From an uncultured Alphaproteobacteria bacterium (lineage in GTDB: Bacteria > Pseudomonadota > Alphaproteobacteria > Rs-D84): a DNA stretch of 64,000 nt. Where the stretch lies: the NCBI GenBank assembly GCA_944389465.1, contig CALXML010000006.1, forward strand, positions 13-64,012. The letters are read 5' to 3'. The translations under genes and the position numbers were made by a program. The notes below the pieces were generated by a model. The model did not search any database. It was not told where the DNA came from and saw only the letters and a program-made list of their open reading frames with translations. Of the stretch, positions 1 to 64,000 are shown piece by piece (position 1 is the stretch's first letter; the number at the start of each line of letters is the position of its first letter).

Positions 1-49
1 TAATATCGTGTTAGTATGAATAATGCAAGGGGCATTTATGTCCCGTTTT

Positions 50-766
50 TTATTCCAATACTTGTTTTTGTAATTCGATTAATTTTTTGCACCCATCGGT
101 GGCCATATCCATTAACTGTTCAATCTGGTCGCGGTCAAATGGGTGTTGTTCACCAGTTGCCTGAATTTCGATAAATTTACCGTCACCAGATACAACAAAG
201 TTTGAATCCATTTCAGCGACACAATCTTCGTCATAATCCAAATCCAATATCAATTCGCCGTTCCACAGACCTGCTGAAATTGCGGCAACATAATCCCGTA
301 TAGGGTTTTCGCGTATGCGTCCCGCATCAATCAGCCACCGCACTGCCAGCACCAGTGCCACGTACCCGCCAGTGACCGCCGCGCAACGTGTCCCGCCGTC
401 GGCCTGAATCACATCACAGTCGATTGTTATTGTGTGCCGCCCCAGTTTTTCCATATCAACGACACTGCGCATTGCACGGCCAATCAGGCGCGAAATTTCC
501 GCGCTGCGATGATCCTTCATCAAAGTTTCGCGACCCTTGCGCGTGCCGTTTGCGCGCGGCAACATTGAATATTCTGCCGTAACCCAACCGCCGGTTTTAT
601 TCTGTATTCGTTTCCAAAGTGGCTGATTCATTTCAACTGATGCGGTGCATAAAACCTGGGTCCCGCCCATTTTTATCAGGCACGAACCTTCGGCCCACTT
701 GTTGACACCGGTTTCCATCGAAACGGGGCGAATTTGGTCGGTTTTGCGCATAGATGGTCGCATCAT
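50..766 (-). CDS. rph: ribonuclease PH
   Basis: 238-aa ORF with RNase PH hallmarks: MRPSxRxxDQIRPV N-terminus, GSCLIKMGGTQVLCTAS, TAEYSMLPRA, DCDVIQADGGTR. Length is typical. Confidence 0.9.
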   Translation of the reverse strand: MMRPSMRKTDQIRPVSMETGVNKWAEGSCLIKMGGTQVLCTASVEMNQPLWKRIQNKTGGWVTAEYSMLPRANGTRKGRETLMKDHRSAEISRLIGRAMRSVVDMEKLGRHTITIDCDVIQADGGTRCAAVTGGYVALVLAVRWLIDAGRIRENPIRDYVAAISAGLWNGELILDLDYDEDCVAEMDSNFVVSGDGKFIEIQATGEQHPFDRDQIEQLMDMATDGCKKLIELQKQVLE

Positions 767-889
767 AAATAAATCCTTTGTTTTTGAATTGCTGTATACT
801 ATATAATAAAGGGACAGGATTGCAATGCTTTTTGCATTTGCTTTTTTACTGCTATGCGTGTATCCTGTCCAGTCGGTAAAAGGATTTTT

Positions 890-1912
890 ATGTCAGCCAA
901 GGCAAAACGCTTGTTCAAAAAGTTAGTTAGTTATTCAGGCATTTTTTTCTTTGCACTGGCCGCCTTTATGTTGTGGTGGCAATTGCGTGAATACAGTTTA
1001 TCAGATATTTTTCATGCATTGATAAATATACCTGTGATTAATTTAATTGCGGCGTGTATTGCGTGTGTGGCGGGCTATGTTTGCTTGTCTATGTATGATT
1101 TTTTGGCATTGCGGTATATTGGCGCACGTGTTTCGTGGTGGAAATGGATGCTGGCGGGGATGCTGGGGTTTGCAATCAGTAATAATGCCGGTAACGCTGT
1201 GGTCAGTGGTGGCGCAATTCGCTACAGATTATATACACGGTGGCGCATCAGTGGCGGCGACATTGTGAAAATGATAACTTTTTCGGGGTTAACGTTCTTT
1301 CTGGGATGCTCTGCCATTGTTATAATAGGATATTTTTTAGTCCCATCACGTATTTTGGAACAGTCTGTCGGGGCCAGTGTCGGCATAAACACGCTGTTTA
1401 TCATATGCGCTGCGGCCGTATTGGCTTATTTTGCGGTAACACTGTTTTTCAGCAAAAAAAGCATAAAGGTTGGCAACATAAAATTCCAAGTGCCAACAAC
1501 AAAAACGGCGTTGTTTCAAACCCTGTTGGGCGCAACAGACAGTGTTTTGGCCGGACTGGTCCTGTATTTTTGCCTGTTGCCGTTTGTGCAAATTCCATTT
1601 GGCACGTACATCGGATTGTTTGTAATCGCACAGGCAACGGGTGTTTTCAGTCAGGTCCCCGGTGGAATTGGCGTATTTGAAAGTATATTTTTGTTGGCAT
1701 TGCCCGATGGTGTGGACAAGGCGGACATATTTGGCGCATTGTTGGCGTACAGAATAATATATTACGTATTACCACTGATTGGCGTTGGGGGGCTGTTTTT
1801 CATATATGAAAATTGGCTGCGTTCGCGGATGAAGCGTTGGCTGGCCGAGGCCAAGGATAAAATCCCCCATATCCCACACAAGGTAAAAAAATCCACCCCC
1901 AGAAAAAAATAA
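890..1912 (+). CDS. integral membrane protein, lysylphosphatidylglycerol-synthase TM-domain (UPF0104) like
   Basis: Multi-pass hydrophobic ORF with the C-proximal QVPGGIGVFES motif typical of this family. ATG at 890 follows AAAGGA; the in-frame ATG at 854 lacks an RBS. Confidence 0.6.
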   Translation: MSAKAKRLFKKLVSYSGIFFFALAAFMLWWQLREYSLSDIFHALINIPVINLIAACIACVAGYVCLSMYDFLALRYIGARVSWWKWMLAGMLGFAISNNAGNAVVSGGAIRYRLYTRWRISGGDIVKMITFSGLTFFLGCSAIVIIGYFLVPSRILEQSVGASVGINTLFIICAAAVLAYFAVTLFFSKKSIKVGNIKFQVPTTKTALFQTLLGATDSVLAGLVLYFCLLPFVQIPFGTYIGLFVIAQATGVFSQVPGGIGVFESIFLLALPDGVDKADIFGALLAYRIIYYVLPLIGVGGLFFIYENWLRSRMKRWLAEAKDKIPHIPHKVKKSTPRKK

Positions 1913-2118
1913 ATACCTTGCTTGCGCGGGCCTGTCATGTTATGCTGATGGGTAACGTATGAAATGGGGTTGATATAAAGTGTTTATATTATCACTATTT
2001 TTTCTAATTCGATACGCGCTGATTGTTATCGTGGCGCACTCTCTTGGCATGGGCTGGGACGCCCCACAGGGACGGATTATTGCCATTCCATACGCATATA
2101 ACATAAAAGGATTACTAA

Positions 2119-3915
2119 ATGTCAAAGAAGATTTATGTGGACGCGGTCCACCCAGAGGAAACCCGTGTTGTGGTGGTGGATACTGCCACGAACCGTGTTT
2201 CTGATTTTGACGTTGAAACAACCACCAAACCCCAGATAAAAGGGAACATTTATCTGGCCAAGGTTATTCGCGTTGAACCTTCCTTGCAGGCGGCATTCGT
2301 TGATTATGGTTCGGGAAAAAATGGATTTCTGCCGTTTTCTGAAATTCATCCGGACTATTATCAGGTAACCCCAGAACAAAAGAAAAAGTTACTGGAATTG
2401 GCGCATGCCAACATTGTTGACGACGACGACGACCCCGATGACGAGGCTGATGAAGTCGCCGAATACGATGACCACAGCGCGGGCGAGGATAACAAAGAAC
2501 TGGTCAAACGTTCGCACGAATTTAAAATTCAGGACGTTATAAAACCAAAACAAATCTTATTGGTCCAAGGGGTCAAGGAAGAACGCGGTCAAAAGGGCGC
2601 GTCTATGACAACATATTTGTCATTGGCGGGACGTTTTGCCGTGTTAATGCCTAATTCCCGCAAGCGTAACAGTTACGGTATTTCCAAAAAAATTTCGGAC
2701 AAGGCCGAACGTGCCCGTCTGCGTGAAATTTTGCACGATTTGAAAATACCCAAGGGCATGACTGTCGTCCTGCGCACTGCGGCAATGGGCGCGAATCCGG
2801 TTGATATTGCCAAGGATTATGATTATCTGGTAAATCTGTGGAATGAAATTCGTAAAACCACATTGGAATCTGTTGCGCCGGTTACCATTCATACCGAAGA
2901 TTCCCTGTTGCGTCGCGTTGTCCGTGACTTTTTGTCTGACAAGGATGATGTTCTGATTATTCAGGGCGAAGAGGCTTATGACGCCGCCAAGCAATATTTT
3001 CAGCAAATGTATGGTCGCGCGCCACGTAAACAGTTGGTGCAATATCGTGATGCCGCCGTTCCATTAATGGTCAAGGCCGGCGTTGAAAAACAACTGGAGG
3101 GTCTGCACGGCCCATACGTCCAATTGCCATCCGGCGGTTCATTGGTTATTAACCAGACCGAGGCAATGGTTACAATTGACGTTAATTCATCACGCGCGAT
3201 AAAGGAAAAAGATATTGAACAAACGGCATTAAATACTAATCTAGAGGCCGCCGAAGAAATCGCCCTGCAATTGCGCCTGCGTGATTTGGCGGGCATTGTC
3301 GCGATTGACTTTATTGATATGGAAGAAGAAAAGAACAATCGCAAACTGGAAACCAAAATGCGCGAGGTTATGAAGCGCGACCGTGCACGTACACAGGTGG
3401 CAAAAATTAATAACTTTGGCGTGTTAATGTTGTCGCGTCAACGTCTGCGCAGCAGTTTTATGGAATCGTCGTATGTTCAGTGCCCGCACTGTATGGGGGC
3501 GGGGGTTGTGCCGTCTATTCAAACATCGGCCATAATACTGTTCCGTCATCTGCAGGAAAAATTGCTGGCCAAAAGTGCCCAGAAAATCATTATGACCGTT
3601 CCAACGGACGTTGCGATTTATCTGTTAAATCATAAACGCGCGGAATTGGCCGCAATGGAATCTGAATTTGATACGGAAATAGTCATTGTTGGGGACGACA
3701 GTTTAATGAATATTGAACAATATTCAATTCAGCGTGTCGCACCCGAACAAAATAAAACCGAAGATTTGCTGGGTGCATACGCACCGTCAACAGATGCGAA
3801 AAAGAAAAACGCCCAGCATGCGGATGCGAAAAAAACAACAATGAACGCACCCCATCGCAAGCGTAAAAAGCAACCATCCAAACATAAAACCATTTGGCAA
3901 AAATTGGTTGGGTAA
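2119..3915 (+). CDS. rne: ribonuclease E/G family endoribonuclease
   Basis: S1 domain (GNIYLAKVIRVEPSLQAAFVDYG), Zn-link CPHCMGAG, acidic insert DDDDDPDDEADE, lysine-rich tail. RBS AAAGGA lies upstream. Confidence 0.85.
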   Translation: MSKKIYVDAVHPEETRVVVVDTATNRVSDFDVETTTKPQIKGNIYLAKVIRVEPSLQAAFVDYGSGKNGFLPFSEIHPDYYQVTPEQKKKLLELAHANIVDDDDDPDDEADEVAEYDDHSAGEDNKELVKRSHEFKIQDVIKPKQILLVQGVKEERGQKGASMTTYLSLAGRFAVLMPNSRKRNSYGISKKISDKAERARLREILHDLKIPKGMTVVLRTAAMGANPVDIAKDYDYLVNLWNEIRKTTLESVAPVTIHTEDSLLRRVVRDFLSDKDDVLIIQGEEAYDAAKQYFQQMYGRAPRKQLVQYRDAAVPLMVKAGVEKQLEGLHGPYVQLPSGGSLVINQTEAMVTIDVNSSRAIKEKDIEQTALNTNLEAAEEIALQLRLRDLAGIVAIDFIDMEEEKNNRKLETKMREVMKRDRARTQVAKINNFGVLMLSRQRLRSSFMESSYVQCPHCMGAGVVPSIQTSAIILFRHLQEKLLAKSAQKIIMTVPTDVAIYLLNHKRAELAAMESEFDTEIVIVGDDSLMNIEQYSIQRVAPEQNKTEDLLGAYAPSTDAKKKNAQHADAKKTTMNAPHRKRKKQPSKHKTIWQKLVG

Positions 3916-3939
3916 AAAACGGGGCATTGCCCCGTTTTT
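3914..3939 (+). terminator. rho-independent terminator after rne
   Basis: AACGGGGCATTGCCCCGTTTTT hairpin plus T-run directly after the stop codon. Confidence 0.75.
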
Positions 3940-4133
3940 GTTAGAGTGCAGAGTACAGATAACAGAGAAAGTTACTCGTGTTTGTGTACAGTCCACCGTC
4001 CTTGTCATTGCGAGCCACGTCAGTGGCGTGGCAATCCATAAAAACGCATTTGCGGACGCAAATAAGTTTATATTAACTGGATTGCTTCGCTTTGCTCGCA
4101 ATGACAAAGGTGTGGAATGACAGCGGTCATTCC
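3914..4133. repeat. dispersed terminator-carrying palindromic repeat, full copy
   Basis: Shares about 100 nt with 14167-14306 (terminator hairpin, GTTAGAGTGCAG..ACAGATAACAGAGA.AGTTACTCGTGTTTGTGTACAGTCCAC.GTCCTTGTCATTGCGAGC). Internal inverted repeat CTTGTCATTGCGAGC (4001-4015) / GCTCGCAATGACAAAG (4094-4109), ending in hairpin GGAATGAC-AGCG-GTCATTCC. Confidence 0.8.
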
Positions 4134-4408
4134 AACGGGCATGCGGACGTATATTCGTATGTACCGGATGCATCCGTATAACTGACACCGGTTGGCGCAA
4201 ACATTATGCATGAACCGGACGGACTGGATACCAAACAGCTGTCCGCCGTGCCGGCGGATGTGTATCCGGTGGGGCAATTATAGGCCTCCGCAATAGTCAT
4301 ATATTTCTCTTCTATTGTTACATAACCCGATGGACACGATGTTGATGGTGCGACGGCAAATGATGCACACGGCGCAATGGCCATAATTAAAACAAAAATT
4401 CTTTTCAT
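4127..4408 (-). CDS. small secreted Cys-rich protein (93 aa)
   Basis: Internal ATG at 4408 preceded by GTGGGGG. Signal peptide MKRIFVLIMAIAPCASFA and 6 Cys. C-terminal SGTYEYTSAC resembles TGTYTYTRDC in the 51867-52448 protein. Confidence 0.55.
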   Translation of the reverse strand: MKRIFVLIMAIAPCASFAVAPSTSCPSGYVTIEEKYMTIAEAYNCPTGYTSAGTADSCLVSSPSGSCIMFAPTGVSYTDASGTYEYTSACPLE

Positions 4409-4422
4409 ATTTGCCCCCACAT

Positions 4423-4875
4423 TTAATCGGACAGATAATTGAACAACCCAGACCGGAAAGACGCATTGGACGCTGCGAAGTCCGCACAGTTGATCGCGCA
4501 ACGGGAGGCACAAGCAGACGCCGTCCCGCGGGCGTTGGCGAACACCCAAGACGACACGGCCGGTGATATCATTTTGCACCAGCAATACTTGTCATCAGTA
4601 CCGCCACTAACTTCCAAAGACGTCGTTGTTTGGTCAGCTGAACTGCCACTTGTGCTGGAACATTGACTTATGCCCCTTATTGCAACACTCGTCCCACTGG
4701 ATGTACAATTTGATGTCCAGTCAACAACATTACTCTCGGGATTAAGATAGGAACACGTTGTTGATGATGTTAATTTTACGCATTTGGTAACTTGGGCTGC
4801 CGGTGCGGGTACCGCGTTGGCCGGTGGAATTGTGGCCACACAAATCAGGCCGGCAATTAATATTTTTGATTTCAT
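4423..4875 (-). CDS. secreted Cys/Ser/Thr-rich protein (150 aa)
   Basis: Signal peptide MKSKILIAGLICVATIPPANA, 10 Cys, RBS AAGGAG upstream. Forms a tandem operon with 4127-4408. Confidence 0.6.
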   Translation of the reverse strand: MKSKILIAGLICVATIPPANAVPAPAAQVTKCVKLTSSTTCSYLNPESNVVDWTSNCTSSGTSVAIRGISQCSSTSGSSADQTTTSLEVSGGTDDKYCWCKMISPAVSSWVFANARGTASACASRCAINCADFAASNASFRSGLFNYLSD

Positions 4876-5078
4876 TGTGAACTCTCCTTGTGTTTGGGTA
4901 AAACAAAAACCACCGAAATTAAGGTGGTTGGAGGTTCATAGCTATATCAGGTATAGTGTGCTTATTCTATATATTCGCAGCCCTCCAACCCAAAACAGTT
5001 GGAGCATTTTTACATCTTGATTTGATGCCTGAAAACGGGCTATGACACCCCATCAATGGAACACCCATTGACAAAATA
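4876..5078 (-). promoter_or_regulatory. conserved structured 5' leader (copy 1) with intrinsic terminator
   Basis: Aligns block-wise with 51630-51866. Hairpin 5053-5071, hairpin 4983-5004, terminator ACCACC-N8-GGTGGTTTTT at 4905-4928 (minus-strand sense). See findings. Confidence 0.55.
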
Positions 5079-5107
5079 ATTCTACAGCACGCGCCCATAT
5101 AATGCAA
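5079..5107 (-). promoter_or_regulatory. sigma70-like promoter of the Cys-rich operon
   Basis: TTGCAT (5107-5102) - 17 nt - TAGAAT (5084-5079) on the minus strand. Positionally equivalent to TTGCTT-17-TAACAT at 51601-51629. Confidence 0.5.
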
Positions 5108-5162
5108 GATTAAAACTTTTTATTATTGCCATTTTTGTATATTTTGACTAATTTTATAGTAT

Positions 5163-7223
5163 ATGAGGCGCGAATTATTTGAATTTTTAAATACTGACCT
5201 GCAGTTTATCAAGGGCGTTGGCCCAGTTCTGGCCACGCGGTTTAATGATGTGTTGGGTGGCCGGCGCGTGTTGGATTTTATGTTGCATACGCCCGCGTAT
5301 ATTCGCGCACGCGGAATTACTGAAAATGTGGCCGATGCCAATGCGGGTGACATTATAACAATACCCTTATTGGTTAAATCGCACAGGGCCGGCGGCACAT
5401 TTCGTGGTCATCGCCGTCCCACGCAAATTACATGTGCCGACAAAATGGGCAACACTGTAATTTTACAGTTTTTTAATGTGAACTTTCTGGATTATTGGCT
5501 GAAAAAATTGCCAATTGGCGAATGGCGTATGGTCAGTGGTAAATTGGAACGCAACCCGCGACCGACGATAAATCATCCTGATTTCATAGAAGAAATGCAA
5601 AACGCAAATAAAATACCATCTGTTCAGGCGATTTATCCCGCAGGCGAGGGATTAACACAAAAAACTTTTGCCAATGTGCGCGACCAGATTTTTAATATTT
5701 TGCCGGATAAAATTTCCGGCGAACCGGATGATAATGTTCGTGAATTTTTTGATGCGTTACGTCATGTGCATTATCCTGAAACGGCCGATGATTTATCACC
5801 AAATTCGCCATATGTTGTAAAACTGGCGTATTGGGAATTATTGGCGCACCAAACGGCAATTGTAATCAGCCGTCGCAATCGCACCGATGTGCGCAATCAT
5901 CGCACTGTGCGGCCAAAGAAGTATGATTTAATGGGCAAATTTTACGCGGTGCTGCCGTTTTCAATGACGGGGGCACAAACGCGAACTTTGCGGGAAATAT
6001 TTGCTGATTTGGCGCGTGACGTACCAATGATGCGTCTGGTTCAGGGCGATGTGGGCAGTGGTAAAACAATTGTCGCATTGGCGGCGGCGGTAAAAATGGC
6101 TGAATCTGGGGCACAAACAGCATTACTGGCCCCCACAGATACACTGGCCCAGCAACATTATGCAAAAATAAAGCCGATGTGCGATAAAATGGGTATCGTG
6201 TGCGATGTTTTAACCGGTCGGGACAAGGGCGCGTCCCGTCGTGAAAAATTAGTATCGCTGCGTTCGGGTCGCACAAAAATAGTTGTTGGCACTCATGCGT
6301 TGTTTTCCGACGATGTTGAATATCGTGATTTGGGTTTGGTAATTGTTGATGAACAACATCGCTTTGGGGTTTCCCAACGCGAAGCATTACGGGCCAAGGG
6401 CAATAATCCTGATTTGTTGGCACTGTCCGCAACGCCGATTCCGCGTACTTTATCCATGACAATATATGGCGATATGGACGTATCGGTTATAAATGAAAAG
6501 CCCGCCGGCCGATTGCCAATTATCACGACCAAGTTACCAATTGCGCGTATTAACGAATTGATTGCGCGTCTGCGTGTACAAATAGATTCTGGTGCAAAGG
6601 TTTTCTGGGTCTGTCCATTGGTGGATGAATCCGACACGTCCAATTTAACCGCTGTAAATGCGCGATATGATGAATTACAGAAAATATTTCCGCATGCGGG
6701 GTTGGTGCACGGCCAAATGGATAAAAAGCAGCGCGATGCTGTAATGGCCAAATTTGCAGATGATAATTCAGATATGCGCCTGTTGGTTGCCACCACGGTC
6801 ATAGAGGTTGGCATTGACGTCCCCCGTGCAACAATAATTGTTATTGAAAACGCGGAACGGTTTGGTTTGGCGGCGTTGCATCAGTTGCGTGGGCGTGTGG
6901 GACGCGGGAATTTACAGTCGTATTGCATATTACTGTATGGGGGCAACATCAGTGAAATGGGACTGAAACGTTTGGATGTATTAACAGAAACAGATGATGG
7001 CTTTGCCATTGCAGAACAGGATTTAATTATGCGTGGCACGGGCGAATTATTGGGCACGCGGCAAAGTGGTTGGATAAATTATCATTTTGTGGATTACGCA
7101 CGTCATCGGGATTTATTCAAATTGGCGGCGGCCGCTGCACGTGATAATGTTGATATAACAAACGACACGTGGACGCGTGATTTGATGTTTATATTTGACC
7201 GTGGGGTGACAATCGGTGCGTAA
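5163..7223 (+). CDS. recG: ATP-dependent DNA helicase RecG
   Basis: 686 aa with GDVGSGKT Walker A, VDEQHRFG motif II, QLRGRVGRG motif VI and an N-terminal wedge region. Confidence 0.9.
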   Translation: MRRELFEFLNTDLQFIKGVGPVLATRFNDVLGGRRVLDFMLHTPAYIRARGITENVADANAGDIITIPLLVKSHRAGGTFRGHRRPTQITCADKMGNTVILQFFNVNFLDYWLKKLPIGEWRMVSGKLERNPRPTINHPDFIEEMQNANKIPSVQAIYPAGEGLTQKTFANVRDQIFNILPDKISGEPDDNVREFFDALRHVHYPETADDLSPNSPYVVKLAYWELLAHQTAIVISRRNRTDVRNHRTVRPKKYDLMGKFYAVLPFSMTGAQTRTLREIFADLARDVPMMRLVQGDVGSGKTIVALAAAVKMAESGAQTALLAPTDTLAQQHYAKIKPMCDKMGIVCDVLTGRDKGASRREKLVSLRSGRTKIVVGTHALFSDDVEYRDLGLVIVDEQHRFGVSQREALRAKGNNPDLLALSATPIPRTLSMTIYGDMDVSVINEKPAGRLPIITTKLPIARINELIARLRVQIDSGAKVFWVCPLVDESDTSNLTAVNARYDELQKIFPHAGLVHGQMDKKQRDAVMAKFADDNSDMRLLVATTVIEVGIDVPRATIIVIENAERFGLAALHQLRGRVGRGNLQSYCILLYGGNISEMGLKRLDVLTETDDGFAIAEQDLIMRGTGELLGTRQSGWINYHFVDYARHRDLFKLAAAAARDNVDITNDTWTRDLMFIFDRGVTIGA

Positions 7224-8514
7224 AATATTTGTAATTTTATTATGCGCAATATTTTCAATATCCGCACACGCGGCATCATTGATTAATGATACAGAAACAG
7301 AACGCGTTTTAACGAAATTAATAGAACCTTTGGCGACCGCGGCGGATATCCCATCGGGGCGTCTGCGTGTGCATATTATCGGCAGTAATGAATTTAATGC
7401 ATTCGTTATGGGGGGCGAGGATGTATATGTTTACACCGGATTGCTGACGCAAATAAAATCCCCAGATGCATTACAGGCCGTTGTTGCCCACGAATTGGGC
7501 CACACGCTGGGCGGGCATATGGCGCAAATGGCCGACCGGATGAGTGCCGAAATGACACGTACTATGTTAATTCAGGCATTGGGTGTTGGACTGATGGCGT
7601 TGGGTGGCGACCCGTCGTTGGGGGCGGGTGTATTGGCGGGTTCCAGTGGCGTTGCCCAGCAATCTATGTTGGCATTCACACGGGACGAGGAACGCATTGC
7701 TGACGATATGGGATTAAAATTAATGATACGTGCAAAATTAAATCCAGATGGTTTTATTCAGGTTTTTGAACAAATGGAACATATGACGGGCGCGTTGGAA
7801 TCACGTATTAATCCAAACAGAATAAATCACCCGCTGACCGCAGAACGGTTAAGCAATGTTCGGGCACATATTTCTGAAATGGATTCTGATTACAACGCCA
7901 CAAATGCACCAACAGATGCGCAACGCGCGGAATATGAATTGGTGCGTGCTAAACTGATTGGGTATTTGGACAGTGCCGCCAATGTCGCAACCGCATATCC
8001 AAATTCTGATACATCCGATGCTGCATTATATGCGCGTGCAATCGCGCGTATGCAGGCGGGCAATCTGGACGATGCACGTGTGGGAACATTAACATTAATA
8101 TCCCGAAATCCCGACAATCCGTATTTTTATGAATTGTTGGGGGATATAGAATATCAATTGGGGCACTATGATGACAGTGTGGACGCATATGAACACAGTT
8201 TGGAATTATTAAATGATAATGCGCCACAAATTGAAACTGCGCTGGCACTGGTATTGGCCGAACGTAATAAAACGGGTGACCGCGACCGTGCAATTGAAAT
8301 GTGTAAACGTGCATTATTGACCACGCCAATGCCGCTAACTTATTGGGTGTTGGCGCGTGCATATGGCGATGACGACGGGCGTGCAAATTGGGCGCGTGCA
8401 GAATATTATAATATGATTGGGAAACCAGAACGCGCGCGTGAATATGCACGCCGTGCCCAAAAATTATTAAAACCAAATACCCCTGAATATATCAAAGCCG
8501 GCGATTTATTATAG
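7216..8514 (+). CDS. M48 family metallopeptidase with TPR-like C-terminal domain (BepA/YfgC-like)
   Basis: Signal peptide, HELGH zinc motif, helical-repeat C-terminus. GTG start overlaps the recG stop by 8 nt. Confidence 0.8.
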   Translation: MRKIFVILLCAIFSISAHAASLINDTETERVLTKLIEPLATAADIPSGRLRVHIIGSNEFNAFVMGGEDVYVYTGLLTQIKSPDALQAVVAHELGHTLGGHMAQMADRMSAEMTRTMLIQALGVGLMALGGDPSLGAGVLAGSSGVAQQSMLAFTRDEERIADDMGLKLMIRAKLNPDGFIQVFEQMEHMTGALESRINPNRINHPLTAERLSNVRAHISEMDSDYNATNAPTDAQRAEYELVRAKLIGYLDSAANVATAYPNSDTSDAALYARAIARMQAGNLDDARVGTLTLISRNPDNPYFYELLGDIEYQLGHYDDSVDAYEHSLELLNDNAPQIETALALVLAERNKTGDRDRAIEMCKRALLTTPMPLTYWVLARAYGDDDGRANWARAEYYNMIGKPERAREYARRAQKLLKPNTPEYIKAGDLL

Positions 8515-8518
8515 GAAT

Positions 8519-9199
8519 TTATCGGGTCGTATGCGTTGGTGTTTCTGTTAATGCATTCCCCAATAATTGTTCAAAGTGCATTGATGCAAACGCATCTGAA
8601 TCCAGCCAATCTGTGATATGACCCAAAATATTTTTTATATATTTTGCAGCGATGCGTTTATTTTTTCTGAAACTGTGTTCATTAATTAATTGGGATATTT
8701 CGCGCATTATTGTTGCCACAGATTGTATTTCATCAGCAGACAAAACATTTGCATTTGAATTATGATAAATCAATTCGTTCAGTTCATTGTGTACCGCACG
8801 CAATGCTGTCAGTGAATTTTCCGTTATTTTCAGGTGTGACGCAATATAATTAACACTTAAATCGCCCATATTATTCAGTGATGTAAAGGTTAATTTTCCA
8901 CGTTGTCCTGTTATTTGTCTGATTATCATTGTTAATTTTAGTAATGTTACACTGATTTTATCGCCCATATTATCAGATAAATTCTTTTTCAATTGTTTGG
9001 ATACGCGGTAATTAGAATAATCATACAATAAAAACACCAATGGTATGGATAACAATGATGCAGAAATATTGTTTATTAAATCTGCCACACTGGGGTTGTG
9101 AATATCGTCTTTGGTAACAATAAATAATACCAGTCCGCCGGCCACAGACAAAACATACGGTATCATTTTTAAAATTGTATTACGCAGATTAATTTTCAT
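8519..9199 (-). CDS. hypothetical membrane protein
   Basis: 226-aa ORF with two N-terminal TM helices. No family recognised. Confidence 0.5.
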   Translation of the reverse strand: MKINLRNTILKMIPYVLSVAGGLVLFIVTKDDIHNPSVADLINNISASLLSIPLVFLLYDYSNYRVSKQLKKNLSDNMGDKISVTLLKLTMIIRQITGQRGKLTFTSLNNMGDLSVNYIASHLKITENSLTALRAVHNELNELIYHNSNANVLSADEIQSVATIMREISQLINEHSFRKNKRIAAKYIKNILGHITDWLDSDAFASMHFEQLLGNALTETPTHTTR

Positions 9200-9241
9200 A
9201 CCGATATTTTAATCAATCGGATATGATAAATATATAGGAAA

Positions 9242-10474
9242 CTATGCCTTGCCCGCGGGATGCGTGGTTTTAACGGCACGTGCGCCAATAGCGGGTGTCA
9301 CAGCGCATTTGTCGCGCACAAACAACAGCGACCACAATCCAACACCAATTAATATTAATCCCAACGCGCAAATACTGTAACGCCAACTGCCCAGCATGCC
9401 ACCCAAACCGATAACCAAGCACGTCCCTATATAAATAATATTATCGCCAATGCTGTATAACGACAGTATAACAGAACGGTAAGTTGTCGGCACAAAATCT
9501 TGGAAACGCGAATACAGTAAAACATTCAATCCGCTGAATAAAACATACGCCAATCCCAATGCCAATAATCCAGACAGCGAATAAAACAACGAAAACAGCA
9601 CAAATGCCGCGCCACCGGCGCAAATCAGACTGTATAAAATCCAATCGCGAACACGTGAAAAGCGATACGCAAACGTTTGCCCCAACACCGCACATCCCAA
9701 AATAAAGAATTGCATCATACCAACAAATTCAACCGGTAAACCTATTTCCAAACCAATTGGACTTAAATAATCATCCAGATACGCGACATTTGCAACCAGC
9801 AAACTGATAATCAGCATTAACAAAATGCATGGTGTTTTTGCGCAAATACGAACACCTGTTTTGAACAATTTCATAAAGTGTGTTTTACGCACACGGCGTT
9901 TGGTATTCGGATGTGATTTTATTTTTATGCGCATTATGCATATCGCAGACAAAGCCAACGAAATTAACGACGCAAACGTAATCCAACCGTATCCTGCAAA
10001 CATTAACAGTGAACCAAATGCGGACAGGGCGGTTCCAGCGGCCTGAACGTTGTAACGCACCCCCAGAACTTTGGAATAAATTTTTTGATGATGTCGCGCC
10101 CGCAGTTCATCGTACACCATACTTTCAAAAGATACATTGAAAAAGGCCCATTCCATACCCCATAAAAACATACCAATGGCAAATCCCCAAAATGTTGGCC
10201 ACACCAGCCACAGTACAAACGCGATTGCCTTTAATAATTGTCCCAATAATATGGCGGGCTTTACACCCAATTTGTTCGTTATCCATGTAACAGGAATTTG
10301 CGTTAAAAAAGTGCCAGCGGATAAAACCACAAACATTAATGACAACTGCATATCTGTCAGGCCATTTTCCTGCATAAATACGGCATAAACGGGTGTTAAC
10401 AGTATCAGTTTATTAAAGAAAGAATATCCATAAACATTACGTAAAAACCGACGTAAATCAGATTTTTTATTCAT
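9242..10474 (-). CDS. MFS transporter
   Basis: 410 aa with about 12 hydrophobic segments and a basic central loop (KSHPNTKRRVRK) typical of MFS topology. Confidence 0.75.
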   Translation of the reverse strand: MNKKSDLRRFLRNVYGYSFFNKLILLTPVYAVFMQENGLTDMQLSLMFVVLSAGTFLTQIPVTWITNKLGVKPAILLGQLLKAIAFVLWLVWPTFWGFAIGMFLWGMEWAFFNVSFESMVYDELRARHHQKIYSKVLGVRYNVQAAGTALSAFGSLLMFAGYGWITFASLISLALSAICIMRIKIKSHPNTKRRVRKTHFMKLFKTGVRICAKTPCILLMLIISLLVANVAYLDDYLSPIGLEIGLPVEFVGMMQFFILGCAVLGQTFAYRFSRVRDWILYSLICAGGAAFVLFSLFYSLSGLLALGLAYVLFSGLNVLLYSRFQDFVPTTYRSVILSLYSIGDNIIYIGTCLVIGLGGMLGSWRYSICALGLILIGVGLWSLLFVRDKCAVTPAIGARAVKTTHPAGKA

Positions 10475-10571
10475 AAACGTTCCTTTCCCATTACGATGGG
10501 AATTATAGCGTAAATATTGATTTTTGTCAAAAAAAGCACTATAATAATATGGGTATACATGGGGCGAAAAT

Positions 10572-12821
10572 ATGGCAAATATGAATGAATTTTTATTGCA
10601 GTATTATATGCAACGGCGTTTTAACAATATGCCGGCTGAGGTTCGTGCCCAATTTGATGTATACCTGTCGTCTGATGATTTCCGTGGAAATATGAAGAAT
10701 TGGAAATCAAAATTAATGCATCAGGATGCCAATGGCAAATGGGTTAATAATGATATGCCCGACCCCACAGATGCGAATGGCAACTGGTTTATGGATGACA
10801 AAGAATGGACCAAATTTTTTAATGCGTTTCAGGACGCATTCCGTGAAATGTCCGCGTCCAAGGACAGTTTCAAGGAAAATGCCAAGGCCACCAGTTTCCT
10901 GAACGAATATTTTGGCGACCCTGTAACGCACCTGTTTTCAAACGCAGTTGCCAACCCCACGGCCGAGGCATTAATTAACGGTGAATTTAAAAACTTTTTA
11001 ACCACGCATAAAAATGGTTTGGAAATTTATTTTAAGCAGTGGGGGTTGGTTGATTCTGATTTTTCTTATTCAGATTTATTAAGTGGCATTGATTCTAAAA
11101 AATATAATACATCGCCGAATTTTCAGAAAAAAATAAAAACTGTTGCACAATATATAACATTCTATGCGCAACAGGCAGAATTTCAACAGGCCATTGGTCT
11201 GACGGGGCAACCAATTCCTAATTTTAATGATGTGGAAAATGGCTTTGACACCAGTACCGTTAACCCAAATAAATTGGATTATTTCAAGCGTAACTATAAA
11301 TCATTGTTAAATACGCTGGCCACCGATTCCAAGGTTTATGATGTATTCAAATTATATGACCGTGGCAAAATATCCAAACATCTTGATGCGTCGGTTACCA
11401 ATGTTGATTATGCCAATTCCGACAGCAAGGATTATGTTCCGCCAAAGCGCAGTGATGAATTAACCCCGTGGCAACACCTGAAGGATAATGTCAAAGATAC
11501 TTGGACCGATTATATGGATAAGTATATCAAGTTCAAGGGTGACCGCCTGTTCTTTTCTAATTCCGCCCAATTGATATTCAAGGCATTAACCGGTGCAAAA
11601 TTCAAGCCCACCGACGGGTTGGCCAAACTGGTTGACAGTGCCGGTGATATAAAAAAGAATTTGATGTATAAATCACCCCGTGCGGTTGACCATTTTGATT
11701 GGATGAATAAAACACTGGGTGAATTAAAAAATACTATGCCGCGGGCATTTGCCGGTGCGCTGAAAACCGGTCGTCAAATGAAAGCACTGGTTTCCGAACT
11801 GGTTATCAAGGCCGTCCGTGAAAACAAAATGGACGAGGCTAAAACCGCGATGGAGGTTTTATCCGTAATTAAATATGGTTATACCACCAGTAAAATTATG
11901 GATGTATTGGGAAAAGAAAAACTATCTATCTTTTCCGATGGTGGATTATCGTGGAATAAAAATCAGGCCGTGCAATTTGTAACAAATGCAATGGACAAAA
12001 GTATCAAGGCCGCCTTTATGGGTATCGGCTATTTAATAACAATTGGTGGAAATGCAATCCGCCTGAACGGCAGTAAATTTAACGGTAAAACGGGACGCAT
12101 AAAGAATGCCCGTGATACTTGGATTGCGGATACAGCGGCGCAAAAAAACGTCACCCAGCAACAAAAGGCATCAAACGAAACACAAAAGACCAATTTGGAA
12201 AATGATTTAACGGCAATGCGCAACCGTGGCATAACGGAACAGGCATTGGATGCATCAATTGGGCAATACAGACAGGATATTTCCACATTAAATCAAAATC
12301 TGGACATTCAGGTTAAAAATTTGATTCAATGGGTTCAGAACAATCAAACGCACCCTGATGCAAACAATGTTGCAACATATTTAATGCAAATGCAGGCGGG
12401 GCAAAATCCCACGCCCCCAACTGTTACCGACCCCGCAATTCAGACACAGTTGCAGGCCGTTGTCAATTCCCAGCACGACATTACGGTTAAAACCAAACAA
12501 ATGGACAGAAAAATAAATAAACGTCAGGAATTTGAAAACGCAACACAAACAATCCAGATGTTATCTGACCAAATTACAAAACAAACCGATACGCTGAATA
12601 ATTGGGACAGTAATCATCAGGATAAATATCGCGAATTAATGGCGTATTGGGATATGCTGGAATCTGGCCGCGACAGTCATACCGGCAAAATGTATTCTTG
12701 GATGTTCGGCAACGCAAAAGACAAGCAAAAGAACTTTCACAAGAAAAATCCAAACACCGGCATTTCCGTTGCTGATAAAATAATTTTGGACAATTTGAAT
12801 AACTATTCAATTGCCGCATAA
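10572..12821 (+). CDS. large hypothetical protein (749 aa), Asn/Gln/Lys-rich with coiled-coil C-terminal third
   Basis: Long uninterrupted ORF followed by a clean terminator. No signal peptide and no recognisable domain. Confidence 0.6.
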   Translation: MANMNEFLLQYYMQRRFNNMPAEVRAQFDVYLSSDDFRGNMKNWKSKLMHQDANGKWVNNDMPDPTDANGNWFMDDKEWTKFFNAFQDAFREMSASKDSFKENAKATSFLNEYFGDPVTHLFSNAVANPTAEALINGEFKNFLTTHKNGLEIYFKQWGLVDSDFSYSDLLSGIDSKKYNTSPNFQKKIKTVAQYITFYAQQAEFQQAIGLTGQPIPNFNDVENGFDTSTVNPNKLDYFKRNYKSLLNTLATDSKVYDVFKLYDRGKISKHLDASVTNVDYANSDSKDYVPPKRSDELTPWQHLKDNVKDTWTDYMDKYIKFKGDRLFFSNSAQLIFKALTGAKFKPTDGLAKLVDSAGDIKKNLMYKSPRAVDHFDWMNKTLGELKNTMPRAFAGALKTGRQMKALVSELVIKAVRENKMDEAKTAMEVLSVIKYGYTTSKIMDVLGKEKLSIFSDGGLSWNKNQAVQFVTNAMDKSIKAAFMGIGYLITIGGNAIRLNGSKFNGKTGRIKNARDTWIADTAAQKNVTQQQKASNETQKTNLENDLTAMRNRGITEQALDASIGQYRQDISTLNQNLDIQVKNLIQWVQNNQTHPDANNVATYLMQMQAGQNPTPPTVTDPAIQTQLQAVVNSQHDITVKTKQMDRKINKRQEFENATQTIQMLSDQITKQTDTLNNWDSNHQDKYRELMAYWDMLESGRDSHTGKMYSWMFGNAKDKQKNFHKKNPNTGISVADKIILDNLNNYSIAA

Positions 12822-12825
12822 TGTT

Positions 12826-12849
12826 CACCGCCATTGGCGGTGTTTTTTT
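12826..12849 (+). terminator. rho-independent terminator
   Basis: CACCGCC-ATT-GGCGGTG followed by TTTTTTT. Confidence 0.8.
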
Positions 12850-12914
12850 GCACTTTTACTGTTGAAACACGACGGTGCGTGTGTTATGCTGACCCCATAG
12901 AAAAAGGGGTTATT

Positions 12915-14156
12915 ATGTACATACTTGCTTTGAACTGTGGTTCGTCTTCATTAAAATATCAGGTTTTTGACGCTGATTCAAAAAAATACGTTGTTGGTGG
13001 AAATGTTGAAAAAATTGGACTGCCGGATTCTTTTATTACTCAAAAATATCCGGATGGCACAAAACAGCGCAAAGATACAGAAATGAAAAACCACGACGAA
13101 GCATTAAATGTCGTATTATTTATGTTGCGCGATGCGTCCATTGATATGAATGAAATTGGCGGCGTTGGACACCGTGTTGTTATGGGGGGCGATAAATTTG
13201 CGTCTTCGGTTGAAATTACTGATGAAGTAATGCGCACTATTGATGAATTGTCACCAATTGCACCGCTGCATAATCCATCTGCATTAATGGGTATTGTTAC
13301 GGCAAAACAATTATTGCCAAATGCAAAGCAGGTTGCCGTGTTTGACACCGCTTTTCATCAGACTATGCCGGATTATGCATATCGTTACGCTGTGCCACAT
13401 GCGTGGTATACTGAATTGGGCGTGCGCAGATACGGTTTTCACGGAACATCACACCTGTATGTTTCTAAACGTGCGGCAAAAATGTTGGGTAAACCGGCCG
13501 CGCAGTGTAATTTGATAACATTGCATATTGGGTCGGGCGCATCTGCCACTGCAATTAAAAACGGTGTATCTGTTGATACATCACTGGGGATGACGCCATT
13601 GTCGGGATTAACCATGGGAACGCGTCCGGGGGATGTTGACCCGGGGGTTGTGCTGTATGTTATGGAACGTCTGCATTTAACACCGGACCAAATGCAAAAG
13701 CATTTGAACAAAGATTCGGGCCTGATGGGGGTAACGGAATGCTTTGTTGACCGTCGTGATGTGGAACAAAACCGCGAGGTAAATGATAAATGCCGTTTGG
13801 CCATTGAAATGGAGGCCCACAATGTAAAAAAATACATTGGTGCATATATGGCTGAATTGGGGCACACGGACGCATTGGTATTCACGGCTGGCGTTGGTGA
13901 AAATGATGACTACCTGCGTGAAAAATTCTGCAGCGGATTGGAAGAATTGGGAATTAAATTGGATAAAGAAAAAAATGCCGCCGCATTGGCACGCAAGGGC
14001 GTTGATGAAATGGAAATTTCAGCCCCAGACAGTCGTGTAAAAATATTTATGATTGCCACAAATGAAGAATTAGTTATCGTAGAGGATACAATCGCAATTA
14101 TGAATGGCACATATAATCCAAATCATCTGGTAATGGATTATTCGTTCGCAAAATAA
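12915..14156 (+). CDS. ackA: acetate kinase
   Basis: MYILALNCGSSSLKYQVF N-terminus and YGFHGTSH motif. ATG at 12915 follows AAAAGGGG; the ORF-track extension from 12834 overlaps the upstream terminator. Confidence 0.9.
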   Translation: MYILALNCGSSSLKYQVFDADSKKYVVGGNVEKIGLPDSFITQKYPDGTKQRKDTEMKNHDEALNVVLFMLRDASIDMNEIGGVGHRVVMGGDKFASSVEITDEVMRTIDELSPIAPLHNPSALMGIVTAKQLLPNAKQVAVFDTAFHQTMPDYAYRYAVPHAWYTELGVRRYGFHGTSHLYVSKRAAKMLGKPAAQCNLITLHIGSGASATAIKNGVSVDTSLGMTPLSGLTMGTRPGDVDPGVVLYVMERLHLTPDQMQKHLNKDSGLMGVTECFVDRRDVEQNREVNDKCRLAIEMEAHNVKKYIGAYMAELGHTDALVFTAGVGENDDYLREKFCSGLEELGIKLDKEKNAAALARKGVDEMEISAPDSRVKIFMIATNEELVIVEDTIAIMNGTYNPNHLVMDYSFAK

Positions 14157-14166
14157 AAAAAACGAT

Positions 14167-14191
14167 AAAAACGGGGCATCGCCCCGTTTTT
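14167..14191 (+). terminator. rho-independent terminator after ackA
   Basis: AACGGGGCATCGCCCCGTTTTT, one mismatch from the rne terminator. Confidence 0.75.
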
Positions 14192-14306
14192 GTTAGAGTG
14201 CAGATAACAGAGAATGTTACTCGTGTTTGTGTACAGTCCACAGTCCTTGTCATTGCGAGCAAAGCGAAGCAATCCAGTCATTATAAACTTATTTGCGTCA
14301 GCAAAT
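14167..14306. repeat. dispersed terminator-carrying repeat, partial copy
   Basis: Same module as 3914-4133. Its right part (CATTGCGAGCAAAGCGAAGCAATCCAGT..TATAAACTTATTTGCGTC) is the reverse complement of 4045-4103. Confidence 0.8.
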
Positions 14307-14316
14307 ACATTTTATT

Positions 14317-14390
14317 GTGCAAATTTTGTGCAAAAAATGTGCAAAATTGTGTCAAATTGTGCAAAAATATGACAAAAAACGCAAAAATTT
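14317..14390. repeat. seven helically phased A-tracts (GTGCAAAA-like, 10-11 bp period)
   Basis: Motif starts at 14317, 14328, 14339, 14349, 14359, 14370 and 14380. Confidence 0.7.
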
Positions 14391-14410
14391 TGTGATTGGA
14401 TTAAATCACC

Positions 14411-14441
14411 CAAAAACAAAAATCCCGCGGGAATCCGCGGG
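14411..14441 (-). terminator. terminator downstream of tRNA-Lys
   Basis: CCCGCGG-ATTC-CCGCGGG followed by ATTTTTGTTTTT on the minus strand. Confidence 0.7.
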
Positions 14442-14448
14442 TTTATCT

Positions 14449-14524
14449 TGGTGGGGACACAGGGACTCGAACCCTGGACCCAATGATTAAAAGTCATTTG
14501 CTCTACCAACTGAGCTATGTCCCC
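14449..14524 (-). tRNA. tRNA-Lys (anticodon UUU)
   Basis: 76-nt cloverleaf folded by hand: GGGGACA acceptor, GCTC/GAGC D-stem, anticodon loop CTTTTAA, CAGGG-TTCGAGT-CCCTG T-arm, encoded CCA. Confidence 0.9.
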
Positions 14525-14715
14525 AAAACTGAACCTGAAAATAATGCACATGACATTATTTCCAACGTTCGGGCTCAATTTTGCCATATAAAAAATCAAA
14601 AATCAAGAAAAAATACCACAAAAATTGTTTTGGTTTATAAACACCCCCACCGACCCCAACCAACAAATTATGATACAGGTAAAAAACTGTATAATCAGGT
14701 TGGGCAAAGGGATGT

Positions 14716-15981
14716 TTACTTGCCAATTCGTTTGTATGTGACGTTTTCCTTGGACTGCATAATATTTTCGTCCAACAAATTTCTGTAATCCAATATAACT
14801 GTTGGGCGGCCAAAGGTTACAGATTCCAATTCTTTGAAATCGGGCCATTCTGTTAGTATCACGATTATATCAGCATTTTTAATGCATTCATGCACAGATT
14901 TTTCATATACGATGTTATCGCCCAATACCTGTGATGCGTTTTTCATTGCCTGCGGGTCATACGCATAAATTGGGTTATGGTGTATATTTTTTATAACATC
15001 AATTGCAGGACTGTATCTGACGTCATCCGTACCGTTTTTAAACGCCAATCCCAACACAGCCACGCGTGCATTTTGGCCAACGGATTTAATTTGTTCGTTT
15101 ATACGTTCTGCAATTCGGAATCTGCGGTCATAATTTCCTTGGATAGTGGTGGATACAATTCCCAACTGTACGCCATATTTTCCGGCCATATACGCCAAAG
15201 CATTGGTATCTTTTGGAAAGCAACTGCCCCCATATCCAATGCCGGCGTTTAAAAATTTGCGTCCAATTCTGGAATCTGCACCCATACCGTTGGCGACGTC
15301 GTCCACATTTGCGCCCGCCTGTTCGCATAAGTCGGCTATTTCATTTATAAAATGTATTTTAGTGGCCAAAAAAGCATTTGATGCATATTTTATAATTTCT
15401 GCAGACCGGCGATTTGTATGAATAATTTTTTCTGGTGCAATGTGCGGTGCATATAAATTATAAATTTTATTAAAAGCATCCATACTGTCGGTGCCAATTA
15501 TAATTCTGTCTGGGTGAAAAAAATCATACAGGGCATAACCTTCGCGCAGAAATTCCGGCATAGAAACCACATCCACATTTGGGTTATCTATAATGCGTTC
15601 AATTTCATCGTTTGTTCCCACCGGCACTGTTGATTTAGTCGCAACAATTGCGCCATTTTGCAAGTAAGGCTTTATTTCATTGGCGGCGGCATAAATGTAT
15701 TGTAAATTTGCAGAACCGTCATCTGACATTGGTGTTCCGACGGCCAAAATAATTAATTCAGCATTTTGAATATCAGACATATCGCCAGAAAATCTGATAT
15801 TGCTGTTATTGGATTCATACAATTCCTGTAATCCCTGTTCAAACAACGGCATATGGCCAGATTGCAATACCGCCAGTTTTTGTTCATTATTATCAATGCA
15901 TATAACATTATGACCAAAACTGGCCAATCCACAGGCTGTTGGTAATCCAACATATCCAGAACCAATAACTGCAATATTCAT
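14716..15981 (-). CDS. ugd: UDP-glucose/nucleotide-sugar 6-dehydrogenase
   Basis: N-terminal Rossmann IAVIGSGYVGL and catalytic GGSCFPKD; 421 aa. Confidence 0.85.
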   Translation of the reverse strand: MNIAVIGSGYVGLPTACGLASFGHNVICIDNNEQKLAVLQSGHMPLFEQGLQELYESNNSNIRFSGDMSDIQNAELIILAVGTPMSDDGSANLQYIYAAANEIKPYLQNGAIVATKSTVPVGTNDEIERIIDNPNVDVVSMPEFLREGYALYDFFHPDRIIIGTDSMDAFNKIYNLYAPHIAPEKIIHTNRRSAEIIKYASNAFLATKIHFINEIADLCEQAGANVDDVANGMGADSRIGRKFLNAGIGYGGSCFPKDTNALAYMAGKYGVQLGIVSTTIQGNYDRRFRIAERINEQIKSVGQNARVAVLGLAFKNGTDDVRYSPAIDVIKNIHHNPIYAYDPQAMKNASQVLGDNIVYEKSVHECIKNADIIVILTEWPDFKELESVTFGRPTVILDYRNLLDENIMQSKENVTYKRIGK

Positions 15982-16091
15982 ATTTATACTCCTTGGCTGT
16001 GTATAACAGGAATGAATACATTATTTTTTTTATTAATTCAATAAATAATAAAACTTTGCAATATTCAGAATAAAGATTTAATATTTTCAGT

Positions 16092-16808
16092 ATGAAATTC
16101 ATAGATTCACATTGTCATCTGCAGCAATCTGGGGATGTGGCGGATATTTTGCACAGGGCCACTGATGCTGGCGTTCAGTATTTTATTTGTAATGCAACGT
16201 CACCAGCAGATTGGGCGAATGTTATTAATACAGCAAATAATTATGATGCCGTGCGTGGCTGTATTGGTGTTCATCCGTGGTATATTAATAAATTGCCGGT
16301 AAATTGGGCCGACACAATGAATACAGAATTATTAACAAATCCGGCCTTGATGGTGGGCGAAATCGGGATTGATATCCATCATCCTGATATTTCCGTACAA
16401 CAGGCGGTCTTTGCCACGCAATTAAGTATGGCGCATAAATTATATCGCCCTGTATTTATACATTGTGTTGGGGCGTGGGACCGCATTTTGCGCATTTTAA
16501 AATTAAACCGCGGCAATTTACCGCCGGTTATGGTTGCGCATTCTTTTTCAGGCAGCACCGACATAATGCAACGTTTGGCATCTGAATATAATATGTATTT
16601 TTCATATTCACCAATGATATTTAATAAAAAGCGTACCGGACTGATGCGCAGTGTTTATCAAACTCCATCCGACAGAATTTTGGTTGAAAGTGATGGCATG
16701 AACCCGTCTGTTGTTGTGGATGTTGTTGGGCGTATATCTGAAATAAAATCAGTTGCGAACGATAAAATGGCGGATATCATTTATAGTAACACCATTGGAA
16801 TTTTATAA
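16092..16808 (+). CDS. TatD family metal-dependent hydrolase
   Basis: FIDSHCHL N-terminus and conserved His/Asp positions; 238 aa. Confidence 0.8.
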   Translation: MKFIDSHCHLQQSGDVADILHRATDAGVQYFICNATSPADWANVINTANNYDAVRGCIGVHPWYINKLPVNWADTMNTELLTNPALMVGEIGIDIHHPDISVQQAVFATQLSMAHKLYRPVFIHCVGAWDRILRILKLNRGNLPPVMVAHSFSGSTDIMQRLASEYNMYFSYSPMIFNKKRTGLMRSVYQTPSDRILVESDGMNPSVVVDVVGRISEIKSVANDKMADIIYSNTIGIL

Positions 16809-16812
16809 GATT

Positions 16813-17490
16813 ATGGACAGATTACACAGAACACGTTTATTATTTGGCGATGATGCGATAAAAAAACTGAACAATGCAACAGTGATGATTGTCGGATGTG
16901 GTGCGGTTGGTTCTTTTGCGGCCGAGGCTTTGGCCCGCACCGGCGTTGGCAATATAATATTAATTGATTCTGATTTAATAGAAAAATCAAACATAAATCG
17001 CCAGTTGTTTGCGCTGGATTCCACCATTGGCCGGCCAAAGGTTGACGTGGCCGCCGCGCGGATTCACGATATTAATCCAGATATTCGCGTGACAGCCATG
17101 CAAATGTTTTTTGATGAAAACACCCAATTAAACATCACCCCAGATTTTGTACTGGATGCCATAGATACCGTTCAATCCAAAATGGCACTGTATAAATGGT
17201 GCAGGGCGCATAACGTCGCATTTATATCCAGTATGGGGGCCGCGCGTAAAACTGACCCGACACAAATCAAGATTTCAAAAATATCAAAAACCAGCGTTTG
17301 TCCATTGGCATCAAAAATCAGAAAGTTGTGTCGCGATGAACACTTGCCAGATTTCCCAGTTGTATATTCAACCCAGCCCGCAGATAACAATGTTAACGGC
17401 AAAACGTTTGGTTCGGTTATAACTGTGACCGGAACATTTGGATTGTATTTGGCCAATTACGCCATTGACTTTATCATAAATAATCAATAA
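16813..17490 (+). CDS. tcdA: tRNA threonylcarbamoyladenosine dehydratase (ThiF/MoeB-like)
   Basis: Rossmann VMIVGCGAVGSFAAEALARTGVG plus NRQ motif. ATG at 16813 sits just after the tatD stop. Confidence 0.75.
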   Translation: MDRLHRTRLLFGDDAIKKLNNATVMIVGCGAVGSFAAEALARTGVGNIILIDSDLIEKSNINRQLFALDSTIGRPKVDVAAARIHDINPDIRVTAMQMFFDENTQLNITPDFVLDAIDTVQSKMALYKWCRAHNVAFISSMGAARKTDPTQIKISKISKTSVCPLASKIRKLCRDEHLPDFPVVYSTQPADNNVNGKTFGSVITVTGTFGLYLANYAIDFIINNQ

Positions 17491-17656
17491 TACAGTTGCG
17501 GCAATATATACCTGTTTTTATTTCGTAACATATTGATTTTACAATATAAGAACCTTTTCCTAAATGCGTTATTGCCATTGCAAGTGGTTTTAAAAACAGT
17601 TATAATTCGCTTGTCTTTATACAAGACATATTAAATCTGCAAAAGGAGAAAAAGAG

Positions 17657-17872
17657 ATGAGAGGATTGACAACCTTTGTATTAATGCCATTGACGATTAT
17701 CGGGGCACTGAATTGGGGACTGATAGGAATCTTTGGTTTTGATATTGTCGCGTTTATCTTTGGTCCGGCCACGATTGCCAGCAGCATTGTGTACAGCATA
17801 ATTGGTATTGCGGCATTGGTCTGGGTTATTTGGATGTTCATAGACAGACCACGTAATCGTGATGAACGCTGA
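17657..17872 (+). CDS. DUF378 family small membrane protein
   Basis: IIGALNWGLIGIFGFDIVAFIFG signature and strong RBS AAAGGAGA. Confidence 0.7.
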   Translation: MRGLTTFVLMPLTIIGALNWGLIGIFGFDIVAFIFGPATIASSIVYSIIGIAALVWVIWMFIDRPRNRDER

Positions 17873-17900
17873 TTCAGCATTCAGTATTTTCATGTCAATT

Positions 17901-17921
17901 CGCCCCAAACGGGGCGTTTTT
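17901..17921 (+). terminator. rho-independent terminator
   Basis: CGCCCC-AAAC-GGGGCG followed by TTTTT. Confidence 0.75.
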
Positions 17922-17988
17922 GGTCCGCGTTTATAACAGATATATTTCTGAAACGTATAATTTATTGTCATAACCACAGGAGTATAAA

Positions 17989-18585
17989 ATGGTATATGGC
18001 TATATACGCGTCAGTACGGACCACCAAGATTGTGAAAATCAAAAATTGGGTATAGAAAACAAAGCGCGTGAATTGGGACTGCGTATTGAAAAATATATCC
18101 AAGATTCCGGCGTTTCCGGCACAAAAGAACCAAACAAGCGTGCATTGGGGCTGTGTTTACGCCGATTGCGTTCAGGTGATGTTTTAATATGTTCAGAATT
18201 GTCACGTTTGGGGCGAAAAATGTTTATGATAATGCGAATTTTGGAACATTGTATGAATGTTGGTGCGCGTGTTTATACTGTCAAAGACGGATATGAACTG
18301 GGCGATAATATTCAAAGCAAGGTTTTGGCATTTGCATTTGGCCTGTCTGCTGAAATAGAACGTGATTTAATCAGCCAGCGGACCAAGGAAGCATTGGCCC
18401 TGCGTCGTGCACAGGGGCACAGATTGGGGCGTGCATACGGCAGTCGGAACAAACATCACAAAATGGACGGTAAATACAATATTGTGCAACAAATGTTGGA
18501 AATGGGACATACAAAAACACAGATTGCGCGTAACTGTCATGTATCGGTTGCAACGGTTTCGCGTTTTCTGCGTTTAAACGAATAA
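17989..18585 (+). CDS. serine recombinase (resolvase/invertase family)
   Basis: GYIRVSTDHQ catalytic serine motif, about 140-aa catalytic core, C-terminal HTH (TQIARNCHVSVATVSRFL). RBS CAGGAG. Confidence 0.85.
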   Translation: MVYGYIRVSTDHQDCENQKLGIENKARELGLRIEKYIQDSGVSGTKEPNKRALGLCLRRLRSGDVLICSELSRLGRKMFMIMRILEHCMNVGARVYTVKDGYELGDNIQSKVLAFAFGLSAEIERDLISQRTKEALALRRAQGHRLGRAYGSRNKHHKMDGKYNIVQQMLEMGHTKTQIARNCHVSVATVSRFLRLNE

Positions 18586-18594
18586 TTTTTCAAT

Positions 18595-18716
18595 CAAACG
18601 GTGGTTAGTTTGTTTGTAATTACAATGCCTTTATAATACAAAAAATAATCGTTCAATCAAGTTATTTTTCTTGCATTTTAACCACCGTCAGTTTACATTA
18701 TATTAACCACCGTTTG
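18595..18716. promoter_or_regulatory. inverted-repeat-flanked promoter region (candidate invertible switch or operator cluster)
   Basis: CAAACGGTGGTTA (18595-18607) is the perfect inverted repeat of TAACCACCGTTTG (18704-18716). A third half-copy TTAACCACCGT lies at 18678-18688. TTGCAT (18671-18676) - 17 nt - TACATT (18694-18699) lies between the repeats and points at the downstream operon. Confidence 0.35.
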
Positions 18717-18757
18717 TTTGCACACGTGTTTTTACCATAAATACGGGGGATGCGCAT

Positions 18758-19726
18758 ATGCAAAAAAAGCGGGAATTAATAGTAAAAAAAGACATGGATG
18801 TGAAAAGACTGTTTTTGTTTGCCGCATATGACAAACAGGGTATCATAGATAATACCTTGCTGCACTATTTGCGCGCATTGTCGGGGTTGGGCGATATCGT
18901 GTTTGTTATGGACAGTGATGTGGCTGAAGCAGAATTTGCAAAATTAAAGCAAATTCCGAATATTTTACATGCTGTGGCCACGCGTCATGGTGAATATGAT
19001 TTTGGTTCTTATAAACGCGCATATCAATGGGCCGACAGCAGGGGATTACTGCAATCATATGATTGGATTTATTTGGTCAATGACAGTGTATATGGGCCTT
19101 TGTTTGATATTTCCAGAATTTTGGCGGATTTGGAATCGCGTGGCGTTGATTTGACCGGTATGATTGATTTCCAAAACAAGCAAACCCCAGTTCAGGTTCA
19201 GTCTTGGTTCGTGGGATTAAGCAGCGATTTGGCAAACCAGAAATTCATACGCAAATTTATGGATGGTGTTCGTACACAGGAAAACAAACAACTGATTGTG
19301 TTAAAATACGAAGTTGGCCTGTCAACCATTGCGTTACAGCACGGATATAAAATGTCCACCTTAATAAGTGGCGAGGTTGGCGATGACAAGCATCGCATAT
19401 ACGATTGCCCGTTAACAATGTTAAAATGTGGTTTGCCGTTTTTGAAAAAGAATGCGGTGGCAAATTTACCGGGGCTGCAGTATTTGTATCCATATACGAC
19501 GGTAAGTTTTGTTGATGACATATATCATAATTTGATGCGTTCCGGATTGACAATTGCGGTTACGGAATCAGAACGCCCCAAATATCAAAAAAGTTACAGA
19601 TTGACATGCCTGTCAATTCCATTGGTAACCATTTATCGCCAGCGGCATGCTTCGTCTGCATTAACGTGTTACAAGGTGGTTTTATTTGATTTCATCCCAG
19701 TGTTCAAGATTTTAATACATAAATAG
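18758..19726 (+). CDS. polysaccharide biosynthesis protein, rhamnan-synthesis-F (RgpF)-like
   Basis: N-terminal LFLFAAYDKQGIIDNTLLHYLRAL..DIVFVMDSD pattern recalled from RgpF-like LPS proteins. Family assignment is from memory only. Confidence 0.5.
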   Translation: MQKKRELIVKKDMDVKRLFLFAAYDKQGIIDNTLLHYLRALSGLGDIVFVMDSDVAEAEFAKLKQIPNILHAVATRHGEYDFGSYKRAYQWADSRGLLQSYDWIYLVNDSVYGPLFDISRILADLESRGVDLTGMIDFQNKQTPVQVQSWFVGLSSDLANQKFIRKFMDGVRTQENKQLIVLKYEVGLSTIALQHGYKMSTLISGEVGDDKHRIYDCPLTMLKCGLPFLKKNAVANLPGLQYLYPYTTVSFVDDIYHNLMRSGLTIAVTESERPKYQKSYRLTCLSIPLVTIYRQRHASSALTCYKVVLFDFIPVFKILIHK

Positions 19727-19732
19727 TCATAA

Positions 19733-20410
19733 ATGAAAAAAATGACCAAAATTTTAATTGCGATTATATCAATTGCCATTTTATGTTTGGCGGGATGGTA
19801 TATGTATAATCGTGAATATCAAAAAATCTTGCTGGCGGATATTGCGGGGACTGCGATTGATAAATCAGTGTACAAACCATATATTTTGGGCACAACAATA
19901 TCCTTTGCACGTGGCGGCAACAGTGCAGAATATATAAATATATCTGATGGCTGGGGCGGGCAAGAGGATTTACACAGATGTGCCGTTGGAAAAACGTCCG
20001 TTATTCGTCTGTATATTCCCGATGGCGCACACAGAAATTTGCGTTTAACGGTTAATGGGTTTGGTGTATGGAATCAAAAATTATCCGATGCCCAGCAAAT
20101 AACAGTTTATGCCAATGACACGCAATTGGCCATATGGCAGGTTGGCGGTGTTGCCCCGTATTCAGTTATTATACCTGATTATATAATGGCTGATAACACG
20201 CTGGTTTTGCGGTTTGTCGCCGCCCAGCCACATTCCCCACCCCCAGATAAAAGAAAATTAAGTATGGCGGTTTACAATATCGTCATAGATAAAGTTTACG
20301 GCGCAACCGTTAAACGCCAGATAGGTATTTGGATAAAAGATAATTTGATGGATGGCGGCGTACCACAAACATTTGATACAGATGTGGTCGCTGATGAAGA
20401 TTGGTCATAG
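19733..20410 (+). CDS. hypothetical membrane-anchored protein
   Basis: 225 aa with a single N-terminal TM helix; sits in the polysaccharide operon. Confidence 0.5.
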   Translation: MKKMTKILIAIISIAILCLAGWYMYNREYQKILLADIAGTAIDKSVYKPYILGTTISFARGGNSAEYINISDGWGGQEDLHRCAVGKTSVIRLYIPDGAHRNLRLTVNGFGVWNQKLSDAQQITVYANDTQLAIWQVGGVAPYSVIIPDYIMADNTLVLRFVAAQPHSPPPDKRKLSMAVYNIVIDKVYGATVKRQIGIWIKDNLMDGGVPQTFDTDVVADEDWS

Positions 20411-20429
20411 TTGTACAAAGGGTTTGGTT

Positions 20430-22217
20430 ATGGGAACGGACAAGAAAAAAAGTGCCAGTGCATTGGCCCGCAACGCATTTGTAAAAAATTATCGGCGTAT
20501 GTGGCCGTATGTAAAACCATATTGGGTCCAAGCATTACTGTCTGTATTATTGGCAATGCCCATTGGCGCACTAGAGGGCGTAATCGCCATGTCATTAAAA
20601 CCATATATGGATTTGGTAATGATTGACAAATCATTACAGGCGGCGTGGTACATTCCTTTTGTAATTGTTTTGTTTACTTCATTACAGGGCGCACTGACAT
20701 ACGCGGCAAATTATTTAAACACGTGGGTTGGCGCAAAAATTACAAATTTATTAAAACTGGATTTGTATAAAAAGATGCTGTCTTTTGATACAAATTTCTT
20801 TAACCGCAAAAATTCCGGCGATGTGTTAATTATGTTTAATAACAATGCTGATATGGCGTGCGCTGGATTACTGACGAATTTAAAGAATTTTGTGCAAAAG
20901 ATTTTTACCGCTATATCATTGATATTTGTGCTGTTTTATAATTCGTGGCAATTGGCATTGGTGTGCGTAACCATCCTGTTTGTGGCCTTTTTACCAATGA
21001 CTACACTGAAAAAGAAACTGCAGTCTGTGTTTAATAATACATTGGTTGCAGATTCCACAATGATGACCGCATATAACGAAACATACGCCGGTAATAAAAC
21101 CATTACGTCATATAATTTGGCGGATTTTCAACAGAAAAAGTTTAAAAACATTTTGGACGGTGTGTTTAACCTGCAAATAAAAATGGTTCAAAAAACGCGT
21201 TGGTTAACGCCGGTTATGCATATTATTTTGTCTGTTGGTATTGGTGCGGCCATATGGTTTGGTTCTTATTTGGTATTAAACGATTATATTACCAGTGGTG
21301 GTTTTGTATCGTTTTTAACTGCATTAATAATGTTGTATAACCCGATGAAAAGTTTGGGTTCTAATTATAATGCAGTATTAATGTCGTTTATGGCAATTGA
21401 ACGTGTGTTTAACATATTGGATACAACACCCGCCATATCAGACCGACCAAACGCCCGCGAAATGCCGGCAACGCATCACACAATTGAATTTAAAGATGTG
21501 TCATTTGAATATAATCGTGGCGTTCCAATCTTGAAAAACATAAATTTAACCGTGCAACAGGGCCAGATTATTGCATTGGTTGGTAATTCTGGGGGCGGCA
21601 AAACAACATTGGTCAGTTTATTGCCACGCTTTTATGACCCGACCGGTGGTGCAATATTGATTGATGGCACAGATATTCGCGATTTCACATTAAAATCATT
21701 ACGCGAAAACATAGGTGTCGTATTCCAAGATAACTTTTTATTCGCGGGTTCAATCCGTGAAAACATTATGTTGGGCAATGAAAACGCCACGGACGCACAG
21801 TTGCAAAATGCGATAAAAATGGCGTGTCTGGATGACTTTATCGCCAGTTTGCAAAACGGATTGGATACCCAGATTGGTGAACGTGGAATATTGCTGTCCG
21901 GCGGTCAAAAACAGCGTGTGGCAATCGCGCGCGCATTTTTGAAAAATGCCCCCATATTGATTCTGGACGAGGCCACATCCGCACTGGATAATAAATCCGA
22001 GGCCGTCGTCCAACGTGCCATAGAAAACCTGATGCAGGATAAAACGGTGTTTGTAATTGCGCACCGCCTGTCCACGATACGTAACGCATCCAAGATAGTT
22101 GTTGTAAATCAGGGTCAGGTTGTTGAATCTGGCACTCACGAAGAATTAATGCAAAACGAATGTGGCGCATACAGAACGCTGTATGATATGCAATTTAAAT
22201 GTCGTACAGAAAAATAA
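20430..22217 (+). CDS. ABC transporter permease/ATPase fusion (MsbA-like exporter)
   Basis: Six-TM domain followed by Walker A GNSGGGKTT, signature LSGGQKQR and Walker B ILILDEATSALD. ATG at 20430 chosen over the upstream extension. Confidence 0.85.
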   Translation: MGTDKKKSASALARNAFVKNYRRMWPYVKPYWVQALLSVLLAMPIGALEGVIAMSLKPYMDLVMIDKSLQAAWYIPFVIVLFTSLQGALTYAANYLNTWVGAKITNLLKLDLYKKMLSFDTNFFNRKNSGDVLIMFNNNADMACAGLLTNLKNFVQKIFTAISLIFVLFYNSWQLALVCVTILFVAFLPMTTLKKKLQSVFNNTLVADSTMMTAYNETYAGNKTITSYNLADFQQKKFKNILDGVFNLQIKMVQKTRWLTPVMHIILSVGIGAAIWFGSYLVLNDYITSGGFVSFLTALIMLYNPMKSLGSNYNAVLMSFMAIERVFNILDTTPAISDRPNAREMPATHHTIEFKDVSFEYNRGVPILKNINLTVQQGQIIALVGNSGGGKTTLVSLLPRFYDPTGGAILIDGTDIRDFTLKSLRENIGVVFQDNFLFAGSIRENIMLGNENATDAQLQNAIKMACLDDFIASLQNGLDTQIGERGILLSGGQKQRVAIARAFLKNAPILILDEATSALDNKSEAVVQRAIENLMQDKTVFVIAHRLSTIRNASKIVVVNQGQVVESGTHEELMQNECGAYRTLYDMQFKCRTEK

Positions 22218-22239
22218 ACTTTGAACAGGGATACAAATT

Positions 22240-25200
22240 ATGAAAAAATCAGAAGAACAGCGTAATGAAATGCATGAATATCGTTTAATTGCAAAATCTG
22301 CGTTATTCAACAAAAAATGGTATTTACAGGCATATCCAGATGTTCGTGATGCCGGATTTGACCCTGTGCGTCATTATTTGCAGTACGGTTGGCGCGAAGG
22401 CCGCAACCCCAGCAGCAAATTTGACACGGCGTCATATTTAAACGCAAATCCAGACGTTAAACAGGCTGGAATTTGTCCATTGGTCCACTATTTACAGTAT
22501 GGTGTGCATGAAAACCGCACAATGAACGCCACGCATCATAATTTGTATATTGATTTAAAACAAATAATGCGACACATAGAATCCCAGATATCAGATGCGC
22601 GCATCCAATACGTCAGTTTTGATATTTTTGATACCCTGTTGGTGCGGCCCGCCATTGACCCACGGGATATATTTTACCTGATTGCGAAACGTGTTGACCA
22701 CTTGTATAAAGTTGATTTTATGGCCATGCGTTATAATGCTGAAAAAGAAATGAATAATAAATACGCGTCTATTTACGATATTTATGATTTCATTCAACAG
22801 CGGTATAAATTAAAGAAAAACGTGGCGCGTGCCATAATGAATTGTGAAATAGAATGCGAAACACAATTATTGTTCCCGCGCCCAGATGGTAAAAAATTAT
22901 ACGATTTGGCGGTAAAAAATAACAAGCATATTATCGCCGTATCTGATATGTATTTACCATCAGATGTGTTAAGAAAAATTTTGGATAAAAATGGATATGA
23001 TAAAATAGAAAAAATATTCGTATCCAATGAATTTCGTGGTCGTAAATCTGACACCAGATTATTCCGCGCTGTCACAGGAAATTTAAAAACATCCCCCAAA
23101 AACATTTTGCATATTGGTGATAATTATCAATCTGATTATGCAATACCACGGTCACTGGATTTTAACGCGTGTCAATTGCCATCTGTATTGGATGTTGCAC
23201 TTTCACATTCTGCATATGCGTCTGTATTTGGTAAAAATGTGTTCAGCCACGATTTTGGCACACGTATATTAATGGGATTTGCATTTAATTTTGCCTTTGG
23301 CGATTCAGACGAAAATAACATTGATAATTTCAGAAAATTTCCGAATTTATCAGTATTAACCAATTTGTATATTGCACCGGTATTGTTTTATATTGGTTCA
23401 CATATTTTAACTGACAAAGATATTCAGAAAAAATACAAACGTGTTTTATTTGCGTCGCGTGATGGTTGGTTGCCCAGTTGTGCATATGAATCTTTGCGTT
23501 CTGTGTTTGGTGGTGTGCCATCTGAATACATATATACCGGACGTCGTGCATACTATGTGGCGCGTATCAAAAATTTCTGGGATTTTTTGCAGTCTTTGAC
23601 CTTTTCAGCCAAGGGCATATATACATTACAAAATGTCATAGATTGCTATATTTTGGATAAAAAATTACACGACAAAATAATTGCCGGTATATCCAGCGAT
23701 ATATTGAATTTGGATTTTGACCAGAACAAGCGCAAATGTATTGCCGAATTGCGCCGCTTTGATACTGAAATTTCCAAACACATTACACAATTAAAAAATA
23801 ACGCCATAAAATATTATAAATCGCACACAACCAAGGGCAGAAATATAATATTTGATTGTGGATATGGTGGTTCTGTGTCTGATGCGCTGACCCAAATTAC
23901 CAAACAGCCATTTGATAAAATTTACCTGTGGCAAAATGCAGACAATATTAAAATGGATAAAAAGAATAAAACAAAAACATTTGTTTTGTTCGGTGAACAA
24001 TTTGCCTATCCACAGGAACACATCATTCTGGAAGAGTTATTTTCACCATTATCCGGAACGTGTGTTGGGTTTGATAAATCCGGTGCACCAATTTTGGAAC
24101 AATTGAATTTTTCTGATGCGATGCAACAGGATGTTTTGCAAATTTCTGATTCCTGTACCGCATTTTTTGACGCGATAAAGAATTTATTTGGTGATTGGTT
24201 GCCATTGCTGGACGTATCAGATGGTGACGCATTACGCAAAATTCCAACCGCTGCGTTCAAGGCAATGGATTCGGTGGACAAATCGTTATTTCATAACATT
24301 GTGTTCCCAGACAATATGTTTTATGCCAATGCATTGTCATTGGAACAAAAATTAATGCCGTATGTAATAAATAATAATGCCACCGATGCCAGACCCAGAA
24401 TTTTATTGGTGTCACACGAAATGACTTATTCCGGCGCACCGCATTCATTATTGCGTATATGCAGGGTATTAAGGGGGACGTATAATTTAACCGTTTGGAC
24501 GTTAAAGGCGGGCCCATTTGAAAGGGAATTTAAGAATCTGGGCATAGATGTAAAATCCATATCAGTTGCTGATTTGTCAAACCCAGAAATTATCAAGGAA
24601 ATAAAAACATTTGATTTGGCGATATGTAATACAATTGCCACGGATACCATATGTGCAGAACTGGAAAAATATGTGCGCTGTATTTGGTATATTCGTGAAG
24701 CGCACAATATCCCCAAATGGTTAAATAATAATAACCAGCGTTTCTTTGAAAATCATAAAAATACAGATATTTATTGCGTCAGTGAATATGCCAAACAATT
24801 CATAGATAAAACATTTAACACAAACGTTGGCGTTTGCCATAATTGTGTAGAGGATTATAACGACGGATATAAAAAGAAATTTTACAAAAACGGACAGTTA
24901 AATGTTTTGGTTATGGGGAACTTTGAACCCAGAAAGAATTTTGGCATTGTCATAGAGGCCATAGAAAAATTACCAGAAAAATATAAACAAAAAATTCATT
25001 TAAATATTGTTGGGCGTTCTTTTAACGGACCGTGCAGCACCAGCATATTATCTGCGGTTAACAGAAATGCCAATATATCGTATTTGGGTGAAATCAGCGA
25101 CATAAATGACAAAATAAATTTGTACAAGGAAACAGATATTGTCATTGTTCCGTCCACGGACGAAAGTTGCTCTTTGGTTGCACTAGAGGGCATAATGATG

Positions 25201-27309
25201 GGCTGTCCGATTATTGTCAGCAAAAATGTTGGTGCACAATATGTTGTTGATGATAATGTTGGTTGGATATTTGATACAAACAGTTCAGATGAATTATGTA
25301 ATATATTCCAAGATGTTCTGGCCGGCCATGCAAATTTACCAAAAATGGGAATTGCGGCACGTAAAAAGTATATGGAAACATCCAATATGGACATATACCA
25401 ACAGAATATTTTGAACATCGTTCAAAAATCTATATCGGCGTCTGTGACCCCAAAAGTGTTGGTGCATTTACATTTGTATTATGATGACCAATTGGATTAT
25501 ATGTTATCTAAATTGTCCAATATTTCGGGGTGTGATTGGGATTTATTCGTCACAATGCCCGATACAAATAATCATAATGTTATATCAAAAATAAAGCACC
25601 TGAAACCAGATGCGAAAATCATAACAGTTGATAATATCGGATATGATGTTTGGCCATTTATTCAGGTTTTACAATCGGTTGATTTGGATGAATATGATTA
25701 TGTCTTGAAAATCCATACCAAGGCGTTCCAACAACAACCAAACGCCTTGGGCAAGACTGGATTTTGGTGGCGTGATGAATTGATTGACGTATTGTTGGGC
25801 AATCCTGACCAGTTTATCAGAAATGTGAACTTGTTCAAATTACATGATAATATTGGAATGATTGGCAGTAAACTGATGTCACGTGTCGCATCACGCAACA
25901 TCCCCGAAGAAACAACTTTGTTTAACAAAGAATTTCGTCGGATAAAATTTAACACATCCAACAGACAATATATCGCCGGCACTATGTTTATGGCCCGCGC
26001 ATCTGTGTTTAAATTTGTTCAAAATGCGGGATTGACGGCTGATATGTTTGCGGGGAAATCTGAAACACATGGTTCTGGAACGCTGGCACATGTATATGAA
26101 CGTATATTCGGTGTTGCCACCGCACAGGCGGGATATGAAATATATCCACAAATCCAGCACAGGGAAAACCAAATAATACCGGTGGTGTATGCGACGGATA
26201 ATTCATATATGCCGTGCACGATTGTTTCAATACGGTCACTGTTTGCAAATAAATTGCCAGATACCAAATATGATGTAATCGTACTGTATGCATCTGATAT
26301 CAGCAAAAAATATTTGCGCAAAATATCAAAAATGGCCAAACGAAATAATTCAATGGCACATTTCTATAATATGCGCGATTATTTCAAAAATGCTAAATCT
26401 TCAATTGCGCATATTTCCGTGGTTACGTATTACAGGTTGATGTTGCCCAGTTTATTGCCACAATATGACAAATTAATATGGCTGGATGGCGATACGATTG
26501 TATGCCGCGATTTATCTGGATTTTTCAATACAGATATGGGTGACAATTATATTGCTGGCGTTATCGCCCCAATGGCCAAGGATACAGATTACGCCAAAAT
26601 TTTAAATATACCAAATATGAATACGTATATAAATGCGGGCGTATTATTGTGGAATTTGGATGCAATGCGTAAAAATAACTTGGAACAGCAATTTATGTCA
26701 TTGGTACCCATAAATTATTTATTGGCAGACCAAGATATTTTAAACACCGCCTGTTTTGGCCGTATTATGCTGTTGCCATTGCGGTTTAATATGATGAATA
26801 AATTGGTTAAACCGGTAAATAAAACAGACGCATTAAATGCGAAACTGTATTCATTACAGGAATTTGATAATGCTGTATCTGCACCGGTTATAATACATTA
26901 TTGCGACGCGCAAAAACCGTGGAATACCCCAAACAGTCCAATGTTTGATAAATGGGAAAAATATTCCGACAAAAAACCACGTCACCATTCCCGCACAACC
27001 CCGCGTTCGCGACGGAATTGGCGTCATTGGTTATTTGATGTTAAACATGATAATGGCGAAAAAACATATACGATATTGGGCGTGCGCTTTGTGACCAGAA
27101 ATCAGTACACAATTATAAAGAATATGATTTATGGTCATGAAAAAACGTTTATATCAAAATATATGGATTTGGTTAATCGTATAAATAATATGAATGCAGA
27201 ATTAAATAATATAAAAAAAGAAACTGCATCACAAACCACGCAAATAATAACGGGGATAAATTCAATTAACCAACCAAAAACACAAACAACAAAACGCCGT
27301 AAAAAATAG
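22240..27309 (+). CDS. 1689-aa multi-domain polysaccharide biosynthesis enzyme (HAD-like + GT4 + RgpF-like + GT8)
   Basis: Two N-terminal YLxxNPDV..HYLQYG repeats, HAD-like VSFDIFDTLLVRP, GT4-like region (EGIMMGCPIIVSKNVGA), RgpF-like VLVHLHLYYDDQLDYM, GT8 (IPVVYATDNSY, WLDGDTIVCRD DxD), C-terminal coiled coil and basic tail. Confidence 0.8.
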   Translation: MKKSEEQRNEMHEYRLIAKSALFNKKWYLQAYPDVRDAGFDPVRHYLQYGWREGRNPSSKFDTASYLNANPDVKQAGICPLVHYLQYGVHENRTMNATHHNLYIDLKQIMRHIESQISDARIQYVSFDIFDTLLVRPAIDPRDIFYLIAKRVDHLYKVDFMAMRYNAEKEMNNKYASIYDIYDFIQQRYKLKKNVARAIMNCEIECETQLLFPRPDGKKLYDLAVKNNKHIIAVSDMYLPSDVLRKILDKNGYDKIEKIFVSNEFRGRKSDTRLFRAVTGNLKTSPKNILHIGDNYQSDYAIPRSLDFNACQLPSVLDVALSHSAYASVFGKNVFSHDFGTRILMGFAFNFAFGDSDENNIDNFRKFPNLSVLTNLYIAPVLFYIGSHILTDKDIQKKYKRVLFASRDGWLPSCAYESLRSVFGGVPSEYIYTGRRAYYVARIKNFWDFLQSLTFSAKGIYTLQNVIDCYILDKKLHDKIIAGISSDILNLDFDQNKRKCIAELRRFDTEISKHITQLKNNAIKYYKSHTTKGRNIIFDCGYGGSVSDALTQITKQPFDKIYLWQNADNIKMDKKNKTKTFVLFGEQFAYPQEHIILEELFSPLSGTCVGFDKSGAPILEQLNFSDAMQQDVLQISDSCTAFFDAIKNLFGDWLPLLDVSDGDALRKIPTAAFKAMDSVDKSLFHNIVFPDNMFYANALSLEQKLMPYVINNNATDARPRILLVSHEMTYSGAPHSLLRICRVLRGTYNLTVWTLKAGPFEREFKNLGIDVKSISVADLSNPEIIKEIKTFDLAICNTIATDTICAELEKYVRCIWYIREAHNIPKWLNNNNQRFFENHKNTDIYCVSEYAKQFIDKTFNTNVGVCHNCVEDYNDGYKKKFYKNGQLNVLVMGNFEPRKNFGIVIEAIEKLPEKYKQKIHLNIVGRSFNGPCSTSILSAVNRNANISYLGEISDINDKINLYKETDIVIVPSTDESCSLVALEGIMMGCPIIVSKNVGAQYVVDDNVGWIFDTNSSDELCNIFQDVLAGHANLPKMGIAARKKYMETSNMDIYQQNILNIVQKSISASVTPKVLVHLHLYYDDQLDYMLSKLSNISGCDWDLFVTMPDTNNHNVISKIKHLKPDAKIITVDNIGYDVWPFIQVLQSVDLDEYDYVLKIHTKAFQQQPNALGKTGFWWRDELIDVLLGNPDQFIRNVNLFKLHDNIGMIGSKLMSRVASRNIPEETTLFNKEFRRIKFNTSNRQYIAGTMFMARASVFKFVQNAGLTADMFAGKSETHGSGTLAHVYERIFGVATAQAGYEIYPQIQHRENQIIPVVYATDNSYMPCTIVSIRSLFANKLPDTKYDVIVLYASDISKKYLRKISKMAKRNNSMAHFYNMRDYFKNAKSSIAHISVVTYYRLMLPSLLPQYDKLIWLDGDTIVCRDLSGFFNTDMGDNYIAGVIAPMAKDTDYAKILNIPNMNTYINAGVLLWNLDAMRKNNLEQQFMSLVPINYLLADQDILNTACFGRIMLLPLRFNMMNKLVKPVNKTDALNAKLYSLQEFDNAVSAPVIIHYCDAQKPWNTPNSPMFDKWEKYSDKKPRHHSRTTPRSRRNWRHWLFDVKHDNGEKTYTILGVRFVTRNQYTIIKNMIYGHEKTFISKYMDLVNRINNMNAELNNIKKETASQTTQIITGINSINQPKTQTTKRRKK

Positions 27310-27310
27310 A

Positions 27311-27337
27311 ACAGGGGGGATTTTCCCCCTGTTTATT
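27311..27337. terminator. bidirectional terminator
   Basis: ACAGGGGG-GATTTT-CCCCCTGT flanked by A-run and T-run, between convergent genes. Confidence 0.75.
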
Positions 27338-28096
27338 TCAGGCGCATACAATCAACCGTTGGAAATGGATGGTTCTTAACGTTGGGACGATTAAATTTAA
27401 TGCTTGGTTTTTTGAAACGGGCATTAATACGGTTGTTTTACGGCCCTCGGTTACATCTTGGTTATATATGGTTTTGCCGTTAACGTTGTATATTTCAACA
27501 GTTCCATTCACATCAGGGGTAAACATCGCGGATAAAAATCCATTATTCGCAGGAATATATTGATGTGCCCCTGCGGTCTTTTCCAGAAAATCCAGTTCTG
27601 TGATATCGCCAGACGGAAATCCCCATGATGCTATTTTGTTTTTGCCATTTGTTGTAAAATTATTTGCGTTTTTCAATGCGCTGATATCATTTTGCACCTG
27701 TTCCAGATTGGGCAGTGACGCAATTGAATCATAATTTTCTGTCAATATGTCAATTTGTTCGTGGACATCTTTTAATAATTCTATTATAAAAGAAAAATCT
27801 TGGTTTAATGCCACCGTGTCAATTGGTACGGTTGGTTGGTAATCTGTGATACGCGATAAATTCAAACTGCGATAAATGGTAATTGTGTCGGTGCTGGCCG
27901 GCGCAGAATCAAATATAACCGTTCCACCAGAAAAAGGAATGTCTGCATTTGCACCCTGACTGACCGTGGTAATTTCGTATCCTGTGTTTATTATTTCGTT
28001 GTTTTTTTTGACTTTTATATCAGACTTTAAAAAAAATGGAAAAGTAAATGAAAAATTTGTGGTTTCACCGTTGCCAGTATATGTGATTTTATTCAT
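27338..28096 (-). CDS. phage tail-fibre N-terminal-domain-like protein (orphan)
   Basis: MNKITYTGNGETTNFSFTFPFFLKSDIKVKKNN..ITIYRSLNLSRITDY..LNQDF matches the pattern I recall for phage tail-fibre N-termini. ATG at 28096 follows AAAGGA. Confidence 0.45.
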   Translation of the reverse strand: MNKITYTGNGETTNFSFTFPFFLKSDIKVKKNNEIINTGYEITTVSQGANADIPFSGGTVIFDSAPASTDTITIYRSLNLSRITDYQPTVPIDTVALNQDFSFIIELLKDVHEQIDILTENYDSIASLPNLEQVQNDISALKNANNFTTNGKNKIASWGFPSGDITELDFLEKTAGAHQYIPANNGFLSAMFTPDVNGTVEIYNVNGKTIYNQDVTEGRKTTVLMPVSKNQALNLIVPTLRTIHFQRLIVCA

Positions 28097-28250
28097 ATTA
28101 ATCCTTTTGGTAAAAATAAAAACAGCAGGCAAAACCTGCTGTTAATGTTTACATATTATATCATAAATTGACCACAAAAGCAATATGTTTAGATATTGCC
28201 ACAAATACAAATCCCCCCGCGCGTAAAAAAACAATGGGGCAGGGCGCGGA

Positions 28251-30287
<2,037 letters not shown>

Positions 30288-30311
30288 CTAATACAATATG
30301 AAATATATACT

Positions 30312-30563
30312 TTATTGCCGCCCATTATCACGTGGGAAATAGTCCGCAAAATCGCGCCAACTGGTATTGGTCGCATTCATTATTTTTACTAAACTGCCAA
30401 CAGACATCCAATGTGGTTTTCCATCATTACCGATACGTTTACTTTTGTTTAATGCAGTTAAATCTAAACCACTTATTTGTGCCAATCTGGAACAAGAAAT
30501 ATTGTGTGCTTCTGCTAAATTATCTATTGCTCTCCAAAACATATAATTGGTCAGTTTTTTCAT
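30312..30563 (-). CDS. small helix-turn-helix DNA-binding protein
   Basis: 83 aa from ATG 30563 (RBS AAGGGGGA). The segment NISCSRLAQISGLDLTALNKSKR is HTH-like. Confidence 0.5.
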   Translation of the reverse strand: MKKLTNYMFWRAIDNLAEAHNISCSRLAQISGLDLTALNKSKRIGNDGKPHWMSVGSLVKIMNATNTSWRDFADYFPRDNGRQ

Positions 30564-30664
30564 CGTATCCCCCTTACCGGCCTTTGTATGTACGAACATA
30601 TTCTAATTATGATTGTATTCTGGTATAAAATCAATTGCTTTTTGTAGGAAAACATTCGTAATAA

Positions 30665-30727
30665 ATTTGTACAAAACACGTACAAAAAACTGCATAAAAA
30701 AGCATACAAAAAGTGCACAAAAAAATC
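30665..30727. repeat. five phased A-tracts (GTACAAAA / GCATAAAAA, about 11 bp period)
   Basis: Motif starts at about 30668, 30679, 30690, 30702 and 30713. Same motif style as 14317-14390. Confidence 0.6.
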
Positions 30728-30749
30728 CCGCCAGTATACATGGCGGGAT
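30718..30749 (-). terminator. terminator downstream of fabI
   Basis: ATCCCGCC-N9-GGCGGGAT with a T-run on the minus strand. Confidence 0.65.
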
Positions 30750-30768
30750 GATTTTTTATACGGTTAAA

Positions 30769-31590
30769 TTATTGCTTGTTTTGTTCATCCAAACCCTTTA
30801 ACAGAACTTCTTTCAAATCGTTTGGAATCATACCAGTTGTTGAATAACCGCAATCTACGTGATGGATTTCACCGGTTACTGCGCTGGACAGATTGCTGAA
30901 CAAATAAATGGCCGCGCCAGAAACGTCATCTAATGTCATATTGCGACGCAGCGGTGTTTGTTCCGCATTTAAACGCAACATAGATTTCATACCGCCAACA
31001 CCGGACGATGCCAATGTCATAATAGGACCCGCGCTGATTGCGTTAATACGAATGTTATCGCGTCCCAAATCAGATGCCAAATAGCGTACACTGCTGTCCA
31101 ATGCTGATTTTGCAACACCCATTACATTGTAATTTGGAACAGATTTTTCACCACCGTAATAGGTCAGGGTAACAATACTGCCGCCGTCTGTCATTAATTT
31201 AGATGCGCGACGTGTCAAATCAACCAATGAATACACAGATACGTCCATGGTGTTTTTAAAATTGGCACGCGTTGTATCGGCATAGCGACCCTGTAATTCG
31301 TTTTTATCAGAAAACGCAATCGCGTGTAACATACCGTCTAATTTGCCCCATTCACGTTCAATATTTTCAAACAAAGAATCCAACTGTTCATCGTTTTGAA
31401 CATTGCATTCCTGAACGAACTTTGCCCCAATGGATTCAGCCAATGGGCGTACACGTTTTTCCAAATTAGGCATTGCATAAGGCATTGCGATTTCAGCACC
31501 TTCTTCGTGTGCACGGCGTGCAATAGCCCAAGCCATAGACCAATCATTTGCCACGCCAGTAATTAAAATCTTTTTTCCTTTTAATAACAT
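30769..31590 (-). CDS. fabI: enoyl-ACP reductase (NADH)
   Basis: 273 aa, SDR fold, GVANDWSMAW N-terminus, YNVMGVAKSAL catalytic Tyr/Lys segment. Confidence 0.9.
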   Translation of the reverse strand: MLLKGKKILITGVANDWSMAWAIARRAHEEGAEIAMPYAMPNLEKRVRPLAESIGAKFVQECNVQNDEQLDSLFENIEREWGKLDGMLHAIAFSDKNELQGRYADTTRANFKNTMDVSVYSLVDLTRRASKLMTDGGSIVTLTYYGGEKSVPNYNVMGVAKSALDSSVRYLASDLGRDNIRINAISAGPIMTLASSGVGGMKSMLRLNAEQTPLRRNMTLDDVSGAAIYLFSNLSSAVTGEIHHVDCGYSTTGMIPNDLKEVLLKGLDEQNKQ

Positions 31591-31711
31591 TTTTTAATCC
31601 TCTATTTAAATCCTATTGGACGGGGAAAATATATCACTAAAAAAGCAAAATCGCAATAAATAAAAAAACACTTGAAAAGTGATAAAAAGTGTTATATTAT
31701 ATGCGGGCTGT

Positions 31712-31787
31712 TCGGGCATAGTTCAGTCGGTAGAACAACGGACTGTTAATCCGTATGTCACTGGTTCGAGTCCAGTTGCCCGAGCCA
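31712..31787 (+). tRNA. tRNA-Asn (anticodon GUU)
   Basis: 76-nt cloverleaf folded by hand: TCGGGCA acceptor, anticodon loop CTGTTAA, ACTGG-TTCGAGT-CCAGT T-arm, encoded CCA. Confidence 0.9.
31743..31787 (+). repeat. attL: 45-bp direct repeat (3' half of tRNA-Asn)
   Basis: CTGTTAATCCGTATGTCACTGGTTCGAGTCCAGTTGCCCGAGCCA is identical to 43461-43505. Confidence 0.9.
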
Positions 31788-31795
31788 CGAATTCA

Positions 31796-31824
31796 GCGGG
31801 ATTCAGCAGATTCCCGCCTTTTTT
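31796..31824 (+). terminator. island-borne terminator for tRNA-Asn
   Basis: GCGGGA-N10-TCCCGC followed by CTTTTTT. Confidence 0.55.
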
Positions 31825-31833
31825 ATTCCCTGC

Positions 31834-31855
31834 TTTGGGACACATTTGGGACACA
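31834..31855 (+). promoter_or_regulatory. candidate integrase arm-type sites
   Basis: TTTGGGACACA occurs twice in tandem (31834-31844, 31845-31855). Related GTGTCCCA lies inverted at 31954-31961 and TGGGACGCA at 31971-31979. Confidence 0.4.
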
Positions 31856-32120
31856 CCAGATAAACGAATATAAAAACCCACAACACAATTCACATTAAAC
31901 CAGCGCACCAAACCATCGGATTTGTGGCAAGTTTTGTTTTCCATATCCCACCAGTGTCCCACGAACAAAATGGGACGCACAGGAACCCTTGAAATTCTGC
32001 TGGATTGACCTATGTTGACAAACGGATTGTGATTCTTATTGCCAAAAAAACAAGACGATATGAAGCAGAATAAACGACATTGTTTTGACCAGTTAGTCAA
32101 ACAACCAAAGGAACAGAAAA

Positions 32121-33194
32121 ATGGCAACAATTGAAAAACGACCATCAAAGAAAACCAACAAAGTTAGTTATCGTGCAAGGGTATGTGTATTTGGATATCC
32201 AAGGGCATCAAAAACATTTCCAACCAAGACCGCTGCTGAAACTTGGGCAAAAATGACCGAAGCCAGAATGTTGCAGGGTGCGAATCTTGCGGTTATAGAA
32301 GCACAAAGGCACACCGTGGCTGAATTGGTCGACTTGTATGAAAAACATTTGCAGGCCAACCCAAAGAAAGCGTCTGTTGACACCATCAGACATATCAGAA
32401 TGTGGAAAACAGTATTGGGCCAATATGCTTTATCCAGTTTGACCCCGTCCTTGCTGATTCAAGCACGCGACCAAATTTCAGAATCAAAAGATGCCCGATT
32501 GCAAAAGAAAAAAAGCAACGCAACCATTAACCGTTATATGGCCGCATTATCTGTTATGTTATCGTATGCTGTCCGTGAATTGGAATGGTTGGAAAACAAC
32601 CCTGTAACCAAGATATCCAAATTATCTGAACCACGTGGCCGTGTCCGTTATTTAAGCGATGAAGAACGTGAAAATTTGCTTGCTGAAACCAAGAAAGCCA
32701 ACAACCCTTATCTGCATCCTGCTGTGTTAATTGGCATAACCACTGGTGCCAGACGAATGGAAATAATGTCGTTAAAATGGCAAGACGTTGATTTGAATGC
32801 AGGTCGCGCAATATTACAAGATACCAAGAATGGTGAAAGACGTTATATGCCATTGGCTGGGCCTGCATTGGCAGAATTGCGTAAATTATATACCAACCGC
32901 AAACCAAACGACATTTATGTATTCCCAAGCCACGATGGCACCAAACCATTTGATATCCAGCGCAGTTGGTATAAAGCAATGGCAGATGCTGGTCTTGAAA
33001 ACTTTCATTTTCACGATTTGCGACACACTTGTGCATCATATTTGGCTATGAACGGTTATTCAATGGCCGAAATTGCCGCTATTTTGGGCCACAAGACCCT
33101 GCAAATGACTAAAAGGTATGCACACCTGTCCGATGAACATTCACAAACCATTGTGGAAACAATGGCCAATAAAATATTCGGGGAAACAGACTAA
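32121..33194 (+). CDS. int: tyrosine site-specific integrase
   Basis: Catalytic ARRMEI (R), HDLRHTCAS (HxxR), LGHKTLQMTKRYAH (H..Y); 357 aa; next to the tRNA. Confidence 0.9.
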   Translation: MATIEKRPSKKTNKVSYRARVCVFGYPRASKTFPTKTAAETWAKMTEARMLQGANLAVIEAQRHTVAELVDLYEKHLQANPKKASVDTIRHIRMWKTVLGQYALSSLTPSLLIQARDQISESKDARLQKKKSNATINRYMAALSVMLSYAVRELEWLENNPVTKISKLSEPRGRVRYLSDEERENLLAETKKANNPYLHPAVLIGITTGARRMEIMSLKWQDVDLNAGRAILQDTKNGERRYMPLAGPALAELRKLYTNRKPNDIYVFPSHDGTKPFDIQRSWYKAMADAGLENFHFHDLRHTCASYLAMNGYSMAEIAAILGHKTLQMTKRYAHLSDEHSQTIVETMANKIFGETD

Positions 33195-34060
33195 TGAAAT
33201 TCAAACCATTAACCAGAAAAGATTTTGCAGACACAACCAGTTATAACGCATTGATGCCAATTGCCACAGATATAGACCGTCAATTGCACAAAAAACTGCC
33301 AAAAAAACGCAGTTATGCGACAATTTTAAATGAACTTGGTGGTTATTTATTCCAAAATTTTGATTATTCCAACATAACCAAACCACAATTAACAGAATTA
33401 AACAGGTTGATTCAATTAGGCAAACAGATAATGGATACATATATTCCAGAACAAGAACAACCAAATATAAATTTGGCCACATTCCCTGTGTATTTATTCA
33501 GGGCCGTCCGTGAATTCAATGTACCCCACGTATCGCCAGAACGTTTAAAAATGGCGAGACGTAATGAAGATGCCAACCATTATGGCAGACAGTTAAAATA
33601 TGGCCCACGCGTTTTCCTGCATTCTGGTATTTGCCCCGATTATTTGCCCCGTCAGATTAAATCCCAAGCGCGTGACGCATTTAATAAAGAATATGGTGTA
33701 TATCCAGAAAACATCTTTATTGCCATAGTGTTTTACATAACACCTTATGTTCTTGGTATTAAACCAGCGCAGCCAGGTTGTGATGTCGGTTTGTTGCGAT
33801 TGGTATTAAACAATGTGAGTTCCACACTGCATAACAAACAATGCGGCACAGCCCAAAAGAAATCGTGGAAAAATTATGCTGATGGGCTTTTTGAATTCTT
33901 TGAAAAGTGTATGCTATCTGGCAAATATCGTGGGCAATCCGCCCTTGAAATTAAATTGAGCATTCGGGCATCGCATAAATTGCGTGACGATATGGTTTCA
34001 CGGTTCAACAAAAAATACAATTTGAAGCGCATAACTGATTTTTACAAACCTAAAAATTAA
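33194..34060 (+). CDS. hypothetical island protein (288 aa)
   Basis: Start overlaps the int stop (ATGA). No family recognised. Confidence 0.5.
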   Translation: MKFKPLTRKDFADTTSYNALMPIATDIDRQLHKKLPKKRSYATILNELGGYLFQNFDYSNITKPQLTELNRLIQLGKQIMDTYIPEQEQPNINLATFPVYLFRAVREFNVPHVSPERLKMARRNEDANHYGRQLKYGPRVFLHSGICPDYLPRQIKSQARDAFNKEYGVYPENIFIAIVFYITPYVLGIKPAQPGCDVGLLRLVLNNVSSTLHNKQCGTAQKKSWKNYADGLFEFFEKCMLSGKYRGQSALEIKLSIRASHKLRDDMVSRFNKKYNLKRITDFYKPKN

Positions 34061-34214
34061 CCTGTATTTTTATTCAAAACCCCTGATTCTTGCGCCACAC
34101 AAAAGCCAAAACCTGCTTTGGCTCGGCGGGGACGATATTATTCTTGTTATCACTTATATTCCTAGTAACAGATGATAAAAATCTGCAAAACCAATTAACA
34201 CAAGGAGTAAAGTT

Positions 34215-34442
34215 ATGGTTGATAATAATCTGTTACAAACACCGCAACAATTCGTTGCGAATAACCCTGCCTTCAAAATGGGCGGATTGCGTAATCTTCT
34301 GTTTTTCAGAAACACGAATGGTTTGGTATCCAGTGGTGCCGTGTGCAACATTGGCCGCAAACTGCTAATCAACGTTCCCAAGTTTTTGGCTTGGTTGGAA
34401 TCAAATCCACAACCAAAGGGGGTGAACAATGATAAACAATAA
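34215..34442 (+). CDS. small excisionase/AlpA-like DNA-binding protein
   Basis: 75 aa, strong RBS AAGGAG, island position and size fit Xis. HTH-like GGLRNLLFFRNTNGL..KLLINVPKFLAWL. Confidence 0.4.
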   Translation: MVDNNLLQTPQQFVANNPAFKMGGLRNLLFFRNTNGLVSSGAVCNIGRKLLINVPKFLAWLESNPQPKGVNNDKQ

Positions 34443-34588
34443 ATGGGGCGCCATCGCATTAACGAATGGCACCGATATACACGATGTTAATTATAGTGTT
34501 TATCCCCTAAAAAAACAACAAAAAACAACCCCTGTGCAGTTGTATTTCACCCAAAGATTTCTTTGGCTTCCAACCAAAGGCGGGACAA

Positions 34589-35137
34589 ATGAGTAAAACT
34601 GCTGCAAATATGAACAACAAAACCAAATTCAAGAAGATTAAAGGCGGTTTTGTGATATTCCGTTGGGACGTTATAGATTCACCCGCATTTGCTGATTTGT
34701 CGGGCCGTGCAATAATTGTGTTTGTTTTTCTAAAACGCGAATTCAACGGCAGTAACAATGGTGAAATCCTAATGTCGTGCCGAATGATTAGCAAAAGAAC
34801 ACGAATGTCACGCGCAACAGTAAGTCGTGCATTCGTAGAATTGCAGGTTCACGGTTTTATCAGGATAACCAGACCAGGGTTATATGCTGGTCACACCGCA
34901 ACAACGTGGGAATTAACCGACACATATAACCGTATGACCTTATGTGAAGCCAAAGATTTATGGAAGCGATGGGAACCTGGTATAGATTGCAGGACATTAG
35001 ACCCCGATTATTGCGGTATGGAACCATTAGATGCAATTCAAAATAAAGTCCCACCTATGCAACCAAATGGCAACGACGTGAATCCAACACGCGCTGAACT
35101 GGTTTCACAATCTGACATAGGTGTTTCACAGGTGTGA
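34589..35137 (+). CDS. hypothetical winged-helix-like DNA-binding protein
   Basis: 182 aa. The segment ISKRTRMSRATVSRAFVELQVHGFIRI resembles an HTH. Confidence 0.4.
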   Translation: MSKTAANMNNKTKFKKIKGGFVIFRWDVIDSPAFADLSGRAIIVFVFLKREFNGSNNGEILMSCRMISKRTRMSRATVSRAFVELQVHGFIRITRPGLYAGHTATTWELTDTYNRMTLCEAKDLWKRWEPGIDCRTLDPDYCGMEPLDAIQNKVPPMQPNGNDVNPTRAELVSQSDIGVSQV

Positions 35138-35396
35138 TGATGGCGATGATGTTGGGTGTATTTCTGGTTTCACAAATGGGACATACTATATATAATATAC
35201 CATATAGGGGGCGACAGCCCCCGTCTATCTGCACCTATAAACAACACTTCATCATTCCCCATTATATTCCCCCCCACTATCAGCCCAATACCCCCACCCC
35301 TGTGTTCATTCATCACAGCCCCCCACCACCCCATTTTCGGGTTGCCTTTATTCCCAAAATTGCTGTAAAATATCCGCAGGAAACAAAAGGAAAAAT

Positions 35397-36971
35397 ATGT
35401 CAAAAGAACAAGAACGCGCCGAATTGCACCGTATTATCTGGAAAATAGCCAATGACCTGCGTGGTTCAGTGGACGGGTGGGACTTTAAATCATATGTTTT
35501 GGGTATGTTATTTTATCGTTACATATCTGAAAGAATTGCCACAGACGTGGATAAAGTTGAACATAAAGCAGGAAACACGCAATTCAGTTATGCAAAAATT
35601 TCAGATGCGGATGCAGAGAATGGACGTGCAGATATTGTGGACACATATGGTTTCTTTATTGCACCGTCTGAATTATTCGTGAATGTTCAAAAACGTGCCA
35701 GTACAGACGATAAATTAAATGAAACATTGGCCGCAGTATTCAAACACATTGAAAATTCGGCAATTGGCACCGAAAGCGAAAACGATTTCAAGGGCCTGTT
35801 TGATGACATAGACGTTAATTCTAACAAATTGGGTGCCACGGTTATTGAACGTAACAAGAAACTGGTCAAGATATTGGATGCAATTGCTGATTTGAACCTT
35901 GGTGAAATTCAAGACAGCACCATTGACGCGTTTGGGGACGCATATGAATATTTAATGACAATGTATGCGTCCAATGCTGGTAAATCAGGCGGTGAATTCT
36001 TCACCCCACAAGAAGTATCCAAATTATTGGCAAAAATCACCTTGGTTGACCGTAATCAACCAAATAATATGAAAACCGAAGTGAACAAGGTTTATGACCC
36101 TGCGTGCGGTTCTGGTTCGTTATTGTTGCAATTTGCCAAGGTTCTGGGTCGTGATGCTGTTCACCAAGGGTTCTTTGGCCAAGAAATCAACATAACAACA
36201 TATAACCTGTGCCGTATAAATATGTTCCTGCACGGTATCAATTATTCCAAGTTTGATATTGCCCACGGGGACACATTATTGAACCCCCAACATTGGGATG
36301 ATGAACCATTTGAAGCCATCGTGTCCAACCCACCATACAGCACAAAATGGGAGGGTGATTCAAACCCATTGTTAATAAACGACCCACGTTTTTCACCCGC
36401 TGGGGTTTTGGCACCGAAAAGTGCGGCGGATTTGGCATTCACAATGCATATGTTATCTTGGTTATCAACCGATGGCACTGCGGCAATTGTTGAATTCCCT
36501 GGGGTGTTATATCGTGGTGGCGCAGAAAAGAAAATCCGCCAGTATTTGGTTGATAATAACTTCGTTGATTGCGTTATTCAATTGCCACAAAACCTGTTCT
36601 TTGGGGTAAGTATCGCAACCTGCATCATTGTGTTAAAGAAAAGCAAGAACGATAACCACGTCCTGTTTATTGATGGCAGCGAACAATTCATCCATTCGGG
36701 CAATAAAAACAAATTATCGGACAAAAACATTGAAACATTGCTGAACGCATATATCAAACGTGAAAACGTGGAACATTTCTGCAAATTGGTAAAGAAAGAC
36801 GATATTGCCGAAAATGATTATAATTTATCGGTATCCAGTTATGTAGAAACCAAAGACACACGTGAAGTTGTTGACATAACAGAATTGAACCAGCGCATCA
36901 CAGGTATCGTTGCACGCCAAAACGAACTTCGCACCAAAATTGATGCCATTGTGAAAGATTTAGAGGGCTAA
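35397..36971 (+). CDS. hsdM: type I restriction-modification methyltransferase subunit M
   Basis: HsdM N-terminal domain (IWKIANDLRG), motif I VYDPACGSGSLL, motif IV NPPYS. Confidence 0.9.
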   Translation: MSKEQERAELHRIIWKIANDLRGSVDGWDFKSYVLGMLFYRYISERIATDVDKVEHKAGNTQFSYAKISDADAENGRADIVDTYGFFIAPSELFVNVQKRASTDDKLNETLAAVFKHIENSAIGTESENDFKGLFDDIDVNSNKLGATVIERNKKLVKILDAIADLNLGEIQDSTIDAFGDAYEYLMTMYASNAGKSGGEFFTPQEVSKLLAKITLVDRNQPNNMKTEVNKVYDPACGSGSLLLQFAKVLGRDAVHQGFFGQEINITTYNLCRINMFLHGINYSKFDIAHGDTLLNPQHWDDEPFEAIVSNPPYSTKWEGDSNPLLINDPRFSPAGVLAPKSAADLAFTMHMLSWLSTDGTAAIVEFPGVLYRGGAEKKIRQYLVDNNFVDCVIQLPQNLFFGVSIATCIIVLKKSKNDNHVLFIDGSEQFIHSGNKNKLSDKNIETLLNAYIKRENVEHFCKLVKKDDIAENDYNLSVSSYVETKDTREVVDITELNQRITGIVARQNELRTKIDAIVKDLEG

Positions 36972-36973
36972 TA

Positions 36974-37771
36974 ATGCGTTTAGCAGAAGTGCTATCTTCG
37001 CCACAAACTAATACCTTTGTGCAAGTAGATTCTTTTTTGGACCGAAAACTTGCCCCTGGCAGACAAAAACGTGTTGATATCGGCAGAATCCGTTCAACAT
37101 ATTTTTGTAATCACTGTAATGATTTGATGACTTTTGCCACTCGAGAAAATGGGAAATTATATTGCGTTGGTGTATCTGATACACAGGTAAGCATTGATTG
37201 CGTATTGGAATGTGCAATATGCAAAACACCCGTAAAAAAATGGTTTTTAATAGAGAGCAAAGACAAAATATATTATCCGGCCCCCGAAGTACATATATTA
37301 AAGCAATCAGAACATTTGTCTGACGATGTAATGCTAGAAAACAGATGCCCTGTGTCAATTGGTGTATTATTGGATAAAGCACAACACGCATACTATGAAA
37401 AACTTGGTGCTGGTGCAGCGATTTATTTAAGAAAAATTTATGAACAAATTACAGTTAAAGCCGCAGAAGCAAAAAATATTCCAACAAAAAATGCTAACGG
37501 ACATAGAAAAAAATTTGCTGAATTATTGAAAAATGTAGATGTTATTGCACATATTGTACCACACGAGTTTTCTGCAAATGGCTATAGATTGTTTGGCGAA
37601 TTAAGCGATATTTTGCACAATGATTATGACGAATGTATTGCATTGGAAAAATATAACGATTTGCGTAGATTAATATGTGGCATTTTAGATAACATAAAAA
37701 ACAATGAAGAAATGTTGAAATCCCTTGAACGATTGGGGTGGAACGAGGAGGATAACAATGTCCAGGATTGA
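36974..37771 (+). CDS. DUF4145-like protein embedded in the R-M operon, with N-terminal Cys4 module
   Basis: C-terminal half (LDKAQHAYYEKLGAGAAIYLRKIYEQI...LFGELSDILHN) resembles DUF4145 as I recall it from type I R-M loci. N-terminal CNHC...CAIC pairs suggest a zinc ribbon. Confidence 0.5.
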   Translation: MRLAEVLSSPQTNTFVQVDSFLDRKLAPGRQKRVDIGRIRSTYFCNHCNDLMTFATRENGKLYCVGVSDTQVSIDCVLECAICKTPVKKWFLIESKDKIYYPAPEVHILKQSEHLSDDVMLENRCPVSIGVLLDKAQHAYYEKLGAGAAIYLRKIYEQITVKAAEAKNIPTKNANGHRKKFAELLKNVDVIAHIVPHEFSANGYRLFGELSDILHNDYDECIALEKYNDLRRLICGILDNIKNNEEMLKSLERLGWNEEDNNVQD

Positions 37772-38426
37772 TGAACTTATTGCCAAATATTGCCCGAATG
37801 GTGTTAACCATAAAGAATTGTGGAAATTAACAACCTGGGATAAAAAATTCAACGGTGTTGATAAATCAATGCAACCAAAGGTTATAAAATATCCATATTT
37901 GTTAGCAGCAGATATGAATACATTGGAAACCGAACAAGGCAACGTCAGGTTATTGGCAACAGGTATAGGTGCAGAAAAATATACAACAGAAAAATTAGCG
38001 GGCAGTAACTTATGCGAGGGAGAAATTGTTGCAATCCCCTGGGGTGGAACACCGAATGTAAAATATTATAAAGGAAAGTTTGTCACAGCAGATAACAGAA
38101 TAGCAACCTCCAATGATACAACAATATTAAACAATAAGTTTTTATATTATTATCTTTGTGCAAATTTGGATTTGATAACTTCTTTTTATAGGGGCGCAGG
38201 GATACAACATCCACATATGAAATCCGTGCTAACAATGAAAATCCCTGTTCCGCCACTGGCTGTGCAGGAAGAGATTGTTAATATACTAGATTCTTTCACA
38301 TTATTGGAAGCGGAGCTGGAAGCGGAGCTGGTGGCCAGAAAAAAGCAATATGAACATTATCGTGATAAGTTATTGAATTTTGCTGATATTTCACAGGGGG
38401 GGGGTAAGGACGATGGCACTTTGTGA
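37758..38426 (+). CDS. hsdS: type I R-M specificity subunit, N-terminal half (TRD1 + central conserved region), truncated after a G9 tract
   Basis: MSRIDELIAKYCPNGV start, conserved helix PPLAVQEEIVNILDSF..LEAELEAELVARKKQYEHYRDKLLNF. The frame ends 22 nt after the homopolymer. Confidence 0.85.
   Translation: MSRIDELIAKYCPNGVNHKELWKLTTWDKKFNGVDKSMQPKVIKYPYLLAADMNTLETEQGNVRLLATGIGAEKYTTEKLAGSNLCEGEIVAIPWGGTPNVKYYKGKFVTADNRIATSNDTTILNNKFLYYYLCANLDLITSFYRGAGIQHPHMKSVLTMKIPVPPLAVQEEIVNILDSFTLLEAELEAELVARKKQYEHYRDKLLNFADISQGGGKDDGTL
38307..38330 (+). repeat. perfect 12-bp tandem duplication GAAGCGGAGCTG x2 (EAEL-EAEL) in the hsdS central helix
   Basis: 38307-18 and 38319-30 are identical. Confidence 0.9.
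38396..38404 (+). repeat. G9 homopolymer at the hsdS half-junction
   Basis: Nine consecutive G counted directly. It separates frame 0 (37758-38426) from frame +1 (38380-38949). Confidence 0.95.
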
Positions 38427-38949
38427 AATAGCAAAAATTACAATTGGAGAATTTGTTCATAAAAACAATCAAACATCAGATGGCTTGTATCCTGTTTATA
38501 ACGGTGGAACCAGCAACACAGGTTTTTATAATGAATATAATCACACAAGCAACAATATTATAATAAGTGCAAGGGGAGCAAATGCTGGGTTTGTAAATAG
38601 GGTTTTTGTAAATTATTGGGCAGGAAATAGTTGTTATAGTGTTGATGTGATAGACAGAGAAAACATCAATTGGACGTATATTTATTATGTATTAAAAAAC
38701 AATCAACAAAAACTTATTGGTGAACAACAAACAGGTAGCATCCCTGCTATTTCAAAAAAACAGGTGGAAAATTTTAGAGTTCCTATTCCATCACTTGCTG
38801 AACAGGAACGTATTGTTTCCATATTGGATAAATTTGATGCGTTGGTGAATGATATATCTGATGGTTTGCCTGCGGAAATAAATGCACGTCGCCAACAGTA
38901 TGAGTATTATAGGGATAAATTATTGAACTTTGAACCAATTGCTGCATAA
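38413..38949 (+). CDS. hsdS: type I R-M specificity subunit, C-terminal half (TRD2 + distal conserved region)
   Basis: ATG at 38413 follows TAAGGA. Ends with PSLAEQERIVSILDKFDALV...RRQQYEYYRDKLLNF, parallel to the end of the first half. Confidence 0.8.
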   Translation: MALCEIAKITIGEFVHKNNQTSDGLYPVYNGGTSNTGFYNEYNHTSNNIIISARGANAGFVNRVFVNYWAGNSCYSVDVIDRENINWTYIYYVLKNNQQKLIGEQQTGSIPAISKKQVENFRVPIPSLAEQERIVSILDKFDALVNDISDGLPAEINARRQQYEYYRDKLLNFEPIAA

Positions 38950-38960
38950 AGGAGAAAAAA

Positions 38961-39245
38961 ATGGTCAAAACAAACAAAAAATGGTCTATGAATAAAATAT
39001 TGGTAACAGCATTGTTATCATTGTGTGTTGTTTATACTGGTGTTGGTTTGATAAATCAAGCAATTAAACCAGCACACGCATTTGATAGTTGGGATTTAAA
39101 AAATGCCATAGAAGATGTCGTGTCAGATAAAATATCCGCATATGATTATGATTTTAAATCCGCCGTAAGACGTGTTGTTAATAATAATTGTTCAGTATCG
39201 TGTTATGAATCTTATGGAAGTGTTAGTTGCAGTATAGATTGCTAA
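38961..39245 (+). CDS. small exported/membrane protein (94 aa) inserted between hsdS and hsdR
   Basis: RBS AAGGAGA, N-terminal hydrophobic segment, C-terminal CSVSCYESYGSVSCSIDC. Confidence 0.5.
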   Translation: MVKTNKKWSMNKILVTALLSLCVVYTGVGLINQAIKPAHAFDSWDLKNAIEDVVSDKISAYDYDFKSAVRRVVNNNCSVSCYESYGSVSCSIDC

Positions 39246-39268
39246 ACTTTGAACCAATGGCTGCATAA
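39245..39268 (+). repeat. duplicated hsdS 3' end
   Basis: AACTTTGAACCAATGGCTGCATAA versus 38926-38949 AACTTTGAACCAATTGCTGCATAA (1 mismatch). Confidence 0.85.
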
Positions 39269-39276
39269 CAAAAGGA

Positions 39277-42200
39277 ATGATTATGGTAAATTATAGTGTT
39301 GTTGCAGAAAATAAAGAATCCACCGTTGTGGCACAATATAAATCCACAAATGGCCGTGAAACAACATACCAATCCGAAGCGGAATTGGAAAGGACCTTTA
39401 TCAAACAATTGGAAAAACAGGCATACGAATATCTTCCTATTCACAGCGAAGAAGATTTAATAAACAACCTGCGTCACCAATTGGAATTGCTAAATGACTA
39501 TAAATTTACTGATAACGAATGGGCAAACTTTTTTAAACAAAACATTGCCAACCAGGCCAATGGCATCAAAGAAAAGACCGCAATGTTGCAACGTGACGGG
39601 CATATTCAATTGCTAACACGTGATGATGGCACCACCAAAAACATTTATTTGCTGGATAAAAAAGACATTCACAATAACCGCCTGCAAGTTATCAACCAAT
39701 ATACAACCGATGCTGGGGTTCACGAAAACCGTTATGACGTAACCGTATTGGTTAATGGGTTGCCAATGGTGCATATTGAATTAAAACGTCGTGGGGTTGA
39801 TATCAAACAGGCATTCAACCAAATCAACCGTTATCAACAAGATAGTTTCTGGACAGGTTGCGGATTGTATCAGTATATCCAGATATTCGTTATATCCAAT
39901 GGCACATATACAAAATATTATAGCAACACAACACGTGACCTGCATATAAATGAAGCCAAGAATAATTCAATCACACCACGCAAGAAAACCAGTGACAGTT
40001 TTGAATTCACATCTTGGTGGGCCGATGCCACAAATATGCCAATCACTGACCTGATGGACTTTGCCAAGACATTTTTTGCCAAACACACCATTTTGAACAT
40101 TTTAACCAAGTATTGCGTGTTTAACACCGATGACCACTTGTTGGTTATGCGCCCATATCAAATCGTTGCCACGGAACGAATTTTGAACAAAATCAGAGTG
40201 TCTTCAAATTACAAGAAATATGGCACGATTGATGCTGGGGGGTATATCTGGCACACCACGGGTTCTGGTAAAACGTTGACCAGTTTTAAAACCGCACAAT
40301 TGGCCAGCGCAATGCAGGAAATCGACAAGGTTTTATTCGTTGTTGACCGTCGTGATTTGGATTATCAAACAATGCAGGAATATGACCGTTTTGAAAAAGG
40401 TGCCGCCAACAGTAACACCAGCACCGCTGTATTAAAACGTCAATTGGAAGATTCCAATGCCAGAATTATAATCACAACAATTCAAAAACTGTCCCTGTTC
40501 ATTGAAAAGAATCCAAAGCATCCTGTATTTGATAAACACATTGTTTTGATATTTGACGAATGCCATCGTTCCCATTTTGGTATTGCCCACGAACAAATTG
40601 TCAAAGCATTCAAAAAATATCACCTGTTTGGCTTCACTGGAACACCTATATTTGCACAAAATGCCAGTGCTGGTGGCAAAGCACATTTGAAAACCACAGA
40701 CCAAGCATTTGGGGAACGTCTGCACGTGTATAGCATTGTGGACGCAATTCGTGATAAAAATGTTTTGCCATTCAAGGTTGATTATGTTGGAACAGTGAAG
40801 TGCAAGAACGCAGAAAACATTGAAGATAAAAAGATAAGTGACATTGACCGTGAAAAGGTTTTAATGGCCCCAGAACGCATTTCTAACAACGTAGGATACA
40901 TATTGAACAATTTTAATACAAAGACCAAGCGGAACGATAAATCGTTCTTGTTCAGTATTGTAACAAACGTTGAAAAGGTGGCCAGCGCAAAAGACCGTAA
41001 CAAGATTGAAAAAGTTAAACAAGCAATTCGTATGTCTGGGTTCAATTCTATATTTGCGGTGCAATCCATTCCAATGGCACGTCTGTATTATAACGAATTC
41101 AAAAAGCAGATGGCCGAACACCCTGAAAAAGGGTTAAAGATTGCCACCATATTCAGTTTTGCCGCCAATGGTGACGAATATTCTGATGACGGTATGTTTG
41201 ATGAAAATCCAGAAAACACAGGTGCATTGGATGCAACGTCACGTGAATTCTTGGAATCTGCTATTGACGATTATAACAAAATGTTTGGCACCAGTTATGA
41301 CACGTCCAGCGACAAATTCCAGAATTATTATAAAGACGTTTCACTTCGTATGAAAAACCGTGAAATTGACCTGCTGATTGTGGTTAATATGTTCCTGACA
41401 GGATTTGATGCCACGACATTAAATACGTTGTGGGTTGATAAAAACTTGCGTATGCACGGTTTGTTGCAGGCATTTTCACGCACCAACCGTATATTGAATT
41501 CTATCAAGACACACGGGAACATCATTTGCTTCCGCAATCTTGAAAAAGCAACCAATGAAAGTTTGGCTCTGTTCGGTGATAAAGATGCTGCAGGTGTCGT
41601 GTTATTAAAGACATTTGACGAATATTACAATGGTTATGAAGACAAAGGAAAACAAGTCCCAGGGTATAAAGAATTGGTTGATGAACTGTTGGAAAAATTC
41701 CCAATCGGACAAATGATTCTTGGCGAAACCGCAGAAAAAGAATTCGTGCGTTTGTATAGTGCAATTATCCGTTTAAGCAATGTTCTGGCTTCGTTTGATG
41801 AATTTGCGGATAAACAGATATTAACTGAACGTGATATCCAAGATTATGCCAGTATGTATATTGAAATGCACAGCAAATATATCAGAACCAAGGAAGCAGA
41901 AAAAGAAAATATCAACGACGACTTGGTATTTGAAATGGAACTTATCAAGCAGATAGAAGTGAATATTGACTATATTCTGGCCTTGGTTAAACAGTACCAC
42001 GACAAAAATTGCCAAGACAAAGAAATCAGGGTTTCAATTGAACGTGCAATAGATGCCAGTGTTGATTTGCGTAACAAAAAAGACCTGATTATGCAGTTTA
42101 TAGATTCTTTAACACCAGATTCTGTTGTGGATAGAGATTGGTTGGTGTTCGTGAATGAAGCCAAAATATCTGAATTGAACAAGATTATTGACCAAGAAAA

Positions 42201-42408
42201 TCTGAACAAAGAAGAAACATACACGTTCATCAGGAATTCGTTCCGCAATGGTTCAGTGCAGACAAATGGCCAAGACATTGAAAAGGTTTTGCCACCAATA
42301 TCACGTTTTGATAAATCTGCAAATCGCACCCAGCGCAAACGCAATATCATAACACGTCTGCTGGAATTCTTTGACAGATTCTTTGGCATATCTAATGGTG
42401 AATTTTAA
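39277..42408 (+). CDS. hsdR: type I restriction endonuclease subunit R (type IC-like length)
   Basis: 1043 aa. N-terminal nuclease region (VLVNGLPMVHIELKR), helicase motif I TGSGKT, motif II FDECHRS, motif VI region QAFSRTNR. Confidence 0.9.
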   Translation: MIMVNYSVVAENKESTVVAQYKSTNGRETTYQSEAELERTFIKQLEKQAYEYLPIHSEEDLINNLRHQLELLNDYKFTDNEWANFFKQNIANQANGIKEKTAMLQRDGHIQLLTRDDGTTKNIYLLDKKDIHNNRLQVINQYTTDAGVHENRYDVTVLVNGLPMVHIELKRRGVDIKQAFNQINRYQQDSFWTGCGLYQYIQIFVISNGTYTKYYSNTTRDLHINEAKNNSITPRKKTSDSFEFTSWWADATNMPITDLMDFAKTFFAKHTILNILTKYCVFNTDDHLLVMRPYQIVATERILNKIRVSSNYKKYGTIDAGGYIWHTTGSGKTLTSFKTAQLASAMQEIDKVLFVVDRRDLDYQTMQEYDRFEKGAANSNTSTAVLKRQLEDSNARIIITTIQKLSLFIEKNPKHPVFDKHIVLIFDECHRSHFGIAHEQIVKAFKKYHLFGFTGTPIFAQNASAGGKAHLKTTDQAFGERLHVYSIVDAIRDKNVLPFKVDYVGTVKCKNAENIEDKKISDIDREKVLMAPERISNNVGYILNNFNTKTKRNDKSFLFSIVTNVEKVASAKDRNKIEKVKQAIRMSGFNSIFAVQSIPMARLYYNEFKKQMAEHPEKGLKIATIFSFAANGDEYSDDGMFDENPENTGALDATSREFLESAIDDYNKMFGTSYDTSSDKFQNYYKDVSLRMKNREIDLLIVVNMFLTGFDATTLNTLWVDKNLRMHGLLQAFSRTNRILNSIKTHGNIICFRNLEKATNESLALFGDKDAAGVVLLKTFDEYYNGYEDKGKQVPGYKELVDELLEKFPIGQMILGETAEKEFVRLYSAIIRLSNVLASFDEFADKQILTERDIQDYASMYIEMHSKYIRTKEAEKENINDDLVFEMELIKQIEVNIDYILALVKQYHDKNCQDKEIRVSIERAIDASVDLRNKKDLIMQFIDSLTPDSVVDRDWLVFVNEAKISELNKIIDQENLNKEETYTFIRNSFRNGSVQTNGQDIEKVLPPISRFDKSANRTQRKRNIITRLLEFFDRFFGISNGEF

Positions 42409-42428
42409 TCAAAGGGGGAAATTGACAG

Positions 42429-42671
42429 ATGCCGTATGATTGTTCACTTAATTCTGCACACGCAGTGAACGAAAAATATAAACGCGAAGAAGCCGCGAAA
42501 CAGGTGCAATTGGTCAAAGAACAGAAAAAAGATGCCTATGATGCAGAAATGAAATCATTGGCTGAACAGAATTTGCAGGCCGCGATTAAAAACCAGCACA
42601 TCGCAAATAAAACTTTCTGGGTTGCTGTGGTTTCTGGTATAATTGGGTTGATATCACTGATATTCAAATAA
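42429..42671 (+). CDS. small tail-anchored membrane protein (80 aa)
   Basis: Charged coiled N-terminal part and a C-terminal TM helix (FWVAVVSGIIGLISLIF). Confidence 0.4.
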   Translation: MPYDCSLNSAHAVNEKYKREEAAKQVQLVKEQKKDAYDAEMKSLAEQNLQAAIKNQHIANKTFWVAVVSGIIGLISLIFK

Positions 42672-42684
42672 AGGGTTAATAGAG

Positions 42685-43125
42685 TTGGGTGAAATAATAA
42701 AATTTTTACAACAAAATGGTGATTGGATTGCTGGTTTGGGAATGGTGTTTTTTGCAGGCGTCCAAGTTTGGTTGATGTTTTCACAAAATCGTCAGCAGTT
42801 GTTATTAAAACGTCTAGAATTGCTCCAACAATTTGATGAAATAGCAATCAAGTTTGACGGTTCAATAGAAACAGCAATAGAAATCCAAGAATGGTTAAGC
42901 AAACACCAAAGTGTTTTTGCTGTATTATTAAAAAAGAAAGATGTTAAAACGGTGGAAAATTTGTTTAATTTTTTGATGGGCATTCGTAAATCCCCGAAAA
43001 CCAACGAAACACAAGTGCTTATACAACGTGTTAAAGATTTCAATATTATTGCCAATAAAGTCACGCTGTGTTTAGGTAAAGCCCGTTATGGAATGACAAA
43101 AGAAAACTTGATTAAAATCAAATAA
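42685..43125 (+). CDS. small N-terminally anchored membrane protein (146 aa)
   Basis: TTG start, TM helix WIAGLGMVFFAGVQVWLMF. Last gene before attR. Confidence 0.4.
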   Translation: MGEIIKFLQQNGDWIAGLGMVFFAGVQVWLMFSQNRQQLLLKRLELLQQFDEIAIKFDGSIETAIEIQEWLSKHQSVFAVLLKKKDVKTVENLFNFLMGIRKSPKTNETQVLIQRVKDFNIIANKVTLCLGKARYGMTKENLIKIK

Positions 43126-43460
43126 AAAGCAAACACATTATAACCCAGTGGGTATCACCCCACCCATAGATGTCACGTTAAATTCTGGTGCCACATAAAA
43201 AGAATGCTTTTTTTATTGTATCGCTGTTTGTAATAAACTATAATAATGCGTGAAACCAGACGGCAATATCCCAAAAAACATATTGTCGTTGAAACAGTGA
43301 AACCAAAGGACTAACAAAAGAACAAACAATTTTCTTGGGATACCAGTGGGATTTATCAAATCACAATTTATAAAAATTGCTGAAACTTGATAAAACATAA
43401 CCTGTTGATTTATGTGTTATATTGTGTGTTGGTATCTTATGTTTTTTTATCTGGCCAATG

Positions 43461-43505
43461 CTGTTAATCCGTATGTCACTGGTTCGAGTCCAGTTGCCCG
43501 AGCCA
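43461..43505 (+). repeat. attR: 45-bp copy of the tRNA-Asn 3' half
   Basis: Identical to 31743-31787. Confidence 0.9.
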
Positions 43506-43513
43506 AGGATTTT

Positions 43514-43539
43514 AAGGTCTTCGGTATGAAGACCTTTTT
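43514..43539 (+). terminator. ancestral tRNA-Asn terminator
   Basis: AAGGTCTTC-GGTAT-GAAGACCTT followed by TTT. Confidence 0.65.
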
Positions 43540-43582
43540 ATATTTTATGCATTGGTTAATCGCAAAAATTTAGGCAATTATT

Positions 43583-43595
43583 CAGCCATAGGTTG
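43583..43595. repeat. solitary array-type box
   Basis: ATTCAGCCATAGGTTGAATTT (core CAGCC-ATA-GGTTG), same family as the 45.4-51.2 kb array. Confidence 0.6.
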
Positions 43596-43691
43596 AATTT
43601 GTGTTTTTTATACAAATTTTGCCCCTAATAGAAAAACTTTCTAAATTGAACAATATTTCTATTAGACTGCTTGTGATGTCGGTTTAAGAAA

Positions 43692-43886
43692 TGTTATTCT
43701 GGAGTTGTGGAATATTACCAAGTGTCCAAATCCACATCAGATGAAAATGTTTTAAGACGGGAACAGGCTTCATTAGATGCCATAAAAGGCAGCTATCCTA
43801 AATACCTGCTGACTATGGATTTGGGTGGTGGCAACCATAATGGCATAGAACACAAGAATATATTGGATTGGCTGGTGGCAAAATAG
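43692..43886 (+). pseudogene. C-terminal remnant of an AAA ATPase (DUF4143-like)
   Basis: Frame reads ..GVVEYYQVSKSTSDENVLRREQASLDAIKGSYPKYLLTMDLGGGNHNGIEHKNILDWLVAK*. An upstream stop at 43674 leaves no N-terminal ATPase part. Family assignment is from memory. Confidence 0.4.
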
Positions 43887-43979
43887 CCACTGCGACCTTT
43901 ACCCATTCAAATAATTATATATGTCAGCAGAATTTCTTTTCTTGTATTTCGGTCAAAAAGAGTCTATAATTAAAAAAAT

Positions 43980-44011
43980 CCCGCGGGTCACCACTCCCCA
44001 CGGGGTTTTTT
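43980..44011. terminator. possible bidirectional terminator
   Basis: CCCGCGGG-N9-CCCACGGG (1 mismatch) flanked by an A-run and a T-run. Confidence 0.35.
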
Positions 44012-44132
44012 ATTGCGTGTTTTGCCCAATCTTTATGCAAAATTGACTGTCTATACCAAGGGCTGCAAAACGTGCCGCCAGAAGAGGGCGGCAGTATGAT
44101 AATTACAATTCAAAAACAGTTATTTTGGCTGT

Positions 44133-45308
44133 TTATCTATTAAAAAAGTCTTTTACTTTATCCAGTGCGTTTTGCACAAAAGACTTCTTTTGTGCCAGAC
44201 CATGGACTTTTTTTGTTGCTGTTGTCAAATTCTGTACTTGTTTGGTATAGAAATAATCATAAAAGGCTTCAATGGGCACGCCAATTCCACCATTATTATC
44301 CGCAGAAATAAATACACCGGTTATACCCAAATGTTTCAGTTGTTCCTGTATACCCTGTGTTGTTTCCGCGCCGGTTCGGGCCGCCAGCTGGCTGGGTACG
44401 GGGGAAAACCAAACCACTTTATCTTCTAGGGTTGAATTAGCCATCAAATCTGTTTTGCGAATTTTCCCCAATGTGTCAAGTTCGTGAATCCGTAATGCGC
44501 CACTTGTAATTTCCAGAAAATCTTTTGGTGCGGCCCGCCATGCATCAATTATTGCCGGTAAATATATTATATGATTTCTGTAGTATTGATATGGACTGCG
44601 TTCATTATATGGCATTCCTTCTGCAAATTCACTGTTAGCAGATTGTAATAATGCGTCTATGTCCGCGGCGGGCAATTCCATATTTAATGCGCGCTGTTTA
44701 AATATTGCCGCAGGATACTTTTTCTCTAACATTTGGCAAACCAAATCCAATTCTGGATATGGATTTTTATTCATGTCCGGCATTTTATTCAACCAACCGG
44801 CGTCAGAAATTCCCTGTAACGGATACCATTTGCCAGACGCGATTCCGTATTCTGCTTCCTTGCCAGATAATCCGGACGATACATAAAAAGGCAAACGATG
44901 ACCATTTATAATTACAACAGCAATCGCGCGGCCCCCACGACCAACAATGCCAGACACTTTGCCGGACTTGGTCGGGATTAATTCTAAATAGACATTGTTA
45001 CCATGAACTTTGCCTATGGGCTGGGTTTCCGTCAAATCTGTAACACGCCCCCACATAATATTTTCTATGCGATTTTTATCTAATTGATTTTGCAAAACAA
45101 TAACCGACACGTTACCGTCCGGATATTCCAGACATGTATAGATAACATTTGGTCGTTGATTTAATTCGCCGGCAATTCGGTGGTATTCACTATCGTTGGC
45201 GCATTTGTGCTCGTAATATTTTACACCAAACTTATTTTTATCCGCAGGAACAAAATTAAAATCAGCACCTGATATACGATTTAATTTTTTTAATTGTGTT
45301 TGTTGCAT
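44133..45308 (-). CDS. hypothetical protein (391 aa) abutting the repeat array
   Basis: Long clean ORF with no signal peptide and no recognisable domain. Confidence 0.6.
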   Translation of the reverse strand: MQQTQLKKLNRISGADFNFVPADKNKFGVKYYEHKCANDSEYHRIAGELNQRPNVIYTCLEYPDGNVSVIVLQNQLDKNRIENIMWGRVTDLTETQPIGKVHGNNVYLELIPTKSGKVSGIVGRGGRAIAVVIINGHRLPFYVSSGLSGKEAEYGIASGKWYPLQGISDAGWLNKMPDMNKNPYPELDLVCQMLEKKYPAAIFKQRALNMELPAADIDALLQSANSEFAEGMPYNERSPYQYYRNHIIYLPAIIDAWRAAPKDFLEITSGALRIHELDTLGKIRKTDLMANSTLEDKVVWFSPVPSQLAARTGAETTQGIQEQLKHLGITGVFISADNNGGIGVPIEAFYDYFYTKQVQNLTTATKKVHGLAQKKSFVQNALDKVKDFFNR

Positions 45309-45358
45309 ATCGTATCCTTTGCGTCAATTATACTATATTTTCGCAAAGATATCTATAC

Positions 45359-45520
45359 AATTGGCGCGGGACGACCGCACCGAACAGTACCTATTATTTA
45401 TGGCGCACGCCACAACACACGGCACAACGCGCGGCAATAAAACATACGCGGTGATTGGATGAACCGCCGGCCCCAATAATGATTGGCGGCGCGTTGACGC
45501 GCCTGTGACGCCGCAAGACA
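45359..45520. repeat. GC-rich terminal module, left
   Basis: AATTGGCGCGGGACGACC...GGCGCGTTGACGCGCC... is the reverse complement (with small indels) of 51044-51194. Confidence 0.85.
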
Positions 45521-48225
45521 CAACCAGTGGTTGAATACACGGTTGATTTTCTGCCGGATATAACAGCCTATGACTTTGCATTTTTTCAAATCACGATTAC
45601 CGCAACACAACCACAGGTTGAATATTTTTAAAAATTCAACCAAATATGCAGATTACATCCGAACGGTTAATGTTGAATATGTTGTATTTTTGCCATAATG
45701 CTTGCGATATTAATACCAAATACAACCGATGGTTGAATTTATTGCGACGCTCAACCAAAATAATTGGACGATTATTGAATTAAAAGAACGATTTCGTTAA
45801 TGCCCCAAAATGGCAGGACAAAACACAACCTGTGGTTGAATATACTGCAACATTCAACCAATAATGACGCTGGCGAACCCCGAGCCACGAGAAGCGTTTT
45901 CAGCAACGCCCAAGATTAACAAGACTAAACACAACCTACGGTTGATTTTGTTGTAATATTCAATTAAGTATAGATAGCAAGTAATTGTATAGGCAGTTGT
46001 TTTAATATTTTGCTACAGTACCAAGATTAAATACAACTTGTGGTTGTGTTTATTGCAGTATTCAATCAAAAAATAATGTGCCAATTATTGGATTAAGAGA
46101 ACAAATTCATCAATGTCTGAAACAGCGTGGAAAAATACAACTTACGGTTGAATTTGTTGTAACATTCAACTAATGGCAGTGCGTTAGACTATTAGATTAT
46201 GCCCCCCAAGTTCAGTAACGTTTGGATTATAACCGTTAAACACAACCTGTAGTTGAATAATTTATAAAATTCAACCAAATACGCAGCTCTATGCCAAAAT
46301 GCCTAACAGAAATTACATTATATTTTGCTACAACCAGTACAATATTAGCATCAAATACAACTTCTGGTTGAATTTATCATAGCGTTCTGCTAACGACGGG
46401 CTCTGTCATTAAATTACAGATAGCGTTTTGCAATAATGTCCAGATTATCAAGAATCAATACAATCAGAGGTTGAATATTTTTAACAATTCAACTAAATAT
46501 ACAGGTTTATGTCCAAATAATTAGTGAAAAATATGTTATATTTTGTTGTCATAAGCGCAATTTTAACGCTAAATACAGCCTACGGTTGATTATATTATAA
46601 TATTCAATTAATCATAGGCGACAAGTGATTAGATTACAAACAGTAATTTTACCAACGTCCTATATTATCAAGCTCAAATACAACCTACGGTTGAAATCGT
46701 TGATATATTCAATTAAATACACTCCCAGCCAATTGCGCGGATTACCAGCATCAATTTCAACCTACGGTTGTATTTGATACATTCCGCACACCGACAGATA
46801 AAATGCAAACGGACACGATTTCAACTATAAATTCAACCTGTGGTTGTATTGCTCTTTGCATTTACGGACTTCTAATGAAATGCTAGACAAATGTATTTCG
46901 CAGGGCAATTAATAGACAATCCCCGACATTATGCATAATAATTCAACCTACGATTGTATTTAACCTTGTGTTTCTAGTATAATTCCAACCAGATAAACGT
47001 AATTAACTACTAACTTACCGAATGTAATTTTTTACTCATGGATACAACCTGTGGATGTATTACATTTGCACAAGTGCAGACGAGCGGATAATACGAGAAT
47101 TTAAACAAAGTTTCAACCCTTGGTTGTATTGGGCTTTGCGTTTGTAATGTTTTACTTAATATAACAAGATAAGTTGCAAACAATCGTAATTTTGATAAAA
47201 TACGATAATTTTTTACAACAATACAACCTATGGTTGAATTTGTTTTGATGTTTCCAGTATTTGCATCTATAAGGTTGGCAAACGTCTATAATCAGCGGCA
47301 AAATTGTTGACAACTCTCATTAGCGACATTTGCCGGTTTTGTCGCCATAAATTCAACCATAGGTTGTATTGTGGTTCGGGTTTTCCGCAATTTTTCTGTG
47401 CCGCCCCCAAAAGCATCAACCAAGCGACTACACCGCACAATGTAACTATTTTAAAAGTTCAATCCACATTAGGCACAATGACCAAATACAACTATGAGTT
47501 GAATATTACTTCTGATTTCTGCCGATTGTGCGAGCGTACAAGTTACACCGTCCTGTGTGATGGAATAATGTTTTTTCTGTTCTCCAATTGTCTGTTACGA
47601 AATTTGAACACTTTCGGAAGCCCGACCAAGTAAATTGCTATCTAAATGACTGATATGCATCGCCATGTGTGTAATATCAATACTAAATACAACTTGTGAT
47701 TGAATTTGCTAACGTATTCAACCAGTTATAACACGGTCAGCACATCCGGACTTTTAATGACGATTTGATAAAACATCTAGCTTAACCCACATGAATACAA
47801 TCTATAGTTGTAAGAAATACAAATTTCTATTCTTTGTTTTGTCGCGGGGACACATTCTGTCACAATCCGATTTTTTCTAAATTATCGGTGCTCAATCACT
47901 GTATTTTTATTCTTGCATATATGATGGCGTACACGGGACAATTTTTAGTCTTTTTGACTAGAAATATTTACAATATTCAACTACTGGTTGATTGCTAGTG
48001 CTGAAATCCGGTACTATTTTAGAAAACAATTAATGCGTTAAGAGCCAATACTTTTACAGAATGTAAATATACTACCTTGGATTGAAAAGTTTAATAAATT
48101 CTATCACTGGTTGAAGCGCATAGCTAAATATCAGCGTTTTTAACAAATTAATAAAATACAAAATTTTAAAAATGCTGCGTACAATGATGGGTTGCAACTC
48201 TGAAAAAACGCTAAATACTAACATA

Positions 48226-48248
48226 AAATTCAACCAATGGTTGAATTT
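48226..48248. repeat. perfectly palindromic 23-bp box near the array centre
   Basis: AAATTCAACC-AAT-GGTTGAATTT. Confidence 0.85.
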
Positions 48249-51043
48249 TATTATTCTGTCTAGTTTTTTATTGGGGCTTTGATAACCAAAACATCAAAAG
48301 GTTGCTTGCTAGTAATCAGCAGGACAAAAAACGTAAAATATTAAACGTAATTTCAACTGTGAGTTGAATTTTATTGGCTTGTCTTGTCTTTTTTTGATGA
48401 ATATAAAAAAGTATTCAACCATAGGTTGATTTTACGCCCAATATTGTAGTTGTTATCATAGATTTAGAACCAAACACTCGGATGGCGCGCACTTATGTAA
48501 ATTGGGGTGAAGTGTTTAACAAATACAACCACAGGTTGAATTTTGGTGTAAAATACTGCGGACTACCGTTAATTATCGTGTCAATCAAAGAATACATGTG
48601 TCCGACGAACATCCAGCAAAGCGTAATAAATTCAATACGAAATTCAACCAGAGGTTGTATTAGATTCTTTTCTATTGTACATAGGTGACCTTATAAGATG
48701 TATGCAAGTGGAATTTTATACTAAAACCAACCCTAGGTTGAATGAGCTGGCGTTAATGCAGGATATTGGTGGGGTGCTATCCGTAATCCAACAATCAATG
48801 GCATTATTATAAGTTGAATATATTTGTAAATTCAACCGTCGGTTGTATTTATGTCTTATTATCTCATATAAATAATGTTTTATAATGATTGTCCAACGGC
48901 TGTTGCAGATAATGATACAGCATATGTAGGCTGAACAAATTTTATTGTCATTACAGGTTGAATTAATGTCTGCAAAATCGCCTGTACCGCCATTTACAAT
49001 TATGTTTTGTTTGCTATTAGTCTTCCTTTGGTGGTGTTTTGGGGTGCACGGCTAAAAAATGTAACATCCACAACCACAGGTTGAAATTTCTGCTGTAAAT
49101 CTGCACTGTTTCCGAAGTTATCCCCAATAAGTCAATAATTGGGTATATGGGTTTTGATTAATTGAATAATACGATAGTTTCAATCATGGGTTGAATCTGT
49201 GTGCTTAATTTTGCGTTTTACAGCGGAGTATTGAATTATGAACAATATTTTTCAGCTATGCTGAATTTGTGGTGACGATATATGTTGGTGGTTGAATAAA
49301 TGACAAAAAAACAACCTTTGGTTGAATATTTATCCGTATTTTATAGACGTGTCGGATAAATGCTTTAAAAATACGAATTATAGATTAATCATTGGTGCTG
49401 TATATTTGTTGTCAAAATATCGGTAAAAATACCGAATGCTGATTATATACCAGAAGAAATACTAGGTAATAACAGACAAAAACACCATACAAAATTTAAC
49501 CATAGGTTGTACCCATGAGTAATAAATTACATTCGGTAAGTTATTAATAGTTTTAATTATAGTTATATGGTTTGTGTTATGTCAAAACACGGGGGTGAAT
49601 ACAACCATAGATTGAATCGTTGCGCAAAATCCCGCAAATTTACTTATTAAAATTTCTAATAATTCAGACAACTCATTTGCAACCAATGTAATTAAAGTAA
49701 AATACAACCACAAGTTGAATTATGACGCTATTTCTATTATAAGTTGATCATTTGTGTTAAGGTGTCTGAAGTGGAGAAACTTACATCAAAATCAACCCTA
49801 GATTGAATTTAGTGTTGGTATTTGTTTGTATAGAGCATTTGATTGTAGGAAACGGTTAGATTTTTCCAGATTAAACTTTTGTCATGTATAACTACTTGAA
49901 CTCTCAATCACTCTTGTTATTAATATTAAAGTTGCCAAAACACTGAACGCAATACAACCACAGGTTGAATTTATATTTAAAATCGTGTCTGTTTGCACTT
50001 TATCTGTCGGTGTGCGGAATGTATTAAATGCAACCGTAGGTTGAAATTAATGCTGGTAATCTGCGCGGTTGGCAGGAAATGCATTTGGTTGAACATATCA
50101 ATAAATTCAGCCGTAGGTTGTATTTGGGCTTGGTGATATAGGGTATTAGTAAAATTACTGTTTATAATCTAATCACTTGCCATCTATGATTAATTGAATA
50201 TTATAATAAATTCAACCACAAGTTGTATTTAAACCTGATAAGAAAGGAGTTTCAGAAATTGTAGATTATAATCCATCTATTGATAGTGTTGTCATTGGTT
50301 GAATGTTCTGTCAAAATCAACCACAGGTTGTATTTTTATGCCGTTGTTTCAGGCATTGATGAACTTGTTCTCTTAATTCAATAATTGGCACATCGTTTTT
50401 AATTGAATATTGCAACAAAATCAACCATGGGTTGTATTTTTGTGCCGTTGTTTCAGGTATTGATGAACCTGTTCTCTTAAGCCAATAATTATCCGCATCG
50501 TTTTTTTGATTGAACCTCGTGATAAATGCAACTACAGATTGTGTTTAATACTGGTAATCTAGGATGTTAACAAAAATTGTTAAACCAACTGTTGATAGTG
50601 TCGTCATTGGTTGAATGTTCTGTCAAAATCAACCACAGGTTGCATTTTGTCTTGATAATTTAAGGTATTATAAAAATCACTGTTTGCAATCTATTAATTT
50701 AATTGAATATTATGCAAAATTCAACCACAGGTTGTGTTTTATCTTGCTGTTTTGGGGCATCAATGAAATCGTTCTTTTAATTCAATAATCGGCCAATTAT
50801 TTTTTAATTAAATATCGTAATAAATTCAACTATCGGTTGTATTTAATATAAATATCGCAAGTGTTATGGCAGAAACGCAACATATTCAACATTAACCGTT
50901 CGGATGCAATCAGCATATTTAGTTGAATTTTTAAAAACATTCAACCTGTGGTTGTGTTGTGGTAATCGTTATTTGAAAAAAAACGCAAAGTCATAGGTTA
51001 TTACATCCGGCGGAAAATCAACCGTATATTCAATCTGTGATTG

Positions 51044-51194
51044 TGTCTTGCGGCGTTACAGGCGCGTCAACGCGCCGACAATCATTATTACGGGCCAGCG
51101 GTTCAGCCAATCGCCACGTATGTTTTATTGCCGCGTGTTGTGGCGTGCGTCATAAATAATAGATACTGCTCGGGCCGGTCGTCCCGCGCCAATT
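51044..51194. repeat. GC-rich terminal module, right
   Basis: Reverse complement of 45359-45520, with an approx 11-nt deletion and scattered substitutions. Confidence 0.85.
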
Positions 51195-51304
51195 TGGTGG
51201 CGGGATTATAAAATGTACCATATATTTAAATGCCAATTCGTCATACGACTTCTTTCACTTGTCTTGTTATAAATATCGTGTCGGCGGGATTTTAGCCGTT
51301 TGTT

Positions 51305-51317
51305 CAACCGGTGGTTG
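51305..51317. repeat. solitary perfect box outside the inverted repeat
   Basis: TGTTCAACC-GGT-GGTTGGAT. Confidence 0.6.
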
Positions 51318-51600
51318 GATTTGCCTTGGGTATATTCATTTGCGGGCGGGTGGGGCGGTCACGTTGTGGCCTGATATTTCGCGGTTATTGGAAATCGCAT
51401 AGTCATTATTGCATAATCATTATATTAAATATCGTCTATTCCCCATCGTTTGCGTTCGTTGTGTTGCCAGTGGCGGGGCGTGCCGTATGTGTCGGGACGT
51501 CACATCCATAAATTTGCCAAAACGCCCAAATGCCAGTGGCCACGTTGTCCATATATCATAATAATTCATCGCCTTGATTTTTCTGTGTTAATTTTTCATC

Positions 51601-51629
51601 TTGCTTTGCGGTACGATGCAGGATAACAT
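51601..51629 (+). promoter_or_regulatory. sigma70-like promoter of the Cys-rich gene
   Basis: TTGCTT - 17 nt - TAACAT, in the same position relative to the leader as at 5079-5107. Confidence 0.45.
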
Positions 51630-51866
51630 AATTTATGTTGATGGGTGTTCCGTCAATGGGGTGTGAGAACCCGTGCATACGCGTCGGAATATTGGGACGG
51701 TGCGGTTGTGCCGACCGTGTGGTATTACGACGAAAAATAAACTCCTGATATTTGGTCAGGAGGGTCGTGAATATAAAATAAGCGACACAATTCGTATGAT
51801 TGTTCTCAACCTCCTGACCACCAAGTTTTTGGTGGTTTTTCGTTAAGAAAAAACAGGAGTTTGAAA
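51630..51866 (+). promoter_or_regulatory. conserved structured 5' leader (copy 2) with intrinsic terminator
   Basis: Hairpin 51638-51656, hairpin 51742-51762, terminator ACCACC-N8-GGTGGTTTTT at 51817-51840. Confidence 0.55.
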
Positions 51867-52448
51867 ATGAAAAAAACATTATATATAGCACCGCTTATTG
51901 CGGGCTTGTGCAACAGTGCTGTTGCTTGGACGGCTGGTCAACAGTGTGCCGCCGATTATGATATGTCCACATATTATCAATGCGATTGCCCAATAGAAGA
52001 CAGATTGGCCAGTGGCTGGATTGTTGGGCCGTGTGATTCTTATGAACAAATCTGGTGTTATGATACGAATGGCGTTTGTGCCGGTGACGGTGGCGAGGGT
52101 GCATGTGGGGTATGCCACTGCACAGATTCTGTTGGTGATTGGGAAAAAATGACAGACCCGTTTATCGGCGAATTTATGCAACGCGTTATCACGACGTACA
52201 GTCATTCAGATAATTATTATATATGCAAGGCATCCACCCAGCGTGAAAAAGCATGTTTGGCTGGGTATTATAAATCTGGTACTTCTGGATTAAACTGTCG
52301 CTTGTGTCCGTCATTTAATGGTGTGGCCGGCGCATCAGATATTGGTGCCACCAGCATAACAGATTGTTATATAGCATCCGGCACAATATTGTCAGATACC
52401 ACCGGAACGTACACATATACACGTGATTGTTATTACAGTAACCAGTAA
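51867..52448 (+). CDS. secreted Cys-rich protein (193 aa)
   Basis: ATG at 51867 lies 7 nt after AGGAG. Signal peptide MKKTLYIAPLIAGLCNSAVA and 19 Cys. GYYKSGTSGLNCRLCP and the C-terminal TGTYTYTRDC motifs are shared with 4127-4408. Confidence 0.65.
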   Translation: MKKTLYIAPLIAGLCNSAVAWTAGQQCAADYDMSTYYQCDCPIEDRLASGWIVGPCDSYEQIWCYDTNGVCAGDGGEGACGVCHCTDSVGDWEKMTDPFIGEFMQRVITTYSHSDNYYICKASTQREKACLAGYYKSGTSGLNCRLCPSFNGVAGASDIGATSITDCYIASGTILSDTTGTYTYTRDCYYSNQ

Positions 52449-52460
52449 TTACAAATAAAT

Positions 52461-52487
52461 ACCCCGCCGTTCGGTGGGGTATATTTA
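52461..52487. terminator. terminator between convergent genes
   Basis: ACCCCGCC-GTTC-GGTGGGGT plus a T-rich tail. Confidence 0.6.
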
Positions 52488-52502
52488 TCAATATTGGTTT
52501 TG

Positions 52503-53144
52503 TTACAGTCCAAATTTGTATGCCGCGCCAATGTATAATTCTGTGGCGTCAACCTCTACTGAAATATGGTTGCCGGCGTCGTCACTCATTTCAATATCGC
52601 CATAGTTTTGATATTTTAATCCTATGTTTAAATCTATGCGTGTGTTTAATGCAAAGTTTACACCAACCATTGCGCCCCACGACATATCAGCGGTTGAATC
52701 AGACATATGCATTCCGCCACCAACATCGCCCCAAATGCCTGAAACACCAATGCCCAATCCGGCATATGGTTCAACCGCGCCACCAAATTGCTGGTACACG
52801 TACACATTCAGCATATTTGACCATATGTTAAAATCATAATCATTGCCGTATTTTTCTTCGCCGCCATATGTGTATGCTGTTTCAAATTCTATTTTTATAT
52901 GGTCTGTTAATCTGTTTCCGATATTCAGGCCAAAACCAAAACTGTCATCGCGCAATTTAGTATCGTTGCCATCTTTAAATTCAACACCAAATGCCAAGTG
53001 TTCATTTTGGTGCAATCTGATACCGACATAGTTATCACGACGTGGTGCATTGCCATAATCATAACCATATCCATAATCATCGGCCACAGCGGGCAGGGCA
53101 GACAATCCCAAAATGCTGCATAATATAATAGACAGTTTTTTCAT
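52503..53144 (-). CDS. outer-membrane beta-barrel protein (small OMP/porin family)
   Basis: Signal peptide, alternating aromatic/Gly beta-strand pattern, C-terminal ..AAYKFGL. Confidence 0.7.
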   Translation of the reverse strand: MKKLSIILCSILGLSALPAVADDYGYGYDYGNAPRRDNYVGIRLHQNEHLAFGVEFKDGNDTKLRDDSFGFGLNIGNRLTDHIKIEFETAYTYGGEEKYGNDYDFNIWSNMLNVYVYQQFGGAVEPYAGLGIGVSGIWGDVGGGMHMSDSTADMSWGAMVGVNFALNTRIDLNIGLKYQNYGDIEMSDDAGNHISVEVDATELYIGAAYKFGL

Positions 53145-53230
53145 CTCTTATCCTCTGTTTTGTGTGTTTAGTAATTATAGTTTTAATTTATGGAAAAAGG
53201 CAAGTCGTTTATGATATAATTCCATAACGG

Positions 53231-55024
53231 TTGGAGATTACTGCATTGTTTCGCACAGAATCAGATGTTCACAGTCGTGATAAAAAAAATCAACAGCGCG
53301 CCCCGTCGCGTTGGGTGCGTTTATTGGTTTGGGGCATAGATTTATTTATGTTGTGCTTGGTTGGTGTTGCGATATATGTGGTTGTCATATTTTTGCAAAT
53401 GCCATCACTGGATGCGATTTTGCATGAAACGCGCCCCGCAGCAATAGTGTTTCTGGACAAGGATGGCAATGAGTTGCGTTCATCAAATCGCATAATGGGT
53501 GTGCCGGTATCTGTGGAAACTTTGCCGCCCCACGTATGGCAGGCCATTGTTGCAATAGAAGACAAACGTTTCTTTGAACATGGGCCGATTGAAATTCGTG
53601 CCATTGCGCGTGCGATGATTTCTAATTTAATGCATGGGCGGTTGGCGGCCGGTGGTTCAACAATAACACAGCAAACTGCAAAAAATATATTCTTGTCCCG
53701 TGAAAAAAAGATTTCGCGCAAGGTTCAGGAATTAATTTTATCATATTGGCTGGAAAACAGATTTACTAAAAATCAGGTTTTGGATTTATATATGAACCGT
53801 GTGTCTTTGGTTGGCGGAATGCGTGGAATTGACGCGGCCGCGCGTGTTATGTTTCAAACATCTGCAAATAATTTAACAATTGCACAGGCTGCACAAATCG
53901 CCGCAATGTTAAAAGCCCCAACAACATACAGTCCATTGGTAAACCCCGATAAAAATATCGCACGTGCCCGCACTGTATTACAGGAAATGGTGCGTCAGGG
54001 ATATATTTCATTAAATCAGGCGCGTATTGCGGCACGTCAATTACAACCTGCAACCCCCGCACCAAATACAAATATATACCGTTATTGGACAGATTTTGTT
54101 CTGGACGAAGTTGAATCCACAATAGGTACATTGGAAACAGATGTTTATGTATACACCACAATGGATATGGAGTTACAGGAACATATTGCCGACATATTAC
54201 CCACGCGGGTTGGTGAATATCAGGGGGCGGTTGTTGCCATGAATACCGATGGTGCGGTGCGTGCAATGGTTGGTGGCACTAATTATCAGGAAAGTCAATT
54301 TAATCGCGCATTGGCACTGCGTCAACCCGGCAGTTCGTTTAAGCCTGTTGTTTATCTGGTTGCGTTGGAAAATGGTATGACACCCGACAGTTATGTTAAT
54401 GATTCCCCATTTTCAATTGGCGATTATTCGCCGCAAAATTATAATAAACGTTATTATGGTGATATAACTTTGGCAACAGCGTTTGCAAAGTCTGTTAATT
54501 CAGTGCCATTAAAACTGACACAGGAATTTGGTATTGACAGTGTGCTGAATATGGCGGGCCGTTTGGGTGTGGGCAATAAATTGCGTCGTGAATATTCAAC
54601 AGTGTTGGGGGCGTCTGAAATGTCGCTGTTGGATTTAACGACCATTTATGCGGTTATTTGGAATGATGGGTATTCTGTGCGTCCCTATTCAATTACAAAA
54701 ATAACAGACCCACAGGGAAATATAATTTATCAACGTAATCCATCAGAACCACTGCAAATTTTAATGCCACAAACTGTGGAATATATGACGGATTTATTGG
54801 CAGACGTTGTCGCTGTTGGTGGTACGGGACATCGCGCAATGGCATCCGGTGTGCTGGGTGGCAAAACCGGTACCAGTAATGACAACCGTGATGCGTGGTT
54901 TGTTGGTGCATGGCGTGATTTGATAATAGGTGTCTGGATGGGCTACGATGATTTTACATCAATGTCATCAAAAATAACCGGTGGCACAATCCCAGCAACC
55001 ATATTCCATGAAATAGTGAAATAA
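53231..55024 (+). CDS. mrcA: penicillin-binding protein 1A family (bifunctional transglycosylase/transpeptidase)
   Basis: EDKRFFEH and GGSTITQQ transglycosylase motifs; SSFK, SVN and KTGT transpeptidase motifs. The TTG start is uncertain. Confidence 0.85.
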   Translation: MEITALFRTESDVHSRDKKNQQRAPSRWVRLLVWGIDLFMLCLVGVAIYVVVIFLQMPSLDAILHETRPAAIVFLDKDGNELRSSNRIMGVPVSVETLPPHVWQAIVAIEDKRFFEHGPIEIRAIARAMISNLMHGRLAAGGSTITQQTAKNIFLSREKKISRKVQELILSYWLENRFTKNQVLDLYMNRVSLVGGMRGIDAAARVMFQTSANNLTIAQAAQIAAMLKAPTTYSPLVNPDKNIARARTVLQEMVRQGYISLNQARIAARQLQPATPAPNTNIYRYWTDFVLDEVESTIGTLETDVYVYTTMDMELQEHIADILPTRVGEYQGAVVAMNTDGAVRAMVGGTNYQESQFNRALALRQPGSSFKPVVYLVALENGMTPDSYVNDSPFSIGDYSPQNYNKRYYGDITLATAFAKSVNSVPLKLTQEFGIDSVLNMAGRLGVGNKLRREYSTVLGASEMSLLDLTTIYAVIWNDGYSVRPYSITKITDPQGNIIYQRNPSEPLQILMPQTVEYMTDLLADVVAVGGTGHRAMASGVLGGKTGTSNDNRDAWFVGAWRDLIIGVWMGYDDFTSMSSKITGGTIPATIFHEIVK

Positions 55025-55088
55025 AATTCATCAGTACAGAAATAAAATCTGTTTTTATTGTGTTGGATTTTGTGATATAATATATGGT

Positions 55089-56072
55089 ATGAGAAGTAGG
55101 AATCTGCTGTTTTTACCAATTGTTTTATGTGCACTGGTTACGGGCACGGCCCGCGCAAATTGGGAATATTCCGGATATTATGTGGGGGATGGTGCGTATA
55201 CTGATGACGGCAGTCGCTTTATCGTATCTGTGCGTGGCGGTGCATCAATTGGTATGGGGGCAATTAAAAACGAAATTGGTGAATTAACCCCGTTGTATTA
55301 TATGAGTCCCGATGGCAGCACCATTATGTCTGAATTGGGATATTATCAGTGTCAGGACCGTGGTGAATGCATGGACTTTATTCCCGCCGGTTATGTGAAT
55401 TTGGGCGATTTGCCCGCGACCAAGGATTTTGAATCATTTGGTTTTGCGGCCGGTGCCAGTGTTGGTTGGACAATTCCAAATACGCCCCAATGGCGTGTTG
55501 AATTGGGCTGGGACCATATAATGAAAAGTGAATATAACGCATCCCCATTCATAGAGGGCGACGCCCCATTATTCAGTGGCGATGCCGCTGGCGCAATTGC
55601 AACAATTTCCAGTGGTGCGGTTCAATCATCTGTTGAAACGGATATTATCAGCGTAATGGCGTTTTACGATTTTTACGATGGTATACAAAAACCCGCACGT
55701 CAGGTTATTCCATACATCGGATTTGGTGTTGGATATGCGGATATAAAAACAACATTGAATTTGTCTGACCCGTACGGGGATTTGTCTGGCATATATGAAT
55801 TATTACCATACGGGGTCAAGGAACAGTCTGATGATGTAATTCAATTTTATCGTTCTGAATTAAGTTCTGCCAATATTGCGGGATTGTTATCGTTGGGCCT
55901 GTCGTACGGCATAACAGAAAAAATGTTTTTTGATATTGGTGCACGTGTCGCATATATTCCACGTATTCGTTGGGCCTTAAGTAACGAAGACGCCAGTCAG
56001 CACCGCGATTGGTTCAGTGCAGAAAACGCAATATATGCAAATATTATGTTAAGCCTGCGATTTGAATTTTAA
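55089..56072 (+). CDS. outer-membrane beta-barrel protein
   Basis: Signal peptide ..GTARA, beta-strand periodicity, C-terminal LSLRFEF. Confidence 0.6.
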   Translation: MRSRNLLFLPIVLCALVTGTARANWEYSGYYVGDGAYTDDGSRFIVSVRGGASIGMGAIKNEIGELTPLYYMSPDGSTIMSELGYYQCQDRGECMDFIPAGYVNLGDLPATKDFESFGFAAGASVGWTIPNTPQWRVELGWDHIMKSEYNASPFIEGDAPLFSGDAAGAIATISSGAVQSSVETDIISVMAFYDFYDGIQKPARQVIPYIGFGVGYADIKTTLNLSDPYGDLSGIYELLPYGVKEQSDDVIQFYRSELSSANIAGLLSLGLSYGITEKMFFDIGARVAYIPRIRWALSNEDASQHRDWFSAENAIYANIMLSLRFEF

Positions 56073-56076
56073 TAAG

Positions 56077-56101
56077 AATCCGCCCAAATGGCGGATTTTT
56101 T
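56077..56101. terminator. bidirectional terminator
   Basis: AATCCGCC-CAAAT-GGCGGATT followed by TTTT. Confidence 0.75.
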
Positions 56102-57620
56102 ATCGCACCCCGTATTTTCCGCGGTTAATTGGGCGGTATGATAATGCCTCGGCTAAATCCGGCATTTCTATGTTTATGCCGCCACGTAAATCGGCAATGG
56201 TTCGTGCCAGTCTGCGAATGCGGTTATATCCGCGTGCAGACATACCCATTTTTTCGGCGGCGGTATTTAAAAAGTTTTTCAATTCGTCCGATAATTGTGT
56301 AACGGCGTCTAAATCCGCACCATCCAAATATGCGTTTGGTTTTCCCTGACGTTCAATTTGGCGATTTCGTGCGGCAACCACACGTGCCCGAATTTGTGCA
56401 GACGTTTCAACCGGCGCGGTGTCTGTATTATTCATTTCCCATGGATTTACTGGGTCAACATCAACGTGCAAATCAATTCTGTCCAACAGTGGGCCTGAAA
56501 TCTTGTTTTGATACGCCTCGGCACAGCGTGGCGCACGGGTGCACGATAATGCTGCATTTCCCAAATGGCCACACGGACACGGGTTCATCGCAGCGATTAA
56601 TTGAAATCGTGCCGGATATGTGGCGGTGCGTTTTGCGCGTGCGATGGTTATTTCGCCGGCCTCCATCGGTTGGCGTAATATTTCCAGTGTGGTTCTGTTA
56701 AATTCCGGCAATTCGTCCAGAAACAAAACCCCATTATGTGCCAAAGAAATTTCCCCCGGACGTGCGCCCGCGCCACCACCTGCCAAAGATATTGCACTGG
56801 CCGTATGATGAACGCTGCGAAATGGTCGTGTGGTTATCAAAGATTTATCATTTAACTGCCCTGCAATGGAATAAATTATGGATGTTTCCAAAATTTCATC
56901 TGGTGTCATTTCGGGCAATATTGTCGGCAGTCTGGACGCCAACATAGTTTTTCCGCCCCCCGGTGGCCCAACCATTAACATTGCATGGCCACCTGCCGCC
57001 GCAATTTCCAGTGCACGTTTGGCAGCCGCCTGTCCATGCACATCGGCCATATCAATGTGGTAATTGTTTTGTACAATATTTGATTCCATTGCCGGCACAG
57101 GTAATATTTGTGTGCCCTTGAAATGATTAATTAAATCCAGCACATGGGATGGTGCAATTATATTTGTATGTCCGGCCCAGCGCGCTTCGGCCCCCTGTAC
57201 AGATGGGCAAATTATACCCATATTATTTTGTGCGGCCCAAACACTGGTTGGTAACACACCATTTGTTTTTACAATTGCGCCGTTTAATCCAACTTCGCCA
57301 ATAATTACATATTTGGCCAGTTCGTTTTCAGGTAATACACCAATGGCGCACAGTATTCCACACAGAATGGGCAAATCAAAATGCGAACCTGTTTTTTCAA
57401 CATCGGCCGGCGACAGATTCACGGTTAACCGCTTTGGCGGCAATGACAGGTTTAATGCAGATAAAACATTTCTGATTCTTTCGGCAGATTCTTTGACCGC
57501 GCGGTCCGCCAAACCAATGATGTTAAATTCTGGTTTTGCCAGTCCAGCAGATAACTGAACCTGAACGTTTATGGGTGTTGCGTCCATCCCATTAAATATT
57601 ATTGAATTTAAAGAAATCAT
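56100..57620 (-). CDS. comM: Mg-chelatase-like AAA+ protein YifB/ComM
   Basis: 506 aa with an N-terminal Lon-protease-like domain, Walker A GPPGGGKT and a ChlI-like core. Confidence 0.85.
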   Translation of the reverse strand: MISLNSIIFNGMDATPINVQVQLSAGLAKPEFNIIGLADRAVKESAERIRNVLSALNLSLPPKRLTVNLSPADVEKTGSHFDLPILCGILCAIGVLPENELAKYVIIGEVGLNGAIVKTNGVLPTSVWAAQNNMGIICPSVQGAEARWAGHTNIIAPSHVLDLINHFKGTQILPVPAMESNIVQNNYHIDMADVHGQAAAKRALEIAAAGGHAMLMVGPPGGGKTMLASRLPTILPEMTPDEILETSIIYSIAGQLNDKSLITTRPFRSVHHTASAISLAGGGAGARPGEISLAHNGVLFLDELPEFNRTTLEILRQPMEAGEITIARAKRTATYPARFQLIAAMNPCPCGHLGNAALSCTRAPRCAEAYQNKISGPLLDRIDLHVDVDPVNPWEMNNTDTAPVETSAQIRARVVAARNRQIERQGKPNAYLDGADLDAVTQLSDELKNFLNTAAEKMGMSARGYNRIRRLARTIADLRGGINIEMPDLAEALSYRPINRGKYGVR

Positions 57621-57691
57621 ATTTGCATATTAAAACTTGCGCAACATCAATTCAAGTTATAAAATGGTGCGCGTATAAAGGGTGAAAAGAT

Positions 57692-58579
57692 ATGCCAGCC
57701 AAAAAGAAATCTAATGTTGCACGCGATTGGTTTAATACCATTTTTTATGGTGCATTAATTGCAATTGCTTTCCGCAGTTTTTTGCTTGAACCATTTAATA
57801 TTCCATCTGGTTCTATGATACCAACATTAAATGTTGGCGACCATATTTTTGTGGAAAAGTGGCCATATGGATATTCTCGTTATTCTTTCCCGTTTGGTTC
57901 GTGGCATTTATGGGATGGACGCTTTTGGGGACACGAACCAGAAATTGGTGATGTAATCGTTTTTCGTAATCCAATTAATGAATCACAGGATTATGTAAAA
58001 CGCTTGATTGGCAAGGCCGGCGACACAATTCAAATGATAGAAGGTCGCCTGTACATAAACGGTGAAATTGTACCGCGTGAAAATCCGCGTCCATATATAA
58101 TTGCTAATTTGCCAAAATCATTGCGCAGTGCGGGCTATCATATCCCTGAAAAAAACATAATGATAAAGGGTAATAAAATTTGGGTTGATAACCAGCCAGC
58201 GGACTTTAATTACACCATTGAATACAAGGATGATAAATATTGTCATATGAATGGTTGGGATTGTGGTGTATTTTTCGGCACGGAATATACGGAAACATTG
58301 CCAAATGGTGTAAAACACAGTATTGTTGAAATGTCTGATGATGCGCATTTTGATAATACAATGTTATACACTGTGCCGGAAAATCATTACTTCTTTATGG
58401 GTGACAATCGTGATAACAGTGGCGACAGTCGTGCAGATATTGGCTTTGTCCCACGTGATAACGTATTGGGGCCGGTGTGGTTTATATGGTATTCGCATAA
58501 TTATTATTCGCCAATGCTGGCCATTTGGAATTGGGGTAATAAAATGCGCTGGGACAGAATAGGTATGGGGATAGATTAA
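57692..58579 (+). CDS. lepB: signal peptidase I
   Basis: IPSGSM catalytic Ser box, YVKRLIG Lys box, GDNRDNSGDSR box. Confidence 0.9.
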   Translation: MPAKKKSNVARDWFNTIFYGALIAIAFRSFLLEPFNIPSGSMIPTLNVGDHIFVEKWPYGYSRYSFPFGSWHLWDGRFWGHEPEIGDVIVFRNPINESQDYVKRLIGKAGDTIQMIEGRLYINGEIVPRENPRPYIIANLPKSLRSAGYHIPEKNIMIKGNKIWVDNQPADFNYTIEYKDDKYCHMNGWDCGVFFGTEYTETLPNGVKHSIVEMSDDAHFDNTMLYTVPENHYFFMGDNRDNSGDSRADIGFVPRDNVLGPVWFIWYSHNYYSPMLAIWNWGNKMRWDRIGMGID

Positions 58580-58580
58580 A

Positions 58581-59213
58581 TTGATAAAACTGAATTATAC
58601 TTTTAATAATCCACAGTTATTGGAATTGGCGCTGACCCAAAGTGGTGCAGATGCCAAACATAATAATGAACGTCTGGAATTTGTTGGCGACAGGGTTTTG
58701 GGCCTGTCTGTTGCGGCACTGTTGTATAAAATGTTTCCATCAGAACACGAAGGTGAACTGGCGCGTCGCCATGCGATGTTGGTATCCACTGAAACATTGG
58801 CCAGTGTTGCTGTTCGGTTGGGTGTTGCCAAACATATTCGCCATGGCCATATGACCGCCGGCCGCAGCCAGCATATGTACGCCGACGCGATGGAGGCTGT
58901 ATTCGGTGCAATATTCATTGATGGCGGTTTTGATGCGGCACAAAAAATAATTGTTGATATTTGGGGTGAATTGGCGGCCGCTGATATTACCGCACCCAAG
59001 GATGCAAAAACAGCATTACAGGAATTGGTGCAAAAGGCGGACGGGGGTGCGTTGCCGGTATATGAATATTTGGAACCAACCGGCGCATCACATAAACCAA
59101 CATTTAATGTGCGTGTAACGGCAATGGGGCATACCGCCACCGGCAGTGGGGCATCTAAAAAAAATGCCAGTATTGCCGCCGCCGAAGAATTGCTGAAAAT
59201 CCTTGCAATTTAA
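58581..59213 (+). CDS. rnc: ribonuclease III
   Basis: NERLEFVGDRVLG signature and a C-terminal dsRBD. lepB-rnc synteny; TTG start. Confidence 0.9.
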   Translation: MIKLNYTFNNPQLLELALTQSGADAKHNNERLEFVGDRVLGLSVAALLYKMFPSEHEGELARRHAMLVSTETLASVAVRLGVAKHIRHGHMTAGRSQHMYADAMEAVFGAIFIDGGFDAAQKIIVDIWGELAAADITAPKDAKTALQELVQKADGGALPVYEYLEPTGASHKPTFNVRVTAMGHTATGSGASKKNASIAAAEELLKILAI

Positions 59214-59257
59214 TGTAATGGCATATAAAATTAGCGCAAAGTAAAGGATAAAAACGT

Positions 59258-59626
59258 ATGTTTACAATTTTATTAGTATTATTAATTATCGTTGCAATAT
59301 TGATGATTTGCTTGATTTTATTACAGAAATCCGAGGGCAGTGGTATGTCCGGTTCGTCTGCGGCATCTATGTTTGGTGGCGCATTGACGGGGGCGGCGGC
59401 CGGTAATTTTTTAACGCGTGCAACGGCGTGGTTGGCGACAATCTTTTTTGTGCTGTGTGCGTTATTGGCGTTGGTGTCCGCTAAATCAGACGTTGCAATG
59501 CAGCAAAGTGATTTGCGTAATGAATTAATATTACAGGGCGACCAACAGGGACAATCTGCAATACCGGCGGTATCCACGGAATCAGAATCCACAACTGAAA
59601 CAACCGCGCCCACTGAAACGAAATAA
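59258..59626 (+). CDS. secG: preprotein translocase subunit SecG
   Basis: Two TM helices with LLQKSEGSGMSG between them; low-complexity tail. Confidence 0.8.
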   Translation: MFTILLVLLIIVAILMICLILLQKSEGSGMSGSSAASMFGGALTGAAAGNFLTRATAWLATIFFVLCALLALVSAKSDVAMQQSDLRNELILQGDQQGQSAIPAVSTESESTTETTAPTETK

Positions 59627-59629
59627 AAA

Positions 59630-59653
59630 ATCCCACGATTGTGGGATTTTTTT
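59630..59653. terminator. bidirectional terminator
   Basis: ATCCCAC-GATT-GTGGGAT followed by TTTTTT. Confidence 0.8.
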
Positions 59654-59668
59654 ACAAACAAATTTAAT

Positions 59669-59953
59669 TTATTTCCCAGATGTTTTCTTTTTGGTGGTTG
59701 CTTTCTTGGCCGGCCGTTTTCCTGTGGCAGGTTTTTCCGTTGCAGAAACTGTTTTTTTACCAGCAAAAGCATCACGAAATGCGCGATACAAACCAGCCCC
59801 ACAAACATACGCCACCAGTGCACTGGCCGCCGTCAACAGCCCCGGAATTAAACCATCTGAAAAATATGCAAAAAATATAACCGCGACAATCAATACGATT
59901 GTGTACCCCAAATTTTTGCCAAAAACGTTCATAATTTTTTCAAAAGTTTTCAT
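59669..59953 (-). CDS. small membrane protein with lysine-rich tail
   Basis: 94 aa with two TM helices and a KKATTKKKTSGK C-terminus. Confidence 0.45.
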   Translation of the reverse strand: MKTFEKIMNVFGKNLGYTIVLIVAVIFFAYFSDGLIPGLLTAASALVAYVCGAGLYRAFRDAFAGKKTVSATEKPATGKRPAKKATTKKKTSGK

Positions 59954-60000
59954 ATTTATTCCTTTCGCTTGGACGGGTTATATTATATCACATTTTGCAT

Positions 60001-60039
60001 AAAAAATCCACAAAAAACGGTTGCATAATTGCAACCGTT
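60001..60039 (-). terminator. terminator downstream of the 257-aa gene
   Basis: AACGGTTGCA-TAAT-TGCAACCGTT with a T-rich run on the minus strand. Confidence 0.6.
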
Positions 60040-60065
60040 CGGGGAAAGAAAATGAAAATCTGAAT

Positions 60066-60839
60066 TTATAATATTACCTGACCACCAATACGTGCCGTGG
60101 CTGGAATCGGACCAAACGAAGATGATGGTGTCACGTAAATATTGCCAGTAACTGTAAATTCGCCGGCAAATTGCAACATACCCATATCACGCAGGAACAA
60201 GTTACCTTCTATACGCACGCCACGTGGCAGTGTATATTTGCGCATATGCTGCAGATACAGGTTGCCGCGCACAATGTCGCCGTTTTTCAGCATTGTTGCC
60301 GCACCGCGACTGTCAATTATTACATCGCCATACATTACATTGCGCACGCGGGCCGTCTGGCGGATGGCGGTTTTATCTGCTGTTGCACGTGCAACATTGA
60401 TTGGGACATCAACGAATTGACGGGCACAATCTTTTTTCATTGGCAAACTGGCCACGCGTTGCACGTTACGATTACGTACCGCCCGTGGTGCAGATTGTTC
60501 TGTAACGGTTATTTGTGGATTTGCAATTTGTTCTGTGCTGTTTTTTGCAATTATAACAACCGGCTTTTTATTGCAGCCGATAATATCCATAATCAGCATT
60601 GAAAATAAAACGATTATCGCAGATAACAGGGTGATATTAACCAAACCAATTAAATCAATGCTGCGCACCCATTTCCAAAATGCGCGAATCCAGCGGCCCA
60701 TTGCGCGAAATGGCACACAAATTGCATTCCATACGCGTGCCCAAAACGAATTTTTGCGCACTTGCTTTTTTGATTTTTTTGCGCTGCCTTTGCGTTCCAT
60801 ACGACGGGCCGCGATTTTCATTTTCAATGCTTTAAACAT
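60066..60839 (-). CDS. hypothetical membrane-anchored protein with beta-helix-like C-terminal repeats
   Basis: Basic N-terminus, one TM helix, repeated GN(L/I)Y(L/V) segments. Confidence 0.5.
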   Translation of the reverse strand: MFKALKMKIAARRMERKGSAKKSKKQVRKNSFWARVWNAICVPFRAMGRWIRAFWKWVRSIDLIGLVNITLLSAIIVLFSMLIMDIIGCNKKPVVIIAKNSTEQIANPQITVTEQSAPRAVRNRNVQRVASLPMKKDCARQFVDVPINVARATADKTAIRQTARVRNVMYGDVIIDSRGAATMLKNGDIVRGNLYLQHMRKYTLPRGVRIEGNLFLRDMGMLQFAGEFTVTGNIYVTPSSSFGPIPATARIGGQVIL

Positions 60840-60980
60840 CTGCTCACCTTTTGTTTTATTTATAGTTATTATGTACTTAAATTTTTATTTGTCAAGTATT
60901 TTGTCAACAATTTTGTCAAAAAAATAAAAGTGATGTAATATTTGACTGTATCAACGCAATGCAGTACCATGTGGTATACT

Positions 60981-61721
60981 ATGTCATATGGCAGGTTAGT
61001 GTTTGTTTTTTTCTTAACCGGATGTGTGTCTGCAACGAATTGGCACGCACCAGACGATTTTATATACACACCAATTTCAACTGATGCCTTTGAAATTGCC
61101 ACATGGCAGAAAATAACAAATGCCACCGCCCCAATACATATTTATATAGAGGGCGACGGTCATTCCTTTAACGGTCGTGGAATGCCGACGAATGACCCAA
61201 CGCCACATGACACATTTTTACGTGATTTGGCAACCGCGGATACCGCGCCAAATGTGGTATATGTTGCGCGACCGTGCCAGTATATAATGTCACCAACCTG
61301 CACCCAATCTGATTGGACAGATGGGCGTTTTTCGCCACGTGTTATAAATTCAATGGCCGTGGCGGTAAAAAAAATCGCTGCATCCCGCCCAATAATTTTG
61401 ATTGGATATTCGGGTGGGGCAATGGTCAGCGGACTTATTATACAAAATTATCCGGATTTAAATGTAGAAAAATGGATAACAATAGCAGGTGTTTTAAATC
61501 ATTCTGATTGGACTGAATATTTTGGCGATAGCCCGCTGTCACATTCGCTAAACTTGGACGCATTGCCGAATGTGCAACAGGTGCATTATGCCGCAGAAAG
61601 CGATAAAACAGTGCCAATTGCATTAACATATAAATGGACGGGCGGGGCGAATACAATTGTTGTGCCAAACGCAACGCATAACAGTTTTGATAATCTGGTG
61701 CTGGATTTCAATATGGATTGA
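60981..61721 (+). CDS. alpha/beta-hydrolase-like lipoprotein
   Basis: Lipobox FLTGC after ATG 60981; nucleophile elbow GYSGG. Confidence 0.55.
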   Translation: MSYGRLVFVFFLTGCVSATNWHAPDDFIYTPISTDAFEIATWQKITNATAPIHIYIEGDGHSFNGRGMPTNDPTPHDTFLRDLATADTAPNVVYVARPCQYIMSPTCTQSDWTDGRFSPRVINSMAVAVKKIAASRPIILIGYSGGAMVSGLIIQNYPDLNVEKWITIAGVLNHSDWTEYFGDSPLSHSLNLDALPNVQQVHYAAESDKTVPIALTYKWTGGANTIVVPNATHNSFDNLVLDFNMD

Positions 61722-61808
61722 TTTCATATAAAAATAAATTAAAAAGGAAGAATTTTTACAAAAAATATATTGACAAAAATATGATTTTGTACTAAATATA
61801 ACAAAGCA

Positions 61809-62564
61809 ATGAAAGACATAAACATTATACCTATTTTTAATCAGGCGGCCCCAGATATTTGGGACAGTTTTATTAACATTCGTGCGTGTGCAATGCGCGA
61901 AGTTTACAATTATAAATTTACCGCTGACGATTATGTTGTCGCGATGGATGATTTTTGGGATGTTTGGCATAAACAGTGTCCACACTTTGCATTTGGTGCA
62001 TATGATGGCACGGAAATGGTCGGCTTTGTTCAGGGATATTGCATTGATAAAACCGCAAAGTTGGATAATTTATACGTTATGCCAAAATATATGCGCCACG
62101 GCATAGGTGGTAAACTGTTATTAAATGCGGAACGCAGTATTGCGCCATACGCCGATTATATAGAATTGGTATCTTTACTGCATGCACAGAAATTTTACCG
62201 GCAAAATCAATATTTGCCTGTATTCAGTAACGGATATTATAAAAATATAACTGCTGATGCGATGCGTACTGCGGTTGTGCCGGTATTTCATCCAAATGCA
62301 AAAATAATTCGTGAATGTAAACGCATTGCAAAAATGAATTGTTCAGATTTTGTTTTTGAATGCAGCACCAAAAACGCACATATGCCAATGTTTGTGTATG
62401 TTGATACAGATGCGGTTATTCGTGGATTTGTTGTTGGCGATGACAACAATAATAAAATAAATATTACACGCCAATTTATTACGCCACATTTTATGACACA
62501 ATGTATATCCAGCAGATTTGCATCTGCCATACAGGCAATAAATATGACGCGCGGTGGCAGATAA
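61809..62564 (+). CDS. GNAT family N-acetyltransferase
   Basis: LYVMPKYMRHGIGGKLL acetyl-CoA-binding motif. Confidence 0.7.
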   Translation: MKDINIIPIFNQAAPDIWDSFINIRACAMREVYNYKFTADDYVVAMDDFWDVWHKQCPHFAFGAYDGTEMVGFVQGYCIDKTAKLDNLYVMPKYMRHGIGGKLLLNAERSIAPYADYIELVSLLHAQKFYRQNQYLPVFSNGYYKNITADAMRTAVVPVFHPNAKIIRECKRIAKMNCSDFVFECSTKNAHMPMFVYVDTDAVIRGFVVGDDNNNKINITRQFITPHFMTQCISSRFASAIQAINMTRGGR

Positions 62565-63456
62565 TAAAAATAACAGGAAAACAAAAATGGTCAGAAAGAA
62601 GTCTAATTTTGGTTTAATGGATATTCCCTTGTCATGCAGTATGTTTTTGGAACCTGCATTGAACAAGTATGTTCGGAACATAGAACCTTTATCGCGTGAA
62701 ACAAAAAAGTTTGTTCATGAATGGAACTTGGCATTGGTGGATATATTAAAAACATCCAAATACAGTGTACATTTGGGTGACGTTGGTCGTAAAATTTTAT
62801 CCCGCACAATCAGTTCTGAAACATTTCCTGCAAAATGCGTTGATACGGCTAAAAACGTTCCTTTGCATTCGTTGCACTATGCGATACGTTTTTCAGAAAG
62901 TATGAACTTTTTGGCGACCAAAATAAAATCAGGTTCAGATGTAAAATTTGTTGATTTGGGATGTGGTTTTTCACCATTGGCCCCGATTGTTCAATCTGAA
63001 TACAATATCAGCAACGCATACTGCATAGATGATAAACCAGAAATCATTGATGTATATTGTCGTGTTTCAGAAATGGTTTCTGGCAAAACCCCAACCAGTA
63101 TTTCATGGGATGACGCCAAATCAATGGCATCGTCGGATACGTTGGATACAATTGTTGCCATGGGTGTATTGCCGTATATTAATCTGGACGAACAGGTTTC
63201 AATGTTAAAGTTTATAAATTCTAATTTCCCCAACTTTATGGTGGAAATTAAATATAACAATAATTCTGAAACAGCCGGTGAAAACGTATTTGATTTAAAG
63301 CGTTTACAAAAATTACGCTTGGCCGTGGAAAACACAAAAACGTTGGAAACGACAATGATTCAAAATTCATTGCGCTATTTGCATAAATTTATGTGCGCAA
63401 TGCCTGACAAGCGTTACTTTCTGGCCAATGACCGCAGTTTGTTTTTAAGCAGATAA
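62554..63456 (+). CDS. putative class I SAM-dependent methyltransferase
   Basis: Motif I-like VKFVDLGCGFSPL. Confidence 0.45.
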   Translation: MADNKNNRKTKMVRKKSNFGLMDIPLSCSMFLEPALNKYVRNIEPLSRETKKFVHEWNLALVDILKTSKYSVHLGDVGRKILSRTISSETFPAKCVDTAKNVPLHSLHYAIRFSESMNFLATKIKSGSDVKFVDLGCGFSPLAPIVQSEYNISNAYCIDDKPEIIDVYCRVSEMVSGKTPTSISWDDAKSMASSDTLDTIVAMGVLPYINLDEQVSMLKFINSNFPNFMVEIKYNNNSETAGENVFDLKRLQKLRLAVENTKTLETTMIQNSLRYLHKFMCAMPDKRYFLANDRSLFLSR

Positions 63457-63477
63457 AACACAAATTCGCATTCCAAA

Positions 63478-63987
63478 ATGACAGAACAGCAAATCAAAAC
63501 ACGTATAACAGAATTGGCGCAAATGAATGACGCACAATGGGAAAGTCTGTGCAAACAGTGCGGTGTTTGTTGTATGTTAAAACATTCGCGTATTAATGGA
63601 ACTTTTTATGCAGGCGTCGCGTGTAATCATTTGGATTTAAAAACGCGTTTGTGCGATATTTATTCCACGCGTCTGTGCCATCATGTTTTTTGTTCGCGCG
63701 TGGATTTATCGGTTGTTTTGCGCACTGGATTATTGCCTGATTCATGTGGATATATTGAATATATTTATGGACCGGCAACCAACCAAATTAAACCAGATTT
63801 CAACAAAATTATTCATGAACGCGATATGAATGCGACCGCCGATACGATACACAAAAAAACTGCACGCGGCCCATGGAATTTTATTATCCCAGAATCTTTA
63901 TATTGGCGCACCCGCGCAATGGAACTGCGCGATAAATATGCGGATTTCGGTCGTGACATTGTCCGCCGAATGGAAAAACAACATTAA
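63478..63987 (+). CDS. YkgJ-family cysteine-cluster protein
   Basis: CKQCGVCC cluster plus downstream Cys residues. Confidence 0.6.
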   Translation: MTEQQIKTRITELAQMNDAQWESLCKQCGVCCMLKHSRINGTFYAGVACNHLDLKTRLCDIYSTRLCHHVFCSRVDLSVVLRTGLLPDSCGYIEYIYGPATNQIKPDFNKIIHERDMNATADTIHKKTARGPWNFIIPESLYWRTRAMELRDKYADFGRDIVRRMEKQH

Positions 63988-64000
63988 TACAGCAACAGTA

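Follow-up and report, generated by a model that had tools for sequence, protein, structure and literature searches.

The question raised by this locus is whether the similar regions preceding two genes for Cys-rich secreted proteins in the 64,000-nt stretch of DNA analysed here (the window) represent a functional RNA and, if so, of what kind. The similarity itself was borne out. Two copies of one structured 5' leader, A (5074-4904 on the minus strand) and B (51635-51841 on the plus strand), can be aligned block by block with 76% column identity, copy B carrying a 36-nt insertion. A 25-nt core pattern matches the window twice, once in each leader, with none expected from 100 shuffles, and exactly two copies are also found by nhmmer run with --max. 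A covariance model of the leader, applied with filters off, scores copy A at 143.7 bits (E 2e-35) and copy B at 119 bits (E 5e-29); a further 19-bit match at 30722-30881 (minus strand) was rejected, as it is the 3' end of a FabI-like gene with its terminator. Judged from the sequences, the similarity of the two copies greatly exceeds what chance would give, as more than 118 loci of other genomes show the same architecture. The original prediction had described promoters, two hairpins (P1 and P5 below), conserved blocks, and a terminator, all of which are found at the sequences given for them (Table 1).

Table 1. Positions of the predicted elements of the two leader copies in the window, with strands in parentheses
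Copy	Feature	Position	Remarks
A	Promoter	5079..5107 (-)	-35 TTGCAT 5107-5102, 17-nt spacer, -10 TAGAAT 5084-5079; from sequence
A	Predicted transcription start	~5072 (-)	
A	Sensor (aptamer-like) domain	4936..5072 (-)	Coordinates checked; covariance model; covariation of helices
A	P1	5072-5065 with 5059-5052 (-)	
A	P2	5051-5048 with 5039-5036 (-)	
A	PK2	5045-5040 with 4941-4936 (-)	
A	PK1	5032-5028 with 4951-4947 (-)	
A	P4	5027-5024 with 5016-5013 (-)	
A	P5	5004-4998 with 4989-4983 (-)	
A	P6	4981-4977 with 4961-4957 (-)	Loop GAAUAUAUAGAAUAA at 4976-4962
A	P7	4956-4952 with 4946-4942 (-)	
A	Expression platform	4904..4934 (-)	
A	Anti-SD / antiterminator 3' strand	4934-4926 (-)	CCUCCAACC; alternative partner GGUUGGAGG 4990-4982
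A	Terminator	4929-4923 with 4914-4908 (-)	U run 4909-4905
A	Shine-Dalgarno	4889-4884 (-)	AAGGAG; start codon of regulated gene 4875-4873
A	Regulated gene	4875-4423 (-)	150-aa signal-peptide, Cys-rich protein
A	Second gene	~4407-4127 (-)	Small Cys-rich secreted ORF
B	Promoter	51601..51629 (+)	-35 TTGCTT 51601-51606, 17-nt spacer, -10 TAACAT 51624-51629
B	Sensor domain	51637..51808 (+)	Covariance model 119 bits
B	P1	51637-51644 with 51650-51657 (+)	
B	P2	51658-51661 with 51670-51673 (+)	
B	PK2	51664-51669 with 51803-51808 (+)	
B	PK1	51676-51681 with 51793-51798 (+)	
B	Extended P4	51682-51705 with 51711-51732 (+)	
B	P5	51742-51748 with 51756-51762 (+)	
B	P6	51764-51768 with 51782-51786 (+)	
B	P7	51788-51791 with 51799-51802 (+)	
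B	Expression platform	51810..51840 (+)	
B	Alternative pairing	51810-51819 with 51754-51763 (+)	CCUCCUGACC with GGUCAGGAGG
B	Terminator	51816-51822 with 51831-51837 (+)	U run 51836-51840
B	Shine-Dalgarno	51854-51859 (+)	CAGGAG
B	Regulated gene	51867-52448 (+)	193-aa signal-peptide, Cys-rich protein

The two copies belong to a large family. When the core was used as a DNA pattern to scan a sequence collection, at least 118 DNA stretches were matched, 115 of them non-redundant; the conservation of GGAGGG, GAAUAU, and AAUAA in this set is partly inflated, as these bases were required by the scan. Among the matches listed, 141 copies score above 40 bits in nhmmer, and the covariance model finds 118 matches of 39-161 bits in 0.8 Mb. 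Nearly all of the copies originate from MAGs of gut Alphaproteobacteria, Candidatus Enterousia and relatives of the order Rs-D84, with genomes below 1 Mb, each of which carries at least 5-7 copies; in one MAG, 7 copies have 7 different PK1 sequences. Comparison of the window with the 4227 covariance models of Rfam 15 yields no leader match and only two tRNAs above the gathering thresholds, and in 18 further loci, which together contain over 22 leader copies, the only families to exceed them are tRNA and tmRNA. Even at E<=10 both leaders return only noise, with 13-19 bits against cut-offs of 37-100 bits, in agreement with the earlier view that no known riboswitch class is involved. No leader match was found in phage and plasmid collections, and an origin from either was rejected. 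In the searchable literature, no paper ties Enterousia or Rs-D84 to a riboswitch, and none contains the conserved 15- or 17-mer. Judged by these searches, the family is absent from both Rfam 15 and the searchable literature and is specific to Rs-D84 Alphaproteobacteria.

The promoter of the family has the consensus TTGaaT-N17-(TG)-TATAAT and stops 6-7 nt short of the first G in P1, with TTG at the fixed position in 68 of 114 copies and TANNNT in 86 of 114. In their hexamers, spacing of ~17 nt, and fixed distance from P1, these elements correspond by sequence to sigma-70-type promoters, and transcription should begin at P1, the first stem of the structure. Position 5107, previously taken as the start of the feature in copy A, belongs instead to the -35 box, and the RNA most likely begins at the position given in Table 1.

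The predicted sensor domain comprises the first ~140-210 nt of the transcript, beginning at P1. It consists of hairpins P1, P2, P4 (which is optional), P5, P6, and P7, as well as of two interleaved pseudoknots. PK1 is formed by the strand just 3' of P2 and the loop of P7, and PK2 by the loop of P2 and the 5-nt linker just 3' of P7. Since the 3' strands of PK1, P7, and PK2 are contiguous, we infer that the helices stack coaxially over a long stretch, with P4, P5, and P6 as branches. The unpaired, highly conserved nucleotides are the UG of the P2 loop, the GAAUA/AAUAA loop, and the GG and CAC joiners. Two segments that had been described simply as conserved blocks are indeed conserved but have a more specific role, since 'TGGGGTGT.A.A.CCCGT' is itself the hairpin P2, with the loop that forms a pseudoknot, and 'GAATATA..AATAAGC.ACAC' makes up the loop of P6 together with its 3' arm; the stretch that had been left uninterpreted holds P7 and both pseudoknots. 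The original prediction was incomplete rather than wrong: four of the helices, the pseudoknots PK1 and PK2, and the alternative antiterminator pairing had escaped it, as had the extent of the family and the kind of genes in its regulon.

The covariation noticed in two stems of the two copies is massive when further homologues are included. In a structure-blind MAFFT alignment of 40 sequences (set A3), 89.9% of the cells are paired versus 79.3% in shuffles, and 173 cells show a double change versus 56.7, with none of 500 shuffles reaching the observed values. PK2 in this set is 99.2% paired, with 77 double-change cells versus 20.9 and a covariation score of 0.82 versus 0.24. In a second such set of 20 sequences (A5), all 7 of the 7 PK1 pairs vary on both sides, and P1 is 97.9% paired. 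MAFFT misaligns PK1 when length classes are mixed (49-59% paired), and this problem was overcome with length-homogeneous sets, with tests that use position only, and with the covariance model. In the position-only tests, PK1 has at least five consecutive pairs in 108 of 115 copies, compared with 9.4% in cross-sequence controls, and all five core pairs of PK2 are found in 106 of 113 copies, which represent 27 different complementary combinations, compared with 8.3% in controls. The model-fitted alignment of 118 copies is 94.9% paired versus 71.2% when shuffled, with 1448 double-change cells versus 445, and the top ranks of an unsupervised mutual-information scan are exactly the proposed helices. 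These comparisons argue for strong purifying selection on ~45 base pairs. The leader has, as do riboswitches, a conserved and structured sensor in the 5' UTR, with covariation.

An intrinsic terminator, preceded by AACCUCC, lies directly 3' of the sensor. Pairing of the P5 3' arm (...GGAGG) is possible either with the 5' arm of P5 (CUCC...) or with the downstream CCUCC... that extends into the 5' arm of the terminator, the latter pairing giving a putative antiterminator. In 111 of 115 copies, CCUCC is immediately followed by a hairpin, with a tail of at least 6 U in ~82 of them, and an antiterminator pairing of 9-12 consecutive pairs is found in 109 of 113 copies, being preserved also in the minor variants AGCC/GGCU and UGCC/GGCA. 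Structures that exclude each other and overlap the sensor, another property of riboswitches, are thus present. The predicted terminators, AACCACC-N8-GGUGGUU in copy A and GACCACC-N8-GGUGGUU in copy B, are both followed by U5 and have the GC-containing hairpin and U run of intrinsic terminators; pairs of the stem covary in the family, from A-U to G-C in 35 copies and from C-G to U-A in 13. A terminator 25-35 nt before the ribosome-binding site had been proposed, and it is there, but the stem in copy A ends ~21 nt before the Shine-Dalgarno (SD) sequence. The central claim, that the leader is a functional structured RNA with an intrinsic terminator at its end, is supported.

The antiterminator pairs were counted per sequence, as the count on the MAFFT alignment is flat owing to a 1-nt register shift between two types of P5. 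The covariation of P5 with the antiterminator is dominated by these two sequence types, which are also linked to a difference in P7 and appear to correspond largely to two lineages, and independent support comes from a few minor variants only. In 82 leaders, the median energies of the antiterminator, P5, and the terminator are -19.1, -11.3, and -10.5 kcal/mol, respectively. In 99% of them, P5 alone is less stable than the antiterminator, and the two global states are nearly iso-energetic, with a median difference of +2.8. For whole leaders, RNAfold gives the forced antiterminator an energy 12-15 kcal/mol above that of the terminator conformer, which is an unfair comparison because the nested model cannot combine the pseudoknots with the antiterminator. 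In the full 5' UTR of copy A, RNAfold pairs CCUCC with the SD sequence.

The genes that follow the leader are diverse, with more than 30 unrelated protein types. An N terminus resembling a signal peptide is found in 66 of 105 downstream proteins, 52 of which have at least four Cys residues, and some 20-25 are small XRE-type HTH proteins of ~70 residues. The only resemblance of the small HTH protein, a weak one, is to HipB. Enzymes and transporters are lacking in the regulon, unlike what is typical of metabolite riboswitches, and the genes in it suggest no candidate ligand. Most copies have a fixed orientation, the median distance from the end of the terminator to the start codon is 32 nt, and an SD sequence is present in 88 of the 111 copies scored. 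The protein encoded behind copy A matches no family in Pfam, and its AlphaFold model has a good core with no fold match in the PDB; the protein behind copy B shows a weak match to Ephrin_rec_like. The two-gene pair of copy A recurs in locus L002. A tie of the leader to particular protein families was considered and rejected, since the leader is missing from the nearest homologues of protein A (L001, L014) as well as from a distant homologue of protein B (L012). A coding leader peptide was rejected as well, in view of frequent non-triplet indels, stem-wise compensatory changes, and a GUG after GGAGGG that is usually GCG. Orphan or tandem copies with their own promoter and terminator and no downstream ORF are found in L068 (735-913) and in L089, and one gene block lies behind differing upstream contexts, with the breakpoints within the leader (L002, L003, L004).

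The reading that we favor, with some reserve, is that this cis-acting leader is a new riboswitch-like attenuator, probably an OFF switch, the signal for which would most likely be a small molecule, making it a true riboswitch. In the presence of the signal, the sensor would be fully folded and stabilized, P5 would be closed, and the terminator would form, while in any read-through RNA the free CCUCC would mask the SD sequence, keeping the gene off. In its absence, the more stable antiterminator would displace P5, leading to read-through with the SD sequence free and the gene on. Both the direction of switching and the binding of a ligand are what we infer from the arrangement of these elements.

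A possible, although less probable, alternative is that the same RNA, with its terminator and antiterminator, responds to a macromolecule, be it a protein that binds RNA, a tRNA, or some other RNA, and would thus be comparable to the T-box, LicT/RAT, ANTAR, PyrR, or ribosomal-protein leaders. A regulon of surface proteins and regulators with no metabolic genes would suit such a factor, as would the many copies per small genome, which suggest one global factor, the orphan copies, which could titrate it, and the terminator conformer being the minimum-free-energy state in nested folding, as in factor-dependent antitermination. The large, doubly pseudoknotted core with its conserved unpaired nucleotides looks more like a ligand pocket, which is a weak argument; moreover, Rfam at E<=10 gives no T-box, ANTAR, or RAT match, the 15-nt loop of P6 has no conserved complementary partner in 1.03 Mb of related DNA, and no candidate gene for an RNA-binding protein is linked to the copies. 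It is improbable that the leader senses nothing and acts as a structured 5' UTR by which the stability or processing of the mRNA, or a constant degree of attenuation, is set for surface-protein genes. Terminator and SD masking together could give constitutive low expression, and the analysis pointed to neither a ligand nor a factor, but two pseudoknots and a conserved, near-iso-energetic antiterminator of 9-12 bp would be superfluous in a fixed attenuator, and the bistable design, as well as the purifying selection on the paired positions, favors switching.

We can also speculate, as a rather distant prospect, that the leaders take part in an RNA-based system selecting which Cys-rich surface proteins, out of a large repertoire, are expressed, either through cross-talk between RNAs or through an exchange of cassettes mediated by the leaders. 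The idea derives from the PK1 'barcode' of each copy (7 of 7 in the MAG mentioned above), the orphan leaders, and the rearrangement breakpoints, and, if true, would represent a form of surface or antigenic variation in a genome-reduced symbiont. The orphan and tandem copies, together with a promoter and terminator at every copy, might be taken to mean that the leader is primarily the gene of a ~170-nt trans-acting sRNA, with downstream expression being incidental read-through; this is very improbable given the mostly fixed orientation and short distance to a start codon preceded by an SD sequence, an anti-SD element and antiterminator that are meaningful only in cis, and the lack of a conserved trans target for the P6 loop in the same 1.03 Mb. 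That the leader is a feature of DNA rather than RNA (a dispersed repeat, promoter cassette, or recombination site) would fit the many copies per genome and the breakpoints but is extremely improbable, since at ~50-75% identity pairing is kept by compensatory changes, including long-range non-palindromic pairs, and selection therefore acts on the single-stranded transcript, and since there are no terminal repeats or target duplications, nor any match in phage or plasmid collections.

To our knowledge, almost nothing is known about regulation in Rs-D84 and Enterousia. These are uncultured gut bacteria with genomes below 1 Mb that are probably dependent on a partner (PMC12306168). In each genome, several to many copies of one RNA design precede a large share of the genes for secreted and surface proteins and for small XRE regulators, and the leader is therefore probably a master control of how the cell presents itself to a host or partner. 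As a well-supported new class of structured RNA that has two pseudoknots, a clear expression platform, and over 100 diverse representatives, it is ready for biochemistry, from a search for its ligand to the determination of its structure, and for use as a compact genetic switch. The signal, once found, would offer direct access to what these unculturable organisms perceive.

Comparison of the putative attenuator with known systems reveals likenesses to several of them. T-box RNAs are also long structured leaders deciding between a terminator and an antiterminator, but the leader described here has no match to Stem I, the specifier, or the T-box sequence (no RF00230 match at E<=10), its regulon contains no aminoacyl-tRNA synthetase or amino-acid genes, and by these features it is not a T-box. 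SAM-II and preQ1-II are H-type pseudoknot riboswitches that hide the SD sequence, and P2 with PK2 has the same H-type topology, with zero nucleotides between the stems, while the two pseudoknots locking a compact core are reminiscent of the glmS, HDV-like, and twister ribozymes. In comparison with all five, the leader is much larger, has a separate expression platform, and shows no Rfam match to any of them, and there is no evidence of the self-cleavage of the ribozymes. Riboswitches for c-di-GMP (GEMM-I, RF01051, and c-di-GMP-II, RF01786) and c-di-AMP (ydaO, RF00379) occur in many copies before diverse surface, secreted, and regulatory genes, and they too are pseudoknotted aptamers joined with terminators. 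However, cmscan gives no match of the leader to them even at E<=10, and the consensus fold of the c-di-GMP riboswitches is absent; tblastn with consensus queries for GGDEF, EAL, HD-GYP, PilZ, and DAC finds no match in 1.03 Mb of related DNA (about one genome-equivalent), which is suggestive only.

With the SAM-I, FMN, and Mg2+ M-box OFF riboswitches, which terminate transcription through a relay of anti-antiterminator, antiterminator, and terminator, the leader shares a conserved multi-helix sensor at the 5' end of the mRNA, a sensor helix (here P5) that shares a strand with the antiterminator, which in turn shares a strand with the terminator, and alternative states that are nearly iso-energetic. 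It differs from them in its two interleaved pseudoknots, in having no sequence or structure match in Rfam, and in a regulon made up of surface or secreted proteins with XRE regulators instead of the genes of a metabolic pathway. Its relay is, in addition, built from SD and anti-SD sequences and could also gate translation.

The leaders upstream of the two genes for Cys-rich secreted proteins (copy A, preceding 4423–4875 on the minus strand, and copy B, preceding 51867–52448 on the plus strand) belong to a family of structured leader RNAs that is real and strongly supported, and that was not found described in Rfam 15 or in the searchable literature. The block-wise similarity of these upstream regions, claimed in the original prediction, is borne out by the agreement of a core pattern, nhmmer, and a covariance model, as well as by a pairwise alignment in which the copies share 76% of columns, with a 36-nt insertion in copy B; every block that had been listed is present with the predicted sequence. 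The coding regions behind the two copies are unrelated. The 25-nt core pattern occurs at two sites in the 64-kb window, with 0 expected from 100 shuffles, and both nhmmer with all filters off and the covariance model scored at every position return two leader copies. A third covariance-model match, 30722–30881 (minus strand, 19 bits), is a false positive comprising the 3' end of a FabI-like gene and a terminator; it lies just upstream of an XRE-like HTH gene of 95 aa (30312–30599, minus strand) that has no leader.

The reading of the leader as a functional structured RNA outside the known riboswitch classes is likewise supported, and considerably extended. With Rfam 15, the whole window yields two tRNAs only at gathering thresholds, relaxed scans of the individual leaders (E up to 10) return only noise of 13–19 bits, and in 18 additional loci, which hold more than 22 leader copies, only tRNA and tmRNA are detected; the leader is a member of no Rfam family. 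Phage and plasmid collections contained no DNA resembling it, and full-text literature searches found no paper in which Enterousia or Rs-D84 is connected with a riboswitch, and none with the conserved 15- or 17-mer.

Coordinates of the leader copies in the window and of the elements of the fold (nt, RNA numbering of copy A, in which nt 1 is window position 5074)
Feature	Position	Strand	Remarks
Copy A	5074–4904	-	covariance model 143.7 bits, E 2e-35
Copy B	51635–51841	+	covariance model 119 bits, E 5e-29
P1	nt 3–10 with 16–23		
P2	nt 24–27 with 36–39		8-nt loop U-G-U-N-N-N-A-R
PK1	nt 43–47 with 124–128		strand just 3' of P2 with P7 loop
P4	nt 48–51 with 59–62		missing from short copies; longer in copy B and other long copies
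A-rich joiner			between P4 and P5
P5	nt 71–77 with 86–92		CUCCAAC/GUUGGAG or CUCCUGA/UCAGGAG
P6	nt 94–98 with 114–118		closes the conserved GAAUA-UAUUG-AAUAA loop
P7	nt 119–123 with 129–133		
PK2	nt 30–35 with 134–139		P2 loop with linker after P7
Platform	A139–A140; 141–149; 146–152 with 161–167		CCUCC and following bases at 141–149; terminator at 146–152 with 161–167; U run
Platform, 3' part			about 20 nt after the U run, then Shine-Dalgarno sequence and AUG

The promoter of the family follows the consensus TTGaaT-N17-(TG)TATAAT, with TTG at one fixed position in 68 of 114 copies and TANNNT in 86 of 114. The −10 box ends 6–7 nt short of the first G in P1, which places the expected RNA start at P1, and the structure is thus predicted to be transcribed, as originally assumed. 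PK1, P7, and PK2 have 3' strands that follow one another without a spacer, and P2 abuts PK2, which suggests a long coaxial stack from which P4, P5, and P6 would branch off. In 112 of 113 copies, exactly 5 nt separate P7 from AACCUCC. In two related loci (L109 459–639 and L102 1293–1482) a GC-rich hairpin is inserted between GAAUA and AAUAA of the otherwise invariant 15-nt P6 loop, so that these pentamers form an internal loop whose cap varies.

Covariation, first noted between the two copies, proved strong among the homologues. In a structure-blind MAFFT alignment of 40 sequences (A3), 89.9% of cells are paired vs 79.3% after shuffling, and 173 cells are changed on both sides vs 56.7; none of 500 shuffles attained the observed values, and slid controls gave 34–63%. 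PK2 in the same alignment is 99.2% paired, with 77 double-change cells vs 20.9, slid controls of 25–59%, and a covariation score of 0.82 vs 0.24. In a second structure-blind MAFFT alignment (A5, 20 sequences), all seven PK1 pairs change on both sides with 86.8% paired, and P1 is 97.9% paired. Tests by position only, in which complementarity was not used for aligning, found at least five consecutive PK1 pairs (mean 6.5) in 108 of 115 copies (cross-copy loop/strand control, 9.4%), and all five core pairs of PK2 in 106 of 113 copies, in 27 complementary versions (cross-copy control, 8.3%). An unsupervised APC-corrected mutual-information scan gave its highest ranks to pairs of PK2, P1, PK1, P4, P7, and the terminator, with no further long-range pair emerging. 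In the model-fitted alignment of 118 copies, which leans towards the structure, 94.9% of cells pair vs 71.2%, and double changes occur in 45 of 52 pairs (1448 cells vs 445). The seven leader copies of one MAG, JAWPOC01 (L038, L044, L055, L059, L071, L117), carry seven PK1 sequences, a diversity that could reflect neutral compensatory drift or, alternatively, selection that keeps the copies from pairing with one another. In other genomes, too, PK1 differs in every copy within a genome, and PK2 is also diverse.

Homologues of the downstream proteins bear the name Candidatus Enterousia, assigned to the uncultured alphaproteobacterial order Rs-D84, gut bacteria with genomes mostly below 1 Mb and without TCA cycle or respiration (PMC12306168). 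On contigs with homologous genes the same leader is present in other species, where some copies precede an unrelated XRE-type gene, and the closest homologues of protein A, the product of the gene behind copy A, lack this leader in yet other species; the leader is therefore not bound to one gene family. A degenerate pattern for the P5-3'/P6 core, built from six copies, matched at least 118 stretches in a scan of one genome per GTDB species. Among the matches listed, all but two are in MAGs labelled Enterousia, Alphaproteobacteria, 'Rickettsiales', or proteobacterium, and the two off-clade ones (Methanothrix and Marinococcus) are about the chance expectation; the sources listed are cattle, sheep, goat, deer, buffalo, chicken, rabbit, mouse, human, and termite gut samples. 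As the pattern demanded GGAGGG, GYGAAUAU, and AAUAA, their apparent invariance is partly ascertainment; it placed no demand on the helices tested for covariation. Follow-up searches gave at least 141 copies above 40 bits with nhmmer, at least 115 of them below 90% identity, and at least 118 matches in 100 sources with the covariance model. Genomes carry at least seven copies (JAWPOC01) or at least 4–5 (several others), and the window has two in 64 kb. One labelling exception, L019 (4057–4210), has a leader followed by an XRE gene; its 4.5-kb contig was assigned to Muribaculaceae (Bacteroidota), which most likely reflects mis-binning of Rs-D84 DNA and not horizontal transfer.

A signal-peptide-like N-terminus is present in 66 of 105 distinct downstream proteins, 52 of which also have at least four Cys; some 20–25 are XRE-type HTH proteins, mostly of ~70–115 aa, and a few contain Ephrin_rec_like, Flg_new, PKD, or OMP beta-barrel domains. 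No enzyme of a recognisable pathway and no transporter is found among the 105. Short leaders, without P4, precede mainly HTH genes, and long ones mainly secreted proteins. The family of protein A comprises 264 homologues, small secreted proteins rich in Cys that lack a Pfam domain; the AlphaFold model of protein A (pLDDT ~90 in the core) consists of a beta-sheet and two C-terminal helices and matches no PDB fold at E<1. A small HTH protein encoded behind another copy (L133) resembles only HipB, and weakly. Directly 3' of gene A lies a second small Cys-rich ORF with a signal peptide (4127–4407, minus strand; 93 aa, CPSGY/CPTGY motifs). As the pairing of a ~140-aa with a ~92-aa protein is repeated in L002–L005, the copy A leader probably controls a two-gene operon. 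Two close homologues of protein A (L001 2700–3000 and L014 2700–3000) and a distant one (L012 900–1136) of protein B, encoded behind copy B, have instead a short leader with a hairpin, GCCGAA…TTCGGC, that may be another conserved element.

Some leaders are arranged in tandem, every one with a promoter and a terminator of its own (L068 735–913 and 992–1167; L089 2339–2519, 2562–2731, and 2838–3024). The upstream ones have no ORF behind them, and such orphans could be sRNAs, decoys, or remnants. One gene block, encoding a 140-aa secreted protein followed by a 92-aa protein, DUF3419, and a 996-aa protein, is found in three samples with three upstream neighbourhoods (L002 2798–3003, L003 2798–3003, L004 2803–3003). 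The breakpoints fall inside the leader: in L004 an HTH-type 5' sensor half is joined at the conserved AACCUCC platform, and in L003 the P2 loop is mismatched to its own PK2 linker. Either the leaders serve as dispersed repeats for recombination or the contigs are assembly chimeras.

The 3' arm of P5, which ends in GGAGG, can form 9–12 consecutive pairs with the CCUCC (anti-SD) strand in 109 of 113 copies. Because this strand runs at least 4 nt into the 5' arm of the terminator, this antiterminator is incompatible with P5 as well as with the terminator. The complementarity tracks the P5 type (UGACC/GGUCA, AACC/GGUU, and the rare AGCC/GGCU and UGCC/GGCA), the two main types being lineage-linked, so that only the rare variants lend independent support. 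Directly 3' of CCUCC, 111 of 115 copies have a hairpin of 5 bp or more, ~82 of these with at least six U in the tail; the start codon lies at a median distance of 32 nt. Over 82 leaders, median local energies are −19.1 kcal/mol for the antiterminator, −11.3 for the P5 hairpin, and −10.5 for the terminator; in 99% of them the antiterminator surpasses P5 alone in stability, and the median gap between the two global states is as small as +2.8 kcal/mol. Whole-leader RNAfold prefers the terminator conformer by 12–15 kcal/mol, a comparison biased by the nested model, which must drop the pseudoknots under a forced antiterminator. At the decision point, with the CCUCC strand already made and the 3' arm of the terminator still to come, the antiterminator should win unless the folded core locks P5, which favours an OFF switch; we infer that the signal would lead to the terminator, a free CCUCC strand, and a silent gene. 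RNAfold of the full UTR pairs the free CCUCC with the Shine-Dalgarno sequence. The 5' arm of P2 (GGGG, GAGG, or GGAG; nt 24–28, window 5051–5047 in copy A) is complementary to CCUC of the anti-SD strand (nt 140–144, window 4935–4931) and is thus a possible third competitor for it; RNAfold merges this pairing and PK2 into one 12-bp closing helix, and position 29/140 changes from G/A to C/G in nine leaders.

The leader is probably a cis attenuator that responds to a signal, most likely a small molecule, although the small-molecule part, taken alone, has slightly less than an even chance. Second-messenger riboswitches come to mind given such a regulon. The leader matched none of their models, and tblastn with approximate consensus queries (GGDEF, EAL, HD-GYP, PilZ, DAC, and RelA/SpoT) found none of these domains in 1.03 Mb of related DNA, a weak negative as this sample is biased and equals about one genome. 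Reading of the same platform by a protein or an RNA is unlikely but the strongest competitor; no conserved sequence complementary to the P6 loop was found elsewhere in the same 1.03 Mb. A structured UTR that senses nothing is improbable, a trans-acting sRNA slightly more so, and a repeat acting at the level of DNA hardly credible. 

The proposed attenuator constitutes a new RNA class that combines a new fold, an unusual regulon, and a familiar control logic. Like the classical three-element OFF riboswitch, it comprises an anti-antiterminator, an antiterminator, and a terminator. Unlike in that system, the relay is written in SD/anti-SD sequences (CUCC, GGAGG, CCUCC, and the GGAG of the gene), so that the same strands could gate both transcription and translation.

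What the first reader, a model, noticed from the sequence alone, without database searches (positions are those of the whole stretch)
38396..38404. G9 homopolymer splits hsdS: predicted phase-variable type I specificity
The N-terminal half of hsdS (frame 0) terminates 22 nt after a run of nine G. The C-terminal half is open in frame +1 from 38380 straight through the tract. Loss of one G (G8) would fuse them into a 396-aa two-TRD HsdS (..ADISQGG-VRTMALCEIAK..). G10 gives an immediate TAA. As sequenced, two half-subunits are predicted: 222 aa, and 178 aa from ATG 38413 with its own TAAGGA RBS. Truncated HsdS proteins are known to dimerise and specify symmetric targets. Poly-G-split hsdS has been described in Neisseria gonorrhoeae (NgoAV). 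Slipped-strand changes here would therefore switch methylation specificity, acting as a phasevarion-like system.
Basis: partly seen in the sequence, partly recalled or inferred. Interest (0 to 1): 0.62.

Follow-up and report, generated by a model that had tools for sequence, protein, structure and literature searches.

The report
Poly-G switch splitting a restriction specificity gene
A run of nine G's really does cut the DNA-recognition gene of a restriction-modification system in two in this uncultured chicken-gut bacterium. The same run is 7, 8 or 9 G's long in other samples, so it looks like a slippage switch of an already described kind.

Summary
G9 lies at 38396-38404, between the two target-recognition domains (TRDs) of a type IC (EcoR124/NgoAV-like) hsdS. 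It yields a 222-aa N-half and a 178-aa C-half.

The operon is hsdM, a 265-aa unknown gene, the split hsdS, a 94-aa ORF and hsdR. It sits on an 11.7-kb integrase island at tRNA-Asn in a Candidatus Enterousia genome.

Public assemblies carry the same site at different lengths:
- G9 (split) in at least four studies or assemblies.
- G8 (fused, about 396-400 aa) in at least eight.
- G7 (split) in two alleles.
- GGGGAGGG (interrupted, fused) in one.

A SNP 170 nt away occurs with both G8 and G9, so the length has changed more than once, or recombination has shuffled it.

A 12-nt repeat in the coiled-coil also varies, 2 versus 3 copies. [quoted passage not shown]

Switching within a clone, activity of the half-subunits and any gene-regulatory role remain untested, because only contigs were served, not reads.

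This kind of switch is already described (NgoAV; Atack et al. 2020). It is a new member of a known kind and of modest interest.

The parts
31712..31787 (+). tRNA-Asn (GTT), the integration site of the island
   Evidence: ARAGORN and Rfam
31743..31793 (.). attL-like direct repeat (3' part of tRNA-Asn)
   Evidence: 51-nt direct repeat, 96% identical to 43461-43511, spacing 11718 nt. Logan contigs of the island end at 31764/43490, next to high-depth repeat nodes.
32121..33194 (+). tyrosine integrase of the island
   Evidence: Pfam Phage_integrase E 4e-32
35397..36971 (+). hsdM (524 aa)
   Evidence: TIGR00497 hsdM 735 bits; Pfam N6_Mtase and HsdM_N
36974..37771 (+). 265-aa Cys-rich ORF of unknown function between hsdM and hsdS; its end overlaps the hsdS start by 14 nt
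   Evidence: No Pfam, NCBIfam or PADLOC hit. Other alleles carry different genes in this slot.
37758..38426 (+). hsdS N-half (222 aa): TRD1 plus the central conserved coiled-coil region
   Evidence: Translation; Methylase_S; central region aligns to EcoR124II HsdS 7bst_A
38305..38331 (+). 12-nt tandem repeat TGGAAGCGGAGC, 2.2 copies, encoding LEAE-LEAE in the coiled coil; copy number varies between samples
   Evidence: TRF. A third copy is present in X3, X4 and X16 contigs. Related alleles carry 2 or 3 copies.
38396..38404 (+). G9 homopolymer at the junction between the central conserved region and TRD2; the frameshift point
   Evidence: G7, G8, G9 and GGGGAGGG occur at the same site elsewhere.
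38413..38949 (+). hsdS C-half (178 aa): complete TRD2 plus the distal conserved region
   Evidence: Translation; Methylase_S E 2.9e-27; distal region aligns to EcoR124II HsdS
38950..39268 (+). 319-nt cassette with a 94-aa signal-peptide, Cys-rich ORF (38961-39245), flanked by imperfect direct repeats of the hsdS 3' end (38915-38949 / 39234-39268)
   Evidence: Absent ('skips 319') in an X11 contig and in L086-L091, L094 and L096.
39277..42408 (+). hsdR (1043 aa), type IC
   Evidence: Pfam EcoR124_C, T1R_D3-like, SWI2_SNF2 and HSDR_N; TIGR00348
43461..43511 (.). attR-like direct repeat

Best explanation
The G9 run is a genuine, mutable simple-sequence repeat. It sits right after the coiled-coil central conserved region and before TRD2 of a type IC hsdS, on an 11.7-kb tRNA-Asn integrative island of Candidatus Enterousia. 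Slipped-strand gain or loss of one G moves the gene between three states. G8 (3n+2) gives a fused two-TRD HsdS that recognises an asymmetric bipartite site. G9 gives an N-half with a 7-residue tail, whose stop overlaps the C-half start. G7 or G10 gives an N-half that ends at the TAA just after the tract. In the split states the N-half (TRD1 plus coiled coil) most likely homodimerises and, with 2 HsdM, specifies a palindrome of the TRD1 half-site, as in NgoAV, EcoR124I-delta50 and EcoDXXI-deltaC. The complete C-half may also be made and join in. A second repeat, 12 nt and 2 or 3 copies, independently sets the gap length. Shown here: the anatomy, type IC membership, length polymorphism in natural populations, and intactness of both halves and of hsdM and hsdR. 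Inferred: reversible switching within a clone, activity and specificity of the half-subunits, and the biological role (changing the defence barcode and/or epigenetic regulation).
For: (1) Anatomy. (2) Type IC membership: HsdR has the EcoR124_C domain. The best solved relative of HsdS is EcoR124II HsdS, which aligns across the repeat-bearing central region and the distal region. (3) Tract length across independent data. G9 occurs in X1 and X2, in X8 (another study), in X17 (another study, with a different TRD2) and in L084. G8 occurs in X3 and X4, X5/6/7/9, X10, X16, X21, X22, L001, L089-91 and L097. G7 occurs in L002/L003 and L095. GGGGAGGG occurs in L096. (4) Recurrent change: SNP 38574 G/A occurs with both G8 and G9, so all four combinations exist. 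(5) Repeat changes outpace point changes. The X3/X4 hsdS differs from the window by 1 SNP in 1401 nt, yet also by both repeat changes, while their island as a whole is 2.4% diverged. (6) The split is not accompanied by decay. Both halves, hsdM and hsdR are intact ORFs in every split allele examined. (7) Relatives: among 39 central junctions of related type IC hsdS from GTDB species genomes, 14 carry a G/C run of 7 or more, (GCAA)n or (GA)n at this same spot. That is 5.1 per kb against 0.037 per kb elsewhere in the loci, and 7 are fused and 7 split. (8) Literature: in NgoAV a poly-G change switches GCAN8TGC to GCAN7STCA (PMC9577141). SSRs in hsdS always lie between the TRDs (PMC7383803). Half-HsdS proteins form homodimers, and TAEL repeats set the gap (PMC3874165).
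Against: There are no read-level data. All runs were served as assembled contigs, which drop minority variants, so heterogeneity within a sample, the hallmark of phase variation, is not shown. Samples with different tract lengths also differ as strains. The differences could therefore be fixed between lineages and not rapidly reversible. No methylome or expression data exist for this uncultured organism. A G8-G9 run is not improbable by composition alone. In N. gonorrhoeae about 47% of ngoAV-like loci were judged inactive (PMC9577141), so a split locus can also simply be dead.
Confidence: 0.75

Rival explanations
1. The split is phenotypically silent or only partial. Both halves are translated and co-assemble non-covalently into a TRD1+TRD2 specificity unit. 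G9 cells would then keep the same asymmetric specificity as G8 cells, perhaps with two extra palindromic specificities added, and not switch.
For: The C-half is a complete TRD2 plus distal conserved region with an in-frame ATG. The N-half stop lies within 11 nt of that ATG in every out-of-frame state. Co-expression of N- and C-truncated EcoDXXI hsdS regenerated wild-type activity (PMC3874165). Half of the SSR-bearing relatives are split in their consensus assembly, which suggests the split state is well tolerated.
Against: The AAGGA element is only 2-3 nt from the ATG, against about 7 nt at clear SD sites nearby. The ATG is not conserved in all tract-bearing alleles: L002, L022, L036 and L050 lack it. 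In NgoAV the downstream part is inactive (PMC9577141, PMC3874165).
Confidence: 0.15
2. Ordinary pseudogenisation. The frameshift inactivates hsdS and the island's R-M system is simply decaying in G9 and G7 strains. The tract-length differences are fixed lineage markers and not a switch.
For: There is no direct evidence that the half-subunits are active or that the tract varies within a clone. Contigs with different tracts come from different strains. Many gonococcal ngoAV loci are predicted to be inactive (PMC9577141).
Against: No second lesion is present in any split allele: both halves, hsdM and hsdR are intact. The tract is kept at the same codon position across alleles with unrelated TRDs. 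Both G8 and G9 occur on both sides of SNP 38574. SSRs are about 140-fold enriched at this junction in relatives.
Confidence: 0.08
3. Sequencing or assembly error. The true tract is G8 and the gene is intact in the sequenced organism.
For: Homopolymers are error-prone, and the window comes from a metagenome assembly at about 7-13x word depth.
Against: G9 was recovered independently in Logan contigs of X1 and X2, in X8 and X17 from other studies with their own SNPs, and in a separate ENA assembly, L084. The same pipeline returns G8 for other samples.
Confidence: 0.02

Closest known systems
NgoAV type IC R-M system of Neisseria gonorrhoeae FA1090 (hsdS1/hsdS2 split by a poly-G tract; PMC9577141; Adamczyk-Poplawska et al. 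2011)
   Same: It is type IC. The poly-G run lies at the 3' end of the TRD1 plus central-region half. Loss of one G fuses the two parts into a two-TRD HsdS. Tract lengths differ among strains (6-9 G there, 7-9 G here). The truncated N-half is about 210-220 aa.
   Different: Here the downstream half is a complete TRD2 plus distal region with its own ATG, whereas in NgoAV it is incomplete and inactive. The host is an uncultured gut alphaproteobacterium, not a pathogen. The system rides on a tRNA-Asn integrase island. The coiled-coil 12-nt repeat varies in the same gene. Activity and specificities are unknown here.
SSR-containing hsdS genes surveyed in REBASE (Atack et al. 2020, FASEB J, PMC7383803)
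   Same: The SSR lies between the two TRDs, immediately after the coiled-coil region. G[n], GCAA[n] and AG[n] types occur, and a full-length/truncated switch is predicted. I saw the same three SSR types at this junction in relatives.
   Different: That survey used isolate genomes in REBASE and reported 7.8% of hsdS genes with SSRs. In the HsdM-related type IC subset sampled here, 14 of 39 junctions carry one. The Enterousia lineage is not a REBASE-type cultured organism.
EcoR124I / EcoR124II and EcoDXXI (type IC) with their engineered truncations (PMC3874165)
   Same: A 12-bp repeat coding a 4-aa unit in the central helix occurs in 2 or 3 copies (TAEL there, LEAE here). The central and distal conserved regions are similar to each other. 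Truncated N- or C-halves form homodimers with palindromic specificity.
   Different: Those truncations were laboratory deletions or a Tn5 insertion, not an SSR switch. Here the effect of copy number on the gap is inferred, not measured.

Membership tests
Type IC restriction-modification systems (EcoR124 family) | HsdR with the EcoR124-type C-terminal domain and type I motor and nuclease domains | tested here: met
   Pfam EcoR124_C E 4e-61, T1R_D3-like, SWI2_SNF2 and HSDR_N; TIGR00348
Type IC restriction-modification systems (EcoR124 family) | HsdS with a central conserved coiled-coil region carrying a 4-aa tandem repeat, and a distal conserved region similar to the central one | tested here: met
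   LEAELEAELVARKKQYEHYRDKLLNF (central) against LPAEINARRQQYEYYRDKLLNF (distal). Both align to EcoR124II HsdS 7bst_A, E 3.7e-37. The 12-nt repeat is confirmed by TRF.
Type IC restriction-modification systems (EcoR124 family) | Genetic complementation or subunit exchange with known type IC systems | not testable with these tools
   Needs a bench experiment
SSR phase-variable hsdS (NgoAV-like) | The SSR lies between the two TRD-coding regions, directly after the coiled-coil region | tested here: met
   G9 begins 14 nt after the ...YRDKLLNF codons and 9 nt before the TRD2 ATG
SSR phase-variable hsdS (NgoAV-like) | Tract length differs among otherwise closely related sequences, giving both in-frame and out-of-frame states | tested here: met
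   G7, G8, G9 and an interrupted tract occur across more than 20 contigs or loci from at least 10 studies or assemblies. A four-gamete pattern exists with SNP 38574.
SSR phase-variable hsdS (NgoAV-like) | Reversible tract-length heterogeneity within a clonal population | not testable with these tools
   All runs were served as Logan contigs, none as raw reads. Contigs drop minority variants.
SSR phase-variable hsdS (NgoAV-like) | The truncated HsdS is active and gives a different (palindromic) methylation specificity | not testable with these tools
   No methylome or expression data; inferred from NgoAV, EcoR124I-delta50 and EcoDXXI-deltaC (PMC3874165)
Phasevarion (phase-variable regulon) | Switching of the methyltransferase changes the expression of a set of genes | not testable with these tools
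   Uncultured organism; no transcriptomes linked to tract state

The most novel reading that the evidence does not exclude
The locus is a two-dial specificity generator carried on a mobile island. The poly-G dial chooses between a covalent TRD1-TRD2 subunit and two free, complete halves. The free halves would assemble combinatorially into TRD1/TRD1, TRD2/TRD2 and TRD1/TRD2 units, giving several specificities at once, unlike NgoAV where the second half is dead. The 12-nt coiled-coil repeat dial independently sets the gap (2 or 3 copies). One hsdS could then give up to about eight methylation and restriction patterns without any recombinase or spare hsdS copies.
Probability: 0.2. Interest if true: 0.55.

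Novelty: new member of a known kind. Interest (0 to 1): 0.35.

Why it matters
It extends SSR-driven switching of type I specificity from cultured pathogens to an uncultured, small-genome gut alphaproteobacterium (Candidatus Enterousia), and it does so with population evidence taken straight from metagenomes. It shows both known type IC 'dials' varying naturally in one gene: the inter-TRD frameshift tract and the coiled-coil 12-nt repeat. It also offers a case where the downstream half is complete, so the question of whether free half-subunits mix in vivo could be tested. Practically, annotation pipelines will call this locus two 'truncated' hsdS genes or a pseudogene, when it is more likely a working switch.

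Tried and rejected
I could not scan the window's own genome or its relatives for other poly-G tracts or other hsdS copies.
- Read laying was busy once and worked on retry.
- I looked for raw-read runs to obtain a tract-length histogram. Both run searches returned only Logan contigs, so heterogeneity within a sample could not be tested.
- The genome-contig scan with HsdM found nothing closer than 75% identity. It gave no Enterousia species genome but served as a cross-phylum control set.
- The metagenome contigs pattern scan gave only one locus.
- The exact fused 400-aa protein of X3/X4 was not in the protein collection.
- I tested the tract against chance composition, and it is not significant on its own. 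The argument rests on position and polymorphism.
- I rejected sequencing error, because G9 was recovered independently several times.
- I looked for a function for the 265-aa and 94-aa ORFs in Pfam, NCBIfam and PADLOC, also at lax thresholds, and found nothing credible.
- I checked whether the internal ATG of TRD2 is specifically conserved in tract-bearing alleles. It is not consistently conserved, so it is weak evidence for a dedicated C-half start.

Full report
**What is there**

The window reads ...AATTTTGCTGATATTTCACA-G9-TAAGGACGATGGCACTTTGTGAA..., with the G run at exactly 38396-38404.
- From ATG 37758 the frame runs 222 codons to TGA 38424-38426, ending ...YRDKLLNFADISQGGGKDDGTL*.
- ATG 38413 opens a 178-codon frame to 38949. 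That frame is open from 38380.
- Both products hit Pfam Methylase_S.
- Removing one G gives ...ADISQGG-VRTMALCEIAK..., 396 aa.
- G10 or G7 puts the TAA that follows the run in frame.

One detail is overstated. The 'TAAGGA RBS' ends only 2-3 nt before the ATG, whereas obvious SD sites in this operon sit about 7 nt upstream (GAGGAGG for hsdS, AGGAG for the 94-aa ORF).

**Context**

The gene order is as follows:

| Coordinates | Gene |
|---|---|
| 35397-36971 | hsdM (TIGR00497, 735 bits) |
| 36974-37771 | 265-aa Cys-rich ORF with no family hit |
| 37758-38426 and 38413-38949 | split hsdS |
| 38961-39245 | 94-aa signal-peptide ORF |
| 39277-42408 | hsdR (EcoR124_C, T1R_D3-like, SWI2_SNF2, HSDR_N) |

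- The best solved relative of the read-through HsdS is EcoR124II HsdS (7bst_A, E 3.7e-37). The alignment runs across the repeat-bearing central region and the distal conserved region. This is a type IC system.
- The operon lies on an 11.7-kb island. tRNA-Asn is at 31712-31787. A tyrosine integrase is at 32121-33194. A 51-nt direct repeat of the tRNA 3' part lies at 31743-31793 and 43461-43511.
- Cluster mates (at least 90% identity) of the flanking FabI and RecG are named Candidatus Enterousia, uncultured Alphaproteobacteria. The runs that hold the stretch are mainly chicken-gut and other gut or faecal metagenomes.

**Is the tract real, and does it vary?**

Only assembled Logan contigs were served, no raw reads, so the evidence is at the level of sample consensus.

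| Tract state | Where seen |
|---|---|
| G9, split | X1, X2 (identical to the window and possibly its source); X8 (another study, 6 SNPs over 1073 nt); X17 (another study, different TRD2 in the same frame); ENA assembly L084; Logan contig L085 |
| G8, fused | X3, X4; X5, X6, X7, X9; X10; X16 (pig gut); X21; X22; L001 (884-kb scaffold, same ligA-fabI-hsdM synteny, 397 aa); L089-L091; L097 |
| G7, split | L002/L003 (227 + 160 aa); L095 (222 + 195 aa, stopping at the TAA) |
| GGGGAGGG, interrupted, fused | L096, which shares TRD1 and flanks with L095 |
| No tract, fused | L086-L088, L094 (junction reads ...LLNPENMKG...) |

Three further points bear on how the tract changes.
- SNP 38574 G/A occurs with both tract lengths. 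G with G9 is the window; G with G8 is X3/X4; A with G8 is X5 and X10; A with G9 is X8. The length has therefore changed more than once, or has been shuffled by recombination over 170 nt.
- X3/X4 differ from the window by one SNP in the 1401 nt around hsdS, yet carry both repeat changes. Their island overall is 2.4% diverged, 252 differences in 10.6 kb.
- In every split allele both halves, hsdM and hsdR are otherwise intact.

A sequencing error is therefore excluded, and simple decay is unlikely.

**Second variable repeat**

TGGAAGCGGAGC is present 2.2 times at 38305-38331 and encodes LEAE-LEAE in the coiled coil.
- X3, X4 and X16 carry a third copy.
- Related alleles have two copies (L001, L086, L096) or three (L089, L094, L095).
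- In EcoR124I/II, two versus three copies of the equivalent TAEL repeat change the gap from N6 to N7 (PMC3874165).

**Chance**

Dinucleotide-preserving shuffles of the window give about one G8 match on average, so the run alone is not significant. Its position is.

In 80 loci from GTDB species genomes found with HsdM (69-75% identity, many phyla), 39 central hsdS junctions could be located. Fourteen of them carry an SSR within 70 nt after the ...YxYRxxLLxF motif: G or C runs of 7-10, (GCAA)n or (GA)n. That is 5.1 per kb against 0.037 per kb in the rest of the 1.01 Mb. Seven are in frame and seven are split.

**How it most likely works**

The three frame states are read directly from the sequence.
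- G8 (3n+2) gives one TRD1-coil-TRD2-coil polypeptide.
- G9 gives the N-half plus GKDDGTL. Its stop lies 11 nt after the C-half ATG.
- G7 or G10 gives an N-half ending at the TAA 5 nt before that ATG.

From established type IC biology, an N-half retaining the central helix forms a homodimer that recognises a palindrome of the TRD1 half-site. This holds for EcoR124I-delta50, EcoDXXI-deltaC and natural NgoAV. A C-half can do the same (EcoDXXI-deltaN), and co-expressed halves regenerate the wild-type specificity (PMC3874165). In NgoAV, loss of one G switches GCAN8TGC to GCAN7STCA, and the tract is 6-9 G among 92 strains (PMC9577141).

By inference, slippage here toggles the system between an asymmetric site and at least one palindromic site, and the 12-nt repeat shifts the gap by 1 bp.

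Whether the complete C-half is translated is open. Its ATG is present in five of the six tract-bearing Enterousia alleles but not in several tract-bearing relatives from other phyla. Its SD spacing is also poor. If it is translated, the split state might add specificities and not merely replace one, or might even be silent. That is the main rival explanation.

Because hsdR is intact and the system is on a mobile island, changing the defence barcode is at least as plausible a role as gene regulation. The 'phasevarion' label is untested.

**Comparison with the known**

Atack et al. (PMC7383803) surveyed REBASE. They found SSRs in 7.8% of hsdS genes, always between the two TRDs and directly after the coiled coil, with G[n], GCAA[n] and AG[n] types. 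They predicted exactly this full-length/truncated switch.

The present locus fits that class and the NgoAV prototype. It differs in five ways:
- the host is uncultured, a gut alphaproteobacterium;
- the system is carried on an integrase island;
- the downstream half is complete;
- both repeat 'dials' are seen varying in natural populations;
- the tract-bearing junction is shared among alleles whose TRDs are shuffled. The TWDKKFNG-type TRD is TRD1 in the window but TRD2 in X16, X17 and L097.

**Verdict**

It is a new member of a known kind. My confidence in the switch explanation is about 0.75, and the interest is modest (0.35). The decisive missing data are read-level tract histograms and methylomes.

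No raw-read runs were available.

Noticed in passing
window 38950-39268 (ORF 38961-39245): A 319-nt cassette encodes a 94-aa protein with a signal peptide (...AHA|FDSW) and a Cys-rich tail (CSVSCYESYGSVSCSIDC). It is inserted between hsdS and hsdR and flanked by imperfect 35-nt direct repeats of the hsdS 3' end. It is absent ('skips 319') in an X11 contig and in L086-L091, L094 and L096, and present in L001, L084, L085 and L095. No family hit.
   Followed up: partly
window 35260-35335: A C-rich stretch (C7, C5, C4, C6, C4 runs) lies in an AT-rich genome. It sits between a strong sigma-70-like site (TTCACA-16-TATAAT, 35169-35196) and the hsdM ATG (35397). Positions at the C7 (35269), C5 (35295) and C6 (35317) runs are each one base shorter in the X3/X4 contigs. 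This may be a second layer of repeat-dependent control of the operon.
   Followed up: partly
L001 12108-12125: A G18 homopolymer lies about 115 nt upstream of a 347+-aa ORF, just beyond the R-M island in a related Enterousia scaffold. It hints that this lineage uses poly-G contingency tracts elsewhere.
   Followed up: no
L096 7055-7062 versus L095 7067-7073: Two loci with identical flanks and TRD1 differ at the junction. L095 has G7 (split, three LEAE copies). L096 has GGGGAGGG (interrupted, fused, two LEAE copies) and a different TRD2. The interrupted tract looks like a locked-on allele.
   Followed up: partly
window 36974-37771 and the same slot in L002, L086, L089, L095: The slot between hsdM and hsdS is filled by unrelated small genes in different alleles: 265 aa here; 149 aa; 198 aa; 69 aa; and a 106-aa DUF4357 protein. 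Only the DUF4357 gene has a family hit. This recalls the variable 'rlo' ORFs of Campylobacter hsd loci (from memory, not tested).
   Followed up: partly
L004-L083 (GTDB relatives), e.g. L057 9204-9235, L059 9193-9256, L079 9190-9241, L042 10699-10710, L067 9175-9188: (GCAA)n and (GA)n repeats, as well as G/C runs, sit at the same inter-TRD junction of related type IC hsdS in Ruegeria, Burkholderiaceae, Lysobacteraceae, Armatimonadetes, Bacteroidales, Actinomycetota and Gracilibacteria. Fourteen of 39 junctions carry one, well above the 7.8% reported for REBASE hsdS overall. C8 runs in the 'PIPPL' codons just before the coiled coil occur in L012 and L044.
   Followed up: partly
L090 around 2350-2450: A scaffold gap (run of N) falls exactly in the 12-nt LEAE repeat of hsdS in one ENA assembly. 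This fits an assembler failing to resolve the repeat copy number.
   Followed up: no
window 45600-46000: Logan contigs of X1 and X2 fold back on themselves there ('goes back', 'skips 273'). This fits the palindromic-box repeat array that earlier notes of this scan describe at 45359-51194.
   Followed up: no

Follow-up and report, generated by a model that had tools for sequence, protein, structure and literature searches.

A locus-restricted array of palindromic boxes near tRNA-Asn in a gut alphaproteobacterium, with a possible analogue in the Neisseria NIME arrays

What kind of element fills several kilobases of otherwise gene-free DNA with short palindromes? The question is raised by the window, the whole 64,000-nt stretch of DNA analysed here, which belongs to an Alphaproteobacteria MAG of gut or rumen origin, in the interval between a 391-aa gene and a gene for a Cys-rich secreted protein (Table 1). 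A pattern scan of the 64-kb window returned 27 exact matches to CAACCNNNGGTTG, every one within 45521-51317 and none in the remaining 58 kb, whereas in 100 dinucleotide shuffles perfect CAACC-N3-GGTTG boxes averaged 0.10 and never exceeded 2. The box region also contained 17 one-mismatch copies and 11 two-mismatch matches, 6 of which were retained as real after curation by flanking sequence. Outside the region, the window held 4 one-mismatch and 27 two-mismatch matches, which is the chance level and agrees with confinement of the box to this locus. All 26 perfect-box coordinates of a first-pass annotation of this DNA were right, and a 27th perfect box was found at 51305, just past the end that it had given to the array. 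Its total of 52 boxes was close but somewhat high: perfect, one-mismatch and curated two-mismatch boxes together numbered 49 in 45359-51194. Among box-bearing relatives, about 70 kb of non-array sequence contained a single perfect box, in L259.

The stretch had also been described as free of ORFs, and 45309-51860 indeed holds none of 110 aa or more; the longest, of 109 aa with a TTG start, and two further in-array ORFs had no match in a Pfam search. Three contigs from other samples covered 2.1-3.7 kb of the array at 99.8-100%, and the 77-kb contig of a close relative carried an entire 6.3-kb array between the same flanking genes. Because these contigs reproduce the structure, the array is not an assembly artefact. 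The palindromic box array is genuine and restricted to one locus.

Table 1. Features of the array and its surroundings (positions in the window)
Feature	Position	Strand	Remarks
DNA invertase	17989-18585		sole one in window; 27 kb from array
tRNA-Asn gene	31712..31787	+	
Tyrosine integrase	32121-33194		sole one in window; part of tRNA-Asn island
Island attR	43461-43505		45-bp att repeats
Outlying one-mismatch box	43583..43595	.	CAGCCATAGGTTG with ATT/AAT flank
391-aa gene	44133..45308	-	fold and function unassigned; adjoins array
Left GC-rich (58%) terminal segment, 162 bp	45359..45520	.	inverted copy of 51044-51194; ends in A-type half-site (ACACAACC)
Left arm	45521..46852	+	14 boxes
Inner inverted repeat I1, left copy, 283 nt	46570..46852	.	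87% complementary to 49949-50231
Central part	46853..49948	.	23 boxes, mixed orientation
Inner inverted repeat I1, right copy	49949..50231	.	
Right arm	49949..51043	-	12 boxes
Right GC-rich terminal segment	51044..51194	.	85% identical to reverse complement of 45359-45520
Outlying perfect box	51305..51317	.	544 bp upstream of Cys-rich secreted-protein gene
Cys-rich secreted protein, 195 aa	51861..52448	+	
Opacity-family OMP	52503-53144	-	after Cys-rich gene

The whole region forms a large imperfect palindrome, whose arms (45359-46852 and 49949-51194) show 87-91% complementarity. Left-arm units belong to families A, B and D and measure about 102-115 bp. Boxes 1-12 of this arm mostly have the '+' flank orientation (ATACAACC-N3-GGTTGAAT), and most of them have a third half-site, ATTCAAYY, 11-12 nt further on; the final two boxes, within the I1 repeat, have the '-' orientation. 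In the right arm, the first two boxes, again within I1, are '+', the others are mostly '-' (ATTCAACC-N3-GGTTGTAT), and a 104-bp tandem duplication lies at 50312-50505. The spacers of the central part range from 49 to 240 bp and are nearly all unique. The GC-rich terminal segments were present only in the lineage of the window and L251, a closely related locus. The large palindrome, its 162-bp GC-rich inverted ends and the N3 constraint were absent from the first-pass annotation. On one side of the array, an 11.8-kb island with an integrase and a type I restriction-modification system sits between it and tRNA-Asn, and the outlying one-mismatch box lies 78 bp beyond the island attR, 3' of the 391-aa gene; on the far side, the Cys-rich protein and the Opacity-family OMP are surface-protein neighbours.

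The full box is lineage-specific and measures about 23 bp, AAATWCAACC-(RYR/YRY)-GGTTGWATTT; its roughly 50 copies are set apart by 49-240 bp of rapidly changing filler. The asymmetric flanks noticed at first pass are real and arise because the half-site has one variable position, AAAT[T/A]CAACC. Spacing within the box is constant at 3 bp, with half-site centres about 11 bp apart. The central triplet was RYR or YRY in 87 of 112 boxes (78%) versus a 27% background, an excess with p = 1e-8 in one and 2e-15 in the other of the two largest arrays; this pattern points to sequence-dependent deformability in duplex DNA. Selection on the palindrome itself had been suggested from two boxes with compensatory arm changes. 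Both exist, together with a third at 51031, but such pairs (3 of 6 doubles) were not significant (p about 0.1), because arm changes are nearly all GC-to-AT transitions and only 6 positions are possible. The palindrome as the selected unit was supported, and so was the suspected resemblance to a site for a dimeric protein: the half-site sequence is kept, beyond mere pairing, across species whose spacers cannot be aligned. The description of the array as phased failed: box-to-box distances showed no 10.5-bp periodicity (Rayleigh p = 0.5), and their 105-bp mode reflects duplicated unit families.

We compared the window with L251. The flanking genes are 98-99% identical, with 6.2% difference at 4-fold sites, and divergence within the array is patchy, from 0 to 40% per 100 bp, with gains and losses of units between the two. 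L251 carries the central segment 46571-50125 (3.5 kb) in the opposite orientation; the breakpoints of this inversion fall within the 283-bp inverted repeats, one of them inside the left I1 copy. In 47798-48870, spacers differ by 2.2%, similar to the flanking genes, versus 18.5% for central triplets (5/27; Fisher p = 5e-4), and several of the triplet changes are two-base changes. The central triplet changes about 8 times faster than neighbouring DNA. In 46571-47797, spacers differ by 19.7% and arms with their 3-bp flanks by 8.9% (p = 2e-4); box arms are protected where spacers diverged. The left-arm units of L251 are nearer to the right arm of the window, which indicates gene conversion between arms, and a 31-bp deletion is located between direct half-sites.

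These orthologous triplet changes bear on the idea of a MITE nest, in which the units, each about 100 bp long, would be MITEs bounded by 8-bp terminal inverted repeats (GGTTGAAT...ATTCAACC) and the 'box' would be the junction of abutting ends around a 3-bp target duplication. Unit orientation would then explain all four box types (A/T, T/A, T/T, A/A), and in L253 the scheme yields units with matching ends; abutted IR-3bp-IR junctions also have precedent in tandems of IS3, IS21 and IS30. However, every insertion would have to land exactly against the end of a neighbour, the central spacers are mostly unique and fall outside element families, and about 200 kb examined contained neither a solitary unit with everted half-sites nor a transposase. 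The RYR/YRY rule and the hypermutation of orthologous triplets also do not fit target-site duplications, and we regard this origin as highly improbable.

Five related species carry the same boxes, from 4 to about 50 each; all comparisons are between metagenome assemblies, with one closely related pair, the window and L251. The half-site profile AAATWCAACC was identical in five arrays (window, L251, L253, L126 and L080). With boxes masked, the window spacers had no match in the arrays of other species, and only two short HSPs linked any species pair. Wherever tRNA-Asn is visible (window, L080, L126 and L120), the boxes are no more than a few kb away from it. The 391-aa gene adjoins the array in the four closest relatives, on either side, and its more distant homologs have no boxes nearby. 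Among the relatives, box orientation shows no conservation; in L253, it alternates, with recurring linkers. In L120, a single box at 9720 lies 280 bp before a 394-aa gene.

Boxes of this kind might simply be operators on which a dimeric regulator or an architectural protein sits, in the service of centromere-like partition, nucleoid organization, silencing or titration, with no processing of DNA and with array dynamics that amount to ordinary repeat instability. The conserved half-site sequence and spacing, the RYR/YRY centre and the confinement of the box to one locus are all compatible with such a platform, as are the solitary boxes that precede genes, one at 51305 ahead of the Cys-rich gene and one at 9720 in L120. 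Moreover, 5-N3-5 palindromes are characteristic of small proteins that bind as dimers, such as MatP on matS and the C proteins of restriction-modification systems on their boxes. Against passive binding stands the range of copy number among relatives, together with the unconserved orientation and spacing and the missing helical phase, since a dosage- or geometry-dependent function would be expected to constrain number, orientation or spacing. Nor would a site that is merely bound be expected to show an 8-fold excess of changes, two-base events among them, at its dyad centre. Cumulative GC skew revealed no switch of the ori or ter type at the locus, which also speaks against passive binding and, with the lack of a conserved box orientation in relatives, against the earlier suggestion of a fork trap or terminus. 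We therefore consider passive binding alone unlikely.

Could the boxes instead act as single-stranded hairpins? They would then belong to a family of the REP/BIME-RAYT or NTS/dRS3-Ssn type, spread or cut by an HUH transposase or a GIY-YIG nuclease encoded elsewhere in the genome. The palindromes are given orientation by their flanks and alternate in L253 in a BIME-like manner, the downstream third half-site permits an alternative hairpin, the hypervariable centre would be the hairpin loop, and the outer ATTC...GAAT agrees with the ends of dRS3. Many uncharacterized repeat-nuclease pairs are reported, including some in alphaproteobacterial symbionts (PMC11893778). Yet the predicted stems are short and weak (core, -3.1 kcal/mol; common A/T-type 23-mer, -4.3 kcal/mol), which favours recognition as duplex DNA, and the A/T-type asymmetry leaves the extended stem of most window boxes with a mismatched pair. 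It is not evident what the RYR/YRY rule would mean for a triloop, and boxes are not dispersed over the 58 kb of flanking window. The published SRM pattern (HGTCWYN(0-2)YYVSBRHN(0-5)WNVSBRGN(0-2)RNCYNB) had 0 matches on both strands of the window. No small GIY-YIG (cd10448) gene flanked by the repeats was found: a tblastn search with a clade GIY-YIG protein gave nothing at E < 1 in the window and ten related loci, scanned window ORFs had no match to Pfam GIY-YIG, and the 49 window ORFs scanned for the Y1 (IS200/IS605-like) transposase PF01797 had none either. We consider a hairpin family of this type quite unlikely.

Box hairpins might also end short RNAs, making the units small transcription units with their own promoters, or act as bidirectional intrinsic terminators. 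The array contained 40 terminator-like sites versus 4.2 expected, an excess that arises because T-rich flanks follow boxes on both strands; no gene elsewhere in the window ends at a box, which therefore does not serve as the general terminator of this genome. TTGAAT in the right box arm and an A/T-rich hexamer 18 nt downstream resemble a -35/-10 pair in several left-arm units, but promoter-like sites were not enriched (32 versus 30.5 expected). The covariance models of Rfam 15 gave no match in 45200-51900 at the gathering threshold or at E <= 1, 13 aligned family-B units lacked covariation (covariation term -0.82), and the spacers are unalignable between species. The small structured RNAs proposed earlier thus find no support, and a transcriptional role for the units is very unlikely.

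Our preferred reading, held tentatively and at somewhat less than an even chance, is that of a non-coding mosaic repeat array in which the box would be recognized by a dimeric, sequence-specific protein whose action falls on the dyad centre. A dimer would bind the box with one subunit per half-site, the half-site centres being about one helical turn apart, and the bound protein would distort or cleave the flexible triplet in the middle. Recurrent events at this centre, combined with ordinary homologous recombination among similar units, would shape the array: the box centre would turn over rapidly, units would be gained, lost and duplicated, the two arms would undergo gene conversion, the middle segment would be inverted, and strains would diverge as mosaics. 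We infer the dimer that reads the box, its action on the centre and the driving of array dynamics by that action. The window contains no RAYT, GIY-YIG/Ssn, IS110/Piv or IntI gene as a candidate partner. The odd 3-bp spacer is at odds with the known cleavage geometry of serine and tyrosine recombinases. Transient, protein-free hairpins during replication could be an alternative source of the fast change at the centre, and the array may simply be tolerated in a variable region beside tRNA-Asn.

The array was also compared with known systems. Sites of the Hin/Gin (shufflon-like) type, 26 bp with a 2-bp crossover and located beside the invertase gene, do not fit the odd 3-bp centre, and the invertase of the window, 27 kb distant, has unrelated 17-bp inverted repeats of its own at 18591-18607 and 18704-18720. 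An integron cassette array was rejected: the window has no IntI, its sole tyrosine integrase belongs to the tRNA-Asn island, the boxes measure 19-23 bp versus at least 55 bp for attC with its R and L boxes, and the units lack ORFs. A CRISPR, with near-identical direct repeats of 23-50 bp and unique spacers of matching length, was also rejected. The present repeats are palindromes of either orientation whose centres vary, their spacers measure 49-240 bp and are partly paralogous, and close strains are distinguished by substitutions and an inversion rather than by units added at one end; the scanned window ORFs included no cas genes. Centromere arrays (F sopC, R1 parC) and matS/MatP resemble the array in having repeated dyad-symmetric sites for a dimeric binder, and matS is a 5-N3-5 palindrome as well. 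Centromere arrays, however, are tandem and regular, with about 10-12 copies by par genes, whereas the present array is irregular with no adjacent par-like gene, and matS sites are dispersed over a macrodomain, whereas the boxes occupy one locus.

REPs (E. coli, Pseudomonas) occur at hundreds of dispersed extragenic sites, carry a 5' GTAG, rarely cluster in more than a dozen copies and usually flank a RAYT gene. Like BIMEs, the array consists of imperfect oriented palindromes in mosaic clusters, but it lacks the dispersal, the 5' GTAG and a RAYT flanked by repeats; membership was rejected on the box counts given above for the 58-kb remainder of the window and the relatives' flanks, and on the Y1 transposase scan of the 49 window ORFs. 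The NTS/SRM-Ssn system likewise comprises palindromic repeats that have an orientation and gather near particular genes; it occurs in host-associated bacteria, Alphaproteobacteria among them, and its recognition, as would that of the present box, rests on sequence plus structure, with loop identity dispensable (PMC11893778); the present stems are shorter and A/T-rich.

The closest parallel is the NIME array of Neisseria, in which 20-bp dRS3 inverted repeats separate families of RS units of 19-214 bp (roughly 50-150), and in which arrays are syntenic with varying repeat number (PMC1797815). The first-pass annotation had found no named repeat here; membership in CRISPR, integron, REP/RAYT or NTS/Ssn families is indeed unsupported, but the architecture closely parallels that of NIMEs. 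The dRS3 repeat of Neisseria is replaced by another box in an alphaproteobacterial MAG, making the array an analogue rather than a member. Arrays were seen at one locus in the sequence sampled versus hundreds dispersed in Neisseria, the flanking genes show no raised divergence (98-99% identity of window and L251), no phage recombinase or Ssn nuclease lies near the array, and in this lineage the array as a whole forms a large palindrome. In both systems, a short palindrome keeps its arms while its centre varies (NIMEs, ATTCCC-N8-GGGAAT; here, ATTCAACC-N3-GGTTGAAT), and repeats flank clustered non-coding units that fall into sequence families (49 boxes and no ORFs here, with units of 49-240 bp). 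Both are syntenic with varying number (here near tRNA-Asn, with 4 to about 50 boxes), adjoin surface-protein genes and show G+C content that peaks at the repeat and dips within the unit. The array is possibly, with a probability just short of even, a functional analogue of the NIME array, resembling an E. coli BIME in one relative. A layout so far described mainly in Neisseria is found here in an uncultured gut alphaproteobacterium.

Exact matches to the palindromic box CAACC-N3-GGTTG occurred 27 times in the window, all within 45521-51317, compared with 0.1 in shuffled sequence, and no ORF of at least 110 aa was found in 45309-51860. These results upheld the first-pass annotation, which had described a box array in an ORF-free region. 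When mismatches were allowed, the array region gained 17 one-mismatch and 11 two-mismatch matches; the 4 one-mismatch and 27 two-mismatch matches beyond it in the window were at chance level. We kept 49 boxes for 45359-51194; the perfect box at 51305 and the one-mismatch box at 43583 were counted apart as outliers. A Pfam scan of three ORFs within the array gave no match, and the G+C content of the region was 31-35%, compared with about 40% in its surroundings. The region forms a large imperfect palindrome, whose arms (45359-46852 and 49949-51194; complementarity 87-91%) start with inverted GC-rich ends of 162 bp. The flanks give each box a direction: '+' predominated in the left arm and '-' in the right, with both in the middle. 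Spacers of a few families (A, B and D) fill the arms, and the central spacers are nearly all unique. Box-to-box spacing had modes near 60-80, 100-120 and 130-140 bp, the 105-bp mode being due to duplication of unit families. A phased array had been among the earlier hypotheses; the box spacing lacked 10.5-bp phasing.

Three contigs of the same species from other samples matched 2.1-3.7 kb of the array at 99.8-100% identity, from the 391-aa gene on, and all stopped within the array. In L251, a close relative, a 77-kb contig spanned an entire array of 6.3 kb (47 boxes), flanked by the same genes as in the window (Cys-rich/OMP/PBP on one side, the 39x-aa homolog of the 391-aa gene on the other). 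The array is not an artefact. Three of the five contigs with the locus (four from the window species, one from L251) break inside it, and such a palindromic array therefore matters for metagenome assembly.

The genes around the array are chromosomal (RNase E/G, RecG, AckA, LigA, PBP1 and ComM). Without the integrative island, the gene order is tRNA-Asn, the 391-aa gene and the array. Every relative showing this tRNA had its box region no more than a few kb away from it: about 25 boxes were near tRNA-Asn in L080 and 11 in L126, and L120 had four single boxes among small ORFs. In L253, at least 34 boxes were located on the 3' side of the 39x-aa gene. Boxes occurred where the 39x-aa homolog was at least 63% identical, and none were found within 15-21 kb of homologs of at most 60% identity. 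The 58 kb of the window outside the locus contained no boxes, and about 70 kb of the relatives' sequence outside these loci contained one perfect box, in L259. A link to the neighbouring type I R-M system was rejected, since relatives with arrays have no island at all. Derivation of the box from the tRNA-Asn att site was also rejected, since the 45-bp att repeat bears no resemblance to it.

Features of the window around the array, and divergence from L251 in two stretches of the array
Feature	Coordinates	Details
tRNA-Asn	31712-31787	followed by the integrative island
Integrative island in tRNA-Asn, 11.8 kb	31712-43505	integrase, DnaD-like protein, type I R-M
Tyrosine integrase of the island	32121-33194	
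DnaD/replication-O-like protein of the island	34589-35137	
Type I R-M system of the island	35397-42408	two overlapping half-size hsdS genes
attR, 45-bp direct repeat of the tRNA-Asn 3' half	43461-43505	island end
Low-divergence stretch	47798-48870	spacers 2.2%, arms 2.2%, triplets 18.5% (5/27); triplet versus spacer, Fisher p = 5e-4
High-divergence stretch	46571-47797	spacers 19.7%, arms + 3-bp flanks 8.9%, triplets 30.3% (10/33); arms versus spacer, p = 2e-4

Several other features of these loci were recorded. A 149-aa ORF called inside the L126 array (9500-9961) is rich in 'FNHRL', the translation of the box, and is almost certainly spurious. In L120, the 5' half of tRNA-Asn recurs as a partial inverted copy (5323-5360) some 55 bp away from the box at 5413, suggesting that the locus underwent rearrangement or island turnover in the past. 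The Cys-rich secreted protein of 195 aa beyond the array (51861-52448, plus strand) had no family match and was 99% conserved in L251; it shows no relation to the Cys-rich 123-aa ORF that adjoins the L080 array. Elsewhere in the window (17989-18760), a 198-aa DNA invertase of the Hin/Gin type (PHROG 'DNA invertase', E = 4e-44) has 17-bp inverted repeats behind it (18591-18607 and 18704-18720). The 96 bp between these repeats lie immediately upstream of a glycosyltransferase/RgpF cluster. The arrangement looks like a promoter switch that would make surface polysaccharide phase-variable.

All five arrays shared one half-site profile, AAATWCAACC, and a gap of 3 bp. The central triplet alternated purine and pyrimidine in 87 of the 112 boxes (ACA, TGT, TAC, GTA, ATA and TAT among them), against a background of 27%. 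Box-masked window spacers did not match the arrays of other species, and only two short HSPs linked any pair of species. The L253 array consists of direct higher-order repeats with alternating box orientation, and the L080 and L126 spacers are mostly unique. These differences in layout indicated that the big palindrome is a feature of the window lineage and that the box is the shared element. A decayed repetitive protein gene was rejected as the source, since units occur in both orientations, the region has 32% G+C and the array has no ORFs in any of the five species. Overall, we regard the locus as a genuine mosaic array, conserved and locus-specific, built on a new palindromic recognition box with a putative reader protein.

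We compared the window with L251. The flanking genes were 98-99% identical at the nucleotide level (4-fold sites differ by 6.2%), whereas divergence in the array was much higher and patchy (0-40% per 100 bp). Central triplets had changed more often than spacers in the low-divergence stretch, where several of the changes were two-base, and arms had changed less often than spacers in the high-divergence stretch. None of the triplet changes was a reverse-complement flip, and loop inversion was rejected as their source. The segment 46571-50125 was inverted in L251, with breakpoints in 283-bp inner inverted repeats; the locus is thus a natural 6-kb bacterial palindrome whose centre is flipped between strains. 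L251 left-arm units were closer to the right arm of the window than to its left arm, indicating gene conversion between arms. Unit-level indels were also found, one being a 31-bp deletion between direct CAACCA half-sites. Patch edges did not consistently fall at boxes, as cassette exchange would predict; divergent patches often begin mid-spacer.

The surplus of change exactly at the dyad suggests an event there, which could be distortion, nicking or strand exchange. Turnover of units, inversion and mosaicism agree with this inference. A passive operator or centromere-like platform is plausible, although neither the hot centre nor the way boxes vary freely in number, spacing and orientation agrees well with it. 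Protected arms with a constrained yet hypermutable centre give a clean comparative signal, which predicts that a specific protein acts at the dyad. Identifying this reader could bring to light a further repeat-enzyme pair, perhaps usable as a new sequence-specific DNA tool, and could also show how such arrays grow.

As to how the box is read, the half-site sequence is conserved beyond mere pairing, the gap is fixed at 3 bp, about 11 bp separate the half-site centres, pyrimidine-purine steps are frequent in the middle of the box, and the hairpins of most window boxes are weak (-3.1 to -4.3 kcal/mol). These properties point to a protein that binds duplex DNA as a dimer and reads the flexible centre indirectly. 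A hairpin family with a distant partner enzyme elsewhere in the genome is unlikely in our estimate. The compensatory changes once offered as evidence for selection on the palindrome were not significant given GC-to-AT mutation bias (p ~0.1). RNA genes, including the small structured RNAs suggested earlier, or terminators lack support: there was no Rfam match, no covariation and no excess of promoters, and the terminator-like excess is explained by the box plus its T-rich flank only. A replication origin or terminus, and with it the proposed fork trap, was discounted because cumulative GC skew showed no switch at the locus. A nest of MITEs re-describes the box types, but its insertions would need implausible precision and no transposase was found, making it a very remote prospect.

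Homologs of the 391-aa protein (44133-45308, minus strand) were found only in gut/rumen 'Alphaproteobacteria bacterium' MAGs, and a PFYVSSGxSGK motif is invariant in the family. The protein matched no family in Pfam, NCBIfam or PHROG and no PDB sequence. Its AlphaFold model was confident (pLDDT 88) and matched no PDB fold at E < 0.01; the sole good structural match (E = 5e-7) was to one domain of a large phage protein (1233 aa, annotated LT_GEWL). We do not claim it as the partner, because it has no family or fold match and homologs at most 60% identical have no boxes nearby.

A two-box pattern scan of the genome collection returned mostly unrelated repeats, with L080 the sole relative among the matches listed. 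No related array came out of the metagenome and viral scans, whose matches were coding repeats or single boxes at the level of chance. The array had no BLAST match in phage and plasmid collections, which argues against spacers from known mobile DNA. One metagenome contig (L222, 2048-2163), ORF-poor and otherwise unrelated to the window, carried six TTCAACC-N3-GGTTGAA boxes at iteron-like 20-23-bp spacing; these may be the same motif used elsewhere or a coincidental match. A MAG contig of 33% G+C (L070, OZ244188.1, 4241-6900) contained another palindromic unit, GTGAAACAACCAGCGGTTGTTTCAC with a conserved tail, which is longer and recurs in fifteen near-identical copies at spacings of roughly 100-276 bp; this repeat family is unrelated to the array box.

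The array could, as a speculative reading to which we give little weight, be a true bacterial 'satellite': about 50 dyad sites at a single locus, conserved in the lineage, onto which a novel family of DNA-binding or DNA-cutting proteins would load to serve chromosome organisation, segregation or programmed local recombination. The adjoining 391-aa protein would then be one candidate partner. If true, this would rank with RAYT-REP or Ssn-NTS as a new pairing of protein and repeat, one that differs in fold and mechanism. The window contained no RAYT, IS110 or IntI genes and no match to the SRM pattern, and no GIY-YIG gene was found in it or in the related loci. The boxes are also not dispersed, and the array thus lacks features that define the known repeat families. 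A literature search for the motif string found no paper.

The architecture is that of the neisserial intergenic mosaic element (NIME) arrays, which the 2007 FAM18 genome paper stated had not been observed outside Neisseria (PMC1797815). The dRS3 repeats of those arrays were proposed as recombinase sites (PMC1797815) and later shown to include targets of a GIY-YIG single-strand nuclease; the enzyme reading NIME repeats was identified only in 2025 (PMC11893778). The box described here is not dRS3. Uncultured gut Alphaproteobacteria thus show the NIME architecture built on a box of unrelated sequence, and the array is NIME/BIME-like, in a phylum new for such systems.

Follow-up and report, generated by a model that had tools for sequence, protein, structure and literature searches.

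Positions 45359–51194 of the 64-kb stretch of DNA analysed here (the window) are, on balance, best explained as a locus-specific non-coding minisatellite of a short palindromic box, of the general kind represented by the NIME/dRS3 and REP/BIME arrays. This 5.8-kb gene-free, non-coding segment looks like a fast-changing, recombining array. Its host, Candidatus Enterousia, is an uncultured reduced-genome gut alphaproteobacterium with a genome smaller than 1 Mb and a coding density of ~90% (PMC12306168). The arrangement found in the window is confirmed by independent assemblies that are 99.8–100% identical to it.

The box is a 19-bp near-perfect palindrome with the consensus WTWCAACC-N3-GGTTGWAW, which occurs 54 times in 45359–51194 (about 54–55 times at the locus), with 14 copies in the left arm of the array, 27 in its centre and 13 in its right arm. 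The window contains 27 perfect CAACC-N3-GGTTG cores, compared to 0.10 expected by chance, and none was found outside 45521–51317, that is, in the remaining 58 kb. Two solitary boxes stand apart from the array: GTTCAACCGGTGGTTGGAT, with a perfect core, at 51302–51320, 111 bp beyond the right end of the repeat, and ATTCAGCCATAGGTTGAAT, with one mismatch, at 43580–43598, ~550 bp downstream of the 391-amino acid gene described below and conserved in a second strain, L337. These two copies apart, the box is restricted to one locus in 64 kb, or about 7% of the genome. A scan of viral contigs with ACAACCNNNGGTTGAAT returned single chance matches only, and the matches listed in a metagenome scan for two boxes 80–110 nt apart were unrelated coding repeats and chance matches.

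An earlier, sequence-only reading of this DNA had described the boxes as asymmetric. This is correct for the outer flank, whereas the body of the box is palindromic, with a symmetric 13-nt core and a 3-nt spacer. The flank flips between the arms, as that reading had proposed, from ATA/ACA..AAT in the left boxes to ATT/AAT..TAT/TGT in the right boxes, and a half-box, ATTCAAY, located 14 nt past the core (downstream), flips together with it. The spacings of the boxes display no helical phasing (vector strength at most 0.25). Compensatory changes in the stems are not enriched (6/24 versus 15% expected), so that both the hairpin and the duplex reading of the box are treated here as putative.

The boxes are embedded in a giant, imperfect inverted repeat, the two arms of which have opposite polarity. 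The sequence-only reading had recognized this repeat, which extends well past the boxes themselves. Global alignment of 45359–48276 to the reverse complement of 48277–51194 gave a score of 541, compared to 20 in the direct orientation and 0–2 for shuffled sequences. The inverted pairs, among which the example sequence of the earlier reading is present, are 45359–45424/51129–51194 (91% identity), 45475–45586/50978–51089 (89%), 45581–45760/50802–50981 (88%), 45757–45857/50703–50803 (86%) and 46570–46852/49949–50231 (283 nt, 87%). Instead of the smooth 85–90% identity over the outer 1.5 kb with decay towards the centre that had been estimated by eye, these pairs form two colinear blocks with 85–91% identity (45359–45857/50703–51194 and 46570–46852/49949–50231) separated by a gap in which the number of units is unequal (713 bp on the left versus 472 bp on the right) and identity in the global alignment is 22–73%. 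Segment 46740–46852 is 86.6% identical to its right-hand counterpart in the true register; its pairing to 49951–50063 was 2 nt out of register and as such gives 26%. Inside 46860/49950, identity falls abruptly to background (~50%), with the exception of a single 54-nt pair, 47008–47061/49493–49546, at 87%. A multi-kilobase cruciform or hairpin, to which the same reading had pointed, is unlikely because the matched arms are only 85–91% identical, contain indels and lie at least 3.1 kb apart.

The left arm (45518–46860, + polarity) comprises 14 boxes in ~105-bp tandem units at spacings of 102–115 bp. Its unit consensus is AAAYACAACC-N3-GGTTGAATTTATTG-AAYATTCAAYY..., in which the box is followed by the half-box. 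The right arm (49949–51046, − polarity) comprises 13 boxes in ~105-bp units, in which the half-box is upstream of the box on the + strand. Unit alignment revealed true tandem homology in both arms, and Tandem Repeats Finder reported a period of 104 at 50312–50505 in the right arm. Each arm is capped by a box-free, GC-rich terminal module of ~150–160 bp. The left one (45359–45517, ~159 bp) contains a hairpin GGCGCGTTGACGCGCC and a 12-nt tandem repeat, and is 88–91% complementary to the right one (51047–51194), which is its inverted copy. In both strains, the inverted repeat ends sharply and with the same sequence (AATTGGCGCGGG...) in either arm, and in a four-way alignment of the window and L337 arms every copy of the module ends at ...CCCGCGCCAATT. 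The terminal modules were considered as coding DNA and rejected, since the indels among their copies are not multiples of three.

The centre of the array (46861–49948) is AT-rich (32–34% GC) and contains 27 boxes, more of which are degenerate than in the arms, at spacings of 29–238 bp, and its spacers are mutually unrelated. The mirrored arrangement of boxes reported for the centre does not exceed chance: the best axis gives 6 matches versus 6.06 ± 0.77 in gap-shuffled controls. In a single assembly, that of L337, 46928–49432 (~2.4 kb) is inverted relative to both flanks. The breakpoints of this inversion are in the inner repeat pair (the HSPs end at 46928/47006 and 49429/49493), one copy of which, 47008–47061, is at one of the breakpoints and pairs with the other, 49493–49546. 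The arms of the array demonstrably provide the substrates on which the centre is inverted. Being long and diverged, the repeats suit homologous rather than site-specific recombination.

The flanks of the array are 98.5% identical between the window strain and L337. Non-coding DNA next to the array differs by 1.0% and third codon positions by 2.4%, compared to 9–16% in the array interior, the divergence of which is 5–10 times that of the flanks. In box stems, 8.6% of positions differ, compared to 13.9% in the spacers (odds ratio 0.58, p = 6e-4), and the constraint on individual boxes between the two strains is only moderate. The comparison of strains that the sequence-only reading had called for, as a sign of coevolving arms, was made on the outer 500 bp. 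There, the L337 arms are closer to each other (92.1%) than to their positional orthologues in the window (90.4% and 86.5%), which suggests partial homogenization.

No protein-level similarity to relatives was found in the array, and its interior contains neither a transposase nor any ORF, the largest open frame in the centre being at most 109 amino acids long. Rfam gave no match at E ≤ 1 over 42000–53000, and a distant BLAST search of plasmids and phages with the left arm returned 0 matches. On the left, the array is adjoined by a gene for a 391-amino acid protein (44133–45308, − strand), the start codon of which is 50 bp away. This protein belongs to no Pfam or NCBIfam family. Its fold is predicted with confidence (pLDDT 89), its best PDB hit (E = 0.03, TM about 0.1) does not amount to a match, and the model displays no detectable DNA-binding or nuclease fold. 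Its homologues, 63–80% identical, adjoin box clusters in related species, and more distant homologues are without flanking boxes or palindromes. In L337, the gene carries a 921-bp internal deletion and the array is intact, and the gene is probably not required for the array. Considering the fold, the family search, the boxless distant homologues and the L337 deletion, the 391-amino acid protein was rejected as the box-binder, and its putative link to the box is probably positional.

On the right, a conserved non-coding stretch (51589–51860) precedes a gene for a 195-amino acid cysteine-rich protein with a hydrophobic N-terminus (51861–52448, + strand), which is transcribed away from the array. 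A database look-up of this protein with a TTG start returned no record. The locus is a rearrangement hot spot beside a tRNA-Asn island. A role for the boxes as type I restriction-modification sites was rejected because the adjacent restriction-modification genes, which are on this island, are missing from L337, where the array is still present. Among the flanking genes scanned at the window array and at two arrays of related species (L204 and L211), there is no ParA/ParB, SMC-loader or regulator gene, and no cognate box protein was found among the scanned neighbours.

The same box forms arrays of differing architecture in two related species and is scattered in a third. At L211, at least 34 boxes span 3.8 kb in 243–380-bp direct higher-order repeats and alternate in orientation, without a giant inverted repeat or a bipolar layout. 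At L204, about 13 boxes span 1.4 kb, and at L206 there are 4 scattered intergenic boxes. BLAST of the spacers against these three loci found no similarity, and terminal inverted repeats are absent from the box arrays of the related species. The homology of L204 to the window stops at 45356, at the left terminus of the array and just upstream of the −35 element of the promoter of the 391-amino acid gene. Array size, layout and the side on which the neighbouring gene lies vary between species, and the window strain and L337 have the array unit at the same locus. Most Enterousia species lack the box and the array: the 44 related stretches compared at the penicillin-binding protein (PBP) locus contain no box and no large non-coding gap. 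PBP contigs that end 4–5 kb upstream of the PBP gene were considered as array-caused breaks and rejected, their ends being a tRNA/ligA block.

To account for this combination of a conserved box and a fluid array, we propose the following model. The box would be the recognition site of a sequence-specific protein, which, as a dimer, may read the palindrome in the duplex or may instead recognize a hairpin formed by a single strand. Unequal recombination or slippage between units would let the array grow and shrink. A single inverted duplication that included the terminal module may have made the two arms, after which homologous recombination between the arms and between the inner repeats would flip the centre and partly homogenize the arms.

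There is a small but real chance that the array is instead a functional binding-site cluster, a cis platform on which many copies of one DNA-binding protein are loaded. Such a platform could be centromere-like, load condensin, anchor the nucleoid or act as a titration sink comparable to sopC, datA and iteron control arrays. About 54 palindromic sites suit a dimeric DNA-binding protein, the motif is kept across species in which the spacers have been lost, the stems are more conserved than the spacers, and a 6-kb non-coding block is kept in a genome of less than 1 Mb with ~90% coding density (PMC12306168). Against this, no parAB, SMC-loader or regulator gene is found beside any of the arrays, the spacings are not helically phased, species differ in how large the array is, how it is laid out and on which side the neighbouring gene lies, the closest species compared at the PBP locus have no box, and the interior turns over fast. 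With a similarly small chance, the array could be a dedicated Rs-D84 cis-element, a multi-kilobase bipolar loading or barrier site for a putative box-specific protein. If so, its roles would lie in chromosome organization, segregation, a barrier to forks or transcription, or control of incoming DNA, the last in a lineage that encodes ComM and is possibly competent; the inverted arms and the flippable centre would belong to the mechanism, and the partner would be the novel-fold 391-amino acid protein or another clade-specific protein.

It is unlikely that the array is a neutral satellite without a protein partner, a tandem repeat whose expansion in a lineage with small populations and a reduced genome was selfish or driven by drift, and in which the box is simply the part that decays most slowly or undergoes gene conversion most often. 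The hypervariability between strains, the unequal unit number of the arms, the separate architecture of each species, the lack of an array in most Enterousia species and the modest constraint on individual boxes are all consistent with neutrality. However, the same 19-bp palindrome persists where the neighbouring protein is only 63–80% identical and the spacers cannot be aligned, and the boxes of the centre sit in unrelated spacers, which is hard to obtain via decay of tandem duplications alone.

We consider it quite improbable that the array is the relic of a non-autonomous mobile element of the foldback type, in which the arms and terminal modules would be transposon ends. The sharp, identical termini of both arms in both strains, the end of L204 homology exactly at the left terminus and the location in a rearrangement hot spot adjoining a tRNA-Asn island fit this explanation, but (i) there is no target-site duplication, the flanks TATAC|...|TGGTG being different, (ii) no transposase or ORF is inside, (iii) no second copy was found in the window, in plasmid and phage databases or in viral contigs, and (iv) the arrays of related species have no terminal inverted repeats.

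It is also very improbable that the divergent genes on either side are separated by a series of transcription terminators, insulators or small RNA genes. Scoring of the boxes as terminator-like hairpins on both strands gave 44 versus 5.3 expected, and a perfect sigma-70 consensus is present at 49585–49556 on the minus strand. The hairpins, however, are weak (−4.5 to −8.9 kcal/mol) and their T tracts poor, there is no Rfam match, promoter-like sites are not enriched in the array (39 versus 34.4 expected), and more than 50 serial terminators would have no obvious use.

The array is not a replication terminus or origin. The GC skew is +0.060 at 1–28250 and +0.064 at 51195–64000, without the switch for which the sequence-only reading had proposed to look, and the cumulative skew climbs through the entire window. 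There is no dif-like site in the window and no cluster of DnaA boxes, CtrA sites or parS in the array, the 6 kb of which contain two DnaA-box matches, each with one mismatch, and 0 CtrA sites. In view of the equal skew on both sides and the lack of dif and of clustered DnaA boxes or parS, there is no support for a terminus or an origin, or for the fork trap to which that reading had drawn an analogy. Ter sites are asymmetric and few, and are scattered across hundreds of kilobases around the skew switch and dif. The array resembles the Tus-Ter and RTP-Ter systems in having two site groups of opposite polarity about a centre and differs from them in its symmetric core, the lack of a skew switch and of dif, and its invertible centre. 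Among the neighbours tested (39277–45308, 50–766, 51556–63987), no Tus or RTP Pfam family was found. A trap that forks may enter and not leave through opposed asymmetric sites is very improbable: the arms are oppositely polar and the sites very numerous, yet this polarity is limited to the flank base and the half-box, the core being palindromic, the centre has none and differs in orientation between strains, the L211 boxes alternate without a bipolar layout, and most species of the genus have no box.

Non-coding DNA is usually lost from bacterial genomes smaller than 1 Mb, yet this lineage retains a 6-kb block, about 0.6% of the genome, that is built on one conserved palindrome. If it is the minisatellite that we favour, a NIME/BIME-like repeat system is now seen outside the groups known for such arrays, and such a system can adopt, in natural populations, a giant inverted form that drives inversion, partial homogenization of the arms and change 5–10 times faster than in the flanks. 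As the Neisseria dRS3/NTS repeats have recently been found to be targets of single-strand nucleases (Ssn), the box gives a concrete lead to a further pair of repeat and protein. In practice, the array interrupts short-read assemblies, and its hypervariability makes it a marker for telling apart strains of these gut bacteria.

The array does not fit the CRISPR type, in which 23–55-bp direct repeats alternate with unique spacers of similar length in one orientation, together with cas genes or a leader: the period here is ~105 bp, the halves are inverted, the spacers are homologous between units and arms, and no cas genes are nearby. Like a phase-variation switch or shufflon, it contains a segment bounded by inverted repeats that is found in both orientations among strains; unlike these, it has no adjacent site-specific recombinase gene, the invertible part carries no gene or demonstrable promoter, and the repeats are long and diverged. 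In eukaryotic foldback (FB) transposons, tandem sub-repeats make up long terminal inverted repeats, which have a distinct outermost sequence and enclose a non-repetitive middle. The arms of the array are likewise tandem sub-repeats with a distinct outer module around a middle, but the array has no target-site duplication and no transposase, is present in a single copy and resides in a bacterium. The sopC site of F is a tandem series of 12 units of 43 bp, and SopB binds a 16-bp palindrome in each of them. The array likewise has one palindromic site per tandem unit, of the shared form xxxACC-N2/3-GGTxxx, but is ten times larger, lacks an adjacent partition operon, has arms in inverted orientation and a centre with variable spacing, and is chromosomal and strain-variable.

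The REP, BIME and REPIN elements of Enterobacteria and Pseudomonas are short imperfect palindromes that are clustered in non-coding DNA, often in alternating orientation; their clusters reach about a dozen copies at most, and REPs are dispersed genome-wide, linked to RAYT and presumably maintained by a protein dedicated to them. The array also consists of clustered short imperfect palindromes in non-coding DNA, but its box is not dispersed, with no perfect core elsewhere in the 64 kb and none in the 44 PBP-locus stretches, and the ~105-bp tandem unit and kilobase-scale inverted arms are not REP features. No RAYT (IS200/IS605-like Y1 transposase) domain was found among the neighbouring proteins scanned. 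Repeats of the REP type are mentioned in PMC11893778.

NIME arrays are composed of 20-bp palindromes separating spacers of ~50–150 bp in long, strain-variable clusters (PMC1797815). In contrast to these, the array has a different box sequence, an alphaproteobacterial host, one locus with ~55 boxes rather than hundreds of dispersed copies, and a giant inverted-arm layout. The motif used to search for the Ssn-related hairpin repeats (SRM, HGTCWYN(0-2)YYVSBRHN(0-5)WNVSBRGN(0-2)RNCYNB; PMC11893778) matches neither strand of the window, and the GIY...YIG motif of the small cd10448 nuclease, the gene of which the repeats flank in that system, does not occur in any frame of the 64 kb. The resemblance is purely architectural: both are strain-variable arrays of short palindromes between 50–150-bp spacers, in which (i) the palindrome is 19–20 bp long with ATTC...GAAT outer arms, (ii) a 3-nt loop is present, as in the longer NTS form of the Neisseria repeat (ATTCCCGCG-N3-CGCGGGAAT), (iii) the repeats form long intergenic arrays that vary in number and length between strains, and (iv) the arrays adjoin surface-protein genes and the GC content of the palindromes exceeds that of the spacers (PMC1797815, PMC11893778). 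The closest known kind is the NIME/dRS3 array of Neisseria or that of the REP/BIME type.

The array at 45359–51194 is a giant inverted repeat, as the sequence-only reading had proposed. In global alignment, its left half scores 541 against the reverse complement of its right half, compared with 20 in the direct orientation and about 0 for shuffled sequences. One inverted arm pair (46570–46852 / 49949–50231) is 283 nt long and 87% identical; further pairs measure 180 nt (88%), 112 nt (89%), 101 nt (86%) and 66 nt (91%), and the arms extend outward as far as 45359 and 51194. Identity per 100 alignment columns is 81–90% at 45359–45851 and 46625–46824, with an unequal number of units in the two arms between these matched blocks (713 bp versus 472 bp). 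Inside 46860/49950 the alignment is at the background level of about 50%, except for a single inverted pair of 54 nt (47008–47061 / 49493–49546, 87%), which we call the inner repeat pair. The original observation was largely right: the asymmetric flank of the boxes does flip between the arms, together with a half-box, ATTCAAY, located 14 nt from the core, and the second arm example offered is genuinely similar, its register being two bases off. The mirroring of box positions said to persist in the centre is at chance level (6 matches versus 6.06 ± 0.77 in a gap-shuffling control).

The box, WTWCAACC-N3-GGTTGWAW, is a 19-bp palindrome built around 3 central nucleotides. Its perfect core, CAACC-N3-GGTTG, occurs in 27 copies (0.10 expected), all within 45521–51317. 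With up to two mismatches allowed, 54 boxes lie inside the repeat and solitary ones are found at 51305 (111 bp outside) and 43583 (1.8 kb away). Each arm opens with a box-free, GC-rich module of about 150–160 bp, which is non-coding because indels of lengths not divisible by three separate the four copies available. This module is followed by tandem units of about 105 bp, the homology of which spans the entire unit. The centre carries 27 boxes that are more often degenerate, irregularly spaced and separated by mutually unrelated spacers. No protein of the related genomes was found to resemble any part of the array, no Rfam family matches it, the hairpins that the boxes can form are weak (−4.5 to −8.9 kcal/mol) and the box spacings display no helical phasing. 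Promoter-like sites show no overall enrichment in the array region; a perfect σ70 consensus (TTGACA, 18 nt, TATAAT; 12/12) is present in the centre on the minus strand (49556–49585), directed to the side of the neighbouring 391-aa gene. GANTC sites are scarcer in the array than in the whole window (0.69 versus 1.77 per kb).

The same locus in a second strain, L337 (contig CASEUW010000012.1, GCA_949291275.1), has flanking genes 98.5% identical to those of the window and a 6.2-kb array of about 58 boxes, the arms of which are likewise inverted repeats (83–97% in blocks). Its centre is inverted, since window segment 46928–49432 aligns in the orientation opposite to that of both flanks, and the inversion breakpoints coincide with the inner repeat pair. 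The arrangement of the window itself is confirmed from both sides by five independent assemblies (99.8–100% identical). Across the outer 500 bp, the L337 arms are 92.1% identical to each other and 90.4% and 86.5% identical to their positional orthologues (between the two arms of the window, identity is 85.1%); being closer to each other than to their orthologues, they indicate that the arms exchanged sequence to some degree in one lineage. The array turns over rapidly: the two strains differ by 1.0% in the non-coding DNA beside it and by 2.4% at third codon positions, compared with 3% over the 195 bp at the outer end of the right arm and 9–16% deeper inside. Box stems differ less than spacers (8.6% versus 13.9%, p = 6e-4).

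The window comes from the chromosome of an uncultured alphaproteobacterium of the gut. The closest relatives of its penicillin-binding protein (gene at 53231–55024) share 81–93% amino-acid identity and belong to metagenome-assembled genomes that carry the labels uncultured Alphaproteobacteria and Candidatus Enterousia; among them is a closed genome of 958,618 bp. Enterousia is placed in the order Rs-D84, and its genomes are mostly smaller than 1 Mb with a coding density of about 90% (PMC12306168). A 1689-aa ORF at 22240–27309, in which several glycosyltransferase domains are fused (GT4, RgpF, GT8), is very large for a genome of this size. Across the window, the stretch 45324–51776 is the sole interval above 1.2 kb in which no ORF reaches 120 codons. 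It is flanked by the 391-aa gene on the left (44133–45308, minus strand) and by a 195-aa cysteine-rich gene on the right (51861–52448, plus strand), past which lie an outer-membrane β-barrel gene, the penicillin-binding protein gene and comM. Upstream of the 195-aa gene, non-coding segment 51589–51860 is conserved at the nucleotide level in three other Enterousia species (L014, L017, L042), where it also adjoins homologues of that gene. It has two terminator-like hairpins (51816–51837, plus; 51762–51742, minus) and no Rfam match, and may represent a leader or small RNA that has escaped recognition.

A tRNA-Asn gene (31712–31787), a tyrosine integrase gene (32121–33194), a type I restriction-modification system with its specificity subunit split between two short single-domain ORFs (37725–38426, 38380–38949) and a 45-bp direct repeat (31743–31787 / 43461–43505) define an 11.7-kb integrated island (31712–43505), which is absent from L337. 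The array is not part of this island, which ends 1.85 kb short of it. The ligA-fabI-tRNA block of other Enterousia species directly adjoins the outer-membrane protein gene, and none of 44 related stretches contains a box or a comparable non-coding gap; the array therefore occupies a rearrangement junction, and its distribution is restricted to a small clade. Relative to those species (L004–L013), the ligA-fabI-tRNA-Asn block (28251–31787) is inverted, its ligA end there adjoining the outer-membrane protein gene (window 28277 beside 52500), and in the closed genome L009 window position 14164 instead adjoins 52510. Synteny at this locus breaks repeatedly.

All 40 relatives of the 391-aa protein come from metagenomes of gut alphaproteobacteria; the protein belongs to no named family and matches nothing in Pfam or NCBIfam, and its predicted structure is confident (pLDDT 89, pTM 0.86) and has no significant fold match in the PDB. 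On the contigs of these relatives, about 13 boxes occupy 1.4 kb directly downstream of the gene in L204/L205 (80% identity), and at least 34 boxes extend over 3.8 kb up to the contig end in L211–L213 (77%), where direct higher-order repeats of 243–380 bp with alternating box orientation form no giant inverted repeat. L347 (67%) has one box at a contig end, L206–L208 (63%) have four scattered intergenic boxes, and relatives at or below 60% identity (L348, L214, L216, L209) have none. As BLAST aligns nothing of these arrays to the window beyond the 391-aa gene itself, the palindrome is conserved across species, and the spacers, unit length and overall layout are not. The gene is probably linked to the boxes through its position, because the array persists in L337, where an in-frame deletion has removed 921 bp from the interior of the gene (about 18107–18233; window 44313–45233 missing). 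At the far end of the L211 array (15178–15264), a 29-aa opposite-strand stretch weakly resembles residues 29–61 of the 391-aa family (48–52% identity, E about 1e-4); it may be the remnant of a gene broken up by a rearrangement.

The oppositely oriented box flanks had been likened to the logic of a replication fork trap. The GC skew, however, is +0.06 on both sides of the array, and the cumulative skew climbs across the entire window; no dif-like site was found, the array contains no DnaA-box cluster, CtrA sites or parS, and no partition genes lie near it. Given also that the centre can invert and that the relatives' arrays are not bipolar, a fork trap, terminus or origin is difficult to accommodate. 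A palindrome at 60381–60396, TGTTGCACGTGCAACA, is two mismatches off the parS consensus and lies inside a family-less ORF (60066–60839); the window has no parAB genes, and the match may be due to chance. The array bears no target-site duplication or transposase, and no second copy exists in any database searched. Its period of about 105 bp, homologous spacers and inverted halves rule out a CRISPR array. The published Ssn-related motif (PMC11893778) has no match in the array, nor is there a GIY-YIG gene in the window.

The array is most likely a NIME/BIME-type minisatellite of palindromic repeats. We propose that the box is the target of a sequence-specific protein that would read it as a duplex or a hairpin, that units may be gained and lost via unequal recombination or slippage, and that an inverted duplication that took in the terminal module could have given rise to the arms. 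The two arms would then recombine by homology, flipping the centre and becoming partly homogenised. Distinctive features of the array are how large it is for a very small genome, the giant inverted form, the inversion at strain level and the conserved motif. NIME elements are 20-bp palindromes separating spacers of about 50–150 bp in long, clustered, strain-variable arrays (PMC1797815); similarly, the array described here has short palindromes between spacers, is clustered and differs between strains.
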